A stretch of DNA of 64,000 nt from Candidatus Marinacidobacterium sp. (GCA_965202845.1 OZ241856.1:1155886-1219885); one strand, 5' to 3'; counted from the first letter of the stretch, positions 1 through 64,000 are shown. The notes: generated by a model not told the origin, from the sequence alone. Translations and numbers: made by a program.

Positions 1-192
1 CGCGCCGGGATCACCCGCCGCGAGGTGTCCGCCGACGAGATCCGCGAGCGCTGCCTGGGCGCGCTGGTGGAGGAGGGCCGTCGGATCGTCGCCCAGGGGA
101 TCGTCCGCCGGGAGGCTGATGTGGATCTCATATGGACTCTGGGCTACGGCTTTCCCCGGACGTTGGGCGGTCCGCTTTTCTGGTCCCGATGA
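1..192 (+). CDS. 3-hydroxyacyl-CoA dehydrogenase family protein, C-terminal fragment (FadB/FadJ-like); 5' end lies outside the window
   Basis: Frame +1 reads ...DVDLIWTLGYGFPRTLGGPLFWSR* ending at the TGA at 190-192. The motif is typical of the C-terminus of multifunctional fatty-oxidation alpha subunits. Confidence 0.55.
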   Translation, partial: RAGITRREVSADEIRERCLGALVEEGRRIVAQGIVRREADVDLIWTLGYGFPRTLGGPLFWSR

Positions 193-505
193 AAACCACC
201 CACGCCTTCAGGGAGGTCCCGAAGTCGAGAAAGCGGTGCGGAACTCCGGCGGGCACGAAGAGCAAGTCCCCCGGAGCGAACGGAACAACAGTTGTCTCCC
301 CCAGCTGGAAGCGCCCCTCCCCCTCCACGATCACGTAGCACTCGTCGCGGTCATGGGGCTGCTGCGGATCGGCGTCCTGCGGCGCGTAGAAGCCGACTTC
401 CAGCCCGTCGCGCTTCAATGCGACGAAGTAGCGGTCGTCGGGCAGGCGGGCGGCGCACTCCCCGGGATCGAATCGCTCGCCGTCGTCGCCGCGCAAGGTG
501 GACAC
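128..505 (-). CDS. cupin domain protein
   Basis: 125-aa ORF with cupin-like core (ECYVIVEGEGRFQLG ... GDLLFVPAGVPHRF). Its 3' end is convergent with, and overlaps, the FadB-like fragment. Confidence 0.5.
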   Translation of the reverse strand: MSTLRGDDGERFDPGECAARLPDDRYFVALKRDGLEVGFYAPQDADPQQPHDRDECYVIVEGEGRFQLGETTVVPFAPGDLLFVPAGVPHRFLDFGTSLKAWVVFIGTRKADRPTSGESRSPESI

Positions 506-594
506 CGCACGCGGATCGTAACCGCTCCCGCTATATTCGGCGGATTCGGTCCATGACCCCCATCCCCGACCACGCCGGCGCCCGAAGTCCAGGC

Positions 595-1209
595 ATGACC
601 CTCCGGCTCACGGCGGGAATCGCGCTGGCCGCCGCCTTCCTGGGGGGCGCCTGTTCCGGGAGGCCGCCGCCGGCCGGCTACAGCGACGCCACCATCGGCG
701 AGGCGTCGTGGTACGGCATCGAGGAACGCGGACGGCCCACCGCGAACGGCGAACCGATGGACCCGGAGGGGATGACCGCCGCTCATCGCACCCTGCCCTT
801 CCACACGGTGGTCCGGGTCACGGACCTTGCGACCGGGCGCGCCGTCGAGGTCCGCATCAACGACCGGGGGCCGTTCATCCGCGGCCGCATCATCGACCTT
901 TCGCACCGCGCCGCCCGCGAGCTGGGCATCGCGGAAAAGGGCGTCGCCCGCGTCATGCTCACCCAGGTCTCGCTGGGCGAACCCCCTTCCTATGCGGTGC
1001 AGGTGGGCTCCTACGGCCGCCGGGCGAGCGCCGAGGAGCAGGCGGCGAAGCTGCGCGCCGCCGGCTGGCGCAGCGCATCGGTGAGGAGACACGGGTCGGT
1101 GCATCGGGTCCGGGTGGGCCGCTACTCCGAACGCCGGGAGGCCGACCGGGTCGCCCGGCGGCTGCGCGCCCTGGGATACGAAGTCCTGGTGGTTCAGCTC
1201 GATCCCTGA
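595..1209 (+). CDS. rlpA: septal ring lytic transglycosylase RlpA-family lipoprotein (DPBB domain plus C-terminal SPOR domain)
   Basis: Lipoprotein signal MTLRLTAGIALAAAFLGGACSG. DPBB motifs WYG...GEPMDPEGMTAAHRTLPFHTVVRVTDLATGRAVEVRINDRGP. The C-terminal part is SPOR-like (AVQVGSYGRRASAEEQAAKLRAAGW...VGRY). An alternative start is the ATG at 553. Confidence 0.8.
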   Translation: MTLRLTAGIALAAAFLGGACSGRPPPAGYSDATIGEASWYGIEERGRPTANGEPMDPEGMTAAHRTLPFHTVVRVTDLATGRAVEVRINDRGPFIRGRIIDLSHRAARELGIAEKGVARVMLTQVSLGEPPSYAVQVGSYGRRASAEEQAAKLRAAGWRSASVRRHGSVHRVRVGRYSERREADRVARRLRALGYEVLVVQLDP

Positions 1210-1223
1210 TTCTCGACCCCTGA

Positions 1224-2114
1224 TTACGGAAGCATCAGCCGCAGCGACTTCAAGGACACGCTCAAGCGTACCGGCGTGGTTCCCGCCGGGTTCCCGTCCG
1301 CCTCGCACGCGACCGGCGCCCCTCGGGACGCAATCCGGACATCCCGCGCCGGAACGGTGACCACCGAGGGCAAACGACGGGAAGCGCCGATCCACGCCGC
1401 GCCGGCGGCCAGCAGACAGCCCCAGCGGGTCCGGGATCGGATCAGGGTGAGGGTCAGGCGATCCCCGGTCAGCCGGGCGCCCGGAAAGAACCGCAGCGCG
1501 TGCGCGTAGCGGGGCTGCTTCCCGACTCCCGCCCACGTCGCCCGATACCGGACGCCTTCGGCACGGACATCCAGATCCGGCAGAGGCGCGGTCCCGAAGA
1601 CCCGAAGCCCGGCTGCGAACCAGGGGAGCAGCCCGCGACGGGGGGTCGCCGCTCGAAGGCGAACGGCCTCGGCGTCCAGCCCCGCCGAAGCCATCCCGAC
1701 GAAGAGCCGCTCCCCGGCGCGGGAGCGCAGGACGCCGGGCCGCGCCTCCACGATCCGGCCTCCGATCAGGACCCGCGCCGCCTCGTCCAGCGCGAACGGA
1801 ATCCCGGTCTCCCGGGCGAGGACATTCGCGGTTCCCCGGGGGATGACGCCGAGCGCGGTCCCGGTTCCGGCAAGCGCCTGAGCGGTTTCGGCGACCGTGC
1901 CGTCTCCGCCCCAGGCAATCACCAGCGGCGCTCCGGCGCGGACGAAATCACCGGCGATCCGGGTCGCGTGCCCCGGTTTCCGGGTGACCGCATCCACCAG
2001 CGGGATATGCAGGTCCCCGAATATCCGGCGGAGCCGTCCCGGTTCGCCCCGGTCGCGACCGTCCCCGGCCGCCGGATTCCGCACCAGCGCGGCCCACGCA
2101 AAGCGGCCGGGCAT
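1224..2114 (-). CDS. diacylglycerol kinase catalytic domain protein (YegS/BmrU lipid kinase family)
   Basis: GGDGT motif (IAWGGDGTVAETAQAL) and overall DAGK_cat architecture, 296 aa. Confidence 0.75.
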   Translation of the reverse strand: MPGRFAWAALVRNPAAGDGRDRGEPGRLRRIFGDLHIPLVDAVTRKPGHATRIAGDFVRAGAPLVIAWGGDGTVAETAQALAGTGTALGVIPRGTANVLARETGIPFALDEAARVLIGGRIVEARPGVLRSRAGERLFVGMASAGLDAEAVRLRAATPRRGLLPWFAAGLRVFGTAPLPDLDVRAEGVRYRATWAGVGKQPRYAHALRFFPGARLTGDRLTLTLIRSRTRWGCLLAAGAAWIGASRRLPSVVTVPARDVRIASRGAPVACEADGNPAGTTPVRLSVSLKSLRLMLP

Positions 2115-2125
2115 CCCCTTGGCGC

Positions 2126-2704
2126 TCAGTCGCCGAGCGGAGGCGCCACCAGGACTTCGATCGAGGTCTCGACCGGGGTCCAGTTTTCGGTCGCAAGACG
2201 CGCCCGCACCAGCCAGAGCGTCCGTCCCTCGAACGAGCGGTAGGAAAAGCGCGCATCGTCGGGCACCGGAAGGTCAAGCTCTCCCTGGAAGCGGGCGCCG
2301 CGCGCCAGGGGCGGGATTTCGAGGGTGCGCTCCACCCGGCGGAGTTCGCGCGCCGGTTCGCCCGCGCTCCGGCTCTCGGCGGCGAGCCGGAAACTCAGTT
2401 CGCGAAAGGCGACCGGTTTCCGGGCGGTCATCCGGATCGCGCATCGCACCGCGCCGCCGGGAACCGCGCTCTCGCTGAAACCGACATCCACCTGCTCGAA
2501 GGGGTGGCGCCGGAAGAACCAGATCGCGGCCCCCGCCGAACGGATCACCAAGGCGGCGGCCGCCGCGAAGCCGGCGATCCAGGGCCAGGTCCAGCCGTGG
2601 AAGTTCGCAAGCTGGAAGACCAGCAGGCCGCCGAACAGCGTTCCCAGGGCGGAAATGGCGGTGCGGCGCTTCTGGCTGGCGATGAGGGAAGTCCAGACGA
2701 GCAT
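2126..2704 (-). CDS. hypothetical membrane protein (two N-terminal TM helices plus a soluble domain)
   Basis: The ORF is in-frame with the long 2126..3028 ORF. The start is chosen at the ATG (MLVWTSLIASQKRR...) that precedes two hydrophobic helices. It sits just upstream of the DAGK gene on the same strand. Confidence 0.4.
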   Translation of the reverse strand: MLVWTSLIASQKRRTAISALGTLFGGLLVFQLANFHGWTWPWIAGFAAAAALVIRSAGAAIWFFRRHPFEQVDVGFSESAVPGGAVRCAIRMTARKPVAFRELSFRLAAESRSAGEPARELRRVERTLEIPPLARGARFQGELDLPVPDDARFSYRSFEGRTLWLVRARLATENWTPVETSIEVLVAPPLGD

Positions 2705-2736
2705 GGTTGGCGATACGGTCCGCGCGGCAATTCTTT

Positions 2737-3604
2737 CCGATTCCCGATGCGCATGATCCCCGGCGTTCTGATCGTGGGGCATCTGACCGAGGACATGGAG
2801 GCTTCGGGGCCCCGTCTCGGCGGCGCCGCCGCCTACGCGGGCGTTCTCGCCAGTCGGTTCGGCGTCCCCGCCACCATCCTCACCGCGGCGGACGCCGATT
2901 TTCCGTTCGAGGTGGAAGGATGCCGGGTCATCCGGTTCCCGTCCCCCGACCGGACACGCTTCCAGAACCGCTACCGGGACGGAAGGAGACGGCAGCGGAT
3001 GCCGAGCGTCGCCGCGCCGATCCCGCAAGCGCGGGTGCGGGAGGCGGTTCGGGAATTGCCGCCCGGCGCCGGAGTCCTGTACGCGCCGGTGGCTTCGGAG
3101 CTCGACGGAGCGTGGACGTTCCCCCGGCCCGCCGACGGCCTCGCCGGGCTCCTCCCCCAGGGACTCCTGCGCTCAGTTGGGCCGGACGGCGCGGTGCGGA
3201 TCGCCTGGCCGCCCGGACTCGCCGCGCGGCTGCGCCCCCTCGACCTGGTCTCGCTGAGCCGCGAGGAGCTTCCCGCCTTCCCGCTCGACGTCCGGCTGCT
3301 CGCGATCACCGACGGGAAGCGCGGCGCGGAGCTCCTTCCCAGGGGACGCGCCCCGCTCGCCGTCCCGCCAGTTTCCGCGACCGAACGGGACCCGACCGGC
3401 GCCGGCGATGTGTTCGGGGCCGCGCTGTTCCTCGGGATTCTCGAAGGGAAACCACTCGGCGAAGCCGGGCGGTTCGCGGCGGCGGCGGCGGCGCTCGCCG
3501 TGGAGGCGCCGGGTCTCTCCGGCGCACCGGACCGGAAGGCCGTCGAAACGCGCCTCAGTTCACGAGCATCGGGAGGGCGCGCGGACTCACCCGGGCGCCG
3601 GTGA
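2737..3604 (+). CDS. PfkB family carbohydrate kinase
   Basis: Ribokinase-like fold with the C-terminal DPTGAGDVFGAALFLG motif. Start at MRMIPGVLIVGH. Confidence 0.75.
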
Positions 3605-4181
3605 CCCGCCAGGTCCAGATGCCCCGGCGCTCGAAGAGGATGTCCGCCCACAGGTCTTCATCCGGCGGTTCTCCGGCGCGCACTCCGAGCCGGACGCGAA
3701 AGTCGTTCCAGCCGTCGTAGGCGGCGTCGACCGACACCCGCCCATTCCCTTCATCGCGCTCCTCGCCAAGGTTGAGGAAGGCGTTCCAGCCGGTGCTGAC
3801 CGCCTCCGAGCCCCGAAGCGCCCGGTCCACCCCCTCCGGCGTGGCGAAGCGGTCGATCATCGCCTCGCCGACCGCGACCGCCAGCTGCGAGGCGGCGTCG
3901 GGCGGTTCGGGCGGGTGCTCCTCCCCTTCCCCGGCCGCTTCCGGCTGCCGTTCGCGCTCCTGGGCTCGGCGGTTGGCTGCGCCGATGGTGCGCCGCAACT
4001 CCCCCTTGAGGTTGGCGCGCACCGCTTCAAAGTCCACCCACGCATGGAGGGCGTCGGCGTCCCGGGCCTCGACCGCCTGGCGGATGCGCCACGCCGCGAA
4101 GTAGGGACCCAGGTAGATGCTGCCGCCCAGGAACAGCAGAACGGCCCAGATCCCGAGGAGTCGCAGCCGCCGGACGCTCAC
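3555..4181 (-). CDS. DUF2939-like membrane-anchored protein
   Basis: N-terminal TM helix (LRLLGIWAVLLFLGGSIYLGPYF) followed by YFAAWRIRQAVEARDADALHAWVDFEAVRANLKGEL, which resembles the DUF2939 signature. A GTG start at 4181 is assumed. It is convergent with the PfkB gene. Confidence 0.45.
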   Translation of the reverse strand: MSVRRLRLLGIWAVLLFLGGSIYLGPYFAAWRIRQAVEARDADALHAWVDFEAVRANLKGELRRTIGAANRRAQERERQPEAAGEGEEHPPEPPDAASQLAVAVGEAMIDRFATPEGVDRALRGSEAVSTGWNAFLNLGEERDEGNGRVSVDAAYDGWNDFRVRLGVRAGEPPDEDLWADILFERRGIWTWRVTGARVSPRALPMLVN

Positions 4182-4232
4182 CCCATCATGGTAGCGGTTG
4201 CGCCAGGGTCTACCATTGTCACCCGAACGCAA

Positions 4233-5312
4233 ATGGGAAAACTCGTACCCCCTCCGGTGGAGCCGCTGGACTCGCGGATTCACTTTCCGCTGGGCGGCCG
4301 GCGCTTCGGAAGCCTCGGCCAGGAGCATCTGCGCCACATCCCGACCCGGGAGCGGCTCCGCCGTTTCGAACGCGATGGGTTCCTCCACATCCGGAGGGCG
4401 CTCACCGGCGACGCGCTGAGGCGGGTCCGGGAAGCGGTGGATCGCCTGGACGACTTCGAGCGCCAGCGGCTGGACTTGGCGCCCGGCGACATGATGTCCC
4501 GGTTTTCCGCCGTCCGCTTCGATCCGGCGTTCCTCGAGCTGGTGGATTACGCCCGCACCCTCCCGACCGTCTGGGGCGTGCTGGGCTGGAACATCCAGCT
4601 CTACATCTCCCACCTGGTGGTGTATCCGCCGGAAGGCTGGGGCGGGACCCAGTGCCGGGAGCCGGTGTGGCACCAGGACAGCGGACGCCCGGTGCTGGAG
4701 CTGGAGCGGCCGGCGCCCCGACTTTCGGTCAAGGTCGCGTTCTGGCTCACCGACACCCGGGATGCGGACCGGGGCGGGATGGAGCTGATTCCGGGAAGCC
4801 ACCGGCTGGACGCGCCTCCGGCGCGGGCCGACCACCCGGAGTGGGACGGGCGGGTCCGACTGGCGATGCGGCCCGGGGACGTGACCATCTTCGACCGGCG
4901 CATCTGGCATCGGCACGGAAGCAACACCTCGGAAACCGTCCGGAAGTCCCTGTTCCTGGGGTACAGCTACCGATGGCTGCGGCCGCTCGACTACCAGCGC
5001 ATGCCGAAGAAGCTCCTCAAGCGCTGCGATCCGGTGCTCCGTCAGCTTCTGGGGGACGGAAGCACCGAGGTGGGCTGGTATCAGCCCCAGCCGGAGGACG
5101 CGCCGCTCCGAAGCTGGTTGCTGCACCGGCTGGGAACCGACAAGCCGCCGTTTCCCGAACCGGAGCCCGTGCCGCAGCCCATCGACGTGCCGGGACCCCC
5201 GCACCACGCTTGGCGCCAGCACGATCCGGAGCCCGATCCGGGTCTCATCGACGTGCCGGGACCCCGAATCAACGCCTGGCGCGAGCACGACCCGTCTTCC
5301 GACGCCGAATAG
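4233..5312 (+). CDS. phytanoyl-CoA dioxygenase (PhyH) family Fe(II)/2-oxoglutarate oxygenase
   Basis: WHQDSGRP..., FWLTDTRDADRGGMELIPGSHRLD and IWHRHGSNTSETVRKSLFLGYSYRW are characteristic PhyH motifs. A Pro-rich repeated C-terminal tail is present. Confidence 0.75.
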   Translation: MGKLVPPPVEPLDSRIHFPLGGRRFGSLGQEHLRHIPTRERLRRFERDGFLHIRRALTGDALRRVREAVDRLDDFERQRLDLAPGDMMSRFSAVRFDPAFLELVDYARTLPTVWGVLGWNIQLYISHLVVYPPEGWGGTQCREPVWHQDSGRPVLELERPAPRLSVKVAFWLTDTRDADRGGMELIPGSHRLDAPPARADHPEWDGRVRLAMRPGDVTIFDRRIWHRHGSNTSETVRKSLFLGYSYRWLRPLDYQRMPKKLLKRCDPVLRQLLGDGSTEVGWYQPQPEDAPLRSWLLHRLGTDKPPFPEPEPVPQPIDVPGPPHHAWRQHDPEPDPGLIDVPGPRINAWREHDPSSDAE

Positions 5313-5659
5313 GGGAGCGCCATGCGGGCCGGACGCGCTGCCTGCCTCCCGCTTCTGGCGTTCCTGCTCGCCGGACAGCAGGACCCGATCGCGGACCTGC
5401 GCAGCCGGGCGCAGGACATCCTTGGGCGGGTGGAGCGCCAGGAACTGGAACTCCCCGAAGCCCGGAAGGAAGTCGAGGAACTCCGACGCTCCCTCATCGA
5501 GATCGGGAAACGGGACGGCTGGACGCCGACCCGGCGCGCCCTCGAAATGCCCATCTCCCGACCGGACCGGATGGCGCGCCTCAACTTTGACGACTGCCCG
5601 CTGTTCTACGAGGAGGAGCTGGTGGAGCTGTGCCCCCTGGATCTGGGGCGTTCGGAGAT

Positions 5660-7275
<1,616 letters not shown>

Positions 7276-7279
<4 letters not shown>

Positions 7280-7887
7280 AAGACATCCTCGCGGCTTCCG
7301 AGTACGCCGCGTTCCAGGAGCGGCTGGCGCGAAGCGACTGCCGACGGTGCCCGCTCGGCGAAACCCGCACCCGCATCGTGGTGGATCGGGGGACGCCGCA
7401 AGCGCGCCTGCTGGTGGTGGGCGAGGCGCCGGGCGCCGCCGAGGACGCCTCCGGCGTCGCGTTTTGCGGACGGGCCGGCACGATGCTGGACCGGCTGGTC
7501 GCCGACGCCGGACTGTCCCCCGGCGAGGACCTCCTGATCGTGAACGTGGTCAAGTGCCGCCCGCCGGGAAACCGCGCGCCCACTCCGGAGGAAGCCGAAG
7601 CCTGCCGCCCCTTCCTCGACAAGCAGCTTGGCTTCTCCCCGGCCCGGATGGTGGCGCTGCTGGGCCGCACCGCGCTGCGGCGCTTCGCGCCCGACCGCGC
7701 CCGTCGTCCGATGGGGGAGCAGGCGGGACGCTTCTTCCGGATCGCCGGGCATCCGGGGCGCGAGTTCGCGGTTCTCTACCACCCGGCGGCGATCCTCTAC
7801 AACCGGCGGCTGGAGCCGACGGCGCGGCGGCACATGGAGGCGGTCGCCGCCCGGCTGTCTACCGGAACAGCGAACGCCGGGGGCTGA
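7276..7887 (+). CDS. uracil-DNA glycosylase, family 4 (Fe-S type)
   Basis: CRRCPLGETRTRIVVDRG...LLVVGEAPGAAEDASGVAFCGRAGTMLDRL, the family-4 UDG signature. The TTG start overlaps the mutase stop (TTGA). Confidence 0.75.
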
Positions 7888-8539
7888 GCTCCCGGATCAC
7901 CGGCCAGTCCCAAGCATGCCGCGTCCCCTGCGGAAGCGCGCCGACGTCCCGGTGGTAGCGCCGCAGGAACGCCTCGGTGCCCTCGTTCGCGTAGCCGGCG
8001 CCGTGGACGGGACCGAGCTCCTCGCCGCACCGCTCCCGGTAGTCGCGGCGGATCCGGTTCAGGAGTTCGGCGAACAGCCGATCCCGCCGCACCTTGGCGA
8101 TGACGCTGGCGGCGGCCACCGCCACGTGGCGGGACTCGGCCCGGTCCCGCGCCTCCATTTCGGGAACCTCGGTGGCGAGACTCCCGAACACCTTCTCTCC
8201 GTCGGCGAGGATCCGCCGGGGCTTCCGGTCGGCGGGGATCGCGGCGAGCAGCGAACGCGCCGCCTCGCGCTCCAGCAGGTTCAGTTCGCCGACCAGTGCG
8301 CGGCGATCCACTTCCTCCGCCGACAGCGCGCGAACCCCCACCCACTCGGCCAGTCGCTCGACGTGGCGGGCCAGCTGGCCGCGGCGGCCGGCGGCCGGAC
8401 CGCCCGCTCCGAAATGCTTCGAGTCCCGCACGCCCAAGCGGGTCAGGGCGCCGGCGCGACGGGGATGGAGGAGCACCGCGGCCACCACCAGCGGCCCGAG
8501 CGCCGGTCCGCGGCCCGCTTCGTCGATGCCCAGAACCAC
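7859..8539 (-). CDS. rnhB: ribonuclease HII
   Basis: N-terminus VLGIDEAGRGPALGPLVVAAV... with RNase HII fold motifs. GTG start. Confidence 0.9.
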   Translation of the reverse strand: MVLGIDEAGRGPALGPLVVAAVLLHPRRAGALTRLGVRDSKHFGAGGPAAGRRGQLARHVERLAEWVGVRALSAEEVDRRALVGELNLLEREAARSLLAAIPADRKPRRILADGEKVFGSLATEVPEMEARDRAESRHVAVAAASVIAKVRRDRLFAELLNRIRRDYRERCGEELGPVHGAGYANEGTEAFLRRYHRDVGALPQGTRHAWDWPVIRELSPRRSLFR

Positions 8540-8583
8540 CCCCGAATCCTAGGTCGGTCGCCTAGAATCCGCTCGAAATTCAC

Positions 8584-10038
8584 ATGAAACGGGGCGAAGG
8601 GCGGTACAACGCCGTCGTCATCGGCGCCGGAACCGCCGGGCTGGTGACCGCGGCCGGGACCGCCGGACTCGGCGGGCGGACCGCGCTGGTCGAAGCGCGA
8701 CGGATGGGCGGGGACTGCCTGAACACCGGGTGCGTGCCTTCCAAGTCGCTGGTCTCCACCGCGAAGCAGATCCACCGGATCCGCAACGCGGAAGCCCACG
8801 GGCTGGACGCGAACGAACCGAAGTTCCGCTTCGAGCGGGTGTTCGAACACATGCGCGAACGTCGGGCGCACATCGCCCCCCACGACTCGGTGGAGCGATT
8901 CGAGGGACTGGGAGTGGACGTATTCCAGGCGCGGGCGCGCTTCACCGGACCGCGCGAAGTGGAGCTGGACGATGGAACCCGGCTGACCGGCGCCCACTTC
9001 GTGATCGCCACCGGCGCCAGCCCCCTGATCCCGGACATCCCCGGCCTCCGGGACGTCCCGTACTGGACCAACGAGACGTTCTTCGACGGCCAGGACGGCC
9101 CGCCCGATGCGTTGCTGGTGTTGGGAGGCGGTCTCGTCGGCTGCGAGTTGAGCCAGGTGATGCGGCGGCTGGGAGTCCGGGTGACCCTCCTGACCGACGT
9201 GGACCGGCTGCTTCCGCACGACGACCGGGAGGCCTCGCAGGTTGTCCTCGAGGCGTTCCAGGCGGAGGGCATCGAGGTTTTCTTCGGCTGCAAGGTTCGG
9301 AGGTTCACGCAATCCAGCGGCGCCATCACCGCCGAGGTCGAAACCGGGGGCGCGGTGCGCGAGGTCTCCGGCGACCGGCTTCTGGTGGCCGTCGGACGCT
9401 CGCCGAACGTGTCCGATCTCGGACTCGAGAAGGCGGGGGTGCGTTTCGACCCGCAGCAGGGAATCCCGGTGGACCGGAGTCTGCGGACCAACATCCCGCA
9501 CATCCACGCCTGCGGCGACGTGACGGCCGAACCCTTCCGCTTCACCCACGCCGCCGACCACCAGGCGCGGGTGGCGGTGCGGAACATCCTGCTGCCTCCC
9601 CCGTTTCCCCGCGCCCGGGTGGACTACAGATACCTGCCCTGGGTGACGTATGTGGACCCCGAAGTCGCCCATTTCGGCCTCCGGGAAGAGGACGCGGAGG
9701 AGCAGGGCGTCCCGGTGGACGTCCATCGGTATCCGATGAGCGACCTGGACCGGGCGATCACCGAAAATGCGACCCGCGGGTTCGTGAAGGTGGTCGCCGC
9801 CCGGGGGAAGGACCGCATCCTGGGGGCGACCGTGGTGGCGGATCGGGGCGGCGAAATCCTCCACCAGATCATGGCGGTGGCCCGGCAGGGAGGCGGACTC
9901 GGCGCGCTCTCCTCGATGATCCACGCCTATCCTTCCTGGGCGCAGGCGGCGCAGCGGGTCGGTGACGCCTGGAACCGGACCCGGCTGACGCCCCGGACCC
10001 GGGCCCTCTTCGAGTGGCTCTACCGGAGGCGGCGATGA
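8584..10038 (+). CDS. FAD-dependent pyridine nucleotide-disulfide oxidoreductase, class I (dihydrolipoyl dehydrogenase or mercuric-reductase-like). It has no C-terminal Cys pair.
   Basis: GxGxxG sequence VVIGAGTAGL. Redox-active disulfide motif GGDCLNTGCVPSK. The C-terminus carries HAYPSW (cf. the HAHPT interface motif). Confidence 0.8.
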   Translation: MKRGEGRYNAVVIGAGTAGLVTAAGTAGLGGRTALVEARRMGGDCLNTGCVPSKSLVSTAKQIHRIRNAEAHGLDANEPKFRFERVFEHMRERRAHIAPHDSVERFEGLGVDVFQARARFTGPREVELDDGTRLTGAHFVIATGASPLIPDIPGLRDVPYWTNETFFDGQDGPPDALLVLGGGLVGCELSQVMRRLGVRVTLLTDVDRLLPHDDREASQVVLEAFQAEGIEVFFGCKVRRFTQSSGAITAEVETGGAVREVSGDRLLVAVGRSPNVSDLGLEKAGVRFDPQQGIPVDRSLRTNIPHIHACGDVTAEPFRFTHAADHQARVAVRNILLPPPFPRARVDYRYLPWVTYVDPEVAHFGLREEDAEEQGVPVDVHRYPMSDLDRAITENATRGFVKVVAARGKDRILGATVVADRGGEILHQIMAVARQGGGLGALSSMIHAYPSWAQAAQRVGDAWNRTRLTPRTRALFEWLYRRRR

Positions 10039-10718
10039 AGCGCATCCTGGCGCTGGGAGCGGTCGTCGCGGTCCTCGTCGCCTCGTTCCTCCTGTTTCCC
10101 TTGGGAGCGTGGTTCGAGGCGGCGGCCCGCTGGGCGGAGGGACTCGGACCCACCGGTCTCGCCCTCTTCGCCGCCATCTACGCGGTCGCCACCGTCCTCA
10201 TGATCCCCGTCTCGGCGCTCACCCTGATCGGCGGCGCCGCCTTCGGCTTCGCCCTGGGGACGCTGAGCGTCTGGCTGGGCGCCGTCGTCGGGCTCGGGCT
10301 GGCCTTTCTGGTGGCCCGCCGGTTCGCCCGCGAGCGGGTGGCCGCCTGGCTGGAGAACCGTCCCGGCTTTCGGGCCATCGACCGGGCGGTCGCATCCGAG
10401 GGCTGGAAGATCGTGCTGCTCACCCGGCTCTCCCCGGCCTTCCCGTTCTCGCTCCAGAATTACGCCTACGGCCTCACCGGGGTCCCGTTTCCCGGATACC
10501 TGATCGCGTCGGCGGTCGGCATCCTGCCGGGAACCCTGCTCTACGTCTACATCGCGAGCGGCGTGGCGGGCGCCGTCTCCGGCGCGAGCGGCGCGCTCCA
10601 AATCGCGCTGTGGGCGGCGGGGCTGGTCGCCATCGCCCTGGTCACCGTCCGGATCACCCGGACCGCCCGGCGGGCGCTCCGGGAAGCCGGAGTGGACGCC
10701 GAATCGACGCCCGCATGA
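10035..10718 (+). CDS. TVP38/TMEM64 (DedA/SNARE-associated) family membrane protein
   Basis: Polytopic membrane protein with the DedA-type core (...LTRLSPAFPFSLQNYAYGLTGVPF...). The ATG overlaps the upstream stop (ATGA). Confidence 0.8.
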   Translation: MKRILALGAVVAVLVASFLLFPLGAWFEAAARWAEGLGPTGLALFAAIYAVATVLMIPVSALTLIGGAAFGFALGTLSVWLGAVVGLGLAFLVARRFARERVAAWLENRPGFRAIDRAVASEGWKIVLLTRLSPAFPFSLQNYAYGLTGVPFPGYLIASAVGILPGTLLYVYIASGVAGAVSGASGALQIALWAAGLVAIALVTVRITRTARRALREAGVDAESTPA

Positions 10719-13423
10719 CGTGGAAACGGCTCGCCGCCGCCGGAACCGCCCTCCTGCTGGTCAACTCCGGCTACCTGCTGGCCGCCCGGGAAGCCACCCT
10801 GCTCCACGCGGCGCAGATCCTGCTGCATCCGCTGCTGGCCCTGGCCGTCCTCAAGGTTCTCGCCTTCGATCACCGGCGGATCCGGGCGGCGCTTCGGGCG
10901 GAGCCGCTGCGGGCCGCCTTCCTCGGAACCGGCGCAGTCGTGGTCCTGAGCGGCGTCGGTCTCGTCATCCTGGGCGCCAACCGCCCGCTGCTGATCGCGC
11001 ATCTCGCCGCCGCCGCCGGATTCGCCCTGCTGCTGGCGCGCCGGCGGGTGTTGCTCGCTCCGCTTCTGGTCGCCGTCTCGATCCCGGTCGGCGGACTGCT
11101 CCGGGGCCTTCTTCCCGAAACCGAACCCGCGCTGAACGCCGGCCTGCCTCCCGCCGCCATGGCCGGCGAGGCGATGGGCGGCGCCTCCGGCCCCTTCTAC
11201 CCGTCGGCGGCGGCCACCGCGGACGGGGAGCTCATCCCGGCGGAGTTCTTCATGGGGAGCGACGCCTGCGGACGCTGCCACCAGGACATCACCCGGCAGT
11301 GGGAGGACTCCGCCCACCGGTTCGCCTCGTTCAACAACCCGTGGTACCGCCGCTCCATCGAGTACATGCAAAGCGTGGTCGGCGTCACCCCCTCCAAGTG
11401 GTGCGCCGGCTGCCACGACCACGCGGTCCTGTTCTCCGGCCTGATGGACAAACCGATCGAGGAAATCGTGGACTTGCCGGCGGCGAACGCCGGTCTGGGC
11501 TGCGTCTCCTGCCATGCGATCACCCGGGTCCGGAACACCATGGGGAACGCCGGCTTCGTGATCGAGTATCCGGAGATGAACGACCTGGCGTCGTCCGAAG
11601 ACCCGCTTCTCCGAACCCTCCATGACCTGGTGATTCACCTGGACCCGGAGCCGCACCGCCAGGCCTTCCTGAAGCCCATCCACCAGGGGGACAGCTCGGC
11701 CTTCTGCTCGACTTGCCACAAGGTGCACCTGGACGAACCGGTGAACCACTACCGCTGGCTGCGCGGGTTCAACAGCTACGACAACTGGCAGGCGAGCGGC
11801 GTCTCCGGCCACGGCGCCCGCTCCTTCTACTACCCCGAAGAGACCAGCACGTGCGCCGACTGCCACATGCCGCCGGTTCCCGGCGAGGATCCGGCGGCCC
11901 GGGACGGGCTGATCCGCTCGCACCGGTTCGCCGCCGCCAACACCGCGCTTCCGGTCCACTTCGGGCGCGACCAGCAACTCCAGGCGGTGCGCGACTTCCT
12001 GGCGGCCGGTCAGGTGACGGTGGACATCTTCGCGCTGACCCGGGGCGGCGGCGCGGCGCCGGACGATGAAGGCCCGGACCGGGAAGCCGCCGATCCCCTC
12101 ACCCTCGCCTCCACCTTCGCGGTGGGCGAGGAGGCGATGCCGGCGCCCGCCCGCTACCAGGCGGCCGGCCCCGCCGGCGCGCTCACCGCGCCGCTCGACC
12201 TGGAACGTCCGGCGCTCCAGCCCGGCGAGTCGGTGCGGGTGGACGTCGTGGTGCGGACCCGGAAGGTGGGGCACTTCTTTCCCAGCGGGACGGTGGACGC
12301 CCACGACGTGTGGCTGGAATTCCGGGCGGAGGACGCCTCCGGGCGCGCCTTCTTCTGGAGCGGCTTCACCGAGGGCGAGGACGCTCCGGTGGAGCCTTCG
12401 GCCCACTTCTTCCGCTCGCTGATGCTGGACGAGCGCGGAAACCCCATCAACAAGCGAAACGCCTGGGCGGCGCGGAGCGCGCTGTACGTCACCCAGATCC
12501 CGCCGGGAGCGGCCCATACGGTCCGCTACCGGGTCCGGATTCCGGAGGACGCCGTCGGGCCGGTGAAGCTGACCGCGCGCCTCAACTACCGGAAATTCGC
12601 CTGGTGGCACACCCAGTGGGTCTTCCGGGGGACGCCGCTCAGCGACGGCGAGGTCGCGCCCGGCTTTGACGACCGCACCTGGGTGTTGGATCCCGACCGG
12701 GAAGCTCCCGATGTGCCGATCGTCACCATGGCGTCGGCGGAGCTGGAGCTTCCGGTGGGCGAGGCGGTTCCCCCGGCGGAGGGGGACGCCCGGGACGTCG
12801 CGCTCCGGTTCAACGACTACGGAATCGGGTTGCTGCTCCAGGGCGACCTGCGGGGAGCGGAGGCGGCCTTCCAGCGGGTGGCCGAGCTGGACCCGTCCTT
12901 CCCCGACGCCCCGGTCAACCTGGCGCGGGTCCGAATCCAGGAGGGGGATCCCGAGGGCGCGCGGGACGCCGCCGATGCGGCGCTGGCGCTTTCGCCCCGG
13001 CTGCCGCGGGCGCTCTTCTTCCGGGCGATGGCGCTGAAGGCGCTGGGGCGCTACGACGACGCGCTCCGGGATCTCCGGGTGGTCGCGGAGGCCCACCCCG
13101 GCGACCGGGTGGTGAACAACCAGATCGGCCGCCTCCTCTTCCTGAAGCGGGAGTACGCGGAGGCGGCGGCCGTCCTCGAGCGGACGCTGCGGATCGACCC
13201 GGAGGATCTGGAGGCCCACTACAACCTGATGCTGGCGGCGCGCGGCCTCCGGGACGCCGAAGGCGCCGCCCGGCACCAGGAGCTCTATCTGCGCTTCAAG
13301 GCGGACGAGTCGGCGGACGCCACCGGCGGGGACTACCGGCGAACCCACCCCGAGGACAACAACGAGCGGCTTCCGATCCACGAGCACCGGAACGGGCTCG
13401 ACGGCGCCTCTCCCGGCCCATAG
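10715..13423 (+). CDS. membrane-anchored pentaheme c-type cytochrome with a C-terminal tetratricopeptide-repeat (TPR) domain
   Basis: About four N-terminal TM helices. Five CXXCH motifs (CGRCH, CAGCH, CVSCH, CSTCH, CADCH). C-terminal TPR-like repeats (...ALKALGRYDDALRDL..., ...EAHYNLMLAARGL...). The ATG overlaps the DedA stop (ATGA). Confidence 0.75.
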   Translation: MTWKRLAAAGTALLLVNSGYLLAAREATLLHAAQILLHPLLALAVLKVLAFDHRRIRAALRAEPLRAAFLGTGAVVVLSGVGLVILGANRPLLIAHLAAAAGFALLLARRRVLLAPLLVAVSIPVGGLLRGLLPETEPALNAGLPPAAMAGEAMGGASGPFYPSAAATADGELIPAEFFMGSDACGRCHQDITRQWEDSAHRFASFNNPWYRRSIEYMQSVVGVTPSKWCAGCHDHAVLFSGLMDKPIEEIVDLPAANAGLGCVSCHAITRVRNTMGNAGFVIEYPEMNDLASSEDPLLRTLHDLVIHLDPEPHRQAFLKPIHQGDSSAFCSTCHKVHLDEPVNHYRWLRGFNSYDNWQASGVSGHGARSFYYPEETSTCADCHMPPVPGEDPAARDGLIRSHRFAAANTALPVHFGRDQQLQAVRDFLAAGQVTVDIFALTRGGGAAPDDEGPDREAADPLTLASTFAVGEEAMPAPARYQAAGPAGALTAPLDLERPALQPGESVRVDVVVRTRKVGHFFPSGTVDAHDVWLEFRAEDASGRAFFWSGFTEGEDAPVEPSAHFFRSLMLDERGNPINKRNAWAARSALYVTQIPPGAAHTVRYRVRIPEDAVGPVKLTARLNYRKFAWWHTQWVFRGTPLSDGEVAPGFDDRTWVLDPDREAPDVPIVTMASAELELPVGEAVPPAEGDARDVALRFNDYGIGLLLQGDLRGAEAAFQRVAELDPSFPDAPVNLARVRIQEGDPEGARDAADAALALSPRLPRALFFRAMALKALGRYDDALRDLRVVAEAHPGDRVVNNQIGRLLFLKREYAEAAAVLERTLRIDPEDLEAHYNLMLAARGLRDAEGAARHQELYLRFKADESADATGGDYRRTHPEDNNERLPIHEHRNGLDGASPGP

Positions 13424-13430
13424 CCCCGCG

Positions 13431-15610
13431 TCAAGCCCGCTTCCGCAGCCGGAGCGCGTTCAGGACGACGGAAAGCGACGAGAGCGCCATCGCCAGCGCC
13501 GCCGCCTCCGGAGCGATCAGCACCCCGGCGAGCGGGTGGAGGACGCCCGCCGCCAGCGGGATCGCCGCCAGGTTGTACCCGAAGGCCCAGCCGAGGTTCT
13601 GGCGGATCACCCGCACCGCGCGTCGGGCGGTCCGGATGGCGTCGCCGGCAAGCCGGAGGTCCGCCCGCATCAGCGTGACCCCGGAGGCGGCGCGGGCGAT
13701 GTCGGCGCCGCTGGCGAGGGCGATGCCCACATCGGCGTGCGCCAGCGCCGGAGCGTCGTTGAGGCCGTCCCCCACCATCGCCACCGGTCCGAAGTGGGCG
13801 CGCAGGCGATCCAGCTCGGCGCGCTTCCCTTCCGGACGCAGCTCCCCCATCGACTCGGTGAAGCCGAGATCCCGCCCGACCGCGGCGACCGCTCCCGAGG
13901 CGTCGCCGGAAAGGAGCGCCACCGGAAACCCCTCCTCCCGGAGCCGGCGCACCGCCGCCGCCGCCTCCGGGCGCGGCTGGTCGCGGAACCCCACCGAGCC
14001 GATCCACTCCCCGTTCCGGAACGCGTGCAGCCGCGCCGAGGCGTCGCCCGCTTCCCCCGGATCCCAGCCCGGCAGGACCCGATGGCTTCCGACCCGCATG
14101 GATTCCCCGGTCGGAAGGGTCGCGGAGACCCCGCGTCCGGGAAGGGCCTCGAACCGCTCGGGGCGCACTGGACGAATTCCCTGCGCTTCGGCGAACCGCA
14201 CCAGCGCCAGCGCCAACGGATGCTCGGAGACCGATTCAGCGGACGCGGCGAGCGTCAAGAACTCGTCTTGCGACACCCCCTGGGCGGTCCGCACCTGGAG
14301 CGCTTCGGGTTCGCCCGAAGTGACCGTTCCGGTTTTGTCGAAAGCCACCGCCCGCACCGAAGCCAGCCGTTCGATGGCCTCCCCGTTCCGGAACACGATG
14401 CCCCGCCGGGCCGATTCGCCGGTGGCCACCACCACCGCGATCGGGGCCGCCAGCCCGACCGCGCAGGGACAGGCGACCACCACCACCGCGATCGCGCGCG
14501 CCAGCGCGAACCCGGCGCCGGCGCCGGCGAGCAGCCAGCCCAGCAGGGTCAGCACGCCGATCGCCATGACCGCGGGCACGAAGACCGACGCCACCCGGTC
14601 GGCGATCCGCTGGAGCGGGATTTTCTCGGACTGCGCCTGCCGCACCGCGGCGGCGATGCGGGCGAGCGTGCTCTCCGGCGCGGCGCGAAGCGTCTCGATT
14701 TCGATCCAGCCGCTTCGGTTCAGGGCGCCGCCCGCCACCGTCTCGCCCGCGACCCGGTCCACCGGCGCGCTCTCCCCGGTAAGGAGCGACTCGTCGATCG
14801 CCGCGCCTCCCTTCAGGATGCGGCCGTCGAGCGGAATCCGTTCTCCCGGACGCACGCCCAGCACGTCTCCCACCCGCACCTCGTCCAGCGGAACCTCCTC
14901 GGACTCGCCGTCCTCCCCCCGGATGCGCCGCGCCGTCTCCGGCGCCAGCAGCAGGAGCTTGCGCAGCGCGTCGGACGCCCGCCCGCGCGCCCGGGACTCG
15001 AGCCACCGACCGAAGGTCACGATGGCGACCAGCATGGCGGCGACGTCGAAGAACAGGACGTCCGCCGCGCCGAAGCCCAGGAGATGCGCCATCGACGCGC
15101 CGTAGGCGGCGCCGGCGCCCAGACCGATCAGGCTGTCCATCCCGTAGGAGCGACGCCGGAAGTCCAGAACCAGCGCCTTCAGGTAGCCCCGACCCAAGCC
15201 GAAAAGAACAGCGGTGGCGCACAGGAACTGAAGCAGCATCCCGGACTGGCCGGGAAGCGCCCCGCTCATCCCGGCCGCCATGCCGAAGAGCGCCAGCAGC
15301 AGTCCCAGGACGACCCGGGACGTCCGGGGACCGTCGTCCGCCGAAAAGGCGACGCTCCGCTCCGAATCGGACCACTCCAGCCGATACCCGGCGCGTTCCA
15401 CCGCACTGACCAGCGCCGGACGCATGGCGCCGGAAACGAGACCTTCGTCCAGGGTCACCGCGAGGGCGCCGGTGGCCAGATTGGCGTTCGCCGCAGCCAC
15501 TCCCGGTGTGTCGAGCACGGCGCGCTCCACCCCGGCCACGCACCCGGCGCAGTGCATGCCGACGACCCGGCCGACGACCCCGCCCACGACACGACTGGCG
15601 CGAGTCTCCA
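13431..15610 (-). CDS. copA: heavy-metal (copper) translocating P1B-type ATPase
   Basis: N-terminal heavy-metal-associated domain GMHCAGCVAGVE. Motifs CPC, DKTGT and GDGLNDAPAL. Start at METRAS. Confidence 0.85.
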
Positions 15611-15656
15611 TCGGCAGGCGGCATCGTACCGCGTCCCGGCGTAGAATCGCCGCGCC

Positions 15657-16169
15657 GTGCCGGTTCTGCCCATCCTCCGCTACGGGGCGGAGCAGCTCAC
15701 CACCCCCTCGGCGCCGGTGGAGGACTTCGAGCGGGACTGGACGCCGCTGGTGGAAGACATGATGAGCACCATGTACGCGGCCCCCGGAGTCGGGCTGGCG
15801 GCGCCCCAGATCGGCGTCGGCATGCGCCTCATCGTGATCGACATCACGGTCGGGGAGAAGCCGGACAACCGGATCGTGATGGCGAACCCGGAAATCCTGC
15901 GATCCGAAGGCGTCCAGCACGAGGAGGAGGGGTGTCTTTCGGTGCCGGACTATTCGGGCGTGACCCGCCGTCCCGCCTGGGTCCGGGTCCGCGGCTTCGA
16001 CCTCAGGGGGGAACCGTTCGAGATGGAGGGCGAGGGGCTGCTGGCCCGCGCGTTCGCCCACGAAATCGACCACGTGGACGGGCGGCTCTTCCTGGACCGG
16101 CTGGGAATGCTCAAGCGCGACCTGATCCAGCGCAAGATTCGTCGCCGGATGCGCCGCGGCGACTGGTAG
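15657..16169 (+). CDS. def: peptide deformylase
   Basis: GVGLAAPQIG, EGCLSVP and HEIDH motifs. GTG start. Confidence 0.9.
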   Translation: MPVLPILRYGAEQLTTPSAPVEDFERDWTPLVEDMMSTMYAAPGVGLAAPQIGVGMRLIVIDITVGEKPDNRIVMANPEILRSEGVQHEEEGCLSVPDYSGVTRRPAWVRVRGFDLRGEPFEMEGEGLLARAFAHEIDHVDGRLFLDRLGMLKRDLIQRKIRRRMRRGDW

Positions 16170-16186
16170 ACCCCCCCCTTCCGGTC

Positions 16187-17176
16187 ATGGCCGGTTCGCC
16201 TCTGGACGTCGTGTTCTTCGGGACGTCCGGCTTCGCCGCGCCTTGTCTCCGGGCGCTCCATGCCGAGCACCGGGTGGCGGCGGTGGTCACCCAGCCCGAC
16301 CGCCGGGCCGGACGCGGGAGGAAGCTCCTGCGCAGCCGGGTCGGAGAGCTGGCGGACGAATTGGGAATCCCGCTGGAGCAACCGGAGCGGCTGCGGCGGA
16401 GGGCGGCGGCGGAGCGGATCGCCGCGATCCCCGCCGACTGCCTGGTGGTCGCCGATTATGGGCAGATCCTCCCCGCCTCCCTGCTGCGGGCGCCCCGGCT
16501 CGGCGCCGTCAACGTGCACGCCTCGCTGCTCCCGGAGCTCCGGGGCGCGGCGCCGGCCCGCTGGGCGGTGGCGCGGGGATTGCATCGCACCGGGGTGAGC
16601 ACCATGCTGATGGACGCCGGACTCGACACCGGCCCCGTGCTCTTGCAGCAAGAAGTCGCCATCGATCCCCGCGAGACGGCGGACGAGCTGCTGGCGCGCC
16701 TCGCGCCGCTGGGCGCCTCCCTGCTGCTCGAAACCCTCGCCGGACTCCAGGCGGGGACGCTCCAGCCAATTCCCCAGGACGAAACCCGCGCCACCTGGGC
16801 GCCGCTGGTCGTCCGGGCGGACACCGTGCTCGACTGGCGCGCCCCGGCCGAAACCCTTGCGAATCGGGTCCGCGCCTTCGCTCCGGCGGTCGCCGTGCTC
16901 GCCGGGGGACCGCCGACGCGGGTCCAGGTGCACGAAGCGCTCGCCCTGGAGGGAACCGCCGACGAACCCGGCGCCTTTCGGAACGTCGGCTCGCCCCGCC
17001 GCCCGATTCTGGCGGTCGGTTGCGGGGACGGCGCCGCGCTCGGGATCCGGAGCGTTCAGTTCCCCGGCGCGCGGCGGATGACCGCGGCCGAAGCCCTGCG
17101 GGGACGGCGGCTGCCCCCGGCGGGGCGCTTCCTCGGCAAGGAGGACGCGGTCGCCCACCTCGGCTGGAACAAGTGA
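16187..17176 (+). CDS. fmt: methionyl-tRNA formyltransferase
   Basis: Formyl-transferase N-domain (VVFFGTSGFAAPCL...VVTQPDRRAGRG...NVHASLLPELRGAAP) plus C-terminal domain. Located directly after def. Confidence 0.9.
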   Translation: MAGSPLDVVFFGTSGFAAPCLRALHAEHRVAAVVTQPDRRAGRGRKLLRSRVGELADELGIPLEQPERLRRRAAAERIAAIPADCLVVADYGQILPASLLRAPRLGAVNVHASLLPELRGAAPARWAVARGLHRTGVSTMLMDAGLDTGPVLLQQEVAIDPRETADELLARLAPLGASLLLETLAGLQAGTLQPIPQDETRATWAPLVVRADTVLDWRAPAETLANRVRAFAPAVAVLAGGPPTRVQVHEALALEGTADEPGAFRNVGSPRRPILAVGCGDGAALGIRSVQFPGARRMTAAEALRGRRLPPAGRFLGKEDAVAHLGWNK

Positions 17177-18027
17177 AACGGTTTCTTCTTTTCGCCGTCG
17201 GGACGCTCCTCCTGCTGGGGGCCGGACTCGCCCTCTGGTCGGCGTCCCGCCCCCCGCTCCCGCGCCACCCGTTCTTCTCCGAGCCGGCGCGCAATTACGC
17301 CCACCGCGGCGGGAACGTCGCGGCTCCCGAAGCCACCCTCCCGGCCTTCGCCGCCGCCATCGAAGCGGGCGCCGACGTTCTCGAGTTCGACGTCCGGCTG
17401 ACCGCCGACGGAGTCCTCGTGGTGATCCACGACGCCACCGTGGACCGCACCACCGACGGCGCCGGACCGGTCCGCGACATGACGCTCGCCGAGCTCCGGC
17501 GCTGGAACGCCAGCAGCGGACGCCCCTCGGATCCCCCGACCCGGATTCCCACCCTCGAGGAGGTCTTCGCGGCGCATCCGGAGCGCCGCATGGCGATCGA
17601 GATGAAGACGCCGGAGACGGCGGCGCCGCTCTGCCGGTCCCTGGCCGCAGCAGGACGCCAGACCCGCACGCTGGTCGCCGCCTTCGACGCCGGCGCCCTG
17701 GAAGCCTTCCGCACCGCGTGTCCGGACGCGCCGACGGTGGCTTCGATGTCCGAAGTGGCGACCTTCCTCGTCTTCGCCCACCTGCGGATCGAGGGATTGC
17801 TGCGCCCGGAGGCGAACGCCCTGATGGTTCCCGAAACCTTCGGGCCGGTCCGGGTGGTCACCGGGCGGATCCTGGAAGCGGCCGCGCGCCTCGGGCTTCC
17901 GGTCGCGGTCTGGACGGTGAACGACCCGGACGCCATGGAGCGGCTCCTCGATTTGGGAGTGGACGGCATCCTCACCGACGACCCCGGCGCGCTGGCGCGG
18001 ATCCTCGCCGATCGGCGTGGCGGGTGA
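17173..18027 (+). CDS. glycerophosphodiester phosphodiesterase family protein
   Basis: N-terminal signal/TM. GDPD motifs HRGG...APE(A)TL.AF..A...GAD.LEFDV.LTADGVLVVIHD. The GTG start overlaps the fmt stop (GTGA). Confidence 0.8.
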   Translation: MKRFLLFAVGTLLLLGAGLALWSASRPPLPRHPFFSEPARNYAHRGGNVAAPEATLPAFAAAIEAGADVLEFDVRLTADGVLVVIHDATVDRTTDGAGPVRDMTLAELRRWNASSGRPSDPPTRIPTLEEVFAAHPERRMAIEMKTPETAAPLCRSLAAAGRQTRTLVAAFDAGALEAFRTACPDAPTVASMSEVATFLVFAHLRIEGLLRPEANALMVPETFGPVRVVTGRILEAAARLGLPVAVWTVNDPDAMERLLDLGVDGILTDDPGALARILADRRGG

Positions 18028-19400
18028 CCGGAACCCCTCCGGGGAGTCCGGCCCGCCTGCTCGCCTTCCGGGTTCTGCTCGCACTGGAGTCCGGTTTCGG
18101 TCCGGAACGGCGGCGGGCGGCGGGAACCCCGGATTCCCTGCTGGCCCGGTTCGAGGCGGACATGCAGGTCGGGGAGGCGGATCGCGGGCTGGCCCGGGAG
18201 CTGGTCTTCGGCGCGCTCAAGGGGAAGCGCCTGCTGGACCACACGCTCGACTGCTTTTCCCGTCGGCCGGTGCGCAAGCTCGAACCCGCGCTCCGCGTTC
18301 TGCTTCGGATCGGACTCCACCAGCTCCGGACGCTGACGCGCATCCCCCCGCACGCCGCGCTCTTCGAAACCGTGCGGATCGCGCGGATGCGGATGCGGCC
18401 GGGCGCCGCCCGCCTGGTCAACGCGGTTCTGCGCGCCTACCTGCGCGCCGACCATGCGGGGCCCTCCCCGGAGGGCGATCCGGACCTCTGGATGCGGGTG
18501 GGTCTGTCCCATCCGGACTGGATGGTGGACCGGCTGGTTCGGCGGCTGGGCGAAGCGGGCGCCCGGGCCCGGATGGAAGCGAACAACTGCCCGCCGCAGA
18601 CGTTCCTGCGGGTCCGCCGGGACGTCGACCTCCCGTCCGTCCAGGAGCGCCTGCTGGAGGACGGGGTTCCCACCGAAGTCTTCCCGATGGCGCCCCGCTG
18701 CCTGCTGGCGCGCGCCGGGAACCCGCTTCGGACGGCGGCGCATCGGGAAGGACGGGTTCACATCCAGGACGCCGGCTCCCAGCTCGTCGGCTGGCTGCTG
18801 CCGCTCCACGACGCCCGCCGGGCGCTCGACGGGTGCGCGGCGCCCGGCGGCAAGGCGACGATCCTCGCCGAACGCTTCCATCCGCGCCGGGTGGTGGCGG
18901 CGGACCTGCGCCCGGCACGGATGCGGCTTCTGGAGCGGATCGCGTCCCGCCTGCAGGCGGACAATCTGCATCGGGTCGTCGCCGATGCGGCGTCCCCGCC
19001 GTTTTCTCCCGGTTCGTTCGACCGGATCCTGCTGGACGTCCCCTGCAGCGGCCTCGGCACCCTGGCGCGCAACCCGGACCTGAAATGGACATCTTCGCCG
19101 GAACGGGTGCGTCGCCTGGCGCGAACCGAAGCCCGACTAGCGAGCGCGGCGGTCCGCCTGCTGGCGCCCGGCGGTCTCCTCCTGTACGCCACCTGTTCGC
19201 TGGAGCCGGAGGAGACCGAAGACGTGGTCGCCGGCCTCCTCGATGCGGCGCCCGGCCTGGAACGAGTGTCCCTGGGGGCGGAGCTGCCGCCGGAATCCCG
19301 GCGTTTTCTCGATCCGGACGGAACCCTCCGCATCCTCCCCGAGTCTTCGGGAACCGACGGCTACTTCGCCGCGCTCCTGCGCCGCCCGGCGCTGTCCTAA
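18024..19400 (+). CDS. rsmB: 16S rRNA (cytosine967-C5)-methyltransferase RsmB/Sun
   Basis: NusB-like N-domain followed by a SAM-dependent MTase with the catalytic motifs ...DGCAAPGGKAT...LDVPCSGLGTLARNPD...YATCSLEPEE. The GTG start overlaps the GDPD stop. Confidence 0.85.
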   Translation: MTGTPPGSPARLLAFRVLLALESGFGPERRRAAGTPDSLLARFEADMQVGEADRGLARELVFGALKGKRLLDHTLDCFSRRPVRKLEPALRVLLRIGLHQLRTLTRIPPHAALFETVRIARMRMRPGAARLVNAVLRAYLRADHAGPSPEGDPDLWMRVGLSHPDWMVDRLVRRLGEAGARARMEANNCPPQTFLRVRRDVDLPSVQERLLEDGVPTEVFPMAPRCLLARAGNPLRTAAHREGRVHIQDAGSQLVGWLLPLHDARRALDGCAAPGGKATILAERFHPRRVVAADLRPARMRLLERIASRLQADNLHRVVADAASPPFSPGSFDRILLDVPCSGLGTLARNPDLKWTSSPERVRRLARTEARLASAAVRLLAPGGLLLYATCSLEPEETEDVVAGLLDAAPGLERVSLGAELPPESRRFLDPDGTLRILPESSGTDGYFAALLRRPALS

Positions 19401-19413
19401 CATTCCCGCCCCC

Positions 19414-20178
19414 ATGAGACGTCCATACCGGGTTCGCGTCGTCCGCGCCCCCGCCGTCAAGTCGCGGTTGTCCAAGGCGCTCGACGCCATGCTGATCCTG
19501 GTCGGACTCGGCGCCACCTTCGTGATGTCCGCCGGGATCACCCTGCTGCTCGCCTCTGAGGGCGCGAACCCGCCGGTCCCCGACGTCGTGGGCCTCGATC
19601 CGAATCAGGCGGAGCGGGTTCTGGCCGGCGCCGGACTCCGCATCGCCGAGGCCGGCGCCGAGTTCCACGACGGGATCGCCGCCGGGCGCATCGTCCGCCA
19701 GGACCCGGCGGCCGGACTTCCGTTCAAGCGGGGACGCTCGGTGCAAGTCTTCCTGAGTCTGGGGCGCACCCTCCTCATGGTTCCCCGGCTGGAGGGGGAC
19801 AGCCTGGTCGAGGCGCAGCGGCGGCTGGAGGCCGAGGGATTCCAGCGCGGCCGGGTCTCCGAAATCCCGAACGACGTCCACCCCCAGGGCCGGGTGATCG
19901 CGCAGGCGCCGGGTCCCTACGCCGAAGCGCTCCCCGGCGCTCCGGTTTCGTTGCTGCTCTCGGCCGGATCGGGAAGCGAATCCTTCCTGATGCCCGACTT
20001 CATCGGGCGGCGGTACGGCGATCTCGCCGATGGCCTCAGCCGCGCTGCGGTCCGGGTCGGCGAGGTGCGCAACGTGGACTATCCGGGGACGCCGCGCGGC
20101 ACGGTCGTGGACCAGTCTCCCCGCGCCGGCGAGCGCGTGACCCGCGCGAACCGCATCGTGCTCACCCTGAGCCGCTAG
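19414..20178 (+). CDS. PASTA domain-containing membrane protein (3 PASTA repeats, no kinase domain)
   Basis: One TM helix, then three PASTA-like repeats (VPDVVGLDPNQAERVLAGAGL..., MVPRLEGDSLVEAQRRLEAEGF..., LMPDFIGRRYGDLADGL...). Confidence 0.7.
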   Translation: MRRPYRVRVVRAPAVKSRLSKALDAMLILVGLGATFVMSAGITLLLASEGANPPVPDVVGLDPNQAERVLAGAGLRIAEAGAEFHDGIAAGRIVRQDPAAGLPFKRGRSVQVFLSLGRTLLMVPRLEGDSLVEAQRRLEAEGFQRGRVSEIPNDVHPQGRVIAQAPGPYAEALPGAPVSLLLSAGSGSESFLMPDFIGRRYGDLADGLSRAAVRVGEVRNVDYPGTPRGTVVDQSPRAGERVTRANRIVLTLSR

Positions 20179-20825
20179 TGGTGCGCATCGCTCCCTCCCT
20201 GCTCTCCGCCGACTTCACTCGGCTCGCCCAGCAGGTCGAGCTGGTGGAGCGCGCTGGCGCCCACCAACTGCACCTGGATGTGATGGACGGCCACTACGTC
20301 CCCAACCTCACCTTCGGGCCGATGGTGGTCCGGGCGGTGCGGAGCGTGACGGCGCTTCCCCTGGACGCGCACCTGATGATCCGGAACCCCGACGCATCCT
20401 TTCACGCCTATGTGGAGGCGGGGGCGAACGCCATCGCGGTCCACCCGGAGACCGCGCCCCACCTGCACAAGACCCTGGACGACATCCGGCGGGCCGGCGC
20501 CCGCCCCGGCATCGCCGTCAACCCGCTGACCCCGCTCGCGACCCTTCCGGAGGCGATCGCGGCGTCCGACTACGCGATCGTGATGTCGGTGAACCCCGGT
20601 TGGGGCGGGCAGTCCTTCATCGAAGGCAGCTTCGACCGGGTCCGGAAGGTGCGCGAGATGGCGGACCGGTTGCGCCCCGGCTACGAAATCATCATCGACG
20701 GCGGGATGGACGCCGCCCGGATCCCGGACGCCCGCGCCGCCGGCGCCGACACCGTGGTGGCCGGTTCGGCGATCTTCGGCGCCCCCGACCCGGCGGCGGC
20801 GCTTGGGGAGATGCTCGCCGCATGA
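20178..20825 (+). CDS. rpe: ribulose-phosphate 3-epimerase
   Basis: PSLLSADF...LHLDVMDGHYVPN...SVNPGWGGQSF...IDGG signature. Confidence 0.9.
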   Translation: MVRIAPSLLSADFTRLAQQVELVERAGAHQLHLDVMDGHYVPNLTFGPMVVRAVRSVTALPLDAHLMIRNPDASFHAYVEAGANAIAVHPETAPHLHKTLDDIRRAGARPGIAVNPLTPLATLPEAIAASDYAIVMSVNPGWGGQSFIEGSFDRVRKVREMADRLRPGYEIIIDGGMDAARIPDARAAGADTVVAGSAIFGAPDPAAALGEMLAA

Positions 20826-21601
20826 TTTCCCGCGTTTGGGTCTTCGTCGCCCTGCTCGCGTCCCTGGCCGCCTGCGGCGCGCGGGAATTGACCCAGGTTC
20901 CCGCCGGCGCCCAGGCCGACCGCCGCCTGCTGGCGCTGGGGCAGGAAGCCCTGGAGGAGCGGGACTGGGAGACCGCGCGCACGTACTTCCGCCAGTTGCT
21001 GGACAGCTACCCGCGCAGTCAATTCGCCGGAGACGCCCGTCTCGGGATCGCGGACACCTACTACAACCAGCGGGGCGCCCAGAACGCGCTGCTGGCCACC
21101 ACCGAATTCCGCGACTACCTGACGTTCTTCCCGAACCACCCGCGCGCCGACTACGCCCAGTACCGCATCGCCTACGGGCACTACCGCCGGCGGCGCGGCG
21201 CCGACCGCGACCAGGAGGAGACCCGGCTGGCGGTGGAGGAATTCCAGAAGTTGCTGGACCTGTATCCCAACTCGCGGTACGCGGAGGAGGCGCAGGGGTA
21301 TCTGACCGAATGTCGGGACGAGCTGGCGAACGCGATGCTGCAAGTGGCCGAGTTCTACCAGGACCAGCGCGGCTGGTGCCGGGGAGCGATCCCCCGCCTC
21401 GAGGAGATTCTCGAAAGCTGGCCGGAGTTCACCCGCGCCGACGAGACCCGGATGCGGCTGGGGCGCGCGCTCATCGACTGCGGGCGGAAACCCGAGGCGC
21501 TGGTCCATTTCCAGCGGGTCGTCGAGGACACTCCCGACAGCCCGTTTGCGAACGACGCCCGGGAGCGGATCCGCGCCCTGCTCGCCGAACGGGAACCCTG
21601 A
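20822..21601 (+). CDS. bamD: outer membrane protein assembly factor BamD (TPR-like lipoprotein)
   Basis: Lipobox LLASLAACG. BamD/YfiO-type TPR sequence (...ARLGIADTYYNQRGAQNALLATTEFRDYLTFFPNHPRADYAQYRIA...). The ATG overlaps the rpe stop (ATGA). Confidence 0.8.
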   Translation: MISRVWVFVALLASLAACGARELTQVPAGAQADRRLLALGQEALEERDWETARTYFRQLLDSYPRSQFAGDARLGIADTYYNQRGAQNALLATTEFRDYLTFFPNHPRADYAQYRIAYGHYRRRRGADRDQEETRLAVEEFQKLLDLYPNSRYAEEAQGYLTECRDELANAMLQVAEFYQDQRGWCRGAIPRLEEILESWPEFTRADETRMRLGRALIDCGRKPEALVHFQRVVEDTPDSPFANDARERIRALLAEREP

Positions 21602-21606
21602 CCGAA

Positions 21607-21945
21607 TCAGGGCTTCCGGCTGCCCGGCCCGATCACCCGGCATCGACGGAGCGCGTCCCCACAGTGCGCCAGCGCCCGCGGCCCCGCCGCCACGACCAGG
21701 TCCCCGGCGACCAGCTCCCGGAGGAGCCAGTCCTCCGCTTCCGGCAGATCGCCGCTTGCAATCGCGATGCCCACCACCGGCCAGCCCGACATCAAGCCGC
21801 CGTCGAAACGCGCCGCCACCATCTTCCGCAGCCCGCCCTCCACCGGACGCAGGCCGAATACATCGACCTGGCCGCGCCGCTTCTCCCCGTGGAGGAACCC
21901 GCGGGTTCCGTCGAGCGCCGCCCGGACCTCAGACCCGAAGAACAC
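21607..21945 (-). CDS. hypothetical protein, possibly a truncated CinA-like molybdopterin-binding (MoCF) domain
   Basis: Short ORF directly downstream of pgsA. It has only weak resemblance to the CinA N-domain (EVFFGSEV...PVVGIAIASGDLPEAEDWLLRELVAGDLVVAAG). It abuts bamD, so it is likely truncated. The GTG start is an assumption. Confidence 0.25.
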   Translation of the reverse strand: MFFGSEVRAALDGTRGFLHGEKRRGQVDVFGLRPVEGGLRKMVAARFDGGLMSGWPVVGIAIASGDLPEAEDWLLRELVAGDLVVAAGPRALAHCGDALRRCRVIGPGSRKP

Positions 21946-21979
21946 TTCGGGCGTCCGGGAGAGCAGACGCCGCCTTCGG

Positions 21980-22513
21980 TCAACTTGCGGTGGGGAAGAT
22001 GCGCGCGCGCCGGTAGTAGACAAATCCGGACCAGAGGGTGATGGCGGTGGCGATCCAGAGCCCGAGGATGCCGATCGGCGCGAACGGGGCGTGCCAGGCG
22101 CCGAGCAGCACCAGCATGACGGCGTAGACTTGCACGTGCATCTTGGCTTTCCCGAAGGAGTTCACCGGGACGCTCTCCCCGCGCTCCAGGGCGATCATCC
22201 GCAGCGCGGTCACCGCGAACTCGCGGCCGACGATGGCGATCGCCACCCAGGTCGGGCTCAGCCCGCGGGCCACCAGGCAGATGAAGATGGTGGAGATCAG
22301 GAACTTGTCGGCGATCGGGTCCAGCAGGACGCCGAGCGGGGTGACCTGATTCCTGCGACGCGCGAGATACCCGTCCAGCAGGTCGGTGAGCGCGAGGGCC
22401 CCGATCAGCAGGATGCTCGCCAGCTGCCACAGGGGCCATTCCGCGACGAGGAGAACCGCCACCGCCGGCGTGAGTACAATGCGCAGGACGGTGAGCCGGT
22501 TCGGAAGGTTCAT
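21980..22513 (-). CDS. pgsA: CDP-diacylglycerol--glycerol-3-phosphate 3-phosphatidyltransferase
   Basis: CDP-alcohol phosphatidyltransferase motif DLLDGYLARRRNQVTPLGVLLDPIADK, membrane protein. Start MNLPNRLTVLRI. Confidence 0.85.
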   Translation of the reverse strand: MNLPNRLTVLRIVLTPAVAVLLVAEWPLWQLASILLIGALALTDLLDGYLARRRNQVTPLGVLLDPIADKFLISTIFICLVARGLSPTWVAIAIVGREFAVTALRMIALERGESVPVNSFGKAKMHVQVYAVMLVLLGAWHAPFAPIGILGLWIATAITLWSGFVYYRRARIFPTAS

Positions 22514-22605
22514 GCGGTGGGCGTCCGGCCGCTCCCGGCGCCGGGGATAAGAGTGTATCAACGCCGACCGCGCCTCCCGTCCGCTTCCAAATTCCCTGAT
22601 TTTCC

Positions 22606-23685
22606 ATGAAGGCGGTCCTGCTGATCGGCGGCAAGGCGGAGCGGATGCGTCCGCTCACCAGCGGGCGCCCCAAGGCGATGACGCCGCTGATGGCCCAGCC
22701 CTTCCTGCGGACGCAGATCGAGCTGTTGCGGGTCGCCGGAATCACCGACATCGTGCTCTGCCACGCGGCGACGCCCCGGCGGATGGCCGCCGTCTTCGGC
22801 GACGGCCAGTCGCTGGGAGCGCGCCTGACCTGGTCCATCGAGAGCCGGCCGCTGGGCACCGGAGGCGCGCTCGGACTCGCCCGTTCCCGGCTCGCCGAAC
22901 CCTTCGTGTGCCTCAATGGGGACATCCTGACCGACTTGGACATCCGGGGACTCGCGGATGCCCGGGAGGCGGCGGGCCCGATGCTCACCCTCGCCGTCAC
23001 CCGGGTCCGGGACGCCTCGTCCTACGGAACGGTCCGGACCGGATCCGGATCGACGGTCATCGGATTCGACGAGAAAGCCGCGGCGGCCGGATCTCCGGGA
23101 GACATAAGCCTCGGCGCCTACGCGATGACCCCGGAGATCTTCGATCTGATTCCGCCGGACCGGCCGGTCTCGCTCGAAACCGAAGTGTTCCCGGCGGCGG
23201 TCGCCTCCGGGCGCCGCCGGGTCACCGCCTTTCGGCACGAGGGGTACTTCACGGACGTCGGCGTCCCTGCCCGCTACCTCCAGGCGCACCGGGACGTGCT
23301 CGCCGGGCGCATGCGGATTCCGGGAATGGCCAAGCCGAATCCCGGCGGCCTGATCGTGCATCCGACCGCCGCCGTGCATCCGACCGCCCGACTGATCGGT
23401 CCGGGCCTTTTGGGGCCCGGCGCCCGGGTCGCCGCCGCCGCCACCCTGGGGCCGGGAACGGTGCTGGGCCGGAGAGTGCGGGTGGAGAAGGGGGCGGTCG
23501 TCGAGGATTCGGTGCTGTGGGCCGACACCCGGGTGGGCGAGGGGGCGGTCGTGCGCCATTCGGTGCTCTGCGCCAACGCCTTCATCGGCCCCGACGCCCG
23601 GGTGGAGCGGGCGATCCTCGGCGACAAGAGCACGATCGCCGCCTCGAGCGCGCTGTCGTGTCCCTCCCTGACGTGCCCCACCTGA
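22606..23685 (+). CDS. sugar-phosphate nucleotidyltransferase (mannose-1-phosphate guanylyltransferase-like) with a C-terminal left-handed beta-helix
   Basis: N-terminus MKAVLLIGGKAERMRPLTSGRPKAMTPL (G-x-G-x-R nucleotide-binding loop). C-terminal hexapeptide repeats. Confidence 0.8.
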   Translation: MKAVLLIGGKAERMRPLTSGRPKAMTPLMAQPFLRTQIELLRVAGITDIVLCHAATPRRMAAVFGDGQSLGARLTWSIESRPLGTGGALGLARSRLAEPFVCLNGDILTDLDIRGLADAREAAGPMLTLAVTRVRDASSYGTVRTGSGSTVIGFDEKAAAAGSPGDISLGAYAMTPEIFDLIPPDRPVSLETEVFPAAVASGRRRVTAFRHEGYFTDVGVPARYLQAHRDVLAGRMRIPGMAKPNPGGLIVHPTAAVHPTARLIGPGLLGPGARVAAAATLGPGTVLGRRVRVEKGAVVEDSVLWADTRVGEGAVVRHSVLCANAFIGPDARVERAILGDKSTIAASSALSCPSLTCPT

Positions 23686-25079
23686 CCGCTGCCGAACGCG
23701 GTCTCTTCAAGTCCTACGACATCCGGGGACCGTCTCCCGTTCCCCTCTCGGCGGCGCTCGCCGGGCGGATCGGGGAAGCGTTCGCCCATTGGCTCGGCGG
23801 CGGCGTGGTCGGCGTGGGCCGGGACATGCGGAAGACCAGCCCCGCGCTGGCGCGGGAATTCGCCGCCGGGCTGCGGCGCGGCGGCGCATCGGTCGCCGAC
23901 TGCGGCATGCTCGCCACCGACGCGATGTGGTTCGCGGTGCAAGAGCGCCAGCTCGACGGCGGCGCGATGGTCACCGCATCCCACAACCCGCCGACCGACA
24001 ACGGGATCAAGCTGGTGGCGCGAAACGCCGCGCCGGTCTTCCAGGGCAATGGTCTCCCGCGCATCCAGGAGCTGGTGGACGCCCCGGAACTCCCCGCCGG
24101 AGCGAAACCGGCGGCGGGCGCCGTCCAGCGCCTGGACATCGCAGACGCCTACCTTCGCTTCCTTGAGGAGCAGATCCGAATCCGGCCCTTTCCCTCGCTC
24201 CGGGTCGTCCTGGATGCTGGCAACGGCATGGGGGGGCTGATGGCGGAGCGGTTGTTCGCCCGGCTTCCCGGCGCGTGGATCCCCATGCATTTCCGCCCGG
24301 ACGGCGCCTTTCCGAACCACGGGGGCAACCCGCTGCAACCGGAAAACCGCGCCGAGCTGGCCGCCAGGGTGCGCGCCGAGCGGGCCGACTTCGGGGTTCT
24401 CTGGGACGGCGACGCCGACCGCTGCGCCTTCGTTGACGACCGGGGCGCCTTCGTGCCCGGCGACTTCGCCACCGCCCTTCTGGCGCCCGCCGAGATCGCC
24501 CGCGCCCCGGGCGGGGCGGTGGTCTTCGATCTCCGCTCCTCCCGCGCGGTCCCGGAGGCGATCCTTGAAGCGGGCGGCCGCCCCTGCCCCAACCGGGTCG
24601 GCCACGCCTGGATGAAGCAGCGCATGCGCAAGGAGGACGCCTGCTTCGGCGGCGAACTCAGCGGCCACTTCTACTTTCCGGCTACCGGCCACGCCGACAA
24701 CGCGCTCCTTCCCGTCCTGCGCATGGGGGAGCGGATCGCCGCCGCCGGACGGCCGCTTTCGGAACTGGCGGACGCGCTCCGGCGCCGCCACTTCACCCTG
24801 GACGAGATCAGCATCCGCGTCCCCTCCCCCGCCGCCGCCCTCTTGCGAATCTGCGCCGCCTTCCCGGACGCGAAGCCGGATCGCACCGACGGGGTGACGC
24901 TGGATTTCCCCGATTGGCGCTTCACCCTGCGCCCCTCGAACACCGAACCGGTCCTCCGGCTGACCCTGGAAGCCTTCCGGCCCGGCCTCGCCGAGGCCTG
25001 CCGGGACCGCATCCTCGAGTTGCTCCGGGAATCCGCCGATGCGGACGGCTACAATCCCGCCCCGGTCGTGCGGGTGTAG
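23658..25079 (+). CDS. phosphomannomutase/phosphoglucomutase
   Basis: FKSYDIRG..., the active-site Ser motif TASHNP, and the GDGDADR and GGELSGH motifs. GTG start at 23658, or at 23673. Confidence 0.85.
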   Translation: MSLPDVPHLTAAERGLFKSYDIRGPSPVPLSAALAGRIGEAFAHWLGGGVVGVGRDMRKTSPALAREFAAGLRRGGASVADCGMLATDAMWFAVQERQLDGGAMVTASHNPPTDNGIKLVARNAAPVFQGNGLPRIQELVDAPELPAGAKPAAGAVQRLDIADAYLRFLEEQIRIRPFPSLRVVLDAGNGMGGLMAERLFARLPGAWIPMHFRPDGAFPNHGGNPLQPENRAELAARVRAERADFGVLWDGDADRCAFVDDRGAFVPGDFATALLAPAEIARAPGGAVVFDLRSSRAVPEAILEAGGRPCPNRVGHAWMKQRMRKEDACFGGELSGHFYFPATGHADNALLPVLRMGERIAAAGRPLSELADALRRRHFTLDEISIRVPSPAAALLRICAAFPDAKPDRTDGVTLDFPDWRFTLRPSNTEPVLRLTLEAFRPGLAEACRDRILELLRESADADGYNPAPVVRV

Positions 25080-25142
25080 CTCAGTCGGTAGAGCACGAGC
25101 TTCCCAAGCTCGGGGTCGCGGGTTCGAGCCCCGTCGCCCGCT
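25070..25142 (+). tRNA. tRNA-Gly (anticodon CCC)
   Basis: Manual cloverleaf: acceptor GCGGGTG/CGCCCGC; D-arm GCTC/GAGC; anticodon stem CGAGC/GCTCG with loop TTCCCAA; T-arm GCGGG-TTCGAGC-CCCGT; discriminator T. No encoded CCA. Confidence 0.85.
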
Positions 25143-25161
25143 CGCCCCTCCCCTCCATTTC

Positions 25162-25185
25162 CCTGCCATTTTTCCTGCCATTTTT
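25162..25185. repeat. perfect 12-bp tandem repeat CCTGCCATTTTT x2, 20 bp downstream of tRNA-Gly
   Basis: Direct reading of the sequence. Preceded by a related CCATTTCC. Confidence 0.6.
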
Positions 25186-25206
25186 CCCTGACAGTCCCGA
25201 GAACCG

Positions 25207-25680
25207 ATGCCCCTATTCTCCCGATCCAAGGCGGAAGGCGACGAGCCCGCGCCATCTGCGGAAACCGTTCCGCCTCCCGCCGCCGCCATCCCGTCGGCGG
25301 TCCCCACAGTCGCTTCCCCGAACGGCCCCCGCCCCACCTGCTTCGGACCGGAGCTCCGGGTGAAGGGCGAGGTGGTCTCCCGCGAGGACGTCCTGGTCCA
25401 GGGGTTCGTCAGCGGCCGGATCGAGTCGGACGCCCAGGTGGTGATCCAGCCTTCCGGGCGCATCCAGGCCGACGTGTCGGCGCGGCGGATTGAAGTCCAC
25501 GGCTCGGTTGTGGGGGATCTGGTGGCGACCGAAGCGGTGGTGCTGGGCGCCGAAGCCCGTCTCACCGGGAACATCGCCGCTCCCAGCGTGGCGGTGAGCC
25601 GGGGCGCCATCTTCCACGGCTTCACCCGGACCGAACAGACGCCCGCCACCGCCGCCGAGGCGCCGGAGGACGATTCGTGA
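25207..25680 (+). CDS. bactofilin family cytoskeletal protein
   Basis: Beta-helical DUF583/bactofilin core ([54 protein letters not shown]...) flanked by disordered tails. Confidence 0.75.
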
Positions 25681-26792
25681 TCATCGGGACGGTCCGGGAG
25701 ATCAAGGACACCGAAAATCGGGTCGGGCTGGTGCCCGGCGGAGTGGGCACGCTGACGGCGGCCGGCCACCAGGCGCTGGTGGAAGCGGGGGCCGGCGTCG
25801 GCAGCGGCATCACCGACAAGCAGTTCGAAGCGGCCGGCGCCCGCATCGTGGACACCCGGGAGGAGGTGTTCGCCACTGCGGACATGGTGGTGAAGGTCAA
25901 GGAAGTCCTTCCGGAGGAGGTGAATCTGCTGCGGGAGGATCAGATCCTCTTCACCTATCTGCACCTGGCGGCGCTTCCCGAACTCACCGAACAGCTGGTG
26001 GGCCGCGGCGTCAACGCGGTGGCCTACGAAACCATCACCGCGCCGGACGGCAGCCTGCCGCTGCTGACGCCGATGAGCGAAATCGCCGGTCGGATGTCCA
26101 TCCAGGAAGGCGCCCACCACCTGCACCGGGGGTGCGGCGGCTCCGGCATCCTGCTCGGCGGCGTGCCCGGCGTGCCGCGCGGCCGGACGGTGATCATCGG
26201 CGGCGGGGTCGTGGGACTGAACGCCGCGAAGATGGCGGTCGGACTCGGTTCCGAGGTCGTCATCATCGAAAAGAGCGTCCCCCGGATGCGCTATCTCGAC
26301 GACATCTTCGGAAGCCGGGTCTCAACCCTCATGTCGAGCCGGATCACCCTGGAGGAAGCCCTCGCCGAAGCCGACCTGGTGATCGGCGCGGTGCTGGTGC
26401 CGGGGGCCTCGGCTCCCCGGGTGATCTCCCGGGACATGCTGGGGGGCATGCGTCCCGGGGCGGTCCTGGTGGATGTGGCGGTGGACCAGGGCGGATGCGC
26501 CGAAACCACCCGCCCGACCACCCATTCCCGGCCCACCTACCGGGTGGATCAGGTGGTGCACTACGCCGTCGCCAACATGCCGGGCGCGATGCCGCGCACG
26601 TCCACCTTCGCGCTGACCAACGTGACGCTCGACTACGCCCTGCGGATCGCCAGTCTGGGACTGCGCGAAGCGGCGGAACGGGACCCCGGCCTGTATCCCG
26701 GCGTCAACACCTGGCGGGGCCATCTGACGTCGGCGCCGGTCGCCAAGTCCCAGGATCGGGAGTGGACCGAACTCCGGACTCTCTTTCGGTAG
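25677..26792 (+). CDS. ald: alanine dehydrogenase
   Basis: [20 protein letters not shown]... with the Rossmann motif [13 protein letters not shown]. The GTG start overlaps the bactofilin stop (GTGA). Confidence 0.9.
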
Positions 26793-26795
26793 CGG

Positions 26796-27566
26796 ATGCA
26801 GGCGCCGGCCGCCGGTCGGGAGGCGACAGCCCGTCTGGATCCGCCGGCGGACGGCCCCGCCAACATGGGGCGGGACGCGGCGATGCTCACCGCTGCGGTC
26901 CAAGGGGCGCCGCCCGCGCTCCGGCTCTACGGCTGGGACCGGCCCGCCCTGACCGTCGGCTGCCGCCAGGATGTCTCCGGCATCCTGGCGTTGGCGTCGC
27001 TCCGCCGGAGGCGCATCGCCTGGACGCGCCGCCCCACCGGCGGCCGGGCGCTCCTGCATCTGCCGGACGAACTGACGTACGCGGTGGCCGCGCCGCGCGG
27101 AGCCTGCAGCGGCGTGCGGAGCGCCTACGTCCGGGTCATGCGAATCCTCTGGTCGGCCCTCTCCGCGTTCCTTCCCCTCGACCCGCCGCCGACCACCAGC
27201 GGCAGCCGCGACCGGGACCCGGCGCGGCTTCCCTGTCTGGCGGTGACGACCGGCCACGAGATCACCGCCGGAGGGCGCAAGCTGGTTTCCGGAGCGCAGC
27301 GCTGGTCCCGGGGCGCGTTCCTCCAGCACGGCTCGATCCCGTGGACCCTCCGCAGGGAGCTGGTGAACGAGATGGCCGGACTGCCGCCGGACCACCCCCT
27401 GCCGGCGACCGGAGTCGCGGAGCTGACTCCCGATCCCCCTTCGCGCGAGGCGGTCGCCCAGGCCCTCGTCCGCGCCTTCCGCGCCGATTTCGCCCAGGAT
27501 GATCCGCTTCCGGCGCATCCGCCAGCTCCTCTTCCGAAAGGCCGGGAAGCGGCGTCGCTGTGCTAG
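26796..27566 (+). CDS. lipoate--protein ligase / octanoyltransferase family protein (BPL/LPL catalytic domain)
   Basis: [17 protein letters not shown]..., HLPDELTY and [22 protein letters not shown] resemble LplA/LipB-family motifs. Confidence 0.6.
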
Positions 27567-27588
27567 CCTCCCGCGCCCACCGAAGCCG

Positions 27589-28209
27589 ATGTCCACCACC
27601 GAGGAAGCCGCCGTCGCGCCCGAGGAGGCCGACGAGGAGGCGACGACCGGGGACATCGACGAAGTCAGGGAGGCGCTTGAGCGCGCCGAGCGCGAGGCGG
27701 TCGCAGCCAAGGACCTGGCGCGGCGCGCCCAGGCCGACCTTGCGAACGTGAGGCGACGCGCCGAAACCGAGCGGCGCGCCATCCGCTCCCGGCTGCTCGG
27801 CGAGATCGGAACCGGGTTCCTCCCGGTTCTGGATGACCTGGAGCGGGCGGTGGCGGAGGTGGAGCGCCATGCAGCCGCCGAAGAGAGCGCCGATTCGGCT
27901 TCCGGGGCGGTCGCCACCGGGGTGCGCCTCGTCCTGCGGCGTTTCGAGGAGACGCTGGAGCGGCACGGCTTCACCGAGGTGAGGGCGCTCGGCGAGTCGT
28001 TCGATCCGGCGCTCCACGAAGCGGCGCAGCAGACCCCGCTGGAGGACGGACAGCAGGACGGGGAGGTGATCGGGGTCTTCCAGCGCGGCTACCTGCTCGA
28101 GGGAAGGCTGGTCCGGCCAGCGACCGTGGTGGTCGCGGTCGCGCCCGACGGCGCGGAATCGCCGCCCGCCGAAAACGGATCGGCGGCGGAAGCCTCCGCC
28201 GAGGACTGA
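27589..28209 (+). CDS. grpE: nucleotide exchange factor GrpE
   Basis: Coiled-coil N-terminal part followed by ...RRAETERRAIRSRLLGEIGTGFLPVLDDLERA...GFTEVRALGESFDPALHEA... and a C-terminal beta-domain. Confidence 0.85.
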   Translation: MSTTEEAAVAPEEADEEATTGDIDEVREALERAEREAVAAKDLARRAQADLANVRRRAETERRAIRSRLLGEIGTGFLPVLDDLERAVAEVERHAAAEESADSASGAVATGVRLVLRRFEETLERHGFTEVRALGESFDPALHEAAQQTPLEDGQQDGEVIGVFQRGYLLEGRLVRPATVVVAVAPDGAESPPAENGSAAEASAED

Positions 28210-28232
28210 AGGCGGCGCCGCCCGGGGAGGCC

Positions 28233-29420
28233 ATGCCCACGGAGACCGCCCGCCGGGACTATTACGAGGTCCTGGGGGTGAACCGCACGGCTTCGCCCGA
28301 TGAGATCAAGCGGGCGTACCGGAAGCTGGCGGTTCGTTTCCACCCCGACAAGAATCCGGGAGACCGCGCCGCCGAAGAGTCCTTCAAGGAGGCTTCCGAG
28401 GCCTACGGGGTGCTGGGCGACCAGGAGAAGCGCGCCCGCTACGACCGCTTCGGACACGCCGGGGTCAGCGGCGCCGGCCAGACGGTGAACCGGGAAATTT
28501 TCGAGGATTTCCAGGACATCTTCCGGGGCGGAAGCGGAATCTTCGAGATGTTCGGGGACATGTTCGGCGGATCCGCCGGACGGCGCTCCGGCCCGGCCCG
28601 GGGCGGCGACATCCAGGTGCGCCTTTCGATGGACTTCACCGACCCGGTCGAGGAGCGGGAGGAACGCATCCTGGTTCCCCGCCAGGAGGCCTGCGAGGAC
28701 TGCCGCGGCAGCGGCGGCGCCGAAGGCGCGCAGCCCATCGTCTGCGGACGCTGCGGGGGCAGCGGTCAGGAGACCCTCGCGCGCGGATTCATGGTCCTGC
28801 GGCAAACCTGTTCCGGATGCCGGGGCGCGGGGCGAATCAACCGGAACCCCTGCCGCGCCTGCGGCGGAGAGGGCTTGCGTCCCCGGGAACGCGAAGTCAC
28901 GGTGCGCATCCCGGCGGGAATCGACGACGGCAACCAGCTGCGGATTCCCGGCGCCGGAGAACCGGGACTGCGCGGCGGGCCGCCGGGAGACCTGTACGTC
29001 ATCGTGCAGATCCGCCCCCATCCCGAACTGCGACGGGACGGCCCGAATGTCCTGGGGGAGCTTTCGGTGAGCTTCCCGGAAGCGGCGCTGGGCGCGGTCA
29101 AGGAGGTCGAAACGGTCCGGGGGCGGGAATCGCTCCGCATCCCGGCGGGGAGCCAGCCGGGGAGCCGGCTGCGCCTCCGCAACCGGGGCTTTCCGGTGCT
29201 GCGAAGCCGCAGCCACGGCGATCACGTGGTGCGGCTCCACATCCAGGTGCCCCGCCGCCTGAGCCGCGCCGAGCGCAACGCCGTCGAAAGGCTGGCGGAC
29301 GCGATGCGGGGGGACTCCGGGAAGGCCGAAGACGGGGACTCCGACTTCGCGGGTTCCGAATCCGCCGCGCCGGAAAAGAAAGCGGAGCGACCATCGTTCC
29401 TGAATCGACTGTTCTCGTGA
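28233..29420 (+). CDS. dnaJ: molecular chaperone DnaJ
   Basis: J-domain (DYYEVLGV...HPDKN). G/F-rich region. Four CxxCxGxG zinc-finger repeats. C-terminal domain. Confidence 0.9.
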   Translation: MPTETARRDYYEVLGVNRTASPDEIKRAYRKLAVRFHPDKNPGDRAAEESFKEASEAYGVLGDQEKRARYDRFGHAGVSGAGQTVNREIFEDFQDIFRGGSGIFEMFGDMFGGSAGRRSGPARGGDIQVRLSMDFTDPVEEREERILVPRQEACEDCRGSGGAEGAQPIVCGRCGGSGQETLARGFMVLRQTCSGCRGAGRINRNPCRACGGEGLRPREREVTVRIPAGIDDGNQLRIPGAGEPGLRGGPPGDLYVIVQIRPHPELRRDGPNVLGELSVSFPEAALGAVKEVETVRGRESLRIPAGSQPGSRLRLRNRGFPVLRSRSHGDHVVRLHIQVPRRLSRAERNAVERLADAMRGDSGKAEDGDSDFAGSESAAPEKKAERPSFLNRLFS

Positions 29421-29442
29421 GCCGTCGCCCCAGCGTTCCCGC

Positions 29443-30192
29443 GTGAAACTTCGGACGGGGGGACGCGCGCACCGGTTTTTTGTTCCCTCCGCCGCGCCCG
29501 GGGCGTCCTGCGTGCTGGATGCGACCGAGTCGGCGCGCGCCCGGCGGGTGCTGCGGCTGTCCGAAGGGGCGGCGATCCAGGTGTTCGACGGGAGGGGCGG
29601 CGCATTCCGCGCCACCCTGAGCGGCTCGGCGCCCGGAGGCCGGGTGCGGATCGCCTGCGCGGACCCGCTGCCCGCTCCGGAACCCATCGTCCGGCTGACC
29701 GTCGGCGTCGCCATCCTGAAGGGCGACGGCATGACGGCGATCGTGCGCCAGCTTGCCGAACTCGGGGTGGATCGGGTGAGGCCGCTGCTCACCGAACGCT
29801 CGGAGGGGCGGACCTCCGCCTCCCGCCAAAGACGCTGGCAGAGCGCCGCGCTCGCCGGAACCCGGCAGTGCGGCGGCGCCCTGGTTCCGGACGTGGAGGC
29901 CCCCGTCCGCCTGACCGACTGGATGACGGAGCCGCTGCCGGAGGCGCGCTTCATCGCCCTGCCCGGCGACGCCGCCGCGTCCGGGACGGCATCCGGGCGC
30001 TGGCGATACGCAGGGAACCGGGTCGCGCTGGCGGTCGGTCCGGAAGGCGGATTCAGCCCGGCGGAGGCGGAGGCGGCCCGCACCCGCGGATGGCGCCCGC
30101 TGCGCCTGGGAAACCGGGTGCTCCGCACCGGCACCGCTGCGGCGACTGCCGCCGCGCGCATCCTGATTCCGGTCTCCCTTCCGGGCCGGTAG
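29443..30192 (+). CDS. rsmE: 16S rRNA (uracil1498-N3)-methyltransferase RsmE
   Basis: RsmE/DUF558 pattern (HRFFVP...LAVGPEGGFSPAE...). Located directly downstream of dnaJ, as in many genomes. Confidence 0.8.
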   Translation: MKLRTGGRAHRFFVPSAAPGASCVLDATESARARRVLRLSEGAAIQVFDGRGGAFRATLSGSAPGGRVRIACADPLPAPEPIVRLTVGVAILKGDGMTAIVRQLAELGVDRVRPLLTERSEGRTSASRQRRWQSAALAGTRQCGGALVPDVEAPVRLTDWMTEPLPEARFIALPGDAAASGTASGRWRYAGNRVALAVGPEGGFSPAEAEAARTRGWRPLRLGNRVLRTGTAAATAAARILIPVSLPGR

Positions 30193-30204
30193 CATCGTTT
30201 CCGG

Positions 30205-31146
30205 ATGTTCCTTCTCGGCCAGCAGATCGGCAAATACGAAGTCCGCCGCCACCTGGGAAAAGGAACCTTCGGGTCGGTGTATCTGGTGCGGGACGTCATG
30301 CTGGGAGCGCCCCGGGCGATCAAGGTGCCGCACGATCAGAGCGCCGAGGGTCGGGAGGCGCTGCTGGAGGAATCCCGCCTGCTGACCCGGCTGGAGCACG
30401 CGAACATCGTCCGCCTGCTCAGCTGCGACGAACACGAGGGAGTGCTCTTCGTGGTCATGGAATGGGTGGATGGCGCTTCGCTGGCGCGACGCATCGGCGT
30501 GGAAGGCCCCCTGCCCCTCCGGTCGGTCATCGGGATCGGGATCCAGATCGCCGCCGGCCTGGGGCACGCGCACCAGCAGGAGGTGCTGCACGGCGATCTC
30601 AACTCCGGCAACGTTCTGCTGTCGGGCGACACCGCCAAGATTTGCGACTTCGGGCTGGCGCGGACCCTCACGATCGCCGAGGAGGTTTCCGGGGCGATGG
30701 GGAATCCGCTCTACATGGCGCCCGAACAGCTTGCCGGAAGAGCCTGCCTGTCCTCGGATATCTACTCGACCGGAATCGTGCTCTACGAGGCGCTCACCGC
30801 CGGGTTCCCCTACGAGGACGCCGACCCGAATCGCCAGCGGGAGCGGATCCTCGAGGGGGGCGAGGCGAGTCCCCGGAAACGGAATCCGCGTGTGCCGGAG
30901 GATCTGGATCGGGTTGTGGTCCGCGCGCTCGCCCCCGAAACCGCGGACCGGTATCAGGACATCCTCGAACTCCGGAGCGACCTGGAGATGCTCTCCGAGG
31001 TGGGCGCCGACGCCTCCGACTGGGCCACCGTGCAGGGGCGCATCCGGTCCGCCGCGCCCCAGCGCCCCCGACTCTGCTGGCGCTGCCAGCGTCCTCTTCA
31101 TCCGGCGGCCCCGGTCTGCGCCCATTGCGGCGGAGCCGCAAACTGA
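30205..31146 (+). CDS. serine/threonine protein kinase (Hanks-type) with a C-terminal zinc-ribbon
   Basis: GKGTFGSVY...AIK (VAIK-like). Catalytic loop HGDLNSGNVLL. DFG motif. APE motif. Terminal CWRCQ...CAHCGG. Confidence 0.85.
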   Translation: MFLLGQQIGKYEVRRHLGKGTFGSVYLVRDVMLGAPRAIKVPHDQSAEGREALLEESRLLTRLEHANIVRLLSCDEHEGVLFVVMEWVDGASLARRIGVEGPLPLRSVIGIGIQIAAGLGHAHQQEVLHGDLNSGNVLLSGDTAKICDFGLARTLTIAEEVSGAMGNPLYMAPEQLAGRACLSSDIYSTGIVLYEALTAGFPYEDADPNRQRERILEGGEASPRKRNPRVPEDLDRVVVRALAPETADRYQDILELRSDLEMLSEVGADASDWATVQGRIRSAAPQRPRLCWRCQRPLHPAAPVCAHCGGAAN

Positions 31147-31172
31147 CAGCATCCAAACGATACGCTCACCGG

Positions 31173-31652
31173 GTGCCCCAAAACCCCTCCGTTTCGCCGC
31201 CCCGCTCCGCATGGGTGGTCTCCCTCTCCCTTCTCGCCCGGCGGGATCTGAGCGAAGGGGAAGTGCGCGCCCGGCTGCTGGACCGCGAGTATCCGAACGG
31301 GGAAGTCGAAGAGACGATCGGCAAACTGCGGCAGCATCGCTACCTGGACGACCGGACGCTCGCCGTGGAAGTCGCAGGGAGCAGGGCGCGCCGGAAACTC
31401 CACGGGCCGGCGAAGGTCACCGCGCACCTCCGACGCCGCCGGTTCCCCGCGGAGCTGGTCGAGGAGGCGGTGCGCGCCGCCTTCCCCGGGGAGACCGAAT
31501 TGGCGCGCGCCCGGGACGCGCTCCAGCGGATGCGGGAAACCCGCACGCCGCCTGACCGGCCGGGAGCGTACCGGCGGCTGGCGAACCGCGGCTTCTCCCC
31601 GGAAGCGATCCGGGAAGCGGTCGCCGACTACCCCGGAGGCGCCCCGTCATGA
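31173..31652 (+). CDS. recX: regulatory protein RecX
   Basis: Three-helix-repeat RecX pattern (LLARRDLSEGEVRARLLDREYPNGEVEETIGKLRQHRYLDDRTLA...). Located directly upstream of alaS, as in the classic recA-recX-alaS arrangement. GTG start assumed. Confidence 0.75.
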   Translation: MPQNPSVSPPRSAWVVSLSLLARRDLSEGEVRARLLDREYPNGEVEETIGKLRQHRYLDDRTLAVEVAGSRARRKLHGPAKVTAHLRRRRFPAELVEEAVRAAFPGETELARARDALQRMRETRTPPDRPGAYRRLANRGFSPEAIREAVADYPGGAPS

Positions 31653-34360
31653 CCCCGGCGTCCAGCGACGACCTGCGGAAGGCGTTCGTCGATTTCTTCC
31701 GGGAGCGGGATCACCGGGTCACGCGCAGTTCGCCGCTGGTTCCGGCGGACGATCCGACGCTGCTGTTCGCCAACGCCGGGATGAACCAGTTCAAGGACAT
31801 CTTCCTGGGGCGCGAGCCGCCGGGTTCGCCCCCGCGCGCGGTGAGCGTGCAGAAGTGCGTCCGGGCCGGCGGCAAGCACAACGATCTGGAGAACGTCGGG
31901 TTCACCCCCCGGCACCACACCTTTTTCGAGATGCTCGGCAACTTCTCCTTCGGGGACTACTTCAAGGAGGAGGCCATCGATTTCGCCTGGGATTTCCTGA
32001 CCCGGGACCTGGGACTGGCGCCGGAGCGCCTCTCGGCCTCCGTCTTCGCCGGCGACCGGGGGACCCCGCGCGACGAGGAGGCGGAGCGCTTCTGGCGGCG
32101 CCACCTTCCGGCGGATCGGATCGAGGCGCTTCCCGCCTCCGAGAATTTCTGGGCGATGGGTGAAACCGGTCCCTGCGGCCCCTGTTCGGAAATCCACTAC
32201 GACCAGGGGCCCGATTTCCCGGGACCGGACCGCCGCCTTGAAATCTGGAACTTGGTGTTCATGCAGTTCGACCGGGACGAATCGGGCGCGCTGCGTCCGC
32301 TTCCTGCCCCGTCGGTGGACACCGGCATGGGGCTGGAGCGCCTCGCGGCGGTGATGCAAGGAGCCGCCTCCAACTACGACACCGACCTCTTCTCCGACCT
32401 GATCGGATGGGTGCGGGAGCGGGCGGGCGTTTCGCCGGGCGGGACGCTCGAATCCGCCGCCCGGGTGCTCGCCGACCACGCCCGGGCCGCCGCCTTCCTG
32501 ATCGCCGACGGCGTGCTCCCGGCGAACGACGGGCGGGGCTATGTGCTCCGCAAGATACTGCGCCGCGCCCTTCGCTACGGGCGCAAGGCGGAGATCGCCG
32601 GGCCGTTCCTCGCGGACCTGACCGGGCTCGCGATCCGGCGCATGCGGAACGGCTATCCGGAGCTCGAGGACGCGCGCGATCTGGCGCTCCGCGTGGCCGG
32701 CTTCGAGGAGGAGCGCTTTTCCGGCGCGCTCCGCACCGCGATGGTCCAGCTGGACCGGATCCTGGCCTCCGACCAGACCCGGATCGCGGGCCGGATCGCG
32801 GGCGCCGACGCCTTTCGGCTTCACGACACCTTCGGGCTGTCGCTGGATCTGGTCAGCGAGGTCGCGCGGGAGCAGGGACTCGACGTGGACACCGCCGGTT
32901 TCGACCGGGAGATGCAGTCCCAGCGCGAACGCGCCCGGCAGTCCTGGAAGGGCAAGCCCGCCGCTGCCGGCCGGACCCGCTACCAGGAGTTCGTCGGCGA
33001 CAAACCGACCGAATTCACTGGCTACGAAGCCACCGAAACATCCGGCGCGGTCACCCTGGCGGCGCTGCTCCCCGACGAAAACGGCGCGCTCCAGTCGGCG
33101 CCGGCGCTCCGGGAGGGGGAGCAGGGCGAACTGATTCTGAACCGCACTCCCTTCTATCCGGAAGGCGGCGGACAGGTGGGCGACCGCGGAAGCCTCCGCG
33201 GTCCGGGCGGGATCGCCGAGGTTCTGGACACCCGGATGCGCGACGGGCTGGTGATCCACGCGGTCCGGCTCCGCAGCGGTTCGATCGGCGTGGGCGACGC
33301 GCTGGAGGCGCGGGTGCACGGCGCCCGCCGGGACGGCGCCCGCCAGCACCACACGGTCACCCACCTGCTCCACGCCGCCCTCCGCGACACCCTGGGGCCG
33401 CACGTGAAGCAGGCCGGATCCCTGGTCGCCCCCGATCGGCTGCGGTTCGACTTCACCCACTTCGCCGCCCTCACTCCCGGCGAACTGGAGACCATCGAGG
33501 GGCGGGTGAACGAACAGATCCGGTCCAGCCGCGAGGTCACGGCCCGGGTCATGCCGCTGGACGCCGCCCTCGACCGGGGGGCGCTCGCCTTCTTCGGCGA
33601 CAAGTACGGAACCGAGGTCCGGGTGATCGAGATTCCCGAATACAGCATCGAGCTTTGCGGCGGGACCCACCTGGCGAGCACCGGGGAAGCGGGTCTCTTC
33701 GTGATTGTTTCGGAGGAGTCGGTCGCCGCCGGCGTCCGCCGCATCGAAGCCCTGAGCGGTTCGGCGGCGCTCGCCCACATGCGCGGCGCCCGGCGTCTGC
33801 TCCACGAGATCGGGCAGGTCGTCCGCAGCCGTCCCGAAGAGGCGCCGGCGCGTTTCGGAAAGCTCGAGGCCGAACTCGCGGCGGCGCGCCGGGAAATTTC
33901 CCGATTGACCGATCAGCTGGCCAGCCGGACGCTGGGCGATGCGGCTTCCGAAGGCGACGGCACCGAACGCATCGGCCCGGTGCTCCTCTGGGCGCCGCCG
34001 CCCTTCGAGGGAATCCCCAAAAACGAACACCGACGCCTGATGGACGGCTTTCGCGACCGCCAGTCGCCGGACAGCTCATGGGTCGCGCTGGTCTCCACCG
34101 TCCGCAACGGCCGGGCGGCGGTGATTCTGGCGGTCTCCGACGATCTGGCGTCCCGCCTCCCCGCGCACCAGCTGCTGGCGGACGCGGCGGCGGAGATCGG
34201 CGGCCGGGCCGGAGGGCGCGCCCAGCGCGCCGAGGGCGGCGGACCCAACCCCGAAGGGCTGCCGACGCTGGCCGCCCGGGTGCGCGACGCCGTCAGCGGG
34301 CTCGCCGGAATCAGCCGAACTCGATCCCTTGCGCCAGCGGGAGGTCCTTCGACCAGTTGA
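31649..34360 (+). CDS. alaS: alanine--tRNA ligase
   Basis: N-terminus FANAGMNQFKDIFLG... HxxxH editing motifs. 903 aa. The ATG overlaps the recX stop (ATGA). Confidence 0.9.
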   Translation: MTPASSDDLRKAFVDFFRERDHRVTRSSPLVPADDPTLLFANAGMNQFKDIFLGREPPGSPPRAVSVQKCVRAGGKHNDLENVGFTPRHHTFFEMLGNFSFGDYFKEEAIDFAWDFLTRDLGLAPERLSASVFAGDRGTPRDEEAERFWRRHLPADRIEALPASENFWAMGETGPCGPCSEIHYDQGPDFPGPDRRLEIWNLVFMQFDRDESGALRPLPAPSVDTGMGLERLAAVMQGAASNYDTDLFSDLIGWVRERAGVSPGGTLESAARVLADHARAAAFLIADGVLPANDGRGYVLRKILRRALRYGRKAEIAGPFLADLTGLAIRRMRNGYPELEDARDLALRVAGFEEERFSGALRTAMVQLDRILASDQTRIAGRIAGADAFRLHDTFGLSLDLVSEVAREQGLDVDTAGFDREMQSQRERARQSWKGKPAAAGRTRYQEFVGDKPTEFTGYEATETSGAVTLAALLPDENGALQSAPALREGEQGELILNRTPFYPEGGGQVGDRGSLRGPGGIAEVLDTRMRDGLVIHAVRLRSGSIGVGDALEARVHGARRDGARQHHTVTHLLHAALRDTLGPHVKQAGSLVAPDRLRFDFTHFAALTPGELETIEGRVNEQIRSSREVTARVMPLDAALDRGALAFFGDKYGTEVRVIEIPEYSIELCGGTHLASTGEAGLFVIVSEESVAAGVRRIEALSGSAALAHMRGARRLLHEIGQVVRSRPEEAPARFGKLEAELAAARREISRLTDQLASRTLGDAASEGDGTERIGPVLLWAPPPFEGIPKNEHRRLMDGFRDRQSPDSSWVALVSTVRNGRAAVILAVSDDLASRLPAHQLLADAAAEIGGRAGGRAQRAEGGGPNPEGLPTLAARVRDAVSGLAGISRTRSLAPAGGPSTS

Positions 34361-35876
34361 CGGTGTTCGTCTGGCGGCGCATGTAGGCCTTCCAGGCGTC
34401 CGAGCCGGACTCCCGGCCGCCGCCGGTGTCCTTTTCGCCGCCGAAAGCGCCGCCGATCTCCGCGCCGGAAGTGCCGATGTTCACGTTGGCGATGCCGCAG
34501 TCGGAGCCCCGCGCCGAGAGGAAGGTCTCGGCCTCGCGCAGGCTGTCGGTGAAAATCGCCGAGGAAAGCCCCTGCGGAACGTCGTTGTGGAGCGCGATGG
34601 CCTGCTCCAGCGAATCGGTCTCGAGGATGTAGAGGATGGGGGCGAAGGTCTCCTCGCGCACCAGATCGGTCTGGGCCGGCATCCGGACGATGGCCGGCTC
34701 CACGTGCCAGGGGCCGATGTCCGGGCGGCGCCGCCCGCCCTGGACCAGCGTCCCGCCGGCGAGAATCGCGTGCTCCAGCGCCTGCTGCATCCGAACCACC
34801 GCCGATCCGGAGACCAGCGGCCCCATGAGGGTCGCCGCATCCAGCGGGTCGCCGATCCGGATCTGCCGGTAGGCGTCCGCCAGCCGCTCGACCAGCCGGT
34901 CCGCGATCCTCCGGTCGACGAGGACGCGACGGGTGGTGGTGCACCGCTGCCCGGTGGTTCCCACCGCGCCGAAGACCAGCGCCCGCACCGCGAGGTCGAG
35001 ATCGGCGTTCGCGCTGACCACGATGGCGTTGTTGCCGCCGAGCTCCAGCAGGCAGCGTCCCAGGCGTTCGGCGACCACTGCGGCGACCTTGCGCCCGACC
35101 GCGGTCGAGCCGGTGAACGAGATCAGCGGAAGCCGGCGGTCGGCTGCCAGCCGGGCGCCGACCCCGCCGTCGCCGATCAGCAGGTTGAAGACCCCGGAGA
35201 CCCCGTGATCGGCGGCCACCCGGTTCGCGATCCGCTGGACCGCGACCGAGCAGAGCGGGGTCAGGTCGGACGGCTTCCAGATTACCGGATCCCCGCAAAC
35301 GACGGCGATCGCCGCGTTCCAGGACCAGACCGCGGTCGGGAAGTTGAAGGCGGTGATCACCCCGACCGGACCCAGCGGATGCCACTGTTCGAACATCCGG
35401 TGGCCGGGGCGCTCGGAAGCCATCGTGAGGCCGTAGAGCTGGCGCGAGAGGCCGACCGCGAAGTCGCAGATGTCGATCATCTCCTGGACCTCGCCGTGGC
35501 CTTCGGCGCGGATCTTCCCCATCTCCAGCGCGATCAGGTCGCCCAGCGGCTCCTTGTCCTCGCGAAGCGCCTCGCCCAGGTCCCGGACCAGCGCGCCGCG
35601 CTTCGGCGCCGGGGTCTCCCGGAACCAGCGGAAGCTCTCCCCGGCGGCGACGATCACGCTCTCGACCGCCTCCGCGTTTGCGGGGACCACGCTGGCGATG
35701 GGTTCGCCGGTCGTCGGATTCGTCGAGACCAGCGGCGCCTCGGCGGTCAGGATCCAGGAATCGGGGCCGTGGCAGGCGCCGGGGATCCCGTCCCCGAGGC
35801 CCAGCCGGTCCAATAGCGAGTCGGTTGGGGAGTCGGTTGGGGAGTCAGTTGGGGAGTCGGTTGGGGCGTCGGACAT
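34311..35876 (-). CDS. aldehyde dehydrogenase family 7 (alpha-aminoadipic semialdehyde / piperideine-6-carboxylate dehydrogenase-like)
   Basis: ALDH motifs (FTGSTAVGRKV, ELGGNN, the catalytic Cys in GQRCT) with the antiquitin-like C-terminus ...KDLPLAQGIEFG. The N-terminus carries an MSDAPTDSPTDSPTDSPTDS repeat. Confidence 0.85.
   Translation of the reverse strand: MSDAPTDSPTDSPTDSPTDSLLDRLGLGDGIPGACHGPDSWILTAEAPLVSTNPTTGEPIASVVPANAEAVESVIVAAGESFRWFRETPAPKRGALVRDLGEALREDKEPLGDLIALEMGKIRAEGHGEVQEMIDICDFAVGLSRQLYGLTMASERPGHRMFEQWHPLGPVGVITAFNFPTAVWSWNAAIAVVCGDPVIWKPSDLTPLCSVAVQRIANRVAADHGVSGVFNLLIGDGGVGARLAADRRLPLISFTGSTAVGRKVAAVVAERLGRCLLELGGNNAIVVSANADLDLAVRALVFGAVGTTGQRCTTTRRVLVDRRIADRLVERLADAYRQIRIGDPLDAATLMGPLVSGSAVVRMQQALEHAILAGGTLVQGGRRRPDIGPWHVEPAIVRMPAQTDLVREETFAPILYILETDSLEQAIALHNDVPQGLSSAIFTDSLREAETFLSARGSDCGIANVNIGTSGAEIGGAFGGEKDTGGGRESGSDAWKAYMRRQTNTVNWSKDLPLAQGIEFG
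35818..35865. repeat. 12-bp tandem repeat x4 (GAGTCGGTTGGG; the third unit is GAGTCAGTTGGG), in-frame within the 5' end of the ALDH7 gene (encodes (PTDS)4)
   Basis: Direct reading. The repeats are perfect except for one G>A change in unit 3. Confidence 0.8.
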
Positions 35877-35915
35877 CGCCGGGAATGTTAGGAGGACGCG
35901 ATAATCCCCGCTCCC

Positions 35916-38195
35916 GTGTTCCGACGTTCCGGTCTCTGCATCCTCCTCCTCGCCGCCGCCTGCGGCGGAGGCGTCGATCCGATCCGGCCGCTGAACGTGG
36001 TGGTGGTGACCCTGGACACCCTCTCCGCCCGGCACCTGAGCCCCTACGGCAGCGAGCGGATCCGCACTCCGGCCTTTGAGCGGGTCGCCGCCGAGGGCGT
36101 CCTCTTCGAGCAGGCCACCGCGAGCGTTCCGCTCACCCTGCCCTCGCACGCCACCATGTTCACCGGAACCCACCCGATGTTCCACGGAGTCCGGGACAAC
36201 GGCGGCTACCCGGTCCCGGACTCGGCGGAGACGCTGGCCGAAACGCTCGCCGCCGCCGGGTATCGCACCGGCGGGTTCATCGGCGCCTTCGTCCTGGATT
36301 CGCGCTGGGGGCTGGACCAGGGCTTCGAGCGCTATTTCGACGACTTCGACTTCGGGGAATTCGAATCCTTCGGGCTGGACACCGTCCAGCGCCCCGGCAA
36401 CGAGGTGCTGGACGCCGCCCTCGACTGGATGGGGCAGGTGCGGGAGGAGCGGTTCTTCGCCTGGATTCATTTCTACGACCCGCACTGGCCCTACGAGCCG
36501 CCGGAGCCTTGGCGCTCCCGGGTCGGCGACTACCGGGAAGCCCGCTACGACAGCGAGGTGCTGTTCACCGACTTTCTGGTGGGGCGGCTGCTCGACTGGC
36601 TGGACGCGAACGCCCTCGTTCGGGACACCCTGCTGGTTCTGATCGCCGACCACGGGGAGAGTCTGGGGCGGCACCAGGAGACCGCCCACGGGTTCTTCAT
36701 CTACGACGCCTCGATGCAGGTGCCCTTCCTGGTGCGCGCCCCCTACCGCCAGATCGCCGGCGGCCGGCGGGTGGCCGCCCAGGTGCGGGGCGTGGACCTG
36801 ACGCCCACCGTCCTGGACCTGGTGGGGGTGGGCATCCCGGAGGCGGTCCAGGGCGAGAGCCTGCTGCCGCTGCTGGACGGGTCGGTGGAGGACCTGGGGC
36901 TTTGGGCCTACAGCGAGAGCTTCTATCCCCGGAACCACTACGGCTGGGCGCCGCTCCACGCGCTGCGTAACGGGTTGCTGCACTTCATCTCCGCCCCCCG
37001 CCCGGAGATCTACGAGATCGCGGCCGACCCCGGGCAGCGGCGGAATCTGGCCGGCGAACGCCCCGGACAGCTGGAGCAGCTGGAGGCGCGGCTGCGTCGC
37101 ATGATGGCCGGATACGCATCGGGAGTGGAACGCCCGGCGCAGATGGTGGACGAGGAGACGCGCGCCCGGCTGGCGGCGCTCGGCTACCTGGGCGGAACCG
37201 CGCCGGTTCCGGTCCGGGACGAATCCGACCTCGCCGACCCCAAGGACAAGGTGCATCTCTACAACCTGCTGAAGCTGGCGGGAACCGATTCGAGCGAGGG
37301 CCGGATCGACGAGGCGATGGCTTCGGTGCGCCGGGCGCTCGCCGAGGATGCGGGCATCCTGGAAGCCCACCTGATCCTCGGCAACCTGCACCGGAAGCGA
37401 CGGGCTTGGGACGAGGCCATCGCCGCCTACCGGGACGCGCTGGCGCTGGACGAGAACTACAAATCGGCGGTGCTGGGGCTCGCCGACGCCTACCGGCTGG
37501 CCGGGCGCTCCGCCGAAGCGGAGGCCGGCTACCGACGGCTGCTGGAGCTGGACCCGAACGACAACATCGGCGCCTTCCACCTCGCCGGCATCCTTGCCGG
37601 GCGGGAGAATTGCGACGGCGCGCTCGAAACGCTGGCCCGGCTGGAGGGCGCCGGAGAGATGCAGGCGCCGGCCCGGAACCTGAAGGGCGAGTGCCTGCTC
37701 AGCCTGGAGCGCCTCGACGAGGCCGAAATCGAATTTCGGCTAGCGCTCGAACGGGACGAACGGCTTTCCGAAGCCTGGTACAACCTCGCGCTGCTCCACG
37801 AGGAGCGGGGCGAAGCCGATGCGGCCCTCCGCGCCTACGAGGCCCGCCTGGAGCAGGCGCCCCGGGACTTCCGCTCGCACTTCAACCTCGCCCGGCTGTT
37901 CGGCGCCCTGGGGGACCGGGAGCGCATGGAGGCCGGCTTCCGCGACGCCATCGCCTACAACCCCGAATTCGCAGTCGGGCATCTCCATCTCGCCAAGGCG
38001 CTTCTCGACCGGGGCGCCCTCGAGGAGGCGGAGGACATGGCGCGCCGGGGAAACGCGCTCGACCCGCCGCCCGACATGGCGCCCTTCGGCTACTTCGTCC
38101 TCGCCGACATCTACAGCCGCCTGGGGAGGCGCGCCGACGCCGAGCGCGCGTTCCGCCGAGGCGAAACCCTGCGCCGCCAAGGAGAACAACCATGA
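35916..38195 (+). CDS. sulfatase family lipoprotein with a C-terminal TPR domain
   Basis: Lipobox LLLAAACGG. The sulfatase N-domain has TLDTLSARHL but lacks a C/SxPxR formylglycine motif, so it is more like the sulfatase/phosphoglycerol-transferase superfamily, with LIADHGE. About 300 aa of TPR repeats follow at the C-terminus. GTG start. Confidence 0.8.
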   Translation: MFRRSGLCILLLAAACGGGVDPIRPLNVVVVTLDTLSARHLSPYGSERIRTPAFERVAAEGVLFEQATASVPLTLPSHATMFTGTHPMFHGVRDNGGYPVPDSAETLAETLAAAGYRTGGFIGAFVLDSRWGLDQGFERYFDDFDFGEFESFGLDTVQRPGNEVLDAALDWMGQVREERFFAWIHFYDPHWPYEPPEPWRSRVGDYREARYDSEVLFTDFLVGRLLDWLDANALVRDTLLVLIADHGESLGRHQETAHGFFIYDASMQVPFLVRAPYRQIAGGRRVAAQVRGVDLTPTVLDLVGVGIPEAVQGESLLPLLDGSVEDLGLWAYSESFYPRNHYGWAPLHALRNGLLHFISAPRPEIYEIAADPGQRRNLAGERPGQLEQLEARLRRMMAGYASGVERPAQMVDEETRARLAALGYLGGTAPVPVRDESDLADPKDKVHLYNLLKLAGTDSSEGRIDEAMASVRRALAEDAGILEAHLILGNLHRKRRAWDEAIAAYRDALALDENYKSAVLGLADAYRLAGRSAEAEAGYRRLLELDPNDNIGAFHLAGILAGRENCDGALETLARLEGAGEMQAPARNLKGECLLSLERLDEAEIEFRLALERDERLSEAWYNLALLHEERGEADAALRAYEARLEQAPRDFRSHFNLARLFGALGDRERMEAGFRDAIAYNPEFAVGHLHLAKALLDRGALEEAEDMARRGNALDPPPDMAPFGYFVLADIYSRLGRRADAERAFRRGETLRRQGEQP

Positions 38196-40318
38196 ACATC
38201 CACCGCTTCGCCCCCATCCTGCTCGCTGTCGCGCTCGGTTGCGGCGGCTCGAACAACCCCACCACGGAGTCCATGTCGGAAAACCCTCTCCTCACCGAAA
38301 GCGCGCTGTTGCATCGCCTGCCGCCGTTCGACCGGATCCGGGACGAGCACTACCTCCCGGCGTTCGAGCGGGGCATGGCCGAGGACCTCGCCGAAGCGGA
38401 GCGGATCGCCGCGCTCGACGAGCCGCCCACCTTCGAGAACACGATCACGCCGATGGAGAGCGGTTCGCCGCTGCTGTCCCGGGTCTCGCGGGTGTTCTTC
38501 GGCCTTTCGTCGGCGCACACCAACGACGCCATGAACGCGATCCGGGAGGAGATCTCGCCGAAGCTCGCCGCCCACGCCGACCGCATCCTGCTGAACCCGG
38601 ACCTGTTCGCACGGGTCCGGGCCCTCCACGACGCCCGGCATGACAGCGGCCTCGACGCCGAGCAGGTCCGGCTGGTCGAGGAATACCACCGGAACTTCAT
38701 CCGCGCGGGCGCCAATCTCTCCGAGGAGCAGAAGGAGCGGATGCGCGCAATCAACTCCCGCCTCGCCTCGCTCGGCGCTTCCTTCACCCGGAATGTTCTG
38801 GATGAAGTGAACGCCTCGGCGGTGGTGGTGGACACCGAGGCGGAACTTGACGGACTGGACGAAGGCGAAATCGCCGCCGCCGCCGAAGCCGCCAGGGCCC
38901 GGGATCTGGAAGGCAAGTTCGTGATTCCGTTGCTGAACACCAGCGGCCAACCGGCGCTTGCGAGCCTCACCGACCGGGACCTTCGCGAGCGGATCCTGCG
39001 CGCCTCGCTCGCCCGCGGCAGCAGCGGCGGCGAGTATGACAACCGGGAGATCATCACCGAAATCGCCCGACTCCGGGCGGAGCGGGCGGCCCTGCTCGGC
39101 TATCCGCATCACGCGGCGTTCGTTCTGGAGGAGCAGACGGCCGGCACGGTGGAGGCGGTTCACGAGCGGCTGGCGGCGCTCACCCCGGCGGCGGTCCGGA
39201 ACGCCCGCCGGGAGGCGGCCGCATTGGAACGGGCAGCCCGCGCCGAGGGAGCGGACATCGAGATCGCCGCCTGGGACTGGCAGTTCTACACCGAGAAGCT
39301 GCGCGCCGAGCTCTACGACTTCGACGCCGCGGCGCTCCGCCCCTACTTCGAGCTGCACAGCGTGCTGGAAAACGGCGTGTTCCACGCGGCGAACCTGCTT
39401 TTCGGGCTGACCTTCGAGGAGCGGCCGGAGCTGCCGACCTACCAGGAGGACGTGCGGATCTGGGAAGTCTTCGACCACGACGGCTCTTCGCTCGGGCTTT
39501 TTCTCGGCGACTTCCACGCCCGCCCGTCCAAGCGCGGCGGCGCCTGGATGAACGCCTACGTTCCGCAGTCGGGGCTTTTGGGGACTCGTCCGGTGGTGGC
39601 GAACCATCTCAACATTCCCGAGCCGCCGGAGGGCGAGCCGACCCTGATGACCTTCGACGAGGTCATCACCCTGTTCCACGAGTTCGGGCACGCCCTGCAC
39701 GGGCTGTTTTCGGATGTGCGCTACCCGACCTTCGCCGGCACTTCGGTTCCCCGCGACTTCGTGGAGTTCCCCTCCCAGGTGAACGAGATGTGGGCGACCT
39801 GGCCGGAAGTGCTCCGCAACTACGCAGTGCACTACCAGACCGGCGAGCCGATCCCCGGCGACCTGCTGGAGCGGGTGCTGGAGAGCCAGACCTTCAACCA
39901 GGGGTTCGCCACCACCGAATACCTGGCCGCCACCCTGCTGGACCTGGCGTGGCACGAACGGGCGGTCTCCGAAATCCCGACCGCCGAGCAGGCGATCGCC
40001 TTCGAGGAGAACGCGCTGGAAGCCGCCGGAGTCGCGTTTCCGCCGACGCCTCCCCGCTACCGCAGCACGTACTTCTCCCACATCTGGGGAAGCGGCTATT
40101 CCGCCGGGTACTACTCGTACATCTGGAGCGAGGTGCTGGACGCCGACAGCGTGGAGTGGTTCCGCGAGAACGGCGGCCCCACCCGCGAAAACGGGGACCA
40201 CTTCCGGGCGACCCTGCTCTCCAGGGGCGGATCGGTGGATGCGATGGAGCTGTTCCGCGCCTTCCGCGGCCGCGACGCCGACATCGCCCCGCTGCTGAAG
40301 CGCCGGGGACTGGAGTAG
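38192..40318 (+). CDS. M3 family metallopeptidase (peptidyl-dipeptidase Dcp / oligopeptidase A-like), lipoprotein
   Basis: AAGGAG RBS before the ATG. Lipobox LAVALGCGG. HEFGH zinc motif. Overall M3A architecture. Confidence 0.85.
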   Translation: MNIHRFAPILLAVALGCGGSNNPTTESMSENPLLTESALLHRLPPFDRIRDEHYLPAFERGMAEDLAEAERIAALDEPPTFENTITPMESGSPLLSRVSRVFFGLSSAHTNDAMNAIREEISPKLAAHADRILLNPDLFARVRALHDARHDSGLDAEQVRLVEEYHRNFIRAGANLSEEQKERMRAINSRLASLGASFTRNVLDEVNASAVVVDTEAELDGLDEGEIAAAAEAARARDLEGKFVIPLLNTSGQPALASLTDRDLRERILRASLARGSSGGEYDNREIITEIARLRAERAALLGYPHHAAFVLEEQTAGTVEAVHERLAALTPAAVRNARREAAALERAARAEGADIEIAAWDWQFYTEKLRAELYDFDAAALRPYFELHSVLENGVFHAANLLFGLTFEERPELPTYQEDVRIWEVFDHDGSSLGLFLGDFHARPSKRGGAWMNAYVPQSGLLGTRPVVANHLNIPEPPEGEPTLMTFDEVITLFHEFGHALHGLFSDVRYPTFAGTSVPRDFVEFPSQVNEMWATWPEVLRNYAVHYQTGEPIPGDLLERVLESQTFNQGFATTEYLAATLLDLAWHERAVSEIPTAEQAIAFEENALEAAGVAFPPTPPRYRSTYFSHIWGSGYSAGYYSYIWSEVLDADSVEWFRENGGPTRENGDHFRATLLSRGGSVDAMELFRAFRGRDADIAPLLKRRGLE

Positions 40319-40329
40319 TCGTACGATTC

Positions 40330-42062
40330 ATGCACGCCCAACCGATAGAATTCCTGAAGCTGCTGAAAGGCGAGCTTCAGTACGTTGTGCCGCGCTGGCA
40401 GCGTCGCTATTGCTGGCGGCATACGGAAATCGAACGGCTGGTCGAGGACCTGCTGGCGATTGCTGACGCAGGTCCGGAAGCCGTACACTACGCAGGCAAT
40501 CTCCTGACGTTCGAGGAAACGGGCGCCGCCGGTGTGCTCAGCACGATCCGCGTCGTCGATGGCCAGCAGCGGCTCACCACGGTAAGCATTCTGATCGAAT
40601 GTATCGCTCAAAAACTCGGTGAGAATGGGCAATGTGGCGATTGGACTCCGAGGATTCTTCGCAATCGTCTTGTCAACCCTGATTGGGAGGATTACAAACG
40701 CATCAAGATTCGACTCCAGGACGGCGATGATGCGGAATACCGTAGCGGCATGGAAGGAAGAAATCCTTCCGGAACCGGAGCCGTCGTCCAAGCATGGAAG
40801 AAAGTGCGAAGCATGGTGGAGCGTACTGACACAACCCGCCTGCTACGGGGACTCGAGCGGCTCCGGGTAGTCAGCATCGGCCTTGACCACACCGACGATC
40901 CGCAGCAGGTTTTCGAGAGTCTGAACGCCACCGGACGCCCGCTCACCGAGAGTGAAAAGGTCAAGAACTGGCTGTTGATGGGTCTCCCGGAGGAGAAGCA
41001 ACAGCAGCTCCACGATGGTCATTGGCGCACAATCGTAGAGGCGCTTGGCGCCGAACACACGACCGAACCCATAGACCATTTTCTCCGGGATGTGATGCGC
41101 TGGCGGACTGGAGAAATGCGCGGCGGCGACAAGACCTACGAACAGCTTCGGCGCTGGGCGCTGAAAGAGAAGCAAGAAGATCGTCCGGCGCTTCTGGCCG
41201 ATTTGGCCCGACTCGCCAAACTCTATGGAATTCTGACCGGGCCACAAAAACACTCCCAAAAGAAAGTGGAAAGGGAAATCCGGCATCTTCGGTATCTCGG
41301 CCTGAATGTCCACCGTCCGTTGAGCTTGCGAATCCTTCACGATGCGAAAACAAATGCATCGGGGATATCCAGCCAGGAATTAGCGAAAATCTTCGCGGGA
41401 ATCGGAACCTGGATCACGCGCCTCTGGCTGGCGGACCGACCGACGACGGGCATGAACAAGGCTGCCGCCGAGCTCGCGCACAGCGAAGGACTGGGCGTCG
41501 GAGAGGACCCCGTGGAGCACTGGTTGCATCGAATCCGCCGACTCCGCAATCAGCATACCGGCGTTCCGAACGACGAAGAGGTTCGGGAAGGCGTTCGCAC
41601 GCGGAACGCCTACGGAGGCGGCGCCAACAGGCCCGCCTTCGCTGTTCTGTGCGCATTGATGGACGCGCAAAACCTGGGTGACGAAATGCTGGATCGCGAT
41701 CCACTCCAGATTGAACACGTGATGCCGCAGAAGTTGACGGAAACATGGAGGCATGATCTCGGTGAAAATGCGGATGAAGTCCATGCGCAACTTCGCAACC
41801 GGCTCGCGAATCTGACTCTGATCGGAGAAGGCGAAAATCCCGGCTTGGGAGCAAGACCGTTTTCGGACAAAAAGAAGGTTTACAAAGAGAGTTCCATCAA
41901 GATGACGCAGCAGCTCGCAAATGAAGAAAAATGGGACGAAGCGACAATCTTGCGACGCGCGGATTCTCTAGCCGACCAGGCGCTTGCGCTGTGGCCCTGG
42001 ACCGACCAACGAACTCCGCCCGCCGAGAAGCAGGACGCTTCCGGATTCCGATGGAAAATTGA
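40330..42062 (+). pseudogene. GmrSD-like type IV restriction endonuclease (DUF262 + DUF1524), 5' portion, interrupted at 42062/42063 by an ISL3 insertion
   Basis: DUF262 motif ...VVDGQQRLTTVSILIE. DUF1524/HNH-like motif ...PLQIEHVMPQKL...W...H...NLTLIGEGEN...FSDKKKVY. GC is lower than the flanks. The ORF then reads without a stop into IS antisense sequence. Confidence 0.7.
42055..42062. repeat. target-site duplication AAAATTGA (left copy)
   Basis: Identical 8-mer immediately flanks both IS ends. Confidence 0.8.
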
Positions 42063-43530
42063 GGCTCTTTCAAATACCGAGTGGGTACGCGACATGAGGG
42101 TTGAGCTTGGAGAAGTCCAGTTTTCCGGCGATGAGGAAGAACACGGTGCGGATGGTCTGGAAGGTTCCGTAGCCTCTGGCTTTCCGCTTGGCCGCCTGAA
42201 ACAGGCCGTTGAGCGCCTCGATGAAGCCGTTGGTCTGGCGGGTTCGGGCCCACGCGACGATGCCCTCGAGATGTTTGCGGATCATCCGCGCGACGGCTTT
42301 CATGGGTTCGACCTTGGAGCGGTTCACGTTGGCGCACCACTGCCGGAGCATGGCTCTGACGACGTTGACCTGCTTGCGGTTGAGGATGTTCCGGAGTTGC
42401 TCGCGGTACATCCAGGCTCGGGCGGTGCGCTTTCCGGGGGCCTGCGCGATGAGAGCGTTGAGTTGGGCGCGCTGTTCGGGGCCGAGTCGTTCGGGATTTT
42501 TGAGGAGCGCCCAGCGCATGCCCTTGAGTTGGGGGTTGGCGCGCTGCTCGATGCGCCGGGTCTGGTCGAGGGCCTTGGATGCGTGAGCGATGACGTGGAA
42601 TTTGTCGAAGGTGATCTGGGCGTTGGGGAGATGCTCTGCGACGCCCTTCATGTAGGCGGGGGACATGTCGATGGAGGCGACTTCGACGGCTTCGGGGTCT
42701 CCGCCGTGGGCTTCGAGGCTTCGGGCGAATCGGTCGACGGAGTCGGCGGCGCGGCCTTCTCCGACGAAGATGACCCGGCGTTTTCGGGCGTCTGCGACGA
42801 CGGTGACGTAGTTGTGGCCGCGCGCGCGGGAGGTTTCGTCGATGGCGACGGCGCGGACGTCGGCTTGGTCGTCGGTTTCGGTGGCGAGTTCCACATAGCG
42901 GTTGGAGATGGCCTGGGTTTGGTGCTGGGAGAGTCCGGCGAGCCGTGCGACGGCGGCGAAGGTCATGTCCTGGCACATGGCGAGAATCAAGGCTTCGAAG
43001 AGGAGGGAGAACCCGGAGAGCTTGCCGGCCCAGGGCGGCGAGACCAGCGCGACCTTGCCGTTGGGGAGGCGCACCCGGGGGACGCGCGCCACCAGTTCGC
43101 ACTCGAATTGGAAGAAGTTGAGGTGGCGGAAGCGCTTGGTCTTGGTGTCGTGGACCGGATGGAGGCCGTCGTGGTTCTGGTGGGCGAAGCGGGCGCCCCT
43201 GCGGAAATCGACGCGGATGCTCAGCTTTCCTTGGTCCTTGTCGAATTCCACGTTCTCGACGAACCAGGGGTCCGGGATGCCGAGGGCTTGGGCGAAAAGC
43301 TCGTGTAGCACTGGATGCGCTCCTTTTTTTCAGGGTCGAAAGCGGGAAAAGTGTTCCATTGGTGTGTGGCGACGCTGGCTGGGGACGGTTGCGGCTTCCC
43401 GCTTTCGACCCTTTTTCGAGCGTGCCCGCCGGATTCCGTGAGTCAAGGGTTCGCTACGCCGTGCAAGCCCGCCCTTGACACCCGGAATCCCGGCGGTCTC
43501 CATTCTACCCACTCAAATCTCAATTGAGGC
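42063..43530 (-). mobile_element. ISL3-family insertion sequence (about 1.47 kb)
   Basis: Left terminal inverted repeat GGCTCTTTCAAATACCGAGTGGGTA. Right terminal inverted repeat ...CTACCCACTCAAATCTCAATTGAGGC (imperfect; they share the GAGTGGGTAG core). Single transposase ORF. 8-bp TSD. Confidence 0.8.
42070..43311 (-). CDS. ISL3 family transposase
   Basis: 413 aa with typical ISL3 transposase sequence (...ASIDMSPAYMKGV...DKFHV...). DDE-type. Confidence 0.9.
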   Translation of the reverse strand: MLHELFAQALGIPDPWFVENVEFDKDQGKLSIRVDFRRGARFAHQNHDGLHPVHDTKTKRFRHLNFFQFECELVARVPRVRLPNGKVALVSPPWAGKLSGFSLLFEALILAMCQDMTFAAVARLAGLSQHQTQAISNRYVELATETDDQADVRAVAIDETSRARGHNYVTVVADARKRRVIFVGEGRAADSVDRFARSLEAHGGDPEAVEVASIDMSPAYMKGVAEHLPNAQITFDKFHVIAHASKALDQTRRIEQRANPQLKGMRWALLKNPERLGPEQRAQLNALIAQAPGKRTARAWMYREQLRNILNRKQVNVVRAMLRQWCANVNRSKVEPMKAVARMIRKHLEGIVAWARTRQTNGFIEALNGLFQAAKRKARGYGTFQTIRTVFFLIAGKLDFSKLNPHVAYPLGI

Positions 43531-43538
43531 AAAATTGA
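43531..43538. repeat. target-site duplication AAAATTGA (right copy)
   Basis: Matches 42055-42062 exactly. Confidence 0.8.
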
Positions 43539-44289
43539 AGACGGTCCATGGAATTCCGAAAAAGAAGGAAGCAAGATGGTTCTCAATGTGACCGGTGCGC
43601 TCCTGGATCTGAATTCTGAAAATTTCAAGCATTTGCGCGGCGATGCGATCAGCGCCAACATTCACCCAACAAGCACCTATTCTTCTGGAAGCACAGTTCA
43701 GTCCCTGAAAATGTTCGCCGTCCCAAGACACACTGATTGGGTAATGTATCCGTACGAAAGAAACTATCCGGCCTATGCGAAACGATGCCACAGTCTGGGT
43801 GAACGATGCGGAATCAATCTCCAAGTCGAAATCATTTCGGACCGGGCCGAGATCACCGAAGCCTTCTGGAAACACCTCATGGAAGTTCATGGCGGCGTCC
43901 CCGGACAGCAGGCGCAATGGCGAGGCAGAAGCCAGAAGACGAAACCTTGCAATTCCCATGGAGACCGCGTTGGAATTGGACTCGGCGAAGACCATATTCT
44001 GATCTACATTCGTGGACGTTCGAAAAATCACGTGACACGAAAAAGAGTTTTCCGTTTTTCACAGATCATGCATGAGGAAATGACGGATCAGTCCATATTG
44101 GGAAATTTGGAAAAAGAGAGCGAAGCTGGCAGGAGTGTTTGGGTCCAGCACGACTGGACACGAGAAGACAGGGACGGTTGGGATGAGGCATGTCGGTGGA
44201 TTCTGGATCAATATGAAAGACTGTGGATGATCTCGCGACGCCCCGATCATGGAGATGGGGAAACGTCTGATCCGGATCGAGAGGTTTGA
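43539..44289 (+). pseudogene. 3' portion of the IS-disrupted GmrSD-like gene: a C-terminal domain of unknown function of about 250 aa
   Basis: After conceptual excision of the IS plus one TSD copy, frame +1 continues without a stop from 40330 to 44289 (828 aa). An internal AAGGAAG-N5-ATG at 43576 could allow separate expression. Confidence 0.5.
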
Positions 44290-44326
44290 AGTCCTTGATT
44301 CAAGGGGCATCAAGGCACCCGGGAAA

Positions 44327-44698
44327 CTACGTGGGGGGATTGCGATTCCCTATCGCGGTCACGAGCCGGGGAATGGCGGCGACTCCGATACCACCGGCGA
44401 GAATCCCCGCCACAGTCGTATGGCCAATCCAGGCGAGGAAAACAACAGCCACCAGGATGCCAAACCACACGACGACGCCCAGGCTGGTCTCGCGCATTTC
44501 GAGCCGGGAAGCGTGCGCCTCGATCTCATGTCTCGCCGCCTGTTCCGATTCGCCCGTTGCGAAAATCCGCTCGGCGGCGCCGGGGAGCATGCGTTCGTAA
44601 TGCTCGAAATGGGACGGCGGAGGAAGCGGCCCGCTGCGCATGGACAGTCGAGGCGGCGGGAGCCCCATCGATTCCTGAATCGCGCGTTCGTGTTCCAT
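44327..44698 (-). CDS. DUF2335-like small membrane protein
   Basis: N-terminal conserved-looking block PPPSHFEHYERMLPGAAERIFATGESEQAARHE, then two C-terminal TM helices. Lower GC. Confidence 0.45.
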   Translation of the reverse strand: MEHERAIQESMGLPPPRLSMRSGPLPPPSHFEHYERMLPGAAERIFATGESEQAARHEIEAHASRLEMRETSLGVVVWFGILVAVVFLAWIGHTTVAGILAGGIGVAAIPRLVTAIGNRNPPT

Positions 44699-44873
44699 CC
44701 CCTTCCAGAGATCCTGCCCGACGCGCTCCCAGTCCCCCCCTGAGGGCTTCCGTCGCCGAGATTCGCTTCCTCGGTTTCGTCAGGGGAACCATGAGCGGAT
44801 CCACCCGGAGCCTCGCCAGTCCCGCAAGAAGGGCCGCCCATCTCCCTCTCATGCCCACGAAACGTAAGGGATT

Positions 44874-47231
44874 TCAGAAGGTCCAGCGCCAGCCGGAGAG
44901 CAGCGCGGTCTGCGCGCCGAGCGCCCGGCGGTGGCCGTACCGGAAGCTCCGCACCGCGCCCAGCCGGAACTCCCCCCGCCCCAGCCGCCGGTTCCACTGC
45001 GCGGTCAGATCGATCTGCCGCGCTCCCGGCGCCAGGTCGGTCCGGAGCGGAAGGTGGTTCACCATCCCCTGCCGGGTGCGGGCTGACGGCACCAGGAGCG
45101 TCGCCTGGCCGCTCTCGACCCGCAGCGGCTGCGACACCGAGAATTCCAGCGAACTCTCGGCCAGCGCGGCGCCGATGTGCGCCGAGAACGCGCTGGTGCG
45201 AAGCGGCGCAATGTCCTGGATGATGCCGCCATGCGCTTCGGGACGCGCCATCCCGTATTCGCCGCTCCCCCCAATCCGCCAGCGGCCCAGCTGCGTCCCG
45301 CCGTCCACCCCGACGAAGCCGGTGGTGGCCGAGAGGCTGCCGAACGCCCCCAGCCCCATGCTGCCGAGCAGCGTCTCCCGCTCCTCGATCCAGCCGGCGC
45401 GAAAGCCGACCGGGAGGCTTCCCGGGCGCCAGCCAAAGGCGGCCCCGGACGCCGGCATCCCGGCGCGCCAGGTTCCGGTGGTGAATGCGGTCGCGGAGAG
45501 GCCGCTCCGCCCGAAGGCGCTGAACTGCACCGCGCCCTCGGCGAGCGCCAGGTGTCCGCTGCCGGTGGCGGTCGGCATCCGCAGGACGTCCGCCCGGAGT
45601 CCGGGCGCTTGTGGATTGTGGAACGCGGAGCCCGATTCGGTCCCCAGGAAGCTGCGGAGCCGGGCGCCCATCGAGGGGCCGTCGGTGGTGACCGCGAATC
45701 CGTCGAGGCGATGCCAGAAGGGAGCGCCCAGGCCGTCGAGGGACATGATTTCCTTGCCGTCGAGCGTCTCTCGGACGCCGTCGCCGAAGGCCGCTCCCAG
45801 CCGCAACCGGGTCGACTGGAGGGAGGCGGCGAACCCGGTGGTCTCGATGGGAACGCCGAGCACCCCGACCGGGGAGGTGGCGGCGCCCAGGTCCATCCGG
45901 CCGTTGCCGTAGACCTGCCGGTCGGCGTAGACGCCGGTGTTGTCGGCGGTGGCGAAGAGCCGGGAGACCAGCTCCTCGTTGGAAAGCGAGTCCCGGAAGA
46001 GCTGCTTCATCACCGCGAGTCCCCCGGCGACCATCGGAGCGGCGAAGGAGGTCCCGCCCGCTTTCCCGTAGTCCCGGACTCCGCTCTCCCCGTCCCGGGG
46101 GCCGAACCGCGCGACCTGGATTTCCTCGCCGGGAGCGGCGATGCAGAAATCGGCGGCGAGACCGCAGCGGTTCGAGAAGAAGGTGATCCGGCCTCCGTTC
46201 GGGCTCAGGGCGACCACCGCGATGGAGTGCCCCCGAAGCTCCTCGATGCGCGCCATCAGCCCGCTGAGGACATTGGGCGAGACCGCCTCGAGCTGGTCGT
46301 CCTCGCAATGCAGATCCCCCGTCGCGCAGCCGGCGTGGCTGTTGCCGGCAGCCCACACCAGGATCGTCTTGTCGGGCGCATTCGCCTGCGCCAGGGCCGC
46401 GATCGTCTTCGGGATGTGAGCGCGCAGGTCCTCCTCGCTGTATGCGTCGATCAGACCGTCAAAACCGAAGCTCAGGTTCAGGATGTCGATCCTCCGTCCC
46501 TTCGCGTCGCGCCAGGCGAGGGCCGGCGAAAAAAGCCCGGCCACATCCGAGTCCGCCTTGGCGAGTTCCTCCAGCGTGACCGGTCCATCCACTTCGTGGA
46601 CATCGCTGATCGGGGGGCTGGCCCAGACGGCGAGATCCGCGCCCCACGCGACTCCCAGCGGCGCCTTCGGGTCGTCGACGCGGCCGCCCGCCGCAACGCT
46701 CGCCACCGCAGTGCCGTGGGAAAGCTCTTCCCCGTTTTCGTCGACGGCCCCCTGCAGGAACGCTTCGTGGACCGTCTTGCCGGCGAAGATCGGATGCTCG
46801 ACATCGATGCCGGAATCGATCACCCCGATGGTGACCCCTTCGCCCGGCTTCGCGTCGGAACCCTCCAGCAGGTTCACGTGGGCGTAGGCGAGGTGGGCGT
46901 TGATGGATTCGAGACCCCACTGCGCCTTGAAATTCGCGTCCGCGGCGTAGTCCGGCGCCCGCTTCGTCGCCATCTCGTTGAACTCGGGGGCGGGGACGCA
47001 GCCGTTCGCGGGGGTCGGGATGCAGACGTCCTCCGGGGCGTCCGGGAGTCCGCGCGGCGGGGGAGGCGGCTCCGGGGGCGCTGGGGGTGGCGCCGGAGGG
47101 GGCGCTGGCGCCGGTGGCGTCGCCGGGGGAGCGGCGACCGGCGTCCCGGAACGCGAGGAGCAACCGCCCAGCGCCATCCCCAGCGTCACCACCGCAGCGA
47201 GCAGGGCAAGGACGGGAATATTCCGCGTCAT
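44874..47231 (-). CDS. S8 family serine peptidase (subtilase) with a C-terminal autotransporter beta-barrel; lipoprotein-type signal peptide
   Basis: Catalytic triad motifs VIDSGID, HGTAVASVAAGG and GTSFAAPMVAGG. Long poly-Pro/Ala linker after the lipobox (LGMALGGCSS). C-terminal domain of about 300 aa ending ...SGWRWTF, typical of an autotransporter beta-barrel. Confidence 0.8.
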   Translation of the reverse strand: MTRNIPVLALLAAVVTLGMALGGCSSRSGTPVAAPPATPPAPAPPPAPPPAPPEPPPPPRGLPDAPEDVCIPTPANGCVPAPEFNEMATKRAPDYAADANFKAQWGLESINAHLAYAHVNLLEGSDAKPGEGVTIGVIDSGIDVEHPIFAGKTVHEAFLQGAVDENGEELSHGTAVASVAAGGRVDDPKAPLGVAWGADLAVWASPPISDVHEVDGPVTLEELAKADSDVAGLFSPALAWRDAKGRRIDILNLSFGFDGLIDAYSEEDLRAHIPKTIAALAQANAPDKTILVWAAGNSHAGCATGDLHCEDDQLEAVSPNVLSGLMARIEELRGHSIAVVALSPNGGRITFFSNRCGLAADFCIAAPGEEIQVARFGPRDGESGVRDYGKAGGTSFAAPMVAGGLAVMKQLFRDSLSNEELVSRLFATADNTGVYADRQVYGNGRMDLGAATSPVGVLGVPIETTGFAASLQSTRLRLGAAFGDGVRETLDGKEIMSLDGLGAPFWHRLDGFAVTTDGPSMGARLRSFLGTESGSAFHNPQAPGLRADVLRMPTATGSGHLALAEGAVQFSAFGRSGLSATAFTTGTWRAGMPASGAAFGWRPGSLPVGFRAGWIEERETLLGSMGLGAFGSLSATTGFVGVDGGTQLGRWRIGGSGEYGMARPEAHGGIIQDIAPLRTSAFSAHIGAALAESSLEFSVSQPLRVESGQATLLVPSARTRQGMVNHLPLRTDLAPGARQIDLTAQWNRRLGRGEFRLGAVRSFRYGHRRALGAQTALLSGWRWTF

Positions 47232-47381
47232 GGCGCCTGGAGCATAGCTTCGCAGCGCGGACGCAACCTTTCCGGCGCCTGGATTCCCGATCCACCGGAT
47301 TCCAATTCCCAATGATCATGCCGTTGACTTCCAATTGCCAGGGCGCAAACTTCCAATTATCATGTCTCTGGATTCCATCTC
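47232..47381. promoter_or_regulatory. divergent intergenic region with clustered short direct repeats (TTCCAATT x3, GGATTCC x3, CCAAT[G/T]ATCATG x2)
   Basis: Direct reading. AT-richer than the surroundings. Lies between the subtilase and the ATPase genes. Confidence 0.3.
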
Positions 47382-48608
47382 ATGTACAAACGATTCGCGG
47401 AGCGGCTGATGCGGGAAGCTCTTGCCGACACCCCGGTTGTTCTGATCGTCGGGCCGCGCCGGGCGGGCAAGACCACGCTGGTCCGGAAGATGGAGGAGGC
47501 GGATCGACGCTTTCTCACCTTCGACGACCCGATCGTCCTCGACGCCGCCCGAACCGACCCGGTCGGGTTTGTTCGCGGATTGGACCGGGTGATCCTCGAT
47601 GAGGTCCAGCGCGTGCCGGAACTGCTGCTGGCGATCAAGCGTTCGGTGGACGAGGACTACCGACCGGGGCGTTTCCTGCTGACCGGGTCCGCCAACGTCA
47701 TGACCCTCCCCCGCGTCGCCGACAGCCTCGCGGGCCGGATCGAAACCCTGCGGATGCTGCCGCTGGCGCGCGCCGAAATCGAGGGCGTGACGCCGACCTT
47801 CCTCGATCGTCTCTTCGCCGGAGAAAGAGAACTTGAAGGCAGTCAAGATGCGATCGTGGGGGATGAATTGGTCCGGCTGACCCTGACCGGGGGCTTTCCC
47901 GAAGCGGTCGCCCGCGAGACCGAGCGGCGCCGGCAGGCATGGGCGCGGTCCTGGCTGGCGTCGGCGCTCAGCCGGGATCTGCGGGAGATCACCGAAATCG
48001 GGAGACAAGCCGAGTTGCCGAAGTTCGTCCGCATGCTGGCGGAGCACTCGGGACAACTGGTCAACTATTCGCAGCTCGGCGCGCGAATCGGCGTCAGCCA
48101 CAAGACCGGACAGCGCTATCTCGCACTGCTGGAGCAGGTCTTCCTGGTCACGACTTTGCCGTCTTGGCACACCAATGCGTTGAAGCGGCTTGTCAAAACG
48201 CCCAAGCTGCACTTCCTTGACTCGGGGCTCCTCGCCGCGGCGCGCGGCATGACCCTCGCCCGGGTCCGGGCCCGGCGTGACGCCTTCGGTCCGCTGCTCG
48301 AGAGTTTCGTGTTTTCGGAAATCTTGAAACTCATCGCGGCGTCGGACATGCAAGTGACGCCCTGGCACTTCCGGGATCAGCAGATGCGCGAAGTGGACAT
48401 CGTCCTGGAGCGGGATGACGGCAGGATCGCGGGGATCGAAATCAAGGCGAACGCGACCGTGCGATCCCGCGACTTCGCCGGGCTGCGCACCCTGGCCGAA
48501 GCCTGCGGGGAGCGTTTCGCCTTCGGAGTGGTTCTCCATGACGGCGACGGGCTGACGCCGTTCGCCGACCGGCTGGCGGCGGCGCCCCTGTCGGGCCTCT
48601 GGGCTTGA
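47382..48608 (+). CDS. AAA+ ATPase (AAA_14 domain) with a C-terminal DUF4143 domain
   Basis: Walker A VLIVGPRRAGKTTL. Walker B ...VILDEVQ. DUF4143-like C-terminal region. Confidence 0.75.
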   Translation: MYKRFAERLMREALADTPVVLIVGPRRAGKTTLVRKMEEADRRFLTFDDPIVLDAARTDPVGFVRGLDRVILDEVQRVPELLLAIKRSVDEDYRPGRFLLTGSANVMTLPRVADSLAGRIETLRMLPLARAEIEGVTPTFLDRLFAGERELEGSQDAIVGDELVRLTLTGGFPEAVARETERRRQAWARSWLASALSRDLREITEIGRQAELPKFVRMLAEHSGQLVNYSQLGARIGVSHKTGQRYLALLEQVFLVTTLPSWHTNALKRLVKTPKLHFLDSGLLAAARGMTLARVRARRDAFGPLLESFVFSEILKLIAASDMQVTPWHFRDQQMREVDIVLERDDGRIAGIEIKANATVRSRDFAGLRTLAEACGERFAFGVVLHDGDGLTPFADRLAAAPLSGLWA

Positions 48609-48615
48609 GGCGCGC

Positions 48616-50049
48616 CTACCGGAGTTCCCTGCGAAGCTCCACACACAGACCGGCGGCGATGAGGACAGAGGCGGCGGCGAGGGGGAGGCCGGTGAGCGAC
48701 GCCGCCGCCTGCACCGATTCGAGGCTGCCGCCCAGCAGCAGCGCTGCCGCGACCGCGCCCTCGGTGAGGCACCAGAACACCCGCTGCGCCGTCGGCGCGT
48801 CCAGCTTGCCGCCGGCGGTGATCGAATCCACCACCAGCGATCCCGAATCGGACGAGGTCACGAAGAAGATGACGGTGAGCACGATGGCGACGATCGAAAG
48901 CGGAAGGGTCAGCGGGCGCGCCTCGAACATCCGAAAGAGCGCCAGCTCCGGGCGGAACGCCCGCACCGCGTCCGCCACCCCGGAATGCCCTCCCACGATC
49001 AGCTGGTGGAGGGCGGAACCGCCGAAGACGCTCATCCAGAGCAGCGTGAACAGGGTCGGGATCACGAGCAGGAAGCCGAGCATCTCCCGGACGGTGCGCC
49101 CCCGGGAGATGCGGGCGATGAAGATGCCGACCACCGGAGTCCAGGCGAACCACCACGCGAAGTAGAAGGCGCTCCATTCGTGGAGGTAGGCGGTGTCGGT
49201 GCGCCCCACCCAGTTGCTGAGCGGCACGAGGCGCAGGGCGTAGGCGCCGAGACCTTCGAGGAATGCGCCCGCCACTGCGCCGAAGGGGCCGAGAACGACC
49301 ACCGCCAGCATCAGGGCCACCGCCAGCAGGATGTTCGCCTCGCTCAGCCGGCGGACTCCGGCGTCGAGCCCGGAAAGCACCGAAAGGGTGGCGATCAGGG
49401 TGATCGTCGCGACGATGAGCGTCCCGGTCAGGTCGGTGGCGGGAATGCCGAAGAGATGCTCCAGACCGCCGGAAATCTGGCGGGCGCCGAGTCCGAGCGA
49501 GGTCGCCAGCCCGAACACGGTGGCGCACACGGTCGCGAAGTCGATGAAATGGCCGGAGGCGCCCCACACCCGGTCCCCCAGCACCGGGTGGAAGACCGAG
49601 CGGAGCGCCAGCGGGTAGCCCCGGTTGTAGGCGAAAAACGCCAGCGCGAGCGCGGCGACCCCGTAGATGCCCCAGCCGTGCAGCCCCCAGTGGAACAAGG
49701 TGGCGGCGACCGCGTCCCCGACGCTGGGACGCTCGATGCCGAGCGGCGGGTGGAGGAAGTGCTGCATCGGCTCCGCGACTCCGAAAAAGAGGAGTCCGAT
49801 GCCGATGCCGGCGGCGAAGAGCATCGCGCCCCAGGTGAGCCGGGAATACCGGGGCTTGGCGTCCGGTCCGCCGAGCCGCACCCGGCCGAGCGGCGAAACG
49901 ATCAGGAACAGGCAGGTCAGTACCGCGAGGTTGGCGCTTCCGAGGTAGAGCCAGTCGAAACGGGACGTGAGGGAGGCGTGTACGTCCGCGAACACCGCTC
50001 CTGCCTGACCGCGAAACACGATCGCCAGCGCGACGAACAGCAGGATCAC
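48616..50049 (-). CDS. BCCT family (betaine/carnitine/choline) transporter
   Basis: BCCT signature region ...RLTWGAMLFAAGIGIGLLFFGVAEPMQHF... 12-TM topology. GTG start. Confidence 0.85.
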   Translation of the reverse strand: MILLFVALAIVFRGQAGAVFADVHASLTSRFDWLYLGSANLAVLTCLFLIVSPLGRVRLGGPDAKPRYSRLTWGAMLFAAGIGIGLLFFGVAEPMQHFLHPPLGIERPSVGDAVAATLFHWGLHGWGIYGVAALALAFFAYNRGYPLALRSVFHPVLGDRVWGASGHFIDFATVCATVFGLATSLGLGARQISGGLEHLFGIPATDLTGTLIVATITLIATLSVLSGLDAGVRRLSEANILLAVALMLAVVVLGPFGAVAGAFLEGLGAYALRLVPLSNWVGRTDTAYLHEWSAFYFAWWFAWTPVVGIFIARISRGRTVREMLGFLLVIPTLFTLLWMSVFGGSALHQLIVGGHSGVADAVRAFRPELALFRMFEARPLTLPLSIVAIVLTVIFFVTSSDSGSLVVDSITAGGKLDAPTAQRVFWCLTEGAVAAALLLGGSLESVQAAASLTGLPLAAASVLIAAGLCVELRRELR

Positions 50050-50154
50050 CGTCGCCGAAGCGACGAAGACCGGCGCATGGATGTCGAGCCCGAACCGCCG
50101 GATGTTCCCCCTTCCGGGGGCGTGCGGGGGAAGTCGGATACGCGCGGCCCCGGC

Positions 50155-51351
50155 CTACTGCTCCCGCAGCGCTCCCACCACGCTGCGGCGCGCCGCTCCG
50201 ATGGCCGGGGCGATCCCGCCGAGCGCGCCGATCCACAGCGCCAGCGTGATGCCCTGGGCGATCAGGTCCGGGGTGACCCGGAAGGCGAAGGCGACCTGGC
50301 TGAACGAGGCGAAGTTGATGGTCGCGGCGCGGAACCCGTCGAAGAGGAGCCACGACGCCACCCCGCCGAGCGCCGCCCCGATCAGGGCGAAGAGGAGCGA
50401 CTCCGCCATCACCGAGACCACCACCGGAGTCCGGGCGAAGCCGAACGCCCGAAGCGTCGCGATCTCGCGGGCGCGGCTCGAAACCGCGGCGTACATGGTG
50501 TTGAGCGCCGCGAAGACCGCCCCCACCGCCATCATCGCCACGACGATCCAGCCCAGGGTGGTGATGACGGCGTCCATCGCCTCGGACTGCTCGGCGAGGT
50601 ATTCGGTTTCGCGCATCGTGGTGACGTTCACGCGCGGGTCGTCCTCGAGGAAACCCTGAAAGTCGTCGTAGGCATCCGCATCGCTGAGCCGCACCAGAAC
50701 CGAGTTCGACGAGTTCCCCCGCTGGTAGGCGTCGGCGAGGATGCGGCTGTCGGCCCAGATCTCCGATTCGGAAATCCCGCCGCCGGCGGTGAAATGCCCC
50801 ACGACCTCCCAGTCCACGGTTCCGACGTCGATCCGGTCGCCGATCCGGAGCCCCTCGAAGGACTCGACGGCGGCTATTCCGACGATCACCTCGTTCCGTC
50901 CCGGCTCGAACATCCGCCCGTCCCGAATCTCGATCGTGTCCCGCACCGCCATCACGCCGGGCGCCACACCCCGCAGGGGCACGTTCGCATCGGTGCCGGT
51001 CCCCAGCTTTTGCCGGTCGATGATCACGAAAATTTCCGGGGACACCAGCGGACCCGAGGCGCCGCGGGCCACCCCGGGCGCCTCCTCGATGACCTGGACT
51101 TCCGGGCGCGAAAGAACGCTCATGGATTCGGAGACCGAGCCGCTCCGCATCACGATGGCGAAATCGTCGCGCGCCTGTCCCTGGACCATCAGGCGGAATC
51201 CGGTCGCCATCGAAAGCACCGCCACCAGCACCCCGACGACGCCGGCGACCCCGAAGATCGCCACCACCGAGGAGCTCCGGCGCTGCCAGATGGTCTGCAG
51301 GTTGTAGGCGGAAACCGCCCCGATCTGCCTGAGGAAGGAGATGAGTCGCAT
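50155..51351 (-). CDS. ABC transporter permease, FtsX-like (MacB-type), copy 2
   Basis: N-terminal TM, large periplasmic domain, C-terminal FtsX 3-TM bundle (...ATLRAFGF...). Confidence 0.8.
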   Translation of the reverse strand: MRLISFLRQIGAVSAYNLQTIWQRRSSSVVAIFGVAGVVGVLVAVLSMATGFRLMVQGQARDDFAIVMRSGSVSESMSVLSRPEVQVIEEAPGVARGASGPLVSPEIFVIIDRQKLGTGTDANVPLRGVAPGVMAVRDTIEIRDGRMFEPGRNEVIVGIAAVESFEGLRIGDRIDVGTVDWEVVGHFTAGGGISESEIWADSRILADAYQRGNSSNSVLVRLSDADAYDDFQGFLEDDPRVNVTTMRETEYLAEQSEAMDAVITTLGWIVVAMMAVGAVFAALNTMYAAVSSRAREIATLRAFGFARTPVVVSVMAESLLFALIGAALGGVASWLLFDGFRAATINFASFSQVAFAFRVTPDLIAQGITLALWIGALGGIAPAIGAARRSVVGALREQ

Positions 51352-52512
51352 TTACAGCCGCCTCAGTGCGAACGCGGTCTGGAGGCGCATCGCGCGTCGC
51401 GCCGGGAAGACGCCGACGACGAACCCGGTGAGGATCGCGAGCGCCATGCCGAGGACCGCATCCTGGGGACGCAGATAGAAGACGGGAAGGAACTGGGCGA
51501 GGGCCTCCCGGAGTCCGACGGAGGCGCCGACCGCGAACAGCAACCCGACGAAACCGGCGGTGGTCACCAGAACCACCGATTCCAGCAGCACCAGCCGCAT
51601 CACCTGGGCGCTGTTGAAGCCGAGCGCCTTCAGCAGCCCGATCTCGCCGACCCGCTCGCGCACCGACTGCGCCATGGTGTTGCCGGCGACCAGCAGGATG
51701 GTGAAGAAGACCGCGCCCAGAATCGAGGTCACGATGAGGCCGATGTTCCCGACCTGGTTGACGAAGCCAGCGGCGAACGCGCCCTCCGGCTCCGACTTGG
51801 TCTCCGCCGGGGAGTTGCGGAAGAGCGCGTCGATCTCCGCCGCCACCTCGGGCGCCCGGTCCGGGTCGGCGACCCGAACCATGTACCAGCCCACCGTCCC
51901 GCGCCCGAAGGCGCGGGTCTCGTCAAACATGTCGTAGCGGAACAGGAACTGGTTGCGGTCGAAGCCCTCCACGACGACGTCGTAGACCCCGACCACTTCG
52001 AACTCCCACGCCTCGTCCTGCCGTCCCTGCTGCTGCCAGATGGTGGGCTGGATGGGAACGCGGTCGCCGACTTCCCATCCGAAGCGCTCCACCAGCCCGC
52101 GCCCGACGACCGCGCCGCTCCGGGTCTCCACCCACCGCCGGCGCGCCGCCTCCGGAAGCGAGAGCTCCGGGTACATGTCCAGGTATTCGAGCGGGCGCAC
52201 CGGGGACTGCATGAAGAAGTTGGACGGATCCTGGTAGACGCCGCCGAACCAGGTCATGTGCATGGCGTCGATGACGCCCGGAATGTCCTCGATCCGACTC
52301 TCGTAGGACTCGGGGAGCACCTGGAAGAGCGACACCCGGTGGCGCACCACCAGCCGCTGCTCGTCGGCGAGCTCCACCCCGGCGCCGAAGGCGGTCCGCA
52401 GCATCGAGAGCAACCCGAACATGAAGAACGCCACCACCACCGAGAGGAACGTGAGAACGGTGCGGGTCTTCTTGCGGCGGAGCGCGGCGACGATCAGCGA
52501 AAGCCCCTTCAT
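51352..52512 (-). CDS. ABC transporter permease, FtsX-like (MacB-type), copy 1
   Basis: Same architecture (...GLLKALGF...). Its stop abuts the downstream permease start. Confidence 0.8.
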   Translation of the reverse strand: MKGLSLIVAALRRKKTRTVLTFLSVVVAFFMFGLLSMLRTAFGAGVELADEQRLVVRHRVSLFQVLPESYESRIEDIPGVIDAMHMTWFGGVYQDPSNFFMQSPVRPLEYLDMYPELSLPEAARRRWVETRSGAVVGRGLVERFGWEVGDRVPIQPTIWQQQGRQDEAWEFEVVGVYDVVVEGFDRNQFLFRYDMFDETRAFGRGTVGWYMVRVADPDRAPEVAAEIDALFRNSPAETKSEPEGAFAAGFVNQVGNIGLIVTSILGAVFFTILLVAGNTMAQSVRERVGEIGLLKALGFNSAQVMRLVLLESVVLVTTAGFVGLLFAVGASVGLREALAQFLPVFYLRPQDAVLGMALAILTGFVVGVFPARRAMRLQTAFALRRL

Positions 52513-53213
52513 GGCGCCGATTTCCCGTTGTCGAGCCGCCCGTCGTCGAGGTGGAGCACCCGGCTGGCCCGCTCGGCGGCGTGCGGGTCATGGGTGACCA
52601 TCAGGATCGTCTTGCCCTGCTCGCGGTTCAGGATCCCCAGCAGGTCCAGGATCTCGTCGGTGTTCTTCCGGTCGAGGTCGCCGGTGGGCTCGTCGCAAAC
52701 CAGCAGCGCCGGATCGTTCACCAGCGCCCGGGCGATGCCGACCCGCTGCTGCTCGCCTCCCGAGAGCTGGCGCGGGTAGTGGCGCCCGCGGTCGGCGAGC
52801 CCCACGATGTCGAGCGCGATCCCCACCCGGCGGCGGCGCTCGCTGGCGGAGAGCGCGGTCAGAAGCAGCGGCACCGCGACGTTGCCGCGCGCATGGAGCG
52901 CGCCCAGCAGGTTGGCGAACTGGAAGACGAACCCGATGTAGCGCGCCCGGAACGCCGCCAGCCGCCGCTCGGACATGGCGTGGACCGGCTGGCCGGCGAC
53001 CACCACCTCCCCGCTGCCCGGCCGGTCGAGACCGGCGATCAGATTGAGCAGGGTGGACTTCCCGGACCCCGAAGGGCCCATCAGCGCCAGGAATTCGCCC
53101 TGGGGGATGTCCAGCGACAGGTCGCGCAGCACCGGAACCGACCGCTTTCCCTGGCGGAAGCTGCGGGTCACCGAACGGACCGAAACCATTGTCCCGTTGT
53201 CGCTCTCCGTCAT
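52509..53213 (-). CDS. ABC transporter ATP-binding protein (MacB/LolD-type)
   Basis: Walker A GPSGSGKST. Signature LSGGEQQRV. Walker B LLVCDEPTGDLD. H-loop THD. 4-nt overlap with the permease. Confidence 0.85.
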   Translation of the reverse strand: MTESDNGTMVSVRSVTRSFRQGKRSVPVLRDLSLDIPQGEFLALMGPSGSGKSTLLNLIAGLDRPGSGEVVVAGQPVHAMSERRLAAFRARYIGFVFQFANLLGALHARGNVAVPLLLTALSASERRRRVGIALDIVGLADRGRHYPRQLSGGEQQRVGIARALVNDPALLVCDEPTGDLDRKNTDEILDLLGILNREQGKTILMVTHDPHAAERASRVLHLDDGRLDNGKSAP

Positions 53214-53238
53214 GCCGTTGCGTCCTTTCTTCGGAAAA

Positions 53239-54492
53239 TCAGGGTGTGGCGGCGCCCATCTCCGCCACCTCGTCGCCGTCCGAGAGGCCTTCGCGCCCCT
53301 CAACCACCACCCGGTCGCCCTCGGCGAGCCCGGAGAGCACGAACACGTCCGCGCCCTGCGCGTCGCCGACCCGGATCGCGCGCCGCTGGACCCGGCCGTC
53401 GCGCACCAGCAGCACCAGGTCGCGTCCGGTGTCCTGGAAGACCGCGGCGGCGGGCGCCAAGAGACCCTCCGGCGCCGCCGAGGGCTCGGCCTCGGCGGAG
53501 CGGAAGCTCACCTTCACCCCCATGTCGGGGAGAATCCGGTCGTCGAGCTCCTCGAATCCGATGCGCACCCGAACGGTCGCCCGATCCCGGTCGGCGGTGG
53601 GAATGATGGCGATCACCCGCGCCGGGATCGTCCAGTCCTCGTAGGAATCGAGGACGGCGTCCACCGGCTGCCCGGGAGCGACCCGGTTGATGAACGCCTC
53701 GTTCACGTCCACCTCGATCTCGCGCGAATCCATGTCCACGATGGTTCCGACTCCGGTGCGGGTGAACCCGGCGCCGCCGGCGATCGGCGACATCATTTCG
53801 CCGGGCTGGGCGTTCTTGGCGGTGATGACCCCGGCGAACGGCGCCCGCACCACGGTGTCCTCGATCTGCTGGCGGATCACGTCGAGCTGCCGCTCCGCCA
53901 CCCGGATGTCCTCCCGCTGCCGCTCGATGCGCGCCTCGAAGGTCGCGACCTCGCCGTCGACCCGGTCCAGATCGGCCTGGCCGGACACCCCCTCGGCGAC
54001 CAGCTGGCGGAGCCGCGCCTGCCGGGTTCGGGCCTCGCCCAGCTGGGCCTCCACTTCGGCGACCATCTTCCGCGCCGATTCGGCCTGCGCCTCGGCGAGC
54101 CGCAGGCTGCGTTCGAGGTTCGAGGCGTCCAGCCGGGCGAGCACCTGGCCGGGCGCGACTTCCATCCCCTCCTCGATGAGGATCTCGGTAATCTGCCCCG
54201 CCGCCTTGGAGGAGACGGTGGCCTGGCGCCGGGCGGTCACGTAGCCGCTCGCGTTCAGGACGGTAGTTCCCGCCGAGACCGCGGTGGCGCGGACCCGGGC
54301 GGTGCGCACCTCCGGGAGCTCGGGTTCGGATCCCAGCAGTCGGAACGCGGCGAAGCCGCCGCCCAGAACCAGAACCACCCCAAGCACCGCGGTCCAGACC
54401 GCAACCGCGCGGCTCCCGCTGCGCGCCTCCTCGTGGATGCGAAGCTCCGCCAGCCGGCTGGCCGGTTTCACCCCGGAGTCGGTTTCGCTCAT
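53239..54492 (-). CDS. efflux transporter periplasmic adaptor subunit (HlyD/MacA family)
   Basis: N-terminal TM, long coiled-coil, lipoyl/beta-barrel domains. First gene of the MFP-ABC-permease operon. Confidence 0.8.
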   Translation of the reverse strand: MSETDSGVKPASRLAELRIHEEARSGSRAVAVWTAVLGVVLVLGGGFAAFRLLGSEPELPEVRTARVRATAVSAGTTVLNASGYVTARRQATVSSKAAGQITEILIEEGMEVAPGQVLARLDASNLERSLRLAEAQAESARKMVAEVEAQLGEARTRQARLRQLVAEGVSGQADLDRVDGEVATFEARIERQREDIRVAERQLDVIRQQIEDTVVRAPFAGVITAKNAQPGEMMSPIAGGAGFTRTGVGTIVDMDSREIEVDVNEAFINRVAPGQPVDAVLDSYEDWTIPARVIAIIPTADRDRATVRVRIGFEELDDRILPDMGVKVSFRSAEAEPSAAPEGLLAPAAAVFQDTGRDLVLLVRDGRVQRRAIRVGDAQGADVFVLSGLAEGDRVVVEGREGLSDGDEVAEMGAATP

Positions 54493-54539
54493 CGCCGCCC
54501 TCCCCTACGACCGGGGAGTCGAAAAAGTTGCATCGGACT

Positions 54540-55254
54540 TCATGCGGGATCGTACCACCGCCGCCAACGGACGAACGGGAGATACGCCAGCAGGAACATA
54601 CCGAGCCCAACCATTTCGAGGAACAGCAGATACCAGGGCCAGGGCGCGAAGAAGAAGGGGGAGACGCTGCCGCCGGGCGGGCTGGAGAGGAACATGTAGT
54701 TCGATCCCAGCAGCAGGTTCGCGATCGCGACCGGAACCGCCAACAGGTTCATGTACAGGAAGGCCCGGAACAGTCCTCCGAGCGACGGGCGCATCCCGAG
54801 TCCCCAGGTGGCGACCGCGACTCCGGCGACGATGCCGCCGTGGGCGATGAAGTACTGGAAGAAGCGGTACGCGGGAAACCCGACGTCGATGTTGCCGGGC
54901 GTGAGCACCGCGCTCCCCGCGCCCACCATCCCCCAGAACCAGGCGATCTCGTAGGCGCGCTTACGCCGAAAGATCAGGGTGACGGCGGTCAGGAAGACGG
55001 CCACGCCGCACAGGTGCAGCGGGAGGTGGTTCCGCAGGAATCCGTCGAACCCGATCTGGACGACGCGGATCGTCCACCAGGCGAACTCGTTCAGAAGCAG
55101 CGTGGCGGCCAACCCGTAACGGACCGCGTTTCCGACCGCCGGCGACCCGCGCCGGACGGCGAGGCAGAGCGCGACCGGAACGGCGACCGTGAGTCCGATC
55201 GCCGCCAGGTGGGGGACGCCGAAGGTCGGGAATCCGCCGTTCAAGCGACCTCCG
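54540..55254 (-). CDS. TIGR02206/YwaF-like integral membrane protein
   Basis: Seven-helix hydrophobic protein with LPLHLCGV and NYMFL motifs. A TTG start is assumed, because the in-frame upstream sequence overlaps the GNAT gene. Confidence 0.5.
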
Positions 55255-55870
55255 CATCCGCCGGCAGTACCAGCAGCGCGCCGTATCCGGCGCAGACCGG
55301 ATCGGACACGTAGTCCGGGATCAACCCCCGCGGGCGGAATCCGATCCGCAGCTGGACGGAAATCGTCGGATCGGAACGCTCCCCGGCCAGCAGCTCCCGG
55401 TAGTAAGTTTCCGCGTCCATCCGGTCGGCGAGCGCCCCGTACCCGGCGAGCAGCCCCACCGTGGCCTGGCCGGCCAGATGGAGACGACGGACGGCCCGCT
55501 GGCGCGCCGCGTAGAGCGCCCGGGCGACCCCCCGCCCCCGCCATTCGGGAATCACGCCGAGGTCGGCGCCGTAGAGCCAGGCGCCCTCCGGATGGTGGGC
55601 GGAAAGCCAGCCGCCGCCGAAGATCCGGGAGAACGAGTGCGGCTCGAACGCCAGACGCTCCTCCACCCGGAGGGTGGTGGTGGCGCCGATGACGTCCCCT
55701 TCGTCGGCGACCGCGACGAACTGACCTTCGGGAAACATCTCCACGTGATGCCGGTAGTGTTCGGCCAGGAAGCGCTGGTCGGGCGCCAGCGTCGGGAAGA
55801 TCACCGCCTGGAGCGCCGCCAGCGCCTCGGCGCGCTCCGCCGCCGTTGGCAGGACCCGGAACCCGCTCAC
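55241..55870 (-). CDS. GNAT family N-acetyltransferase
   Basis: About 209 aa with an acetyl-CoA-binding-like segment ...VIPEWRGRGVARALY... The GTG start overlaps the SSS stop (GTGA). Confidence 0.6.
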   Translation of the reverse strand: MSGFRVLPTAAERAEALAALQAVIFPTLAPDQRFLAEHYRHHVEMFPEGQFVAVADEGDVIGATTTLRVEERLAFEPHSFSRIFGGGWLSAHHPEGAWLYGADLGVIPEWRGRGVARALYAARQRAVRRLHLAGQATVGLLAGYGALADRMDAETYYRELLAGERSDPTISVQLRIGFRPRGLIPDYVSDPVCAGYGALLVLPADAEVA

Positions 55871-57354
55871 GACCGGGGACGACGGAGCGCCAGCAGTCCC
55901 AGCCGGTCCCGGGGCGCGACCGGACGCCCGGCGGCGTCCACGATGGGGCGCGGCGGATGCGTCTTGCCGGTCAGGAGCGAAACCAGAACCGTCGCCGCCA
56001 GCGAGGCGGCGGTCGCGACCAGCGCGCCGGGGAACTCCGCGTCGCTTCCGGTCCCCCACGAGATGAGGAGCGTGGCCAGCCAGACGCCGATGCCGGCGAG
56101 GATGCCGGCCACCGCGCCGGGGCCGTTGGTCCGCTTCCAGTACATCCCCAGGGTCAGGGGCGCGAAGAGCCCCACCATGATGACCGTCCAGGACTCGACC
56201 ATCAGCGAGTAGACGCTCTGGAACAGCAGCGCGACGCACAGCGCGAGGCCGCAGAAGAACACCACCCCCAGCCGCACCGCGATGAGGACTTCGCGGGACG
56301 AGAGGTCGGGCGCCAGGTTCCGCACGATGTTCTGACCGAAGACGCTCGCCGGCCCCAGCAGGCCGCTGTCCGCCGAGCTCATCAGGGCGGCGAAGAGCGC
56401 GCCCAGGAAGAGGGCGAAGCCGAGCGGGGGCAGGTACTCCATCGCCAGCACCGGCACGATGTGCTCCGGGTTCTCGAGCGCCGGGAAGAGCTGGGCGCCG
56501 ATCAGCCCGAGTCCGACCGGGATCAGGCCCACCAGCCAGTACATCGCCCCGGCGCCGTAGGCGCTCCACTGCGCCACCCATTCGTTCTTCGAGCTCAGCG
56601 CCCGCTGCATGAGATCCTGGGCCGGCAGGTTGCCGAGTCCGATCACGAGCCACGCCTGGACGAACAGGCACCATTCGAGGATGCCCCCGGTGGGGAAAAA
56701 GCGCGTGGCTTCGGCGGAGAGGTTGGCGAAGGCGGCCTGGGCCCCTCCGGCGGCCGCCAAAACGAGCGGCGCCAGGATCAGGAGCGCCGCGATCAGCACG
56801 ATCGACTGGAAGAAGTCGGTGAGGGTGACGCTCCACATGCCGCCCAGCACCGTGTAGAGCAGCACGACTCCGGCGGCGATGAGGATCGCGGTGGTGGAGT
56901 CCAGGTCGGTCATCGCGGTCAGGATGGTTCCCACCGCGACCAGCTGGGAGCCGACCCAGCCGATGTACGCCGGGAAGATGGCGACCGCCGAGAGGATTTC
57001 GGCGGCCCTTCCGAAACGGCTGCCGAAGAAGTCGGAGACGGTGGTCAGCCGGAGCCGGCGCAGGAATCGGACGTAGAACGCTCCGGCGAGAAAGAGGCAG
57101 AGCCCAGCGCCGAAGGGGTCCGCGACCACCGCCGAGAGCCCGCCGGCGTAGGCGGCGCCGGCGGCGCCGATGAGGGTGCCCCCGCCGAACCAGGTGGCGA
57201 AGAGGGTGCAGGTGCAAAGGAGGACGCCGAGCCGGCGCCCGGCCACCACGAAGTCGGCGGCGTTGCGGACCCGCCGGGCGCTGACCGCCCCGATGACCAA
57301 AAGCGCCGCCAGGTAGACGACCGCGACTCCCAGAACCAGCGCCGTCGCGGACAC
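55867..57354 (-). CDS. sodium:solute symporter (SSS) family transporter
   Basis: 13-TM SSS pattern (...FVVAGRRLG...GGGTLIGAAGAAY...). GTG start. Confidence 0.85.
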   Translation of the reverse strand: MSATALVLGVAVVYLAALLVIGAVSARRVRNAADFVVAGRRLGVLLCTCTLFATWFGGGTLIGAAGAAYAGGLSAVVADPFGAGLCLFLAGAFYVRFLRRLRLTTVSDFFGSRFGRAAEILSAVAIFPAYIGWVGSQLVAVGTILTAMTDLDSTTAILIAAGVVLLYTVLGGMWSVTLTDFFQSIVLIAALLILAPLVLAAAGGAQAAFANLSAEATRFFPTGGILEWCLFVQAWLVIGLGNLPAQDLMQRALSSKNEWVAQWSAYGAGAMYWLVGLIPVGLGLIGAQLFPALENPEHIVPVLAMEYLPPLGFALFLGALFAALMSSADSGLLGPASVFGQNIVRNLAPDLSSREVLIAVRLGVVFFCGLALCVALLFQSVYSLMVESWTVIMVGLFAPLTLGMYWKRTNGPGAVAGILAGIGVWLATLLISWGTGSDAEFPGALVATAASLAATVLVSLLTGKTHPPRPIVDAAGRPVAPRDRLGLLALRRPRS

Positions 57355-57361
57355 GGAGCGG

Positions 57362-58381
57362 TCAGCTTCCGGCGCGCCGTCGGTACGCCTGGGTCCCGTA
57401 CACCTCCGGGTTCACGCAGTTGGGGGCCGGTTTCCGGTTCAGGTGGGCGATCGCGTTTTCGGCGCACATGGTGGCCATCCGGTCCCGGGTGGCGAAGCTC
57501 GCACTCGCGATGTGGGGGAGGATCACCACCTGGGGCAGCTCGGCGAGGCCGGGCGCCATCGCCGGCTCGTGCTCGAAGACGTCCAGCCCCGCGCCCCCGA
57601 TGGCGCCGGAGCGGAGCGCCTCCACCAGCGCCGCCTCGTCCACCACCGGCCCGCGGGCGGTGTTGATCAGGATGGCGGTCGGTTTCATCAGCGCGAACGC
57701 CCGGGCGTCGAAGAGATGGCGGGTCGAGGCGTTCAAGTCGGTGTGGATGCTCACGAAATCGCTGCGCCGCAGCAGGTCGTCGAACTCGGCGTACTCCACG
57801 TCGTCGCGGGCTTTGAGGATGTCCCGCATCGGCGGGTCGAACGCGAGCACATCCATGTCGAAGCCCTGGGCGCGGCGGCGCATCGCCTGTCCGATGCGTC
57901 CGAAGCCGACCACGCCGAGCGTCTTGCGCCGTCCGTCGCCGCCGGGACTCACATCGGCGCCCAGCATGAGCGCCGGCCCCCAGATGCGGTAGCGCCCGCC
58001 GCGCATCCAGGCGTCGGCCTCCACCACCCGGCGGGCGGTCGCCATCAGCAGCGCCCAGGCCAGGTCGGCGGTGGTGTCGGTGAGGACTCCGGGGGTGTTG
58101 CTGACCGGAACCCCGAGCTCGGTGGCGGCCGGGATGTCCACGTTGTTGAAGCCGACCGCGTAATTCGCCACCCCGAGCAGCGTCGGGATCGAGAGCAGCT
58201 CCCGGTCCACCGCCTCGGTGAGCAGCGAGACGTGCACCTGGGCGGAGCGGGCGCCTTCGAGCACCCGGTCCCGGGGGACGGCGGCATCGTCGGCCATCCC
58301 GGCGATTTCGACCTCGCCCGCCGCGCGGAGCATGGCGAGCCCGGCGTCGGGGATCTTGCGGGTCACGAAGAAACGGCTCAT
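57362..58381 (-). CDS. D-isomer-specific 2-hydroxyacid dehydrogenase (glyoxylate/hydroxypyruvate reductase-like)
   Basis: NAD-binding GVVGFGRIGQAM. Catalytic R/E/H residues (...ARGPVVDEAAL...DVFEHEP...ILPHIAS). Confidence 0.85.
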   Translation of the reverse strand: MSRFFVTRKIPDAGLAMLRAAGEVEIAGMADDAAVPRDRVLEGARSAQVHVSLLTEAVDRELLSIPTLLGVANYAVGFNNVDIPAATELGVPVSNTPGVLTDTTADLAWALLMATARRVVEADAWMRGGRYRIWGPALMLGADVSPGGDGRRKTLGVVGFGRIGQAMRRRAQGFDMDVLAFDPPMRDILKARDDVEYAEFDDLLRRSDFVSIHTDLNASTRHLFDARAFALMKPTAILINTARGPVVDEAALVEALRSGAIGGAGLDVFEHEPAMAPGLAELPQVVILPHIASASFATRDRMATMCAENAIAHLNRKPAPNCVNPEVYGTQAYRRRAGS

Positions 58382-59685
58382 GCGGCGACTCCCAGGGCGG
58401 TTTCGTCTTCGAGGAAGCGTTGGAATCCGGCGGCGTCGGCGACTCCGGCGGCGATTCGGGCGATCCCCTCCCGGAGGGAATCCATGTCGGCGGCGTAGGA
58501 AAGCCGCAGGAAGTCCTGCCCCTCGCTGCCGATGACGCCGAAGCTGCGCCGGTCCACCAGCGCCACTCCGTGGAAATAGAGGAGGAAGCGGGACACCAGG
58601 GTGGCGGGGCTGGTGCGGCGGCGCACCGATTCGGGCTGCGCCCGGAACCAGGCGGCGGCGCCCAGCGACTCGCAGGCGCCGGCGATGTTCGGGAAGACGT
58701 AGAACGCCCCCAGCGGGTTGGCGCAGCGGACGCCGGGAATCGCGTTCAGCGCCGGAACCACGAAGTCCCGGCGGCGGCGGAATTCCTCCACCATGCCCCG
58801 CACCACTCCGGCGGTCTCCGGGCTTTCGAGCGCCTCCCGGGCCGCCTCCTGGATGAACGGCGGGGTGCAGCTCACCGTGTTGATGTTGATCTGCTTGAAG
58901 CGAAGCGCCTCCTCGGCGGTCGGCAGCACCGTCCAGCCGAGCCGCCAGCCGGTCATCGCGAACCCCTTGGAATGGCCGCTGGCGATGATGGTGCGCTCGC
59001 GCATCCCCGGAATCGAGGCCATCGAAACGTGCTGGAACCCGTCGAAGGTGATGTGCTCGTAGATCTCGTCGGAGTAGATGCGGATGTCGGGGTTCGCCCG
59101 GCGCCGCACCAGGTCGGCGACCTCCTCCAGCAGCTCGCGCGACAGCACGCCGCCGGTGGGGTTCGAGGGCGAGCAGAGCATCAGCACCTTGGTGCGTTCG
59201 GTCAGCAGCCGGTCCAGATCGGAGGCGTCGAACGAAAAGCCGCGATCCTCCCGGAGCAGGAGCGGCTTCGGGACGCCGCCCAGGTAGGTGACCCAGGACT
59301 CGTAGATCGGGAAGCCGGGGCTCGGATAGATGACCTCGTCGCCGGGGTCCACGTAGGCCATCATCGTGTAGCCGATCGCCGGCTTCGCCCCGGAGAGGAC
59401 GATCACCTGCTCCGGCGCCACCGGAATCCGGCGTGTCCGCTCTACGTGGGCGGCCACCGCCTTGCGGAGCGGCGGGACTCCGGCCGGGTCGGTGTAGTGG
59501 GTGTCCCCGCGCCGGATGGCGGCGATTCCGGCCTCGTTGATGTGGGGGGCGCTGTCGAAGTCGGGCTCCCCGATGGTGAAGGGGATGACGTCCACGCCCC
59601 GGGCGCGGGCGCGGGCCATGTCCTCCCCGATCTTGAAGGCGTTCTCCGTGCCCATCTGGCCGAAGCGCCTGGCGAACAATGACAT
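58378..59685 (-). CDS. pyridoxal-phosphate-dependent aminotransferase, class I
   Basis: ...NPTGGVL... with the PLP-lysine region SGHSKGFAMTGWRLGW. 4-nt overlap with the dehydrogenase start. Confidence 0.85.
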   Translation of the reverse strand: MSLFARRFGQMGTENAFKIGEDMARARARGVDVIPFTIGEPDFDSAPHINEAGIAAIRRGDTHYTDPAGVPPLRKAVAAHVERTRRIPVAPEQVIVLSGAKPAIGYTMMAYVDPGDEVIYPSPGFPIYESWVTYLGGVPKPLLLREDRGFSFDASDLDRLLTERTKVLMLCSPSNPTGGVLSRELLEEVADLVRRRANPDIRIYSDEIYEHITFDGFQHVSMASIPGMRERTIIASGHSKGFAMTGWRLGWTVLPTAEEALRFKQININTVSCTPPFIQEAAREALESPETAGVVRGMVEEFRRRRDFVVPALNAIPGVRCANPLGAFYVFPNIAGACESLGAAAWFRAQPESVRRRTSPATLVSRFLLYFHGVALVDRRSFGVIGSEGQDFLRLSYAADMDSLREGIARIAAGVADAAGFQRFLEDETALGVAA

Positions 59686-59757
59686 TCCGAAGTCCCCTGG
59701 TGGTTCTGATACGTCCGGTGGGGGGCGGATGATACAATGCGCCGGCAGAGGGACACC

Positions 59758-60204
59758 ATGCTCGGCCTCGCGTTTCTCCTGACGCTCGCCCTGCCGGGGG
59801 ACGCCGACCAGCCGACGTCGCCGCTGCTGGAGGCGGCGCTCCAAAAGCGCGCCGAGGTCGAGCGCGTCCGCGCCGCGTTCGGTCCCGCGCCCCGGCTCAC
59901 CGACCACGACCTCGCCCCGGACCCGCACCGGCCGGGTCCCGACGAGGCGCTGGCGCCCTCCGGCGCGCGGGAGGCGCCCCTGCCGCCGGTGGAATCGGCG
60001 CCTCCCCCCAAACCCGCGGAGTCCGAGAGCGACCTCCGGGAGCGCCTCGCCGATCTGGAGGCGGCGCTGGTCGGGATCGGCGCGAGCGGCCTGCCGCTGG
60101 CGCCCCGGGACCCCAACCGGTTCCGAAGCGCCCTGGACGCCGCCCGCATCCGCGCCGAGATGGAGGACATCCGGCGCGAACTGGCGAAATTCCCCGAGAG
60201 ATAG
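59758..60204 (+). CDS. hypothetical secreted protein
   Basis: Signal-peptide-like MLGLAFLLTLALPGDA. No recognisable domain. Could instead start at 59737. Confidence 0.3.
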   Translation: MLGLAFLLTLALPGDADQPTSPLLEAALQKRAEVERVRAAFGPAPRLTDHDLAPDPHRPGPDEALAPSGAREAPLPPVESAPPPKPAESESDLRERLADLEAALVGIGASGLPLAPRDPNRFRSALDAARIRAEMEDIRRELAKFPER

Positions 60205-60415
60205 CCCCAAGGGGACCGAAAGGGCGCGCCGGGAACACCCCCCAAGCGTCCAGCGCCCCCTCCCGGAACCAGAATCCTTCTCCGCCCGATCCGCTAAATC
60301 CCGGATAAAACACGGGATACTCACGAATTCCGCAAACTGGATCTCTGCGCTATTTGGGGCAACTTGACATTGGATAAAACTGGGTAGACTGCATAGACTG
60401 ATCAGACTGGGTAGA

Positions 60416-60431
60416 CCACAACCAGTAGTGG
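60416..60431. promoter_or_regulatory. putative NrdR box 1 (CCACAACCAGTAGTGG)
   Basis: Imperfect 16-bp palindrome resembling the NrdR operator consensus acaCwAtATaTwGtgt. Lies 32 bp upstream of box 2. Confidence 0.5.
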
Positions 60432-60447
60432 TTCCCCTTGGGAGAGA

Positions 60448-60463
60448 CCACTACATCTAGTGG
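60448..60463. promoter_or_regulatory. putative NrdR box 2 (CCACTACATCTAGTGG)
   Basis: Near-perfect palindrome ACCACTA-N4-TAGTGGT. Lies 230 bp upstream of the nrdJ ATG. Tandem boxes 32 bp apart are typical of NrdR sites. Confidence 0.55.
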
Positions 60464-60692
60464 TCGCCCGACACCATTCCAAATTTTTACAGATAATGAA
60501 AATTCAGTTTCCCGAAGCTCCGAATACCTTCCTCTCTGGCGTCGGTCTCCGCTCCCGGCCCCGTTTGGCGCCTTTGTCGCGATCTGTTACGGAAATCAGG
60601 CATGCCGAGACTCGGATGCTTGCTTCCTCACCCGCTACCGGTTCCGAAGCCACTGCGGATGCCGACTCCACTCGGAGCCTCCGGCCCTTACT

Positions 60693-63449
60693 ATGGAAAT
60701 CCGGACTCCCGATCTTCAGACCCCTTCGTCCCCGCCCCTGGCCGTCCCCGATCCCGCCCCCGCCGGGGGGCTCCGGTTCGAGCGCGTCTTCACCCCCGCC
60801 GGCGTCTCCCCGTTCGACACCGTCGAGTGGGAGTCCCGGGACGCGGTGATCACCGACGAGCGCGGCGACACGATCTTCGCCCAGCGCGGCGTCGAATTCC
60901 CGAAGTCGTGGTCGCTGATGGCCACCTCGATCGTGGCCTCCAAGTACTTCCACGGGTCGCTGGAGAAGGGCGAGCGCGAGTCCAGCGTCCGGCAGCTGAT
61001 CGGCCGGGTGGCCGGCCAGATCGCCAGCTGGGGGCGCGAAGGGGGCTACTTCGCCGACGACGCCTCGGCGGACGCCTTCGAGGACGACCTCGCCTGGCTG
61101 CTGCTCCACCAGCGGGCGGCGTTCAACTCGCCGGTCTGGTTCAACTGCGGCGTCGAGAAGCGCCCGCAGTGCTCGGCCTGCTTCATCAATTCGGTCGACG
61201 ACACCATGGACTCGATCCTGACCCTGGCCCGGACCGAGGGGATGCTGTTCAAGTGGGGGTCGGGAACCGGCTCCAACCTCTCGGCGATCCGCAGCTCCCG
61301 GGAGCGGCTGTCCGGAGGCGGGATCGCCAGCGGGCCGGTCTCGTTCATGCGGGGCTACGACTCCTTCGCGGGCGTCATCCGGAGCGGGGGCAAGACCCGC
61401 CGCGCCGCCAAGATGGTGATCCTCAACGTGGATCACCCCGACATCCTCGACTTCATCGACTGCAAGTCGCGCGAGGAGCAGAAGGCCTGGGCGCTGATCG
61501 GCGCCGGCTACGACGCTTCCCTGAACGGCGAGGCGTACGCGTCCATCCAGTACCAGAACGCGAACCACAGCGTGCGGGTCAGCGACGCCTTCATGGAGGC
61601 GCTGGAAAACGACGCCCTGTGGGAGACCCGGGCGATCACCAGCGGCGACGTCATGGACACCATCCGCGCCCGCGACGTGATGCGGCGGATCGCCGAATCC
61701 ACCCACCTTTGCGGCGATCCCGGCATGCAGTTCGACGACACCATCAACCGCTGGCACACCTCGCCGAACAGCGGCCGGATCAACGCCTCGAACCCCTGCT
61801 CGGAGTACATGTACCTGGACGACTCGGCGTGCAACCTGGCCTCGCTGAACCTGATGCAGTTCCTCGACGGCGCCGGGGAGTTCGACACCCCGGCGTTCGA
61901 GCAGGCGGTGCAGGTGCTGATCACCGGCATGGAGATCATCGTGGGGAACGCGAGCTACCCGACTCCCCGGATCGAGGAGAACTCGCATCGGTTCCGCCCG
62001 CTGGGTCTCGGCTACGCCAACCTGGGCGCGCTCTTGATGCACTACGGGCTGCCCTACGACAGCGATTCGGGACGGGCGGTCGCCGCGTCGATCACCTCGC
62101 TGATGACCGGCGCAGCCTACGCCCAGTCCGCCCGGATCGCGGGCGCGGTCGGCGTGTTCGAGGGCTATCCGGAGAACCAGGAGTCCTTCGGGAAGGTGAT
62201 GCGGATGCACCAGGGCGCGGCGCAGGACATCCCCGGGGACGGGGCGCCCGCCGACCTCCACCAGCGCAGCCAGGACGTCTGGGCCGAGGCCATCGCCCTG
62301 GGCGAGGCGCACGGCTACCGGAACGGGCAGGCTTCGGTGCTGGCGCCGACCGGCACCATCGGCCTGATGATGGACTGCGACACCACCGGCGTGGAGCCGG
62401 ACCTGGCGCTGGTGAAGCACAAGAAGCTCATCGGCGGGGGGATCATCCGCATCGTCAACCACACGGTGCCGGCCGCGCTCGAGCGGCTGGGCTACAACCC
62501 GGCCGAGGTGGAGACCATCTGCAGCCACGTGGACGAGCACGGCCACGTGGAGGGAGCGCCCGGGCTCGATCCCGACCATTTGGCGGTGTTCGACTGCGCC
62601 CTCAAGCCGGCGGACGGCGAGCGCGCCATCCACCACATGGGGCACGTCCGGATGATGGCGGCGGTCCAGCCCTTCCTCTCCGGCGCGATCTCGAAGACGG
62701 TGAACATGCCCGAGGACAGCACCGTCGAGGACATCGAGAAGACCTACGACGCCGCCTGGAAGCTGGGCGTCAAGGCGATCGCCATCTACCGCGACGGCAG
62801 CAAGCGGTCCCAGCCCCTGAACATGGGCAAGGAGACCGCCGATGGAGACGCGGCGCCCGCCGCCCCCGCCCCGTCGTTCGAGGGGGAGACCCTCCCCGCC
62901 GAACGGGAGGCGATCATCCACAAGTTCGACATCGCCGGGCACAAGGGGTATCTGACCGTGGGGCTCCGGCCCGACGGCACGCCCTGCGAAATCTTCCTGC
63001 GCATGGCGAAGGAGGGATCCTTCGTCTCCGGGCTGATGGACGCCTTCGCCCGCGCCATCTCGTACAACCTGCAGTACGGGGTTCCCCTCCGGGTCCTGGT
63101 GGACAAGTTCTCCCACACCCGCTTCGAGCCCTCCGGCTACACCGGAAACCCGGAAATCCCGCACGCCGAATCGATCACCGACTACATCTTCCGCTGGCTG
63201 GAGCGGCGCTTCCTCGATGAGGAGGACGGCGAGGGAGCAAGCGCCCGGCCCGACGAGCCGGAGGGATCGGTGGGCGGCGGCAACGGCGGCGGATCGAACG
63301 GATCGCTCCGCCCCCGGACCGACCGGATCCTGCAGCCGGCGGCGGTCTTCGCCGATGCCCCCCCCTGCTCGACTTGCGGCGCGCTCATGGTTCGCAGCGG
63401 CACCTGCTTCAAGTGCCTGAACTGCGGCGCGACGTCCGGCTGCTCCTGA
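60693..63449 (+). CDS. nrdJ: vitamin B12-dependent ribonucleotide reductase (class II, NrdJ)
   Basis: N-terminus ...LRFERVFT...SPFDTVEWESRDAVI... Active-site region ...NPCSEYM...CNLASLNL... C-terminal Zn-ribbon-like CSTCG...CFKCLNCG. 918 aa. Confidence 0.9.
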   Translation: MEIRTPDLQTPSSPPLAVPDPAPAGGLRFERVFTPAGVSPFDTVEWESRDAVITDERGDTIFAQRGVEFPKSWSLMATSIVASKYFHGSLEKGERESSVRQLIGRVAGQIASWGREGGYFADDASADAFEDDLAWLLLHQRAAFNSPVWFNCGVEKRPQCSACFINSVDDTMDSILTLARTEGMLFKWGSGTGSNLSAIRSSRERLSGGGIASGPVSFMRGYDSFAGVIRSGGKTRRAAKMVILNVDHPDILDFIDCKSREEQKAWALIGAGYDASLNGEAYASIQYQNANHSVRVSDAFMEALENDALWETRAITSGDVMDTIRARDVMRRIAESTHLCGDPGMQFDDTINRWHTSPNSGRINASNPCSEYMYLDDSACNLASLNLMQFLDGAGEFDTPAFEQAVQVLITGMEIIVGNASYPTPRIEENSHRFRPLGLGYANLGALLMHYGLPYDSDSGRAVAASITSLMTGAAYAQSARIAGAVGVFEGYPENQESFGKVMRMHQGAAQDIPGDGAPADLHQRSQDVWAEAIALGEAHGYRNGQASVLAPTGTIGLMMDCDTTGVEPDLALVKHKKLIGGGIIRIVNHTVPAALERLGYNPAEVETICSHVDEHGHVEGAPGLDPDHLAVFDCALKPADGERAIHHMGHVRMMAAVQPFLSGAISKTVNMPEDSTVEDIEKTYDAAWKLGVKAIAIYRDGSKRSQPLNMGKETADGDAAPAAPAPSFEGETLPAEREAIIHKFDIAGHKGYLTVGLRPDGTPCEIFLRMAKEGSFVSGLMDAFARAISYNLQYGVPLRVLVDKFSHTRFEPSGYTGNPEIPHAESITDYIFRWLERRFLDEEDGEGASARPDEPEGSVGGGNGGGSNGSLRPRTDRILQPAAVFADAPPCSTCGALMVRSGTCFKCLNCGATSGCS

Positions 63450-63486
63450 CAAGCCCCGAAACCGGAGATCTCGGCGGGAAGGCGTC

Positions 63487-63957
63487 GTGAGCCATTCGGG
63501 CGAACAACGCTGGCGCCAGCGATTCGACAATTTCGGAAAGGCCCTCGCACAGCTGTCCGAAGCCTGCCAGCGTGCGAAGTTGAGCAACCCGGAGCGCGCC
63601 GGCTTGATCAAGATCTGCGAACTCTGTTTCGAGTTGTCATGGAGCGTCCTGAAAGACTTTCTCGCTTGCGATGGATACGAAGAAGAAACGCCGCGCGCGG
63701 TAATCCGAAAGAGCTTCGAAGCCGGCCACATCAACGAGAAGGACTGCGAGACCCTTCTTCGCGTGCTGGACAAGAGAAATCTATTGAGCCGCGCGTATCG
63801 GGATGAAATCGCCCGCGAGGCGGAAATTCTGATCAAGGACGACTTTCATCCGGCTCTTCTTCGACTCCCCGAACCCTGGACGCCAGGATCAGGCAAACGT
63901 CATGAAACATCTCCCGGAACGATCCCGGCCCGAGGCCGAACTCGAAACATGGCGTAG
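63487..63957 (+). CDS. HEPN domain protein, HI0074 family (nucleotidyltransferase substrate-binding protein; toxin-like partner of MNT/HEPN modules)
   Basis: RWRQRFDNFGKALAQL...CELCFELSWSVLKDFL...IRKSFEAGHI...RNLLSRAYRDEIARE. Lower GC than the surroundings. It has an atypical GC-rich Pro-rich C-terminal tail. Confidence 0.65.
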   Translation: MSHSGEQRWRQRFDNFGKALAQLSEACQRAKLSNPERAGLIKICELCFELSWSVLKDFLACDGYEEETPRAVIRKSFEAGHINEKDCETLLRVLDKRNLLSRAYRDEIAREAEILIKDDFHPALLRLPEPWTPGSGKRHETSPGTIPARGRTRNMA

Positions 63958-64000
63958 CATGATGTTCAGCGAAGCCGTGCGAATCAATCCAGACGTTCGG

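Follow-up and report, generated by a model that had tools for sequence, protein, structure and literature searches.

The 64,000-nucleotide stretch of DNA analysed here (the window) carries a string of five minus-strand genes, and profile searches and direct reading placed all five at the positions, and in the families, given by an earlier sequence-only reading. The string opens with a predicted class I (subgroup I-beta-like) PLP aminotransferase (58378..59685, 435 aa), followed by a D-2-hydroxyacid dehydrogenase of the GyaR/GRHPR type (57362..58381, 339 aa, ATG start), an SSS symporter of the choline-transporter-like (SLC5A7/CHT) branch (55867..57354, 495 aa, GTG start), a GNAT-superfamily protein with the fold of CurA-type GNAT-like decarboxylases (55241..55870, 209 aa, GTG start) and a TMEM164-related integral membrane acyltransferase (TIGR02206; 54540..55244, 234 aa, TTG start). 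All five gene models are identical to independently called proteins on one 2,864,726-bp public contig. Direct reading also agreed with the sequence-only reading on the 4-nt overlaps of the aminotransferase and dehydrogenase genes (ATGA, 58381..58378) and of the SSS and GNAT genes (GTGA, 55870..55867), and on the 7-nt gap between dehydrogenase and SSS (57361..57355). The overlap between the GNAT and membrane-protein genes, given there as 14 nt, is actually 4 nt (TTGA); the TTG start at 55244 is preceded 4 nt upstream by GGAGG, and an identical 234-aa protein with this start is found in the public collection. An ATG at 55257, the apparent basis of the 14-nt figure, lies in another reading frame, and the 715 nt that would follow from a start at 55254 are not divisible by 3.

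Upstream, the string is bounded by a divergent plus-strand ORF (59737..60204, 155 aa) with a signal-peptide-like N-terminus, separated from the aminotransferase gene by an intergenic region of 51 nt. This ORF has no Pfam or NCBIfam match, and most relatives have a tblastn match to it (36-63% identity) in the same relative orientation. At the other end, 47 nt (54493..54539, minus strand, by direct reading) separate the stop of the membrane protein from the start of an HlyD gene, and this spacer is the likely boundary of the string. The MacAB-type efflux set and BCCT gene previously described downstream on the same strand were both recovered with Pfam. The efflux genes (50155..54492, minus strand), which serve as context only, encode an HlyD adaptor (53239..54492, HlyD_D23), an ABC ATPase (52509..53213, ABC_tran) and two MacB_PCD/FtsX permeases (51352..52512 and 50155..51351). 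The set is syntenic in relatives, and members of the 'Marinacidobacterium' clade carry a 189-aa membrane protein and an HTH_34 regulator at the spacer position, ahead of the efflux genes, which marks the efflux set as a separate unit. Its ABC/FtsX junction (52512..52509) also has a 4-nt overlap, so packing of this kind is real but ordinary in a genome of ~70% GC and ~2.9 Mb.

The aminotransferase matches PF00155 over profile positions 2-361 of 361 (E = 1.4e-57, 195.9 bits against a cut-off of 19.7) and its translation contains the PLP-lysine motif SKGFAMTGWRLG, features that place the predicted protein in class I/II, subgroup I-beta AspAT/PAT. Its best solved relatives are the Arabidopsis prephenate/aspartate aminotransferase and Rhizobium AspAT A/B (E = 1e-64 to 1e-67). 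All 25 NCBIfam models among the matches listed scored below cut-off; the best were aspartate transaminase models, and the equivalogs for that activity (NF004769, NF005816 and others) gave 267 bits against cut-offs of 617-620. The aminotransferase is found at 82-93% identity in the ~23 related MAGs, against 70-73% for soil relatives. The dehydrogenase matches PF02826 (192.8 bits) and PF00389 (81.8 bits), and its GFGRIG, NTARG, DVFEHEP and PHIAS motifs are consistent with a D-isomer-specific 2-hydroxyacid dehydrogenase, having the two domains, GxGxxG and the Arg/Glu/His residues. Its closest model is glyoxylate reductase PRK13243 (328.6 bits against an equivalog cut-off of 455) and its closest solved structure is the Pyrococcus glyoxylate reductase 2dbq (E = 8.7e-81). 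The 4-nt overlap of the two genes is kept in eight of the nine checked relatives that carry both, as judged by a start-choice heuristic biased to upstream start codons.

The SSS symporter belongs to PF00474 (E = 2.9e-44, 152 bits, cut-off 22.8) and falls marginally below TIGR00813 (182.5 bits, cut-off 184). The GNAT protein matches PF00583 with 26 bits (cut-off 20.7) and has no NCBIfam match; its residues 111-116 read RGRGVA and fit the acyl-CoA pyrophosphate-binding loop (R/Q-x-x-G-x-G/A), which together with the fold places it in the superfamily. Conservation in its family is high: 21 sequences share ~60 invariant columns. The TMEM164-like protein matches PF14808 (155.6 bits, E = 1.8e-45) and falls within the TIGR02206 subfamily (126.8 bits, cut-off 75, profile positions 3-219 of 222).

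Gene order was surveyed at 73 loci carrying an orthologue of the GNAT gene. The order aminotransferase-dehydrogenase-SSS-GNAT is kept at 22 of them (about 23 related MAGs), all labelled Vicinamibacteria, Acidobacteria or Marinacidobacterium. The TMEM164-like gene, and with it the complete set of five, is found in three genomes only (the window, L002 and L003), and the closest relative (L001) holds a frameshifted remnant. Co-localisation in related genomes, the absence of which the sequence-only reading had named as refuting its proposal, stands for four genes in 22 MAGs of the same clade and is lost in soil Vicinamibacteria and in other phyla. The soil genomes (contigs of 1.4-7.3 Mb) carry the aminotransferase/dehydrogenase pair without SSS or GNAT, followed by a kinase-WD40 gene and then His_Phos_1. 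In two deeper Acidobacteriota loci (L035 and L040) the genes run aminotransferase, dehydrogenase, kinase, opposite-strand SixA-like gene, glucan phosphorylase (GlgP), GNAT. Conversely, the SSS/GNAT pair occurs without the aminotransferase/dehydrogenase pair at L083 (SSS 55% and GNAT 57% identical) and L053, and the two pairs are inverted relative to each other at L052. By the same heuristic, the SSS and GNAT genes lie close together in every relative checked, anywhere between overlapping by 4 nt and being 14 nt apart, and the dehydrogenase-SSS gap is 3-16 nt in the window's subclade only and 52-187 nt in the Marinacidobacterium clade.

Outside this group the GNAT gene keeps different company. 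Its orthologues in at least six other phyla have AguB-like, GabT and SSADH-like genes as neighbours: across the 73 loci, a class III aminotransferase lies directly downstream in 37, a CN-hydrolase directly upstream in 24, and an aldehyde dehydrogenase within 6.5 kb in 36. By profile score this class III aminotransferase is a GabT (TIGR00700, 516 bits against a cut-off of 506.65), the CN-hydrolase AguB-like (314 bits) and the aldehyde dehydrogenase SSADH-like (457-474 bits). This context points to a role of the GNAT family in amine catabolism, and a search of the 64-kb window found none of these partner genes.

The comparison with relatives resolves the string into at least three separate modules, not one pathway, which makes the finding mostly ordinary. 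On balance we lean towards a lineage-specific composite operon of a small-genome Acidobacteria lineage, with at least three functionally independent modules on what is probably one transcript. In our reading these are a 2-oxo/2-hydroxy acid pair, an amine uptake/acylation pair and an accessory membrane acyltransferase. The first, an old and strongly conserved pair, would interconvert an amino acid, a 2-oxo acid and a D-2-hydroxy acid. This much of the route proposed earlier is plausible for the aminotransferase and dehydrogenase, which are conserved with their overlap across Vicinamibacteria, and the reductase type suggests glycine/glyoxylate/glycolate or serine/hydroxypyruvate/glycerate as the most likely substrates. 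The last module, the TMEM164-like acyltransferase, would be a recently added and dispensable gene.

A few outgroup loci, read without a species tree, suggest an evolutionary path to this arrangement. The GNAT gene may have stood near the aminotransferase/dehydrogenase pair from the ancestor onwards, at first with ~5 kb of unrelated genes in between (a Ser/Thr kinase with WD40 repeats, an opposite-strand SixA-like phosphatase and a glucan phosphorylase). The small-genome (~2.9-4.5 Mb) marine clade lacks this block and has the SSS gene in its place, and the window's subclade would then have closed the gaps to 4-nt overlaps.

The sequence-only reading had taken the five genes as a single uptake-and-conversion pathway, in which the symporter would import an amino acid, the aminotransferase and dehydrogenase would convert it to a 2-hydroxy acid, and the GNAT protein and membrane acyltransferase would acylate an intermediate. 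The start/stop overlaps and the 7-nt gap speak for it, as does the coherent chemistry of aminotransferase and reductase; the stable four-gene order in ~23 MAGs, with its tight overlaps, may have been selected for co-expressing one pathway and not simply inherited and compacted. We nevertheless consider such a pathway unlikely, and the claim gave way on several counts. Beyond the immediate clade the modules come apart: soil relatives do without SSS and GNAT, three unrelated genes intervene at L035 and L040, and the GNAT orthologues of other phyla are tied to CN-hydrolase (AguB-like), GabT and SSADH-like aldehyde dehydrogenase genes, never to this aminotransferase/dehydrogenase pair. The dehydrogenase-SSS junction is loose in most relatives, SSS homologues at ~50% identity adjoin a Peptidase_S58 gene or stand alone, and the membrane protein, decayed in the closest relative, is dispensable.

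We think it equally improbable that the genes are merely adjacent, with internal promoters separately driving aminotransferase/dehydrogenase and SSS/GNAT (with or without the TMEM164-like gene) and no functional operon. Both pairs are independent units in other genomes, and the 52-187 nt between dehydrogenase and SSS in most relatives would leave room for a promoter. In the window, however, the gap of 7 nt would require that promoter to sit inside the dehydrogenase coding sequence, where a sigma-70-type scan, not tuned to Acidobacteria, found none. Terminator-like sites were also sought within the string, and none was convincing; the sole match lay within the coding part of the SSS gene, and shuffled sequences gave more. 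Together with the three start/stop overlaps and the narrow gap, this suggests that the five genes are probably one transcript with translational coupling, as in the composite operon that we favour.

Within that composite operon, the SSS/GNAT pair would form the remaining module, and its substrate is possibly an amine, going only by the neighbours that the GNAT orthologues of other phyla have. The Na+-coupled symporter, with an enlarged, non-choline pocket, would import a nutrient that is cationic or an amine, for which diamines, polyamines and omega-amino acids are candidates, and the CurA-fold GNAT protein would then modify it using acyl-CoA, most likely by N-acylation. N-acylation, also proposed in the sequence-only reading, is a tentative prediction; the nearest structures are decarboxylases. 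An AlphaFold2 model of the protein (pLDDT 93.5) matched hundreds of GNAT structures in a Foldseek search of the PDB, and the five best matches were the GNAT-like decarboxylases of GphF, SxtA and CurA type, with TM 0.79-0.81 over the full length (~205 residues). The family profile also aligned over the whole length with the decarboxylase domain of SxtA, at a borderline E = 0.02. These matches would suit a cofactor-independent decarboxylase of a malonyl-type (carboxy-acyl) thioester, like CurA, SxtA, GphF or malonyl-CoA decarboxylase, in place of an N-acyltransferase. The residues argue otherwise. A conserved catalytic Ser/Thr and His pair defines the CurA subfamily (CurA Thr355 and His389; PMC3701320; bioRxiv 10.1101/2025.03.07.642089), and the CurA H389N variant is reported to be nearly inactive. 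In the alignment at E = 0.02, Thr355, His389 and Arg404 of CurA correspond to L141 (Leu or Pro in the family), the invariant Q173 and V188; at that E-value the alignment could be off by a few residues around Thr355, and an invariant T137 lies four residues upstream of position 141. The protein thus appears to lack the Thr/His pair of the CurA, SxtA and GphF decarboxylases, and we regard decarboxylation as quite improbable.

The closest solved relative of the symporter is the bacterial choline transporter sfCHT (9rws, E = 1e-48). By sequence alignment, two of the five residues of the sfCHT choline cage are kept (W99, Y126, W176, W298 and W445 correspond to W55, A83, W133, A245 and M385), the whole bacterial subfamily has small residues at two cage positions, and choline is probably not what it carries. 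The SSS/GNAT pair could be read as taking up and acetylating choline (a quaternary amine) for osmoprotection, together with the BCCT transporter 4.5 kb downstream. This would fit the bacterial and human high-affinity choline transporters as closest solved relatives, but is very improbable given the Ala, Ala and Met replacements in the aromatic cage, the four-gene efflux set between string and BCCT gene, and a BCCT match in L001 only among relatives.

Taken module by module, the composite operon resembles several known systems in part. The aminotransferase is like the Arabidopsis PAT (5wmh), the Rhizobium AspATs (6f77/6f35) and the Thermus AspAT (1bjw) (E = 1e-59 to 1e-67 to these structures), and with such class I-beta aspartate/prephenate aminotransferases it shares the full-length PF00155 match and the SK...MTGWR PLP motif. 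It has 435 aa, as against 382-410 aa in most of these solved AspATs and 475 aa in the plant PAT chains, and unlike those systems it lies far under every NCBIfam equivalog cut-off. The dehydrogenase shares its two-domain build, GxGxxG and catalytic set with the archaeal and human enzymes GyaR (2dbq) and GRHPR (2gcg), but unlike them scores under the PRK13243 equivalog cut-off. We know of no described operon that pairs a reductase of this type with a class I aminotransferase.

The symporter conserves the Na+-site segment ATW(F/V)GGG and the cytoplasmic Q-R-x-x-S site of CHT1/SLC5A7 and sfCHT, and departs from sfCHT where Y126, W298 and W445 give way to Ala, Ala and Met. The GNAT protein has the extended GNAT fold (TM ~0.8) of the CurA, SxtA and GphF loading domains and of malonyl-CoA decarboxylase, and a C-terminal DP...G(F)...GxI..Y segment similar to that of the CurA subfamily; it differs in being a stand-alone 209-aa protein, not a PKS domain, and in its set of invariant polar residues. 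The GNAT loci of other phyla, which carry GabT, an SSADH/PuuC-like aldehyde dehydrogenase, a PuuB-like FAD oxidase and an amide hydrolase, would on gene context alone match the logic of acyl-protected amine catabolism in E. coli (the gamma-glutamyl Puu and the succinyl Ast pathway), in which a substrate is acylated, oxidised or transaminated, oxidised and deacylated; the window differs from these in having no such partner genes. The TMEM164-like protein passes, over its full length, the Pfam and NCBIfam cut-offs for the TMEM164/TIGR02206 membrane acyltransferases (TP0381, YwaF), a group of which we know no bacterial member with a known substrate. In contrast to them, the gene here is an accessory one that is already decaying in the nearest relative.

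The five minus-strand genes that the sequence-only reading had taken for a single uptake-and-conversion operon (54540-59685) lie where it placed them, and profile matches bear out all five families. The string consists of an aminotransferase (59685..58378, 435 aa; PF00155, E = 1.4e-57), a D-2-hydroxyacid dehydrogenase (58381..57362, 339 aa; PF02826 and PF00389), a sodium:solute symporter (SSS; 57354..55867, 495 aa; PF00474), a GNAT-superfamily protein (55870..55241, 209 aa; PF00583, 26 bits with the cut-off at 20.7) and a TMEM164-like membrane protein (TTG start at 55244, 234 aa; TIGR02206, 126.8 bits with the cut-off at 75). The sequence also confirms an ATGA overlap between the first two genes, a 7-nt gap before the SSS gene and a GTGA overlap between SSS and GNAT. 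The 14-nt overlap proposed for the last junction is actually 4 nt (TTGA): position 55254 is not a start codon in the membrane-protein frame, the ATG at 55257 belongs to a different frame, and TTG 55244, which GGAGG precedes by four bases, is the earliest start in frame. For each of the five gene models, that of the 234-aa TTG-start protein among them, one public contig of 2,864,726 bp has an identical, independently called protein.

GC content is ~70% around the string, and 4-nt overlaps are seen at further junctions in the window (e.g. 52512..52509); the tight packing of the string is real but ordinary. The five genes are probably co-transcribed. The promoter and terminator scan of the string is uninformative, the single terminator-like match, fewer than in shuffled sequence, falling within the SSS coding sequence, and an Rfam scan of 54-61 kb found no element. 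Downstream, the reported MacAB-type efflux genes (an HlyD adaptor, an ABC ATPase and two MacB_PCD/FtsX permeases) and BCCT gene are present.

Upstream and divergent from the string is a 155-aa ORF (59737-60204, + strand) with a signal-peptide-like start and a Pro/Ala-rich middle, which has no family match; its position is conserved in relatives, its sequence being only 36-63% identical there. The spacing to the aminotransferase start is just 51 nt, so that at least one promoter would have to overlap a coding sequence unless the true ORF start is further downstream. Beyond it, the palindromes CCACAACCAGTAGTGG and CCACTACATCTAGTGG (60416-60431 and 60448-60463, + strand, 32 bp centre to centre) lie downstream of a promoter-like TTGACA-N17-TAGACT (~60363-60391) and upstream of a class II (B12-dependent) ribonucleotide reductase gene starting at 60693. 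They had 0.04 chance matches in shuffled sequence and look like candidate tandem NrdR boxes, a known kind of regulation. An Rfam scan up to 61000 found no cobalamin riboswitch.

Eighty genomic loci were retrieved with an alignment of the GNAT family and compared with the window by tblastn, using the window proteins and reference neighbour proteins. The closest loci are complete MAG chromosomes labelled Vicinamibacteria, of ~2.3-3.0 Mb, and the aminotransferase of the nearest (L001) is 93% identical to that of the window. SSS lies directly upstream of GNAT in 23 of the 73 loci with a GNAT orthologue, every one of them labelled Acidobacteria, Vicinamibacteria or 'Candidatus Marinacidobacterium', and the aminotransferase and dehydrogenase are also there, in the window order, in 22 of these 23. 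The four-gene order is shared by these 22 loci; further out the string splits. Where the aminotransferase is 70-73% identical (contigs of 1.4-7.3 Mb) the dehydrogenase is immediately downstream, and next come a Ser/Thr kinase-WD40 gene, a His_Phos_1 gene on the other strand and, in one case, a glucan phosphorylase; SSS and GNAT are both absent from these loci. Conversely, SSS (55% identical) and GNAT (57%) occur without the aminotransferase/dehydrogenase pair at locus L083 and alone at L053, and at L052 the pair is inverted relative to SSS/GNAT. At L083, which represents the only distant lineage retaining SSS/GNAT, a 623-aa FAD/NAD(P)-binding oxidoreductase (NAD_binding_8/DAO; 7128-8996) follows GNAT and overlaps its end, which fits an amine-oxidase-type partner.

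Two loci from deeper Acidobacteriota (L035 and L040) carry the aminotransferase, dehydrogenase, kinase, SixA (minus strand), GlgP and GNAT genes in order, an order which in L035 runs on into genes for a class III aminotransferase and an Amidohydro_3 protein. The aminotransferase/dehydrogenase pair and GNAT are thus old neighbours, separated in these deeper lineages by ~5 kb of unrelated genes, one of them on the opposite strand; SSS stands in the place of this block in the marine clade with small genomes. A heuristic survey of junctions in relatives found the aminotransferase/dehydrogenase overlap kept in 8 of 9 of those checked that have both genes, and the SSS/GNAT junction lying between a 4-nt overlap and a 14-nt gap in all; by the same survey, the distance from dehydrogenase to SSS is as short as 3-16 nt only in the subclade of the window, all others having 52-187 nt. 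The string is two tight pairs with a looser seam between them.

A TMEM164-like gene follows GNAT only in the window and in loci L002 and L003. In L001 there is a 715-bp gap (8616-9330) with only frameshifted TMEM164-like fragments (39% identity over 92 aa), a recent pseudogenisation. In the Marinacidobacterium clade this position, between GNAT and the MacAB-type genes, holds a conserved 189-aa membrane protein that matches nothing in Pfam, and an HTH_34 winged-helix regulator of 92-99 aa (L006 8714-9551, with equivalents in L008-L010, L019, L023, L027, L029, L030 and L058). The two are probably a dedicated regulator pair of the efflux pump, and both are missing from the window.

The string is best read as a composite of an aminotransferase/reductase pair, a transporter/CurA-fold GNAT pair and a dispensable membrane acyltransferase, modules probably joined when a compact marine lineage lost the genes between them. 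That all five genes serve one uptake-and-conversion pathway, as the sequence-only reading had proposed, agrees with the shared four-gene order but not with its break-up further out; we do not favour it and consider it quite improbable.

The aminotransferase is closest to class I-beta aspartate/prephenate aminotransferases (5wmh, 6f35, 6f77 and 1bjw; E = 1e-59 to 1e-67) and falls far under every NCBIfam equivalog cut-off. The dehydrogenase is closest to the archaeal glyoxylate reductase 2dbq (E = 8.7e-81) and scores 328.6 bits against PRK13243, under the equivalog cut-off of 455. The pair can reasonably be predicted to interconvert an amino acid with a 2-oxo acid and a D-2-hydroxy acid.

The best solved relatives of the SSS protein are choline transporters, namely the bacterial sfCHT (9rws, E = 1e-48) and human CHT1 (E = 7e-39). 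The choline site of sfCHT is formed by W99, Y126, W176, W298 and W445 (bioRxiv 10.1101/2025.09.30.678764), which align to W55, A83, W133, A245 and M385 of the window protein. Among 16 SSS homologues, down to ~46% identity, the Y126 position is Ala in 14 and Ser in two, and the W298 position is Ala, Gly or Ser in all. Since these cage residues are replaced, the protein is placed on the choline-transporter branch with a different pocket, probably a roomier one judging from the aligned residues, and its assignment as a choline transporter was rejected on the same alignment. SSS homologues ~50% identical are found alone or beside a Peptidase_S58 gene. In L084, L085, L088 and L089 (3759-6467) they lie directly downstream of this gene, which is of the DmpA/BapA aminopeptidase type. 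This different conserved partner hints that the subfamily carries compounds with an amino group.

GNAT is the least ordinary part of the string. No NCBIfam model matches it at E <= 0.01, which leaves EctA, AblB and SpeG-type identities unsupported, and a sequence search of the PDB gave marginal matches only. The family has at least 599 homologues and ~60 invariant columns across 21 sequences at 55-78% identity. Its AlphaFold2 model (pLDDT 93.5) finds the GNAT-like decarboxylases of GphF, SxtA and CurA as top Foldseek matches in the PDB (TM 0.79-0.81 over ~205 residues), with ordinary acetyltransferases next at TM ~0.6, and the family profile aligns (E = 0.02) over its whole length with the decarboxylase domain of SxtA. 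What defines the CurA subfamily is a catalytic pair of Thr/Ser and His (Thr355 and His389 in CurA), close to which lies Arg404 (PMC3701320; bioRxiv 10.1101/2025.03.07.642089). The catalytic residues were located in the CurA, SxtA and GphF sequences and transferred through this profile alignment, by which Thr355, His389 and Arg404 correspond to L/P141, an invariant Q173 and V188 of GNAT. The acyl-CoA loop RGRGVA is intact. Going by this alignment, GNAT has the fold without the catalytic Thr/His pair and is therefore not filed as a decarboxylase.

GNAT orthologues (50-61% identical) recur in a cluster at loci labelled Myxococcota, Planctomycetota, Sumerlaeota, Gemmatimonadota, Terriglobia, Bacteroidota and Armatimonadota. 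The order is a CN-hydrolase, GNAT, a class III aminotransferase, an Amidohydro_3 protein, an aldehyde dehydrogenase and a DAO-type oxidase, of which the CN-hydrolase, Amidohydro_3 and oxidase genes are variable; the CN-hydrolase slot may instead hold a fusion of CN-hydrolase to a GNAT domain, this domain being a paralogue with 33% identity. Examples are L081 1624-7930, L082 5114-12498 and many of L004-L077, from at least six phyla. By NCBIfam score the cluster aminotransferase is a 4-aminobutyrate transaminase (TIGR00700, 516 bits, above the cut-off of 506.65), the CN-hydrolase is AguB-like (N-carbamoylputrescine amidase; 314 bits, cut-off 410) and the aldehyde dehydrogenase SSADH- or aminobutyraldehyde-dehydrogenase-like (457-474 bits). 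Such a gene set is that of polyamine and GABA catabolism, and the cluster looks like an uncharacterised acyl-dependent amine/GABA catabolic route. Its apparent steps, acylation, oxidation, deacylation and transamination, would follow the logic of the Puu and Ast pathways. From this context elsewhere we infer that GNAT acts on an amine and that SSS imports one. The inference is weak for the organism of the window, where no catabolic partner was found, only an unrelated aldehyde dehydrogenase (30% identical, ~34.4-35.7 kb). Literature searches for the GNAT/CN-hydrolase/aminotransferase/aldehyde-dehydrogenase cluster and for a bacterial N-acetylputrescine catabolic route returned nothing naming the GNAT family.

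As an operon the string is of modest interest. It shows how genome compaction in small-genome marine Acidobacteria can weld unrelated modules into a translationally coupled unit, and cautions that tight gene packing alone is a poor ground for inferring a pathway. The large, very conserved and unnamed family of stand-alone GNAT proteins is the more useful lead, with a polyketide-loading-decarboxylase fold, a different active site and an AguB/GabT/SSADH-type cluster in most phyla where it is found. Knowing its reaction and what the partner transporter carries could reveal a further way in which abundant uncultured bacteria exploit polyamines or omega-amino acids as sources of dissolved organic nitrogen.

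To our knowledge no described operon matches the string, the closest analogies being at the level of single families. One possible, though doubtful, reading is that SSS/GNAT is the tip of an uncharacterised amine-utilisation system common in uncultured bacteria. Taken as a whole, it would require that GNAT is a stand-alone CurA fold with the decarboxylase Thr/His swapped for a different, highly conserved active site; that it is the acylating first enzyme of an acyl-protected diamine/GABA catabolism analogous to Puu or Ast; that its partners in Myxococcota, Planctomycetota, Sumerlaeota, Gemmatimonadota and Terriglobia are AguB-like, GabT, SSADH-like, FAD-oxidase and amidohydrolase genes; and that its partner in marine Vicinamibacteria is, in place of these, a dedicated transporter from the choline-transporter branch.
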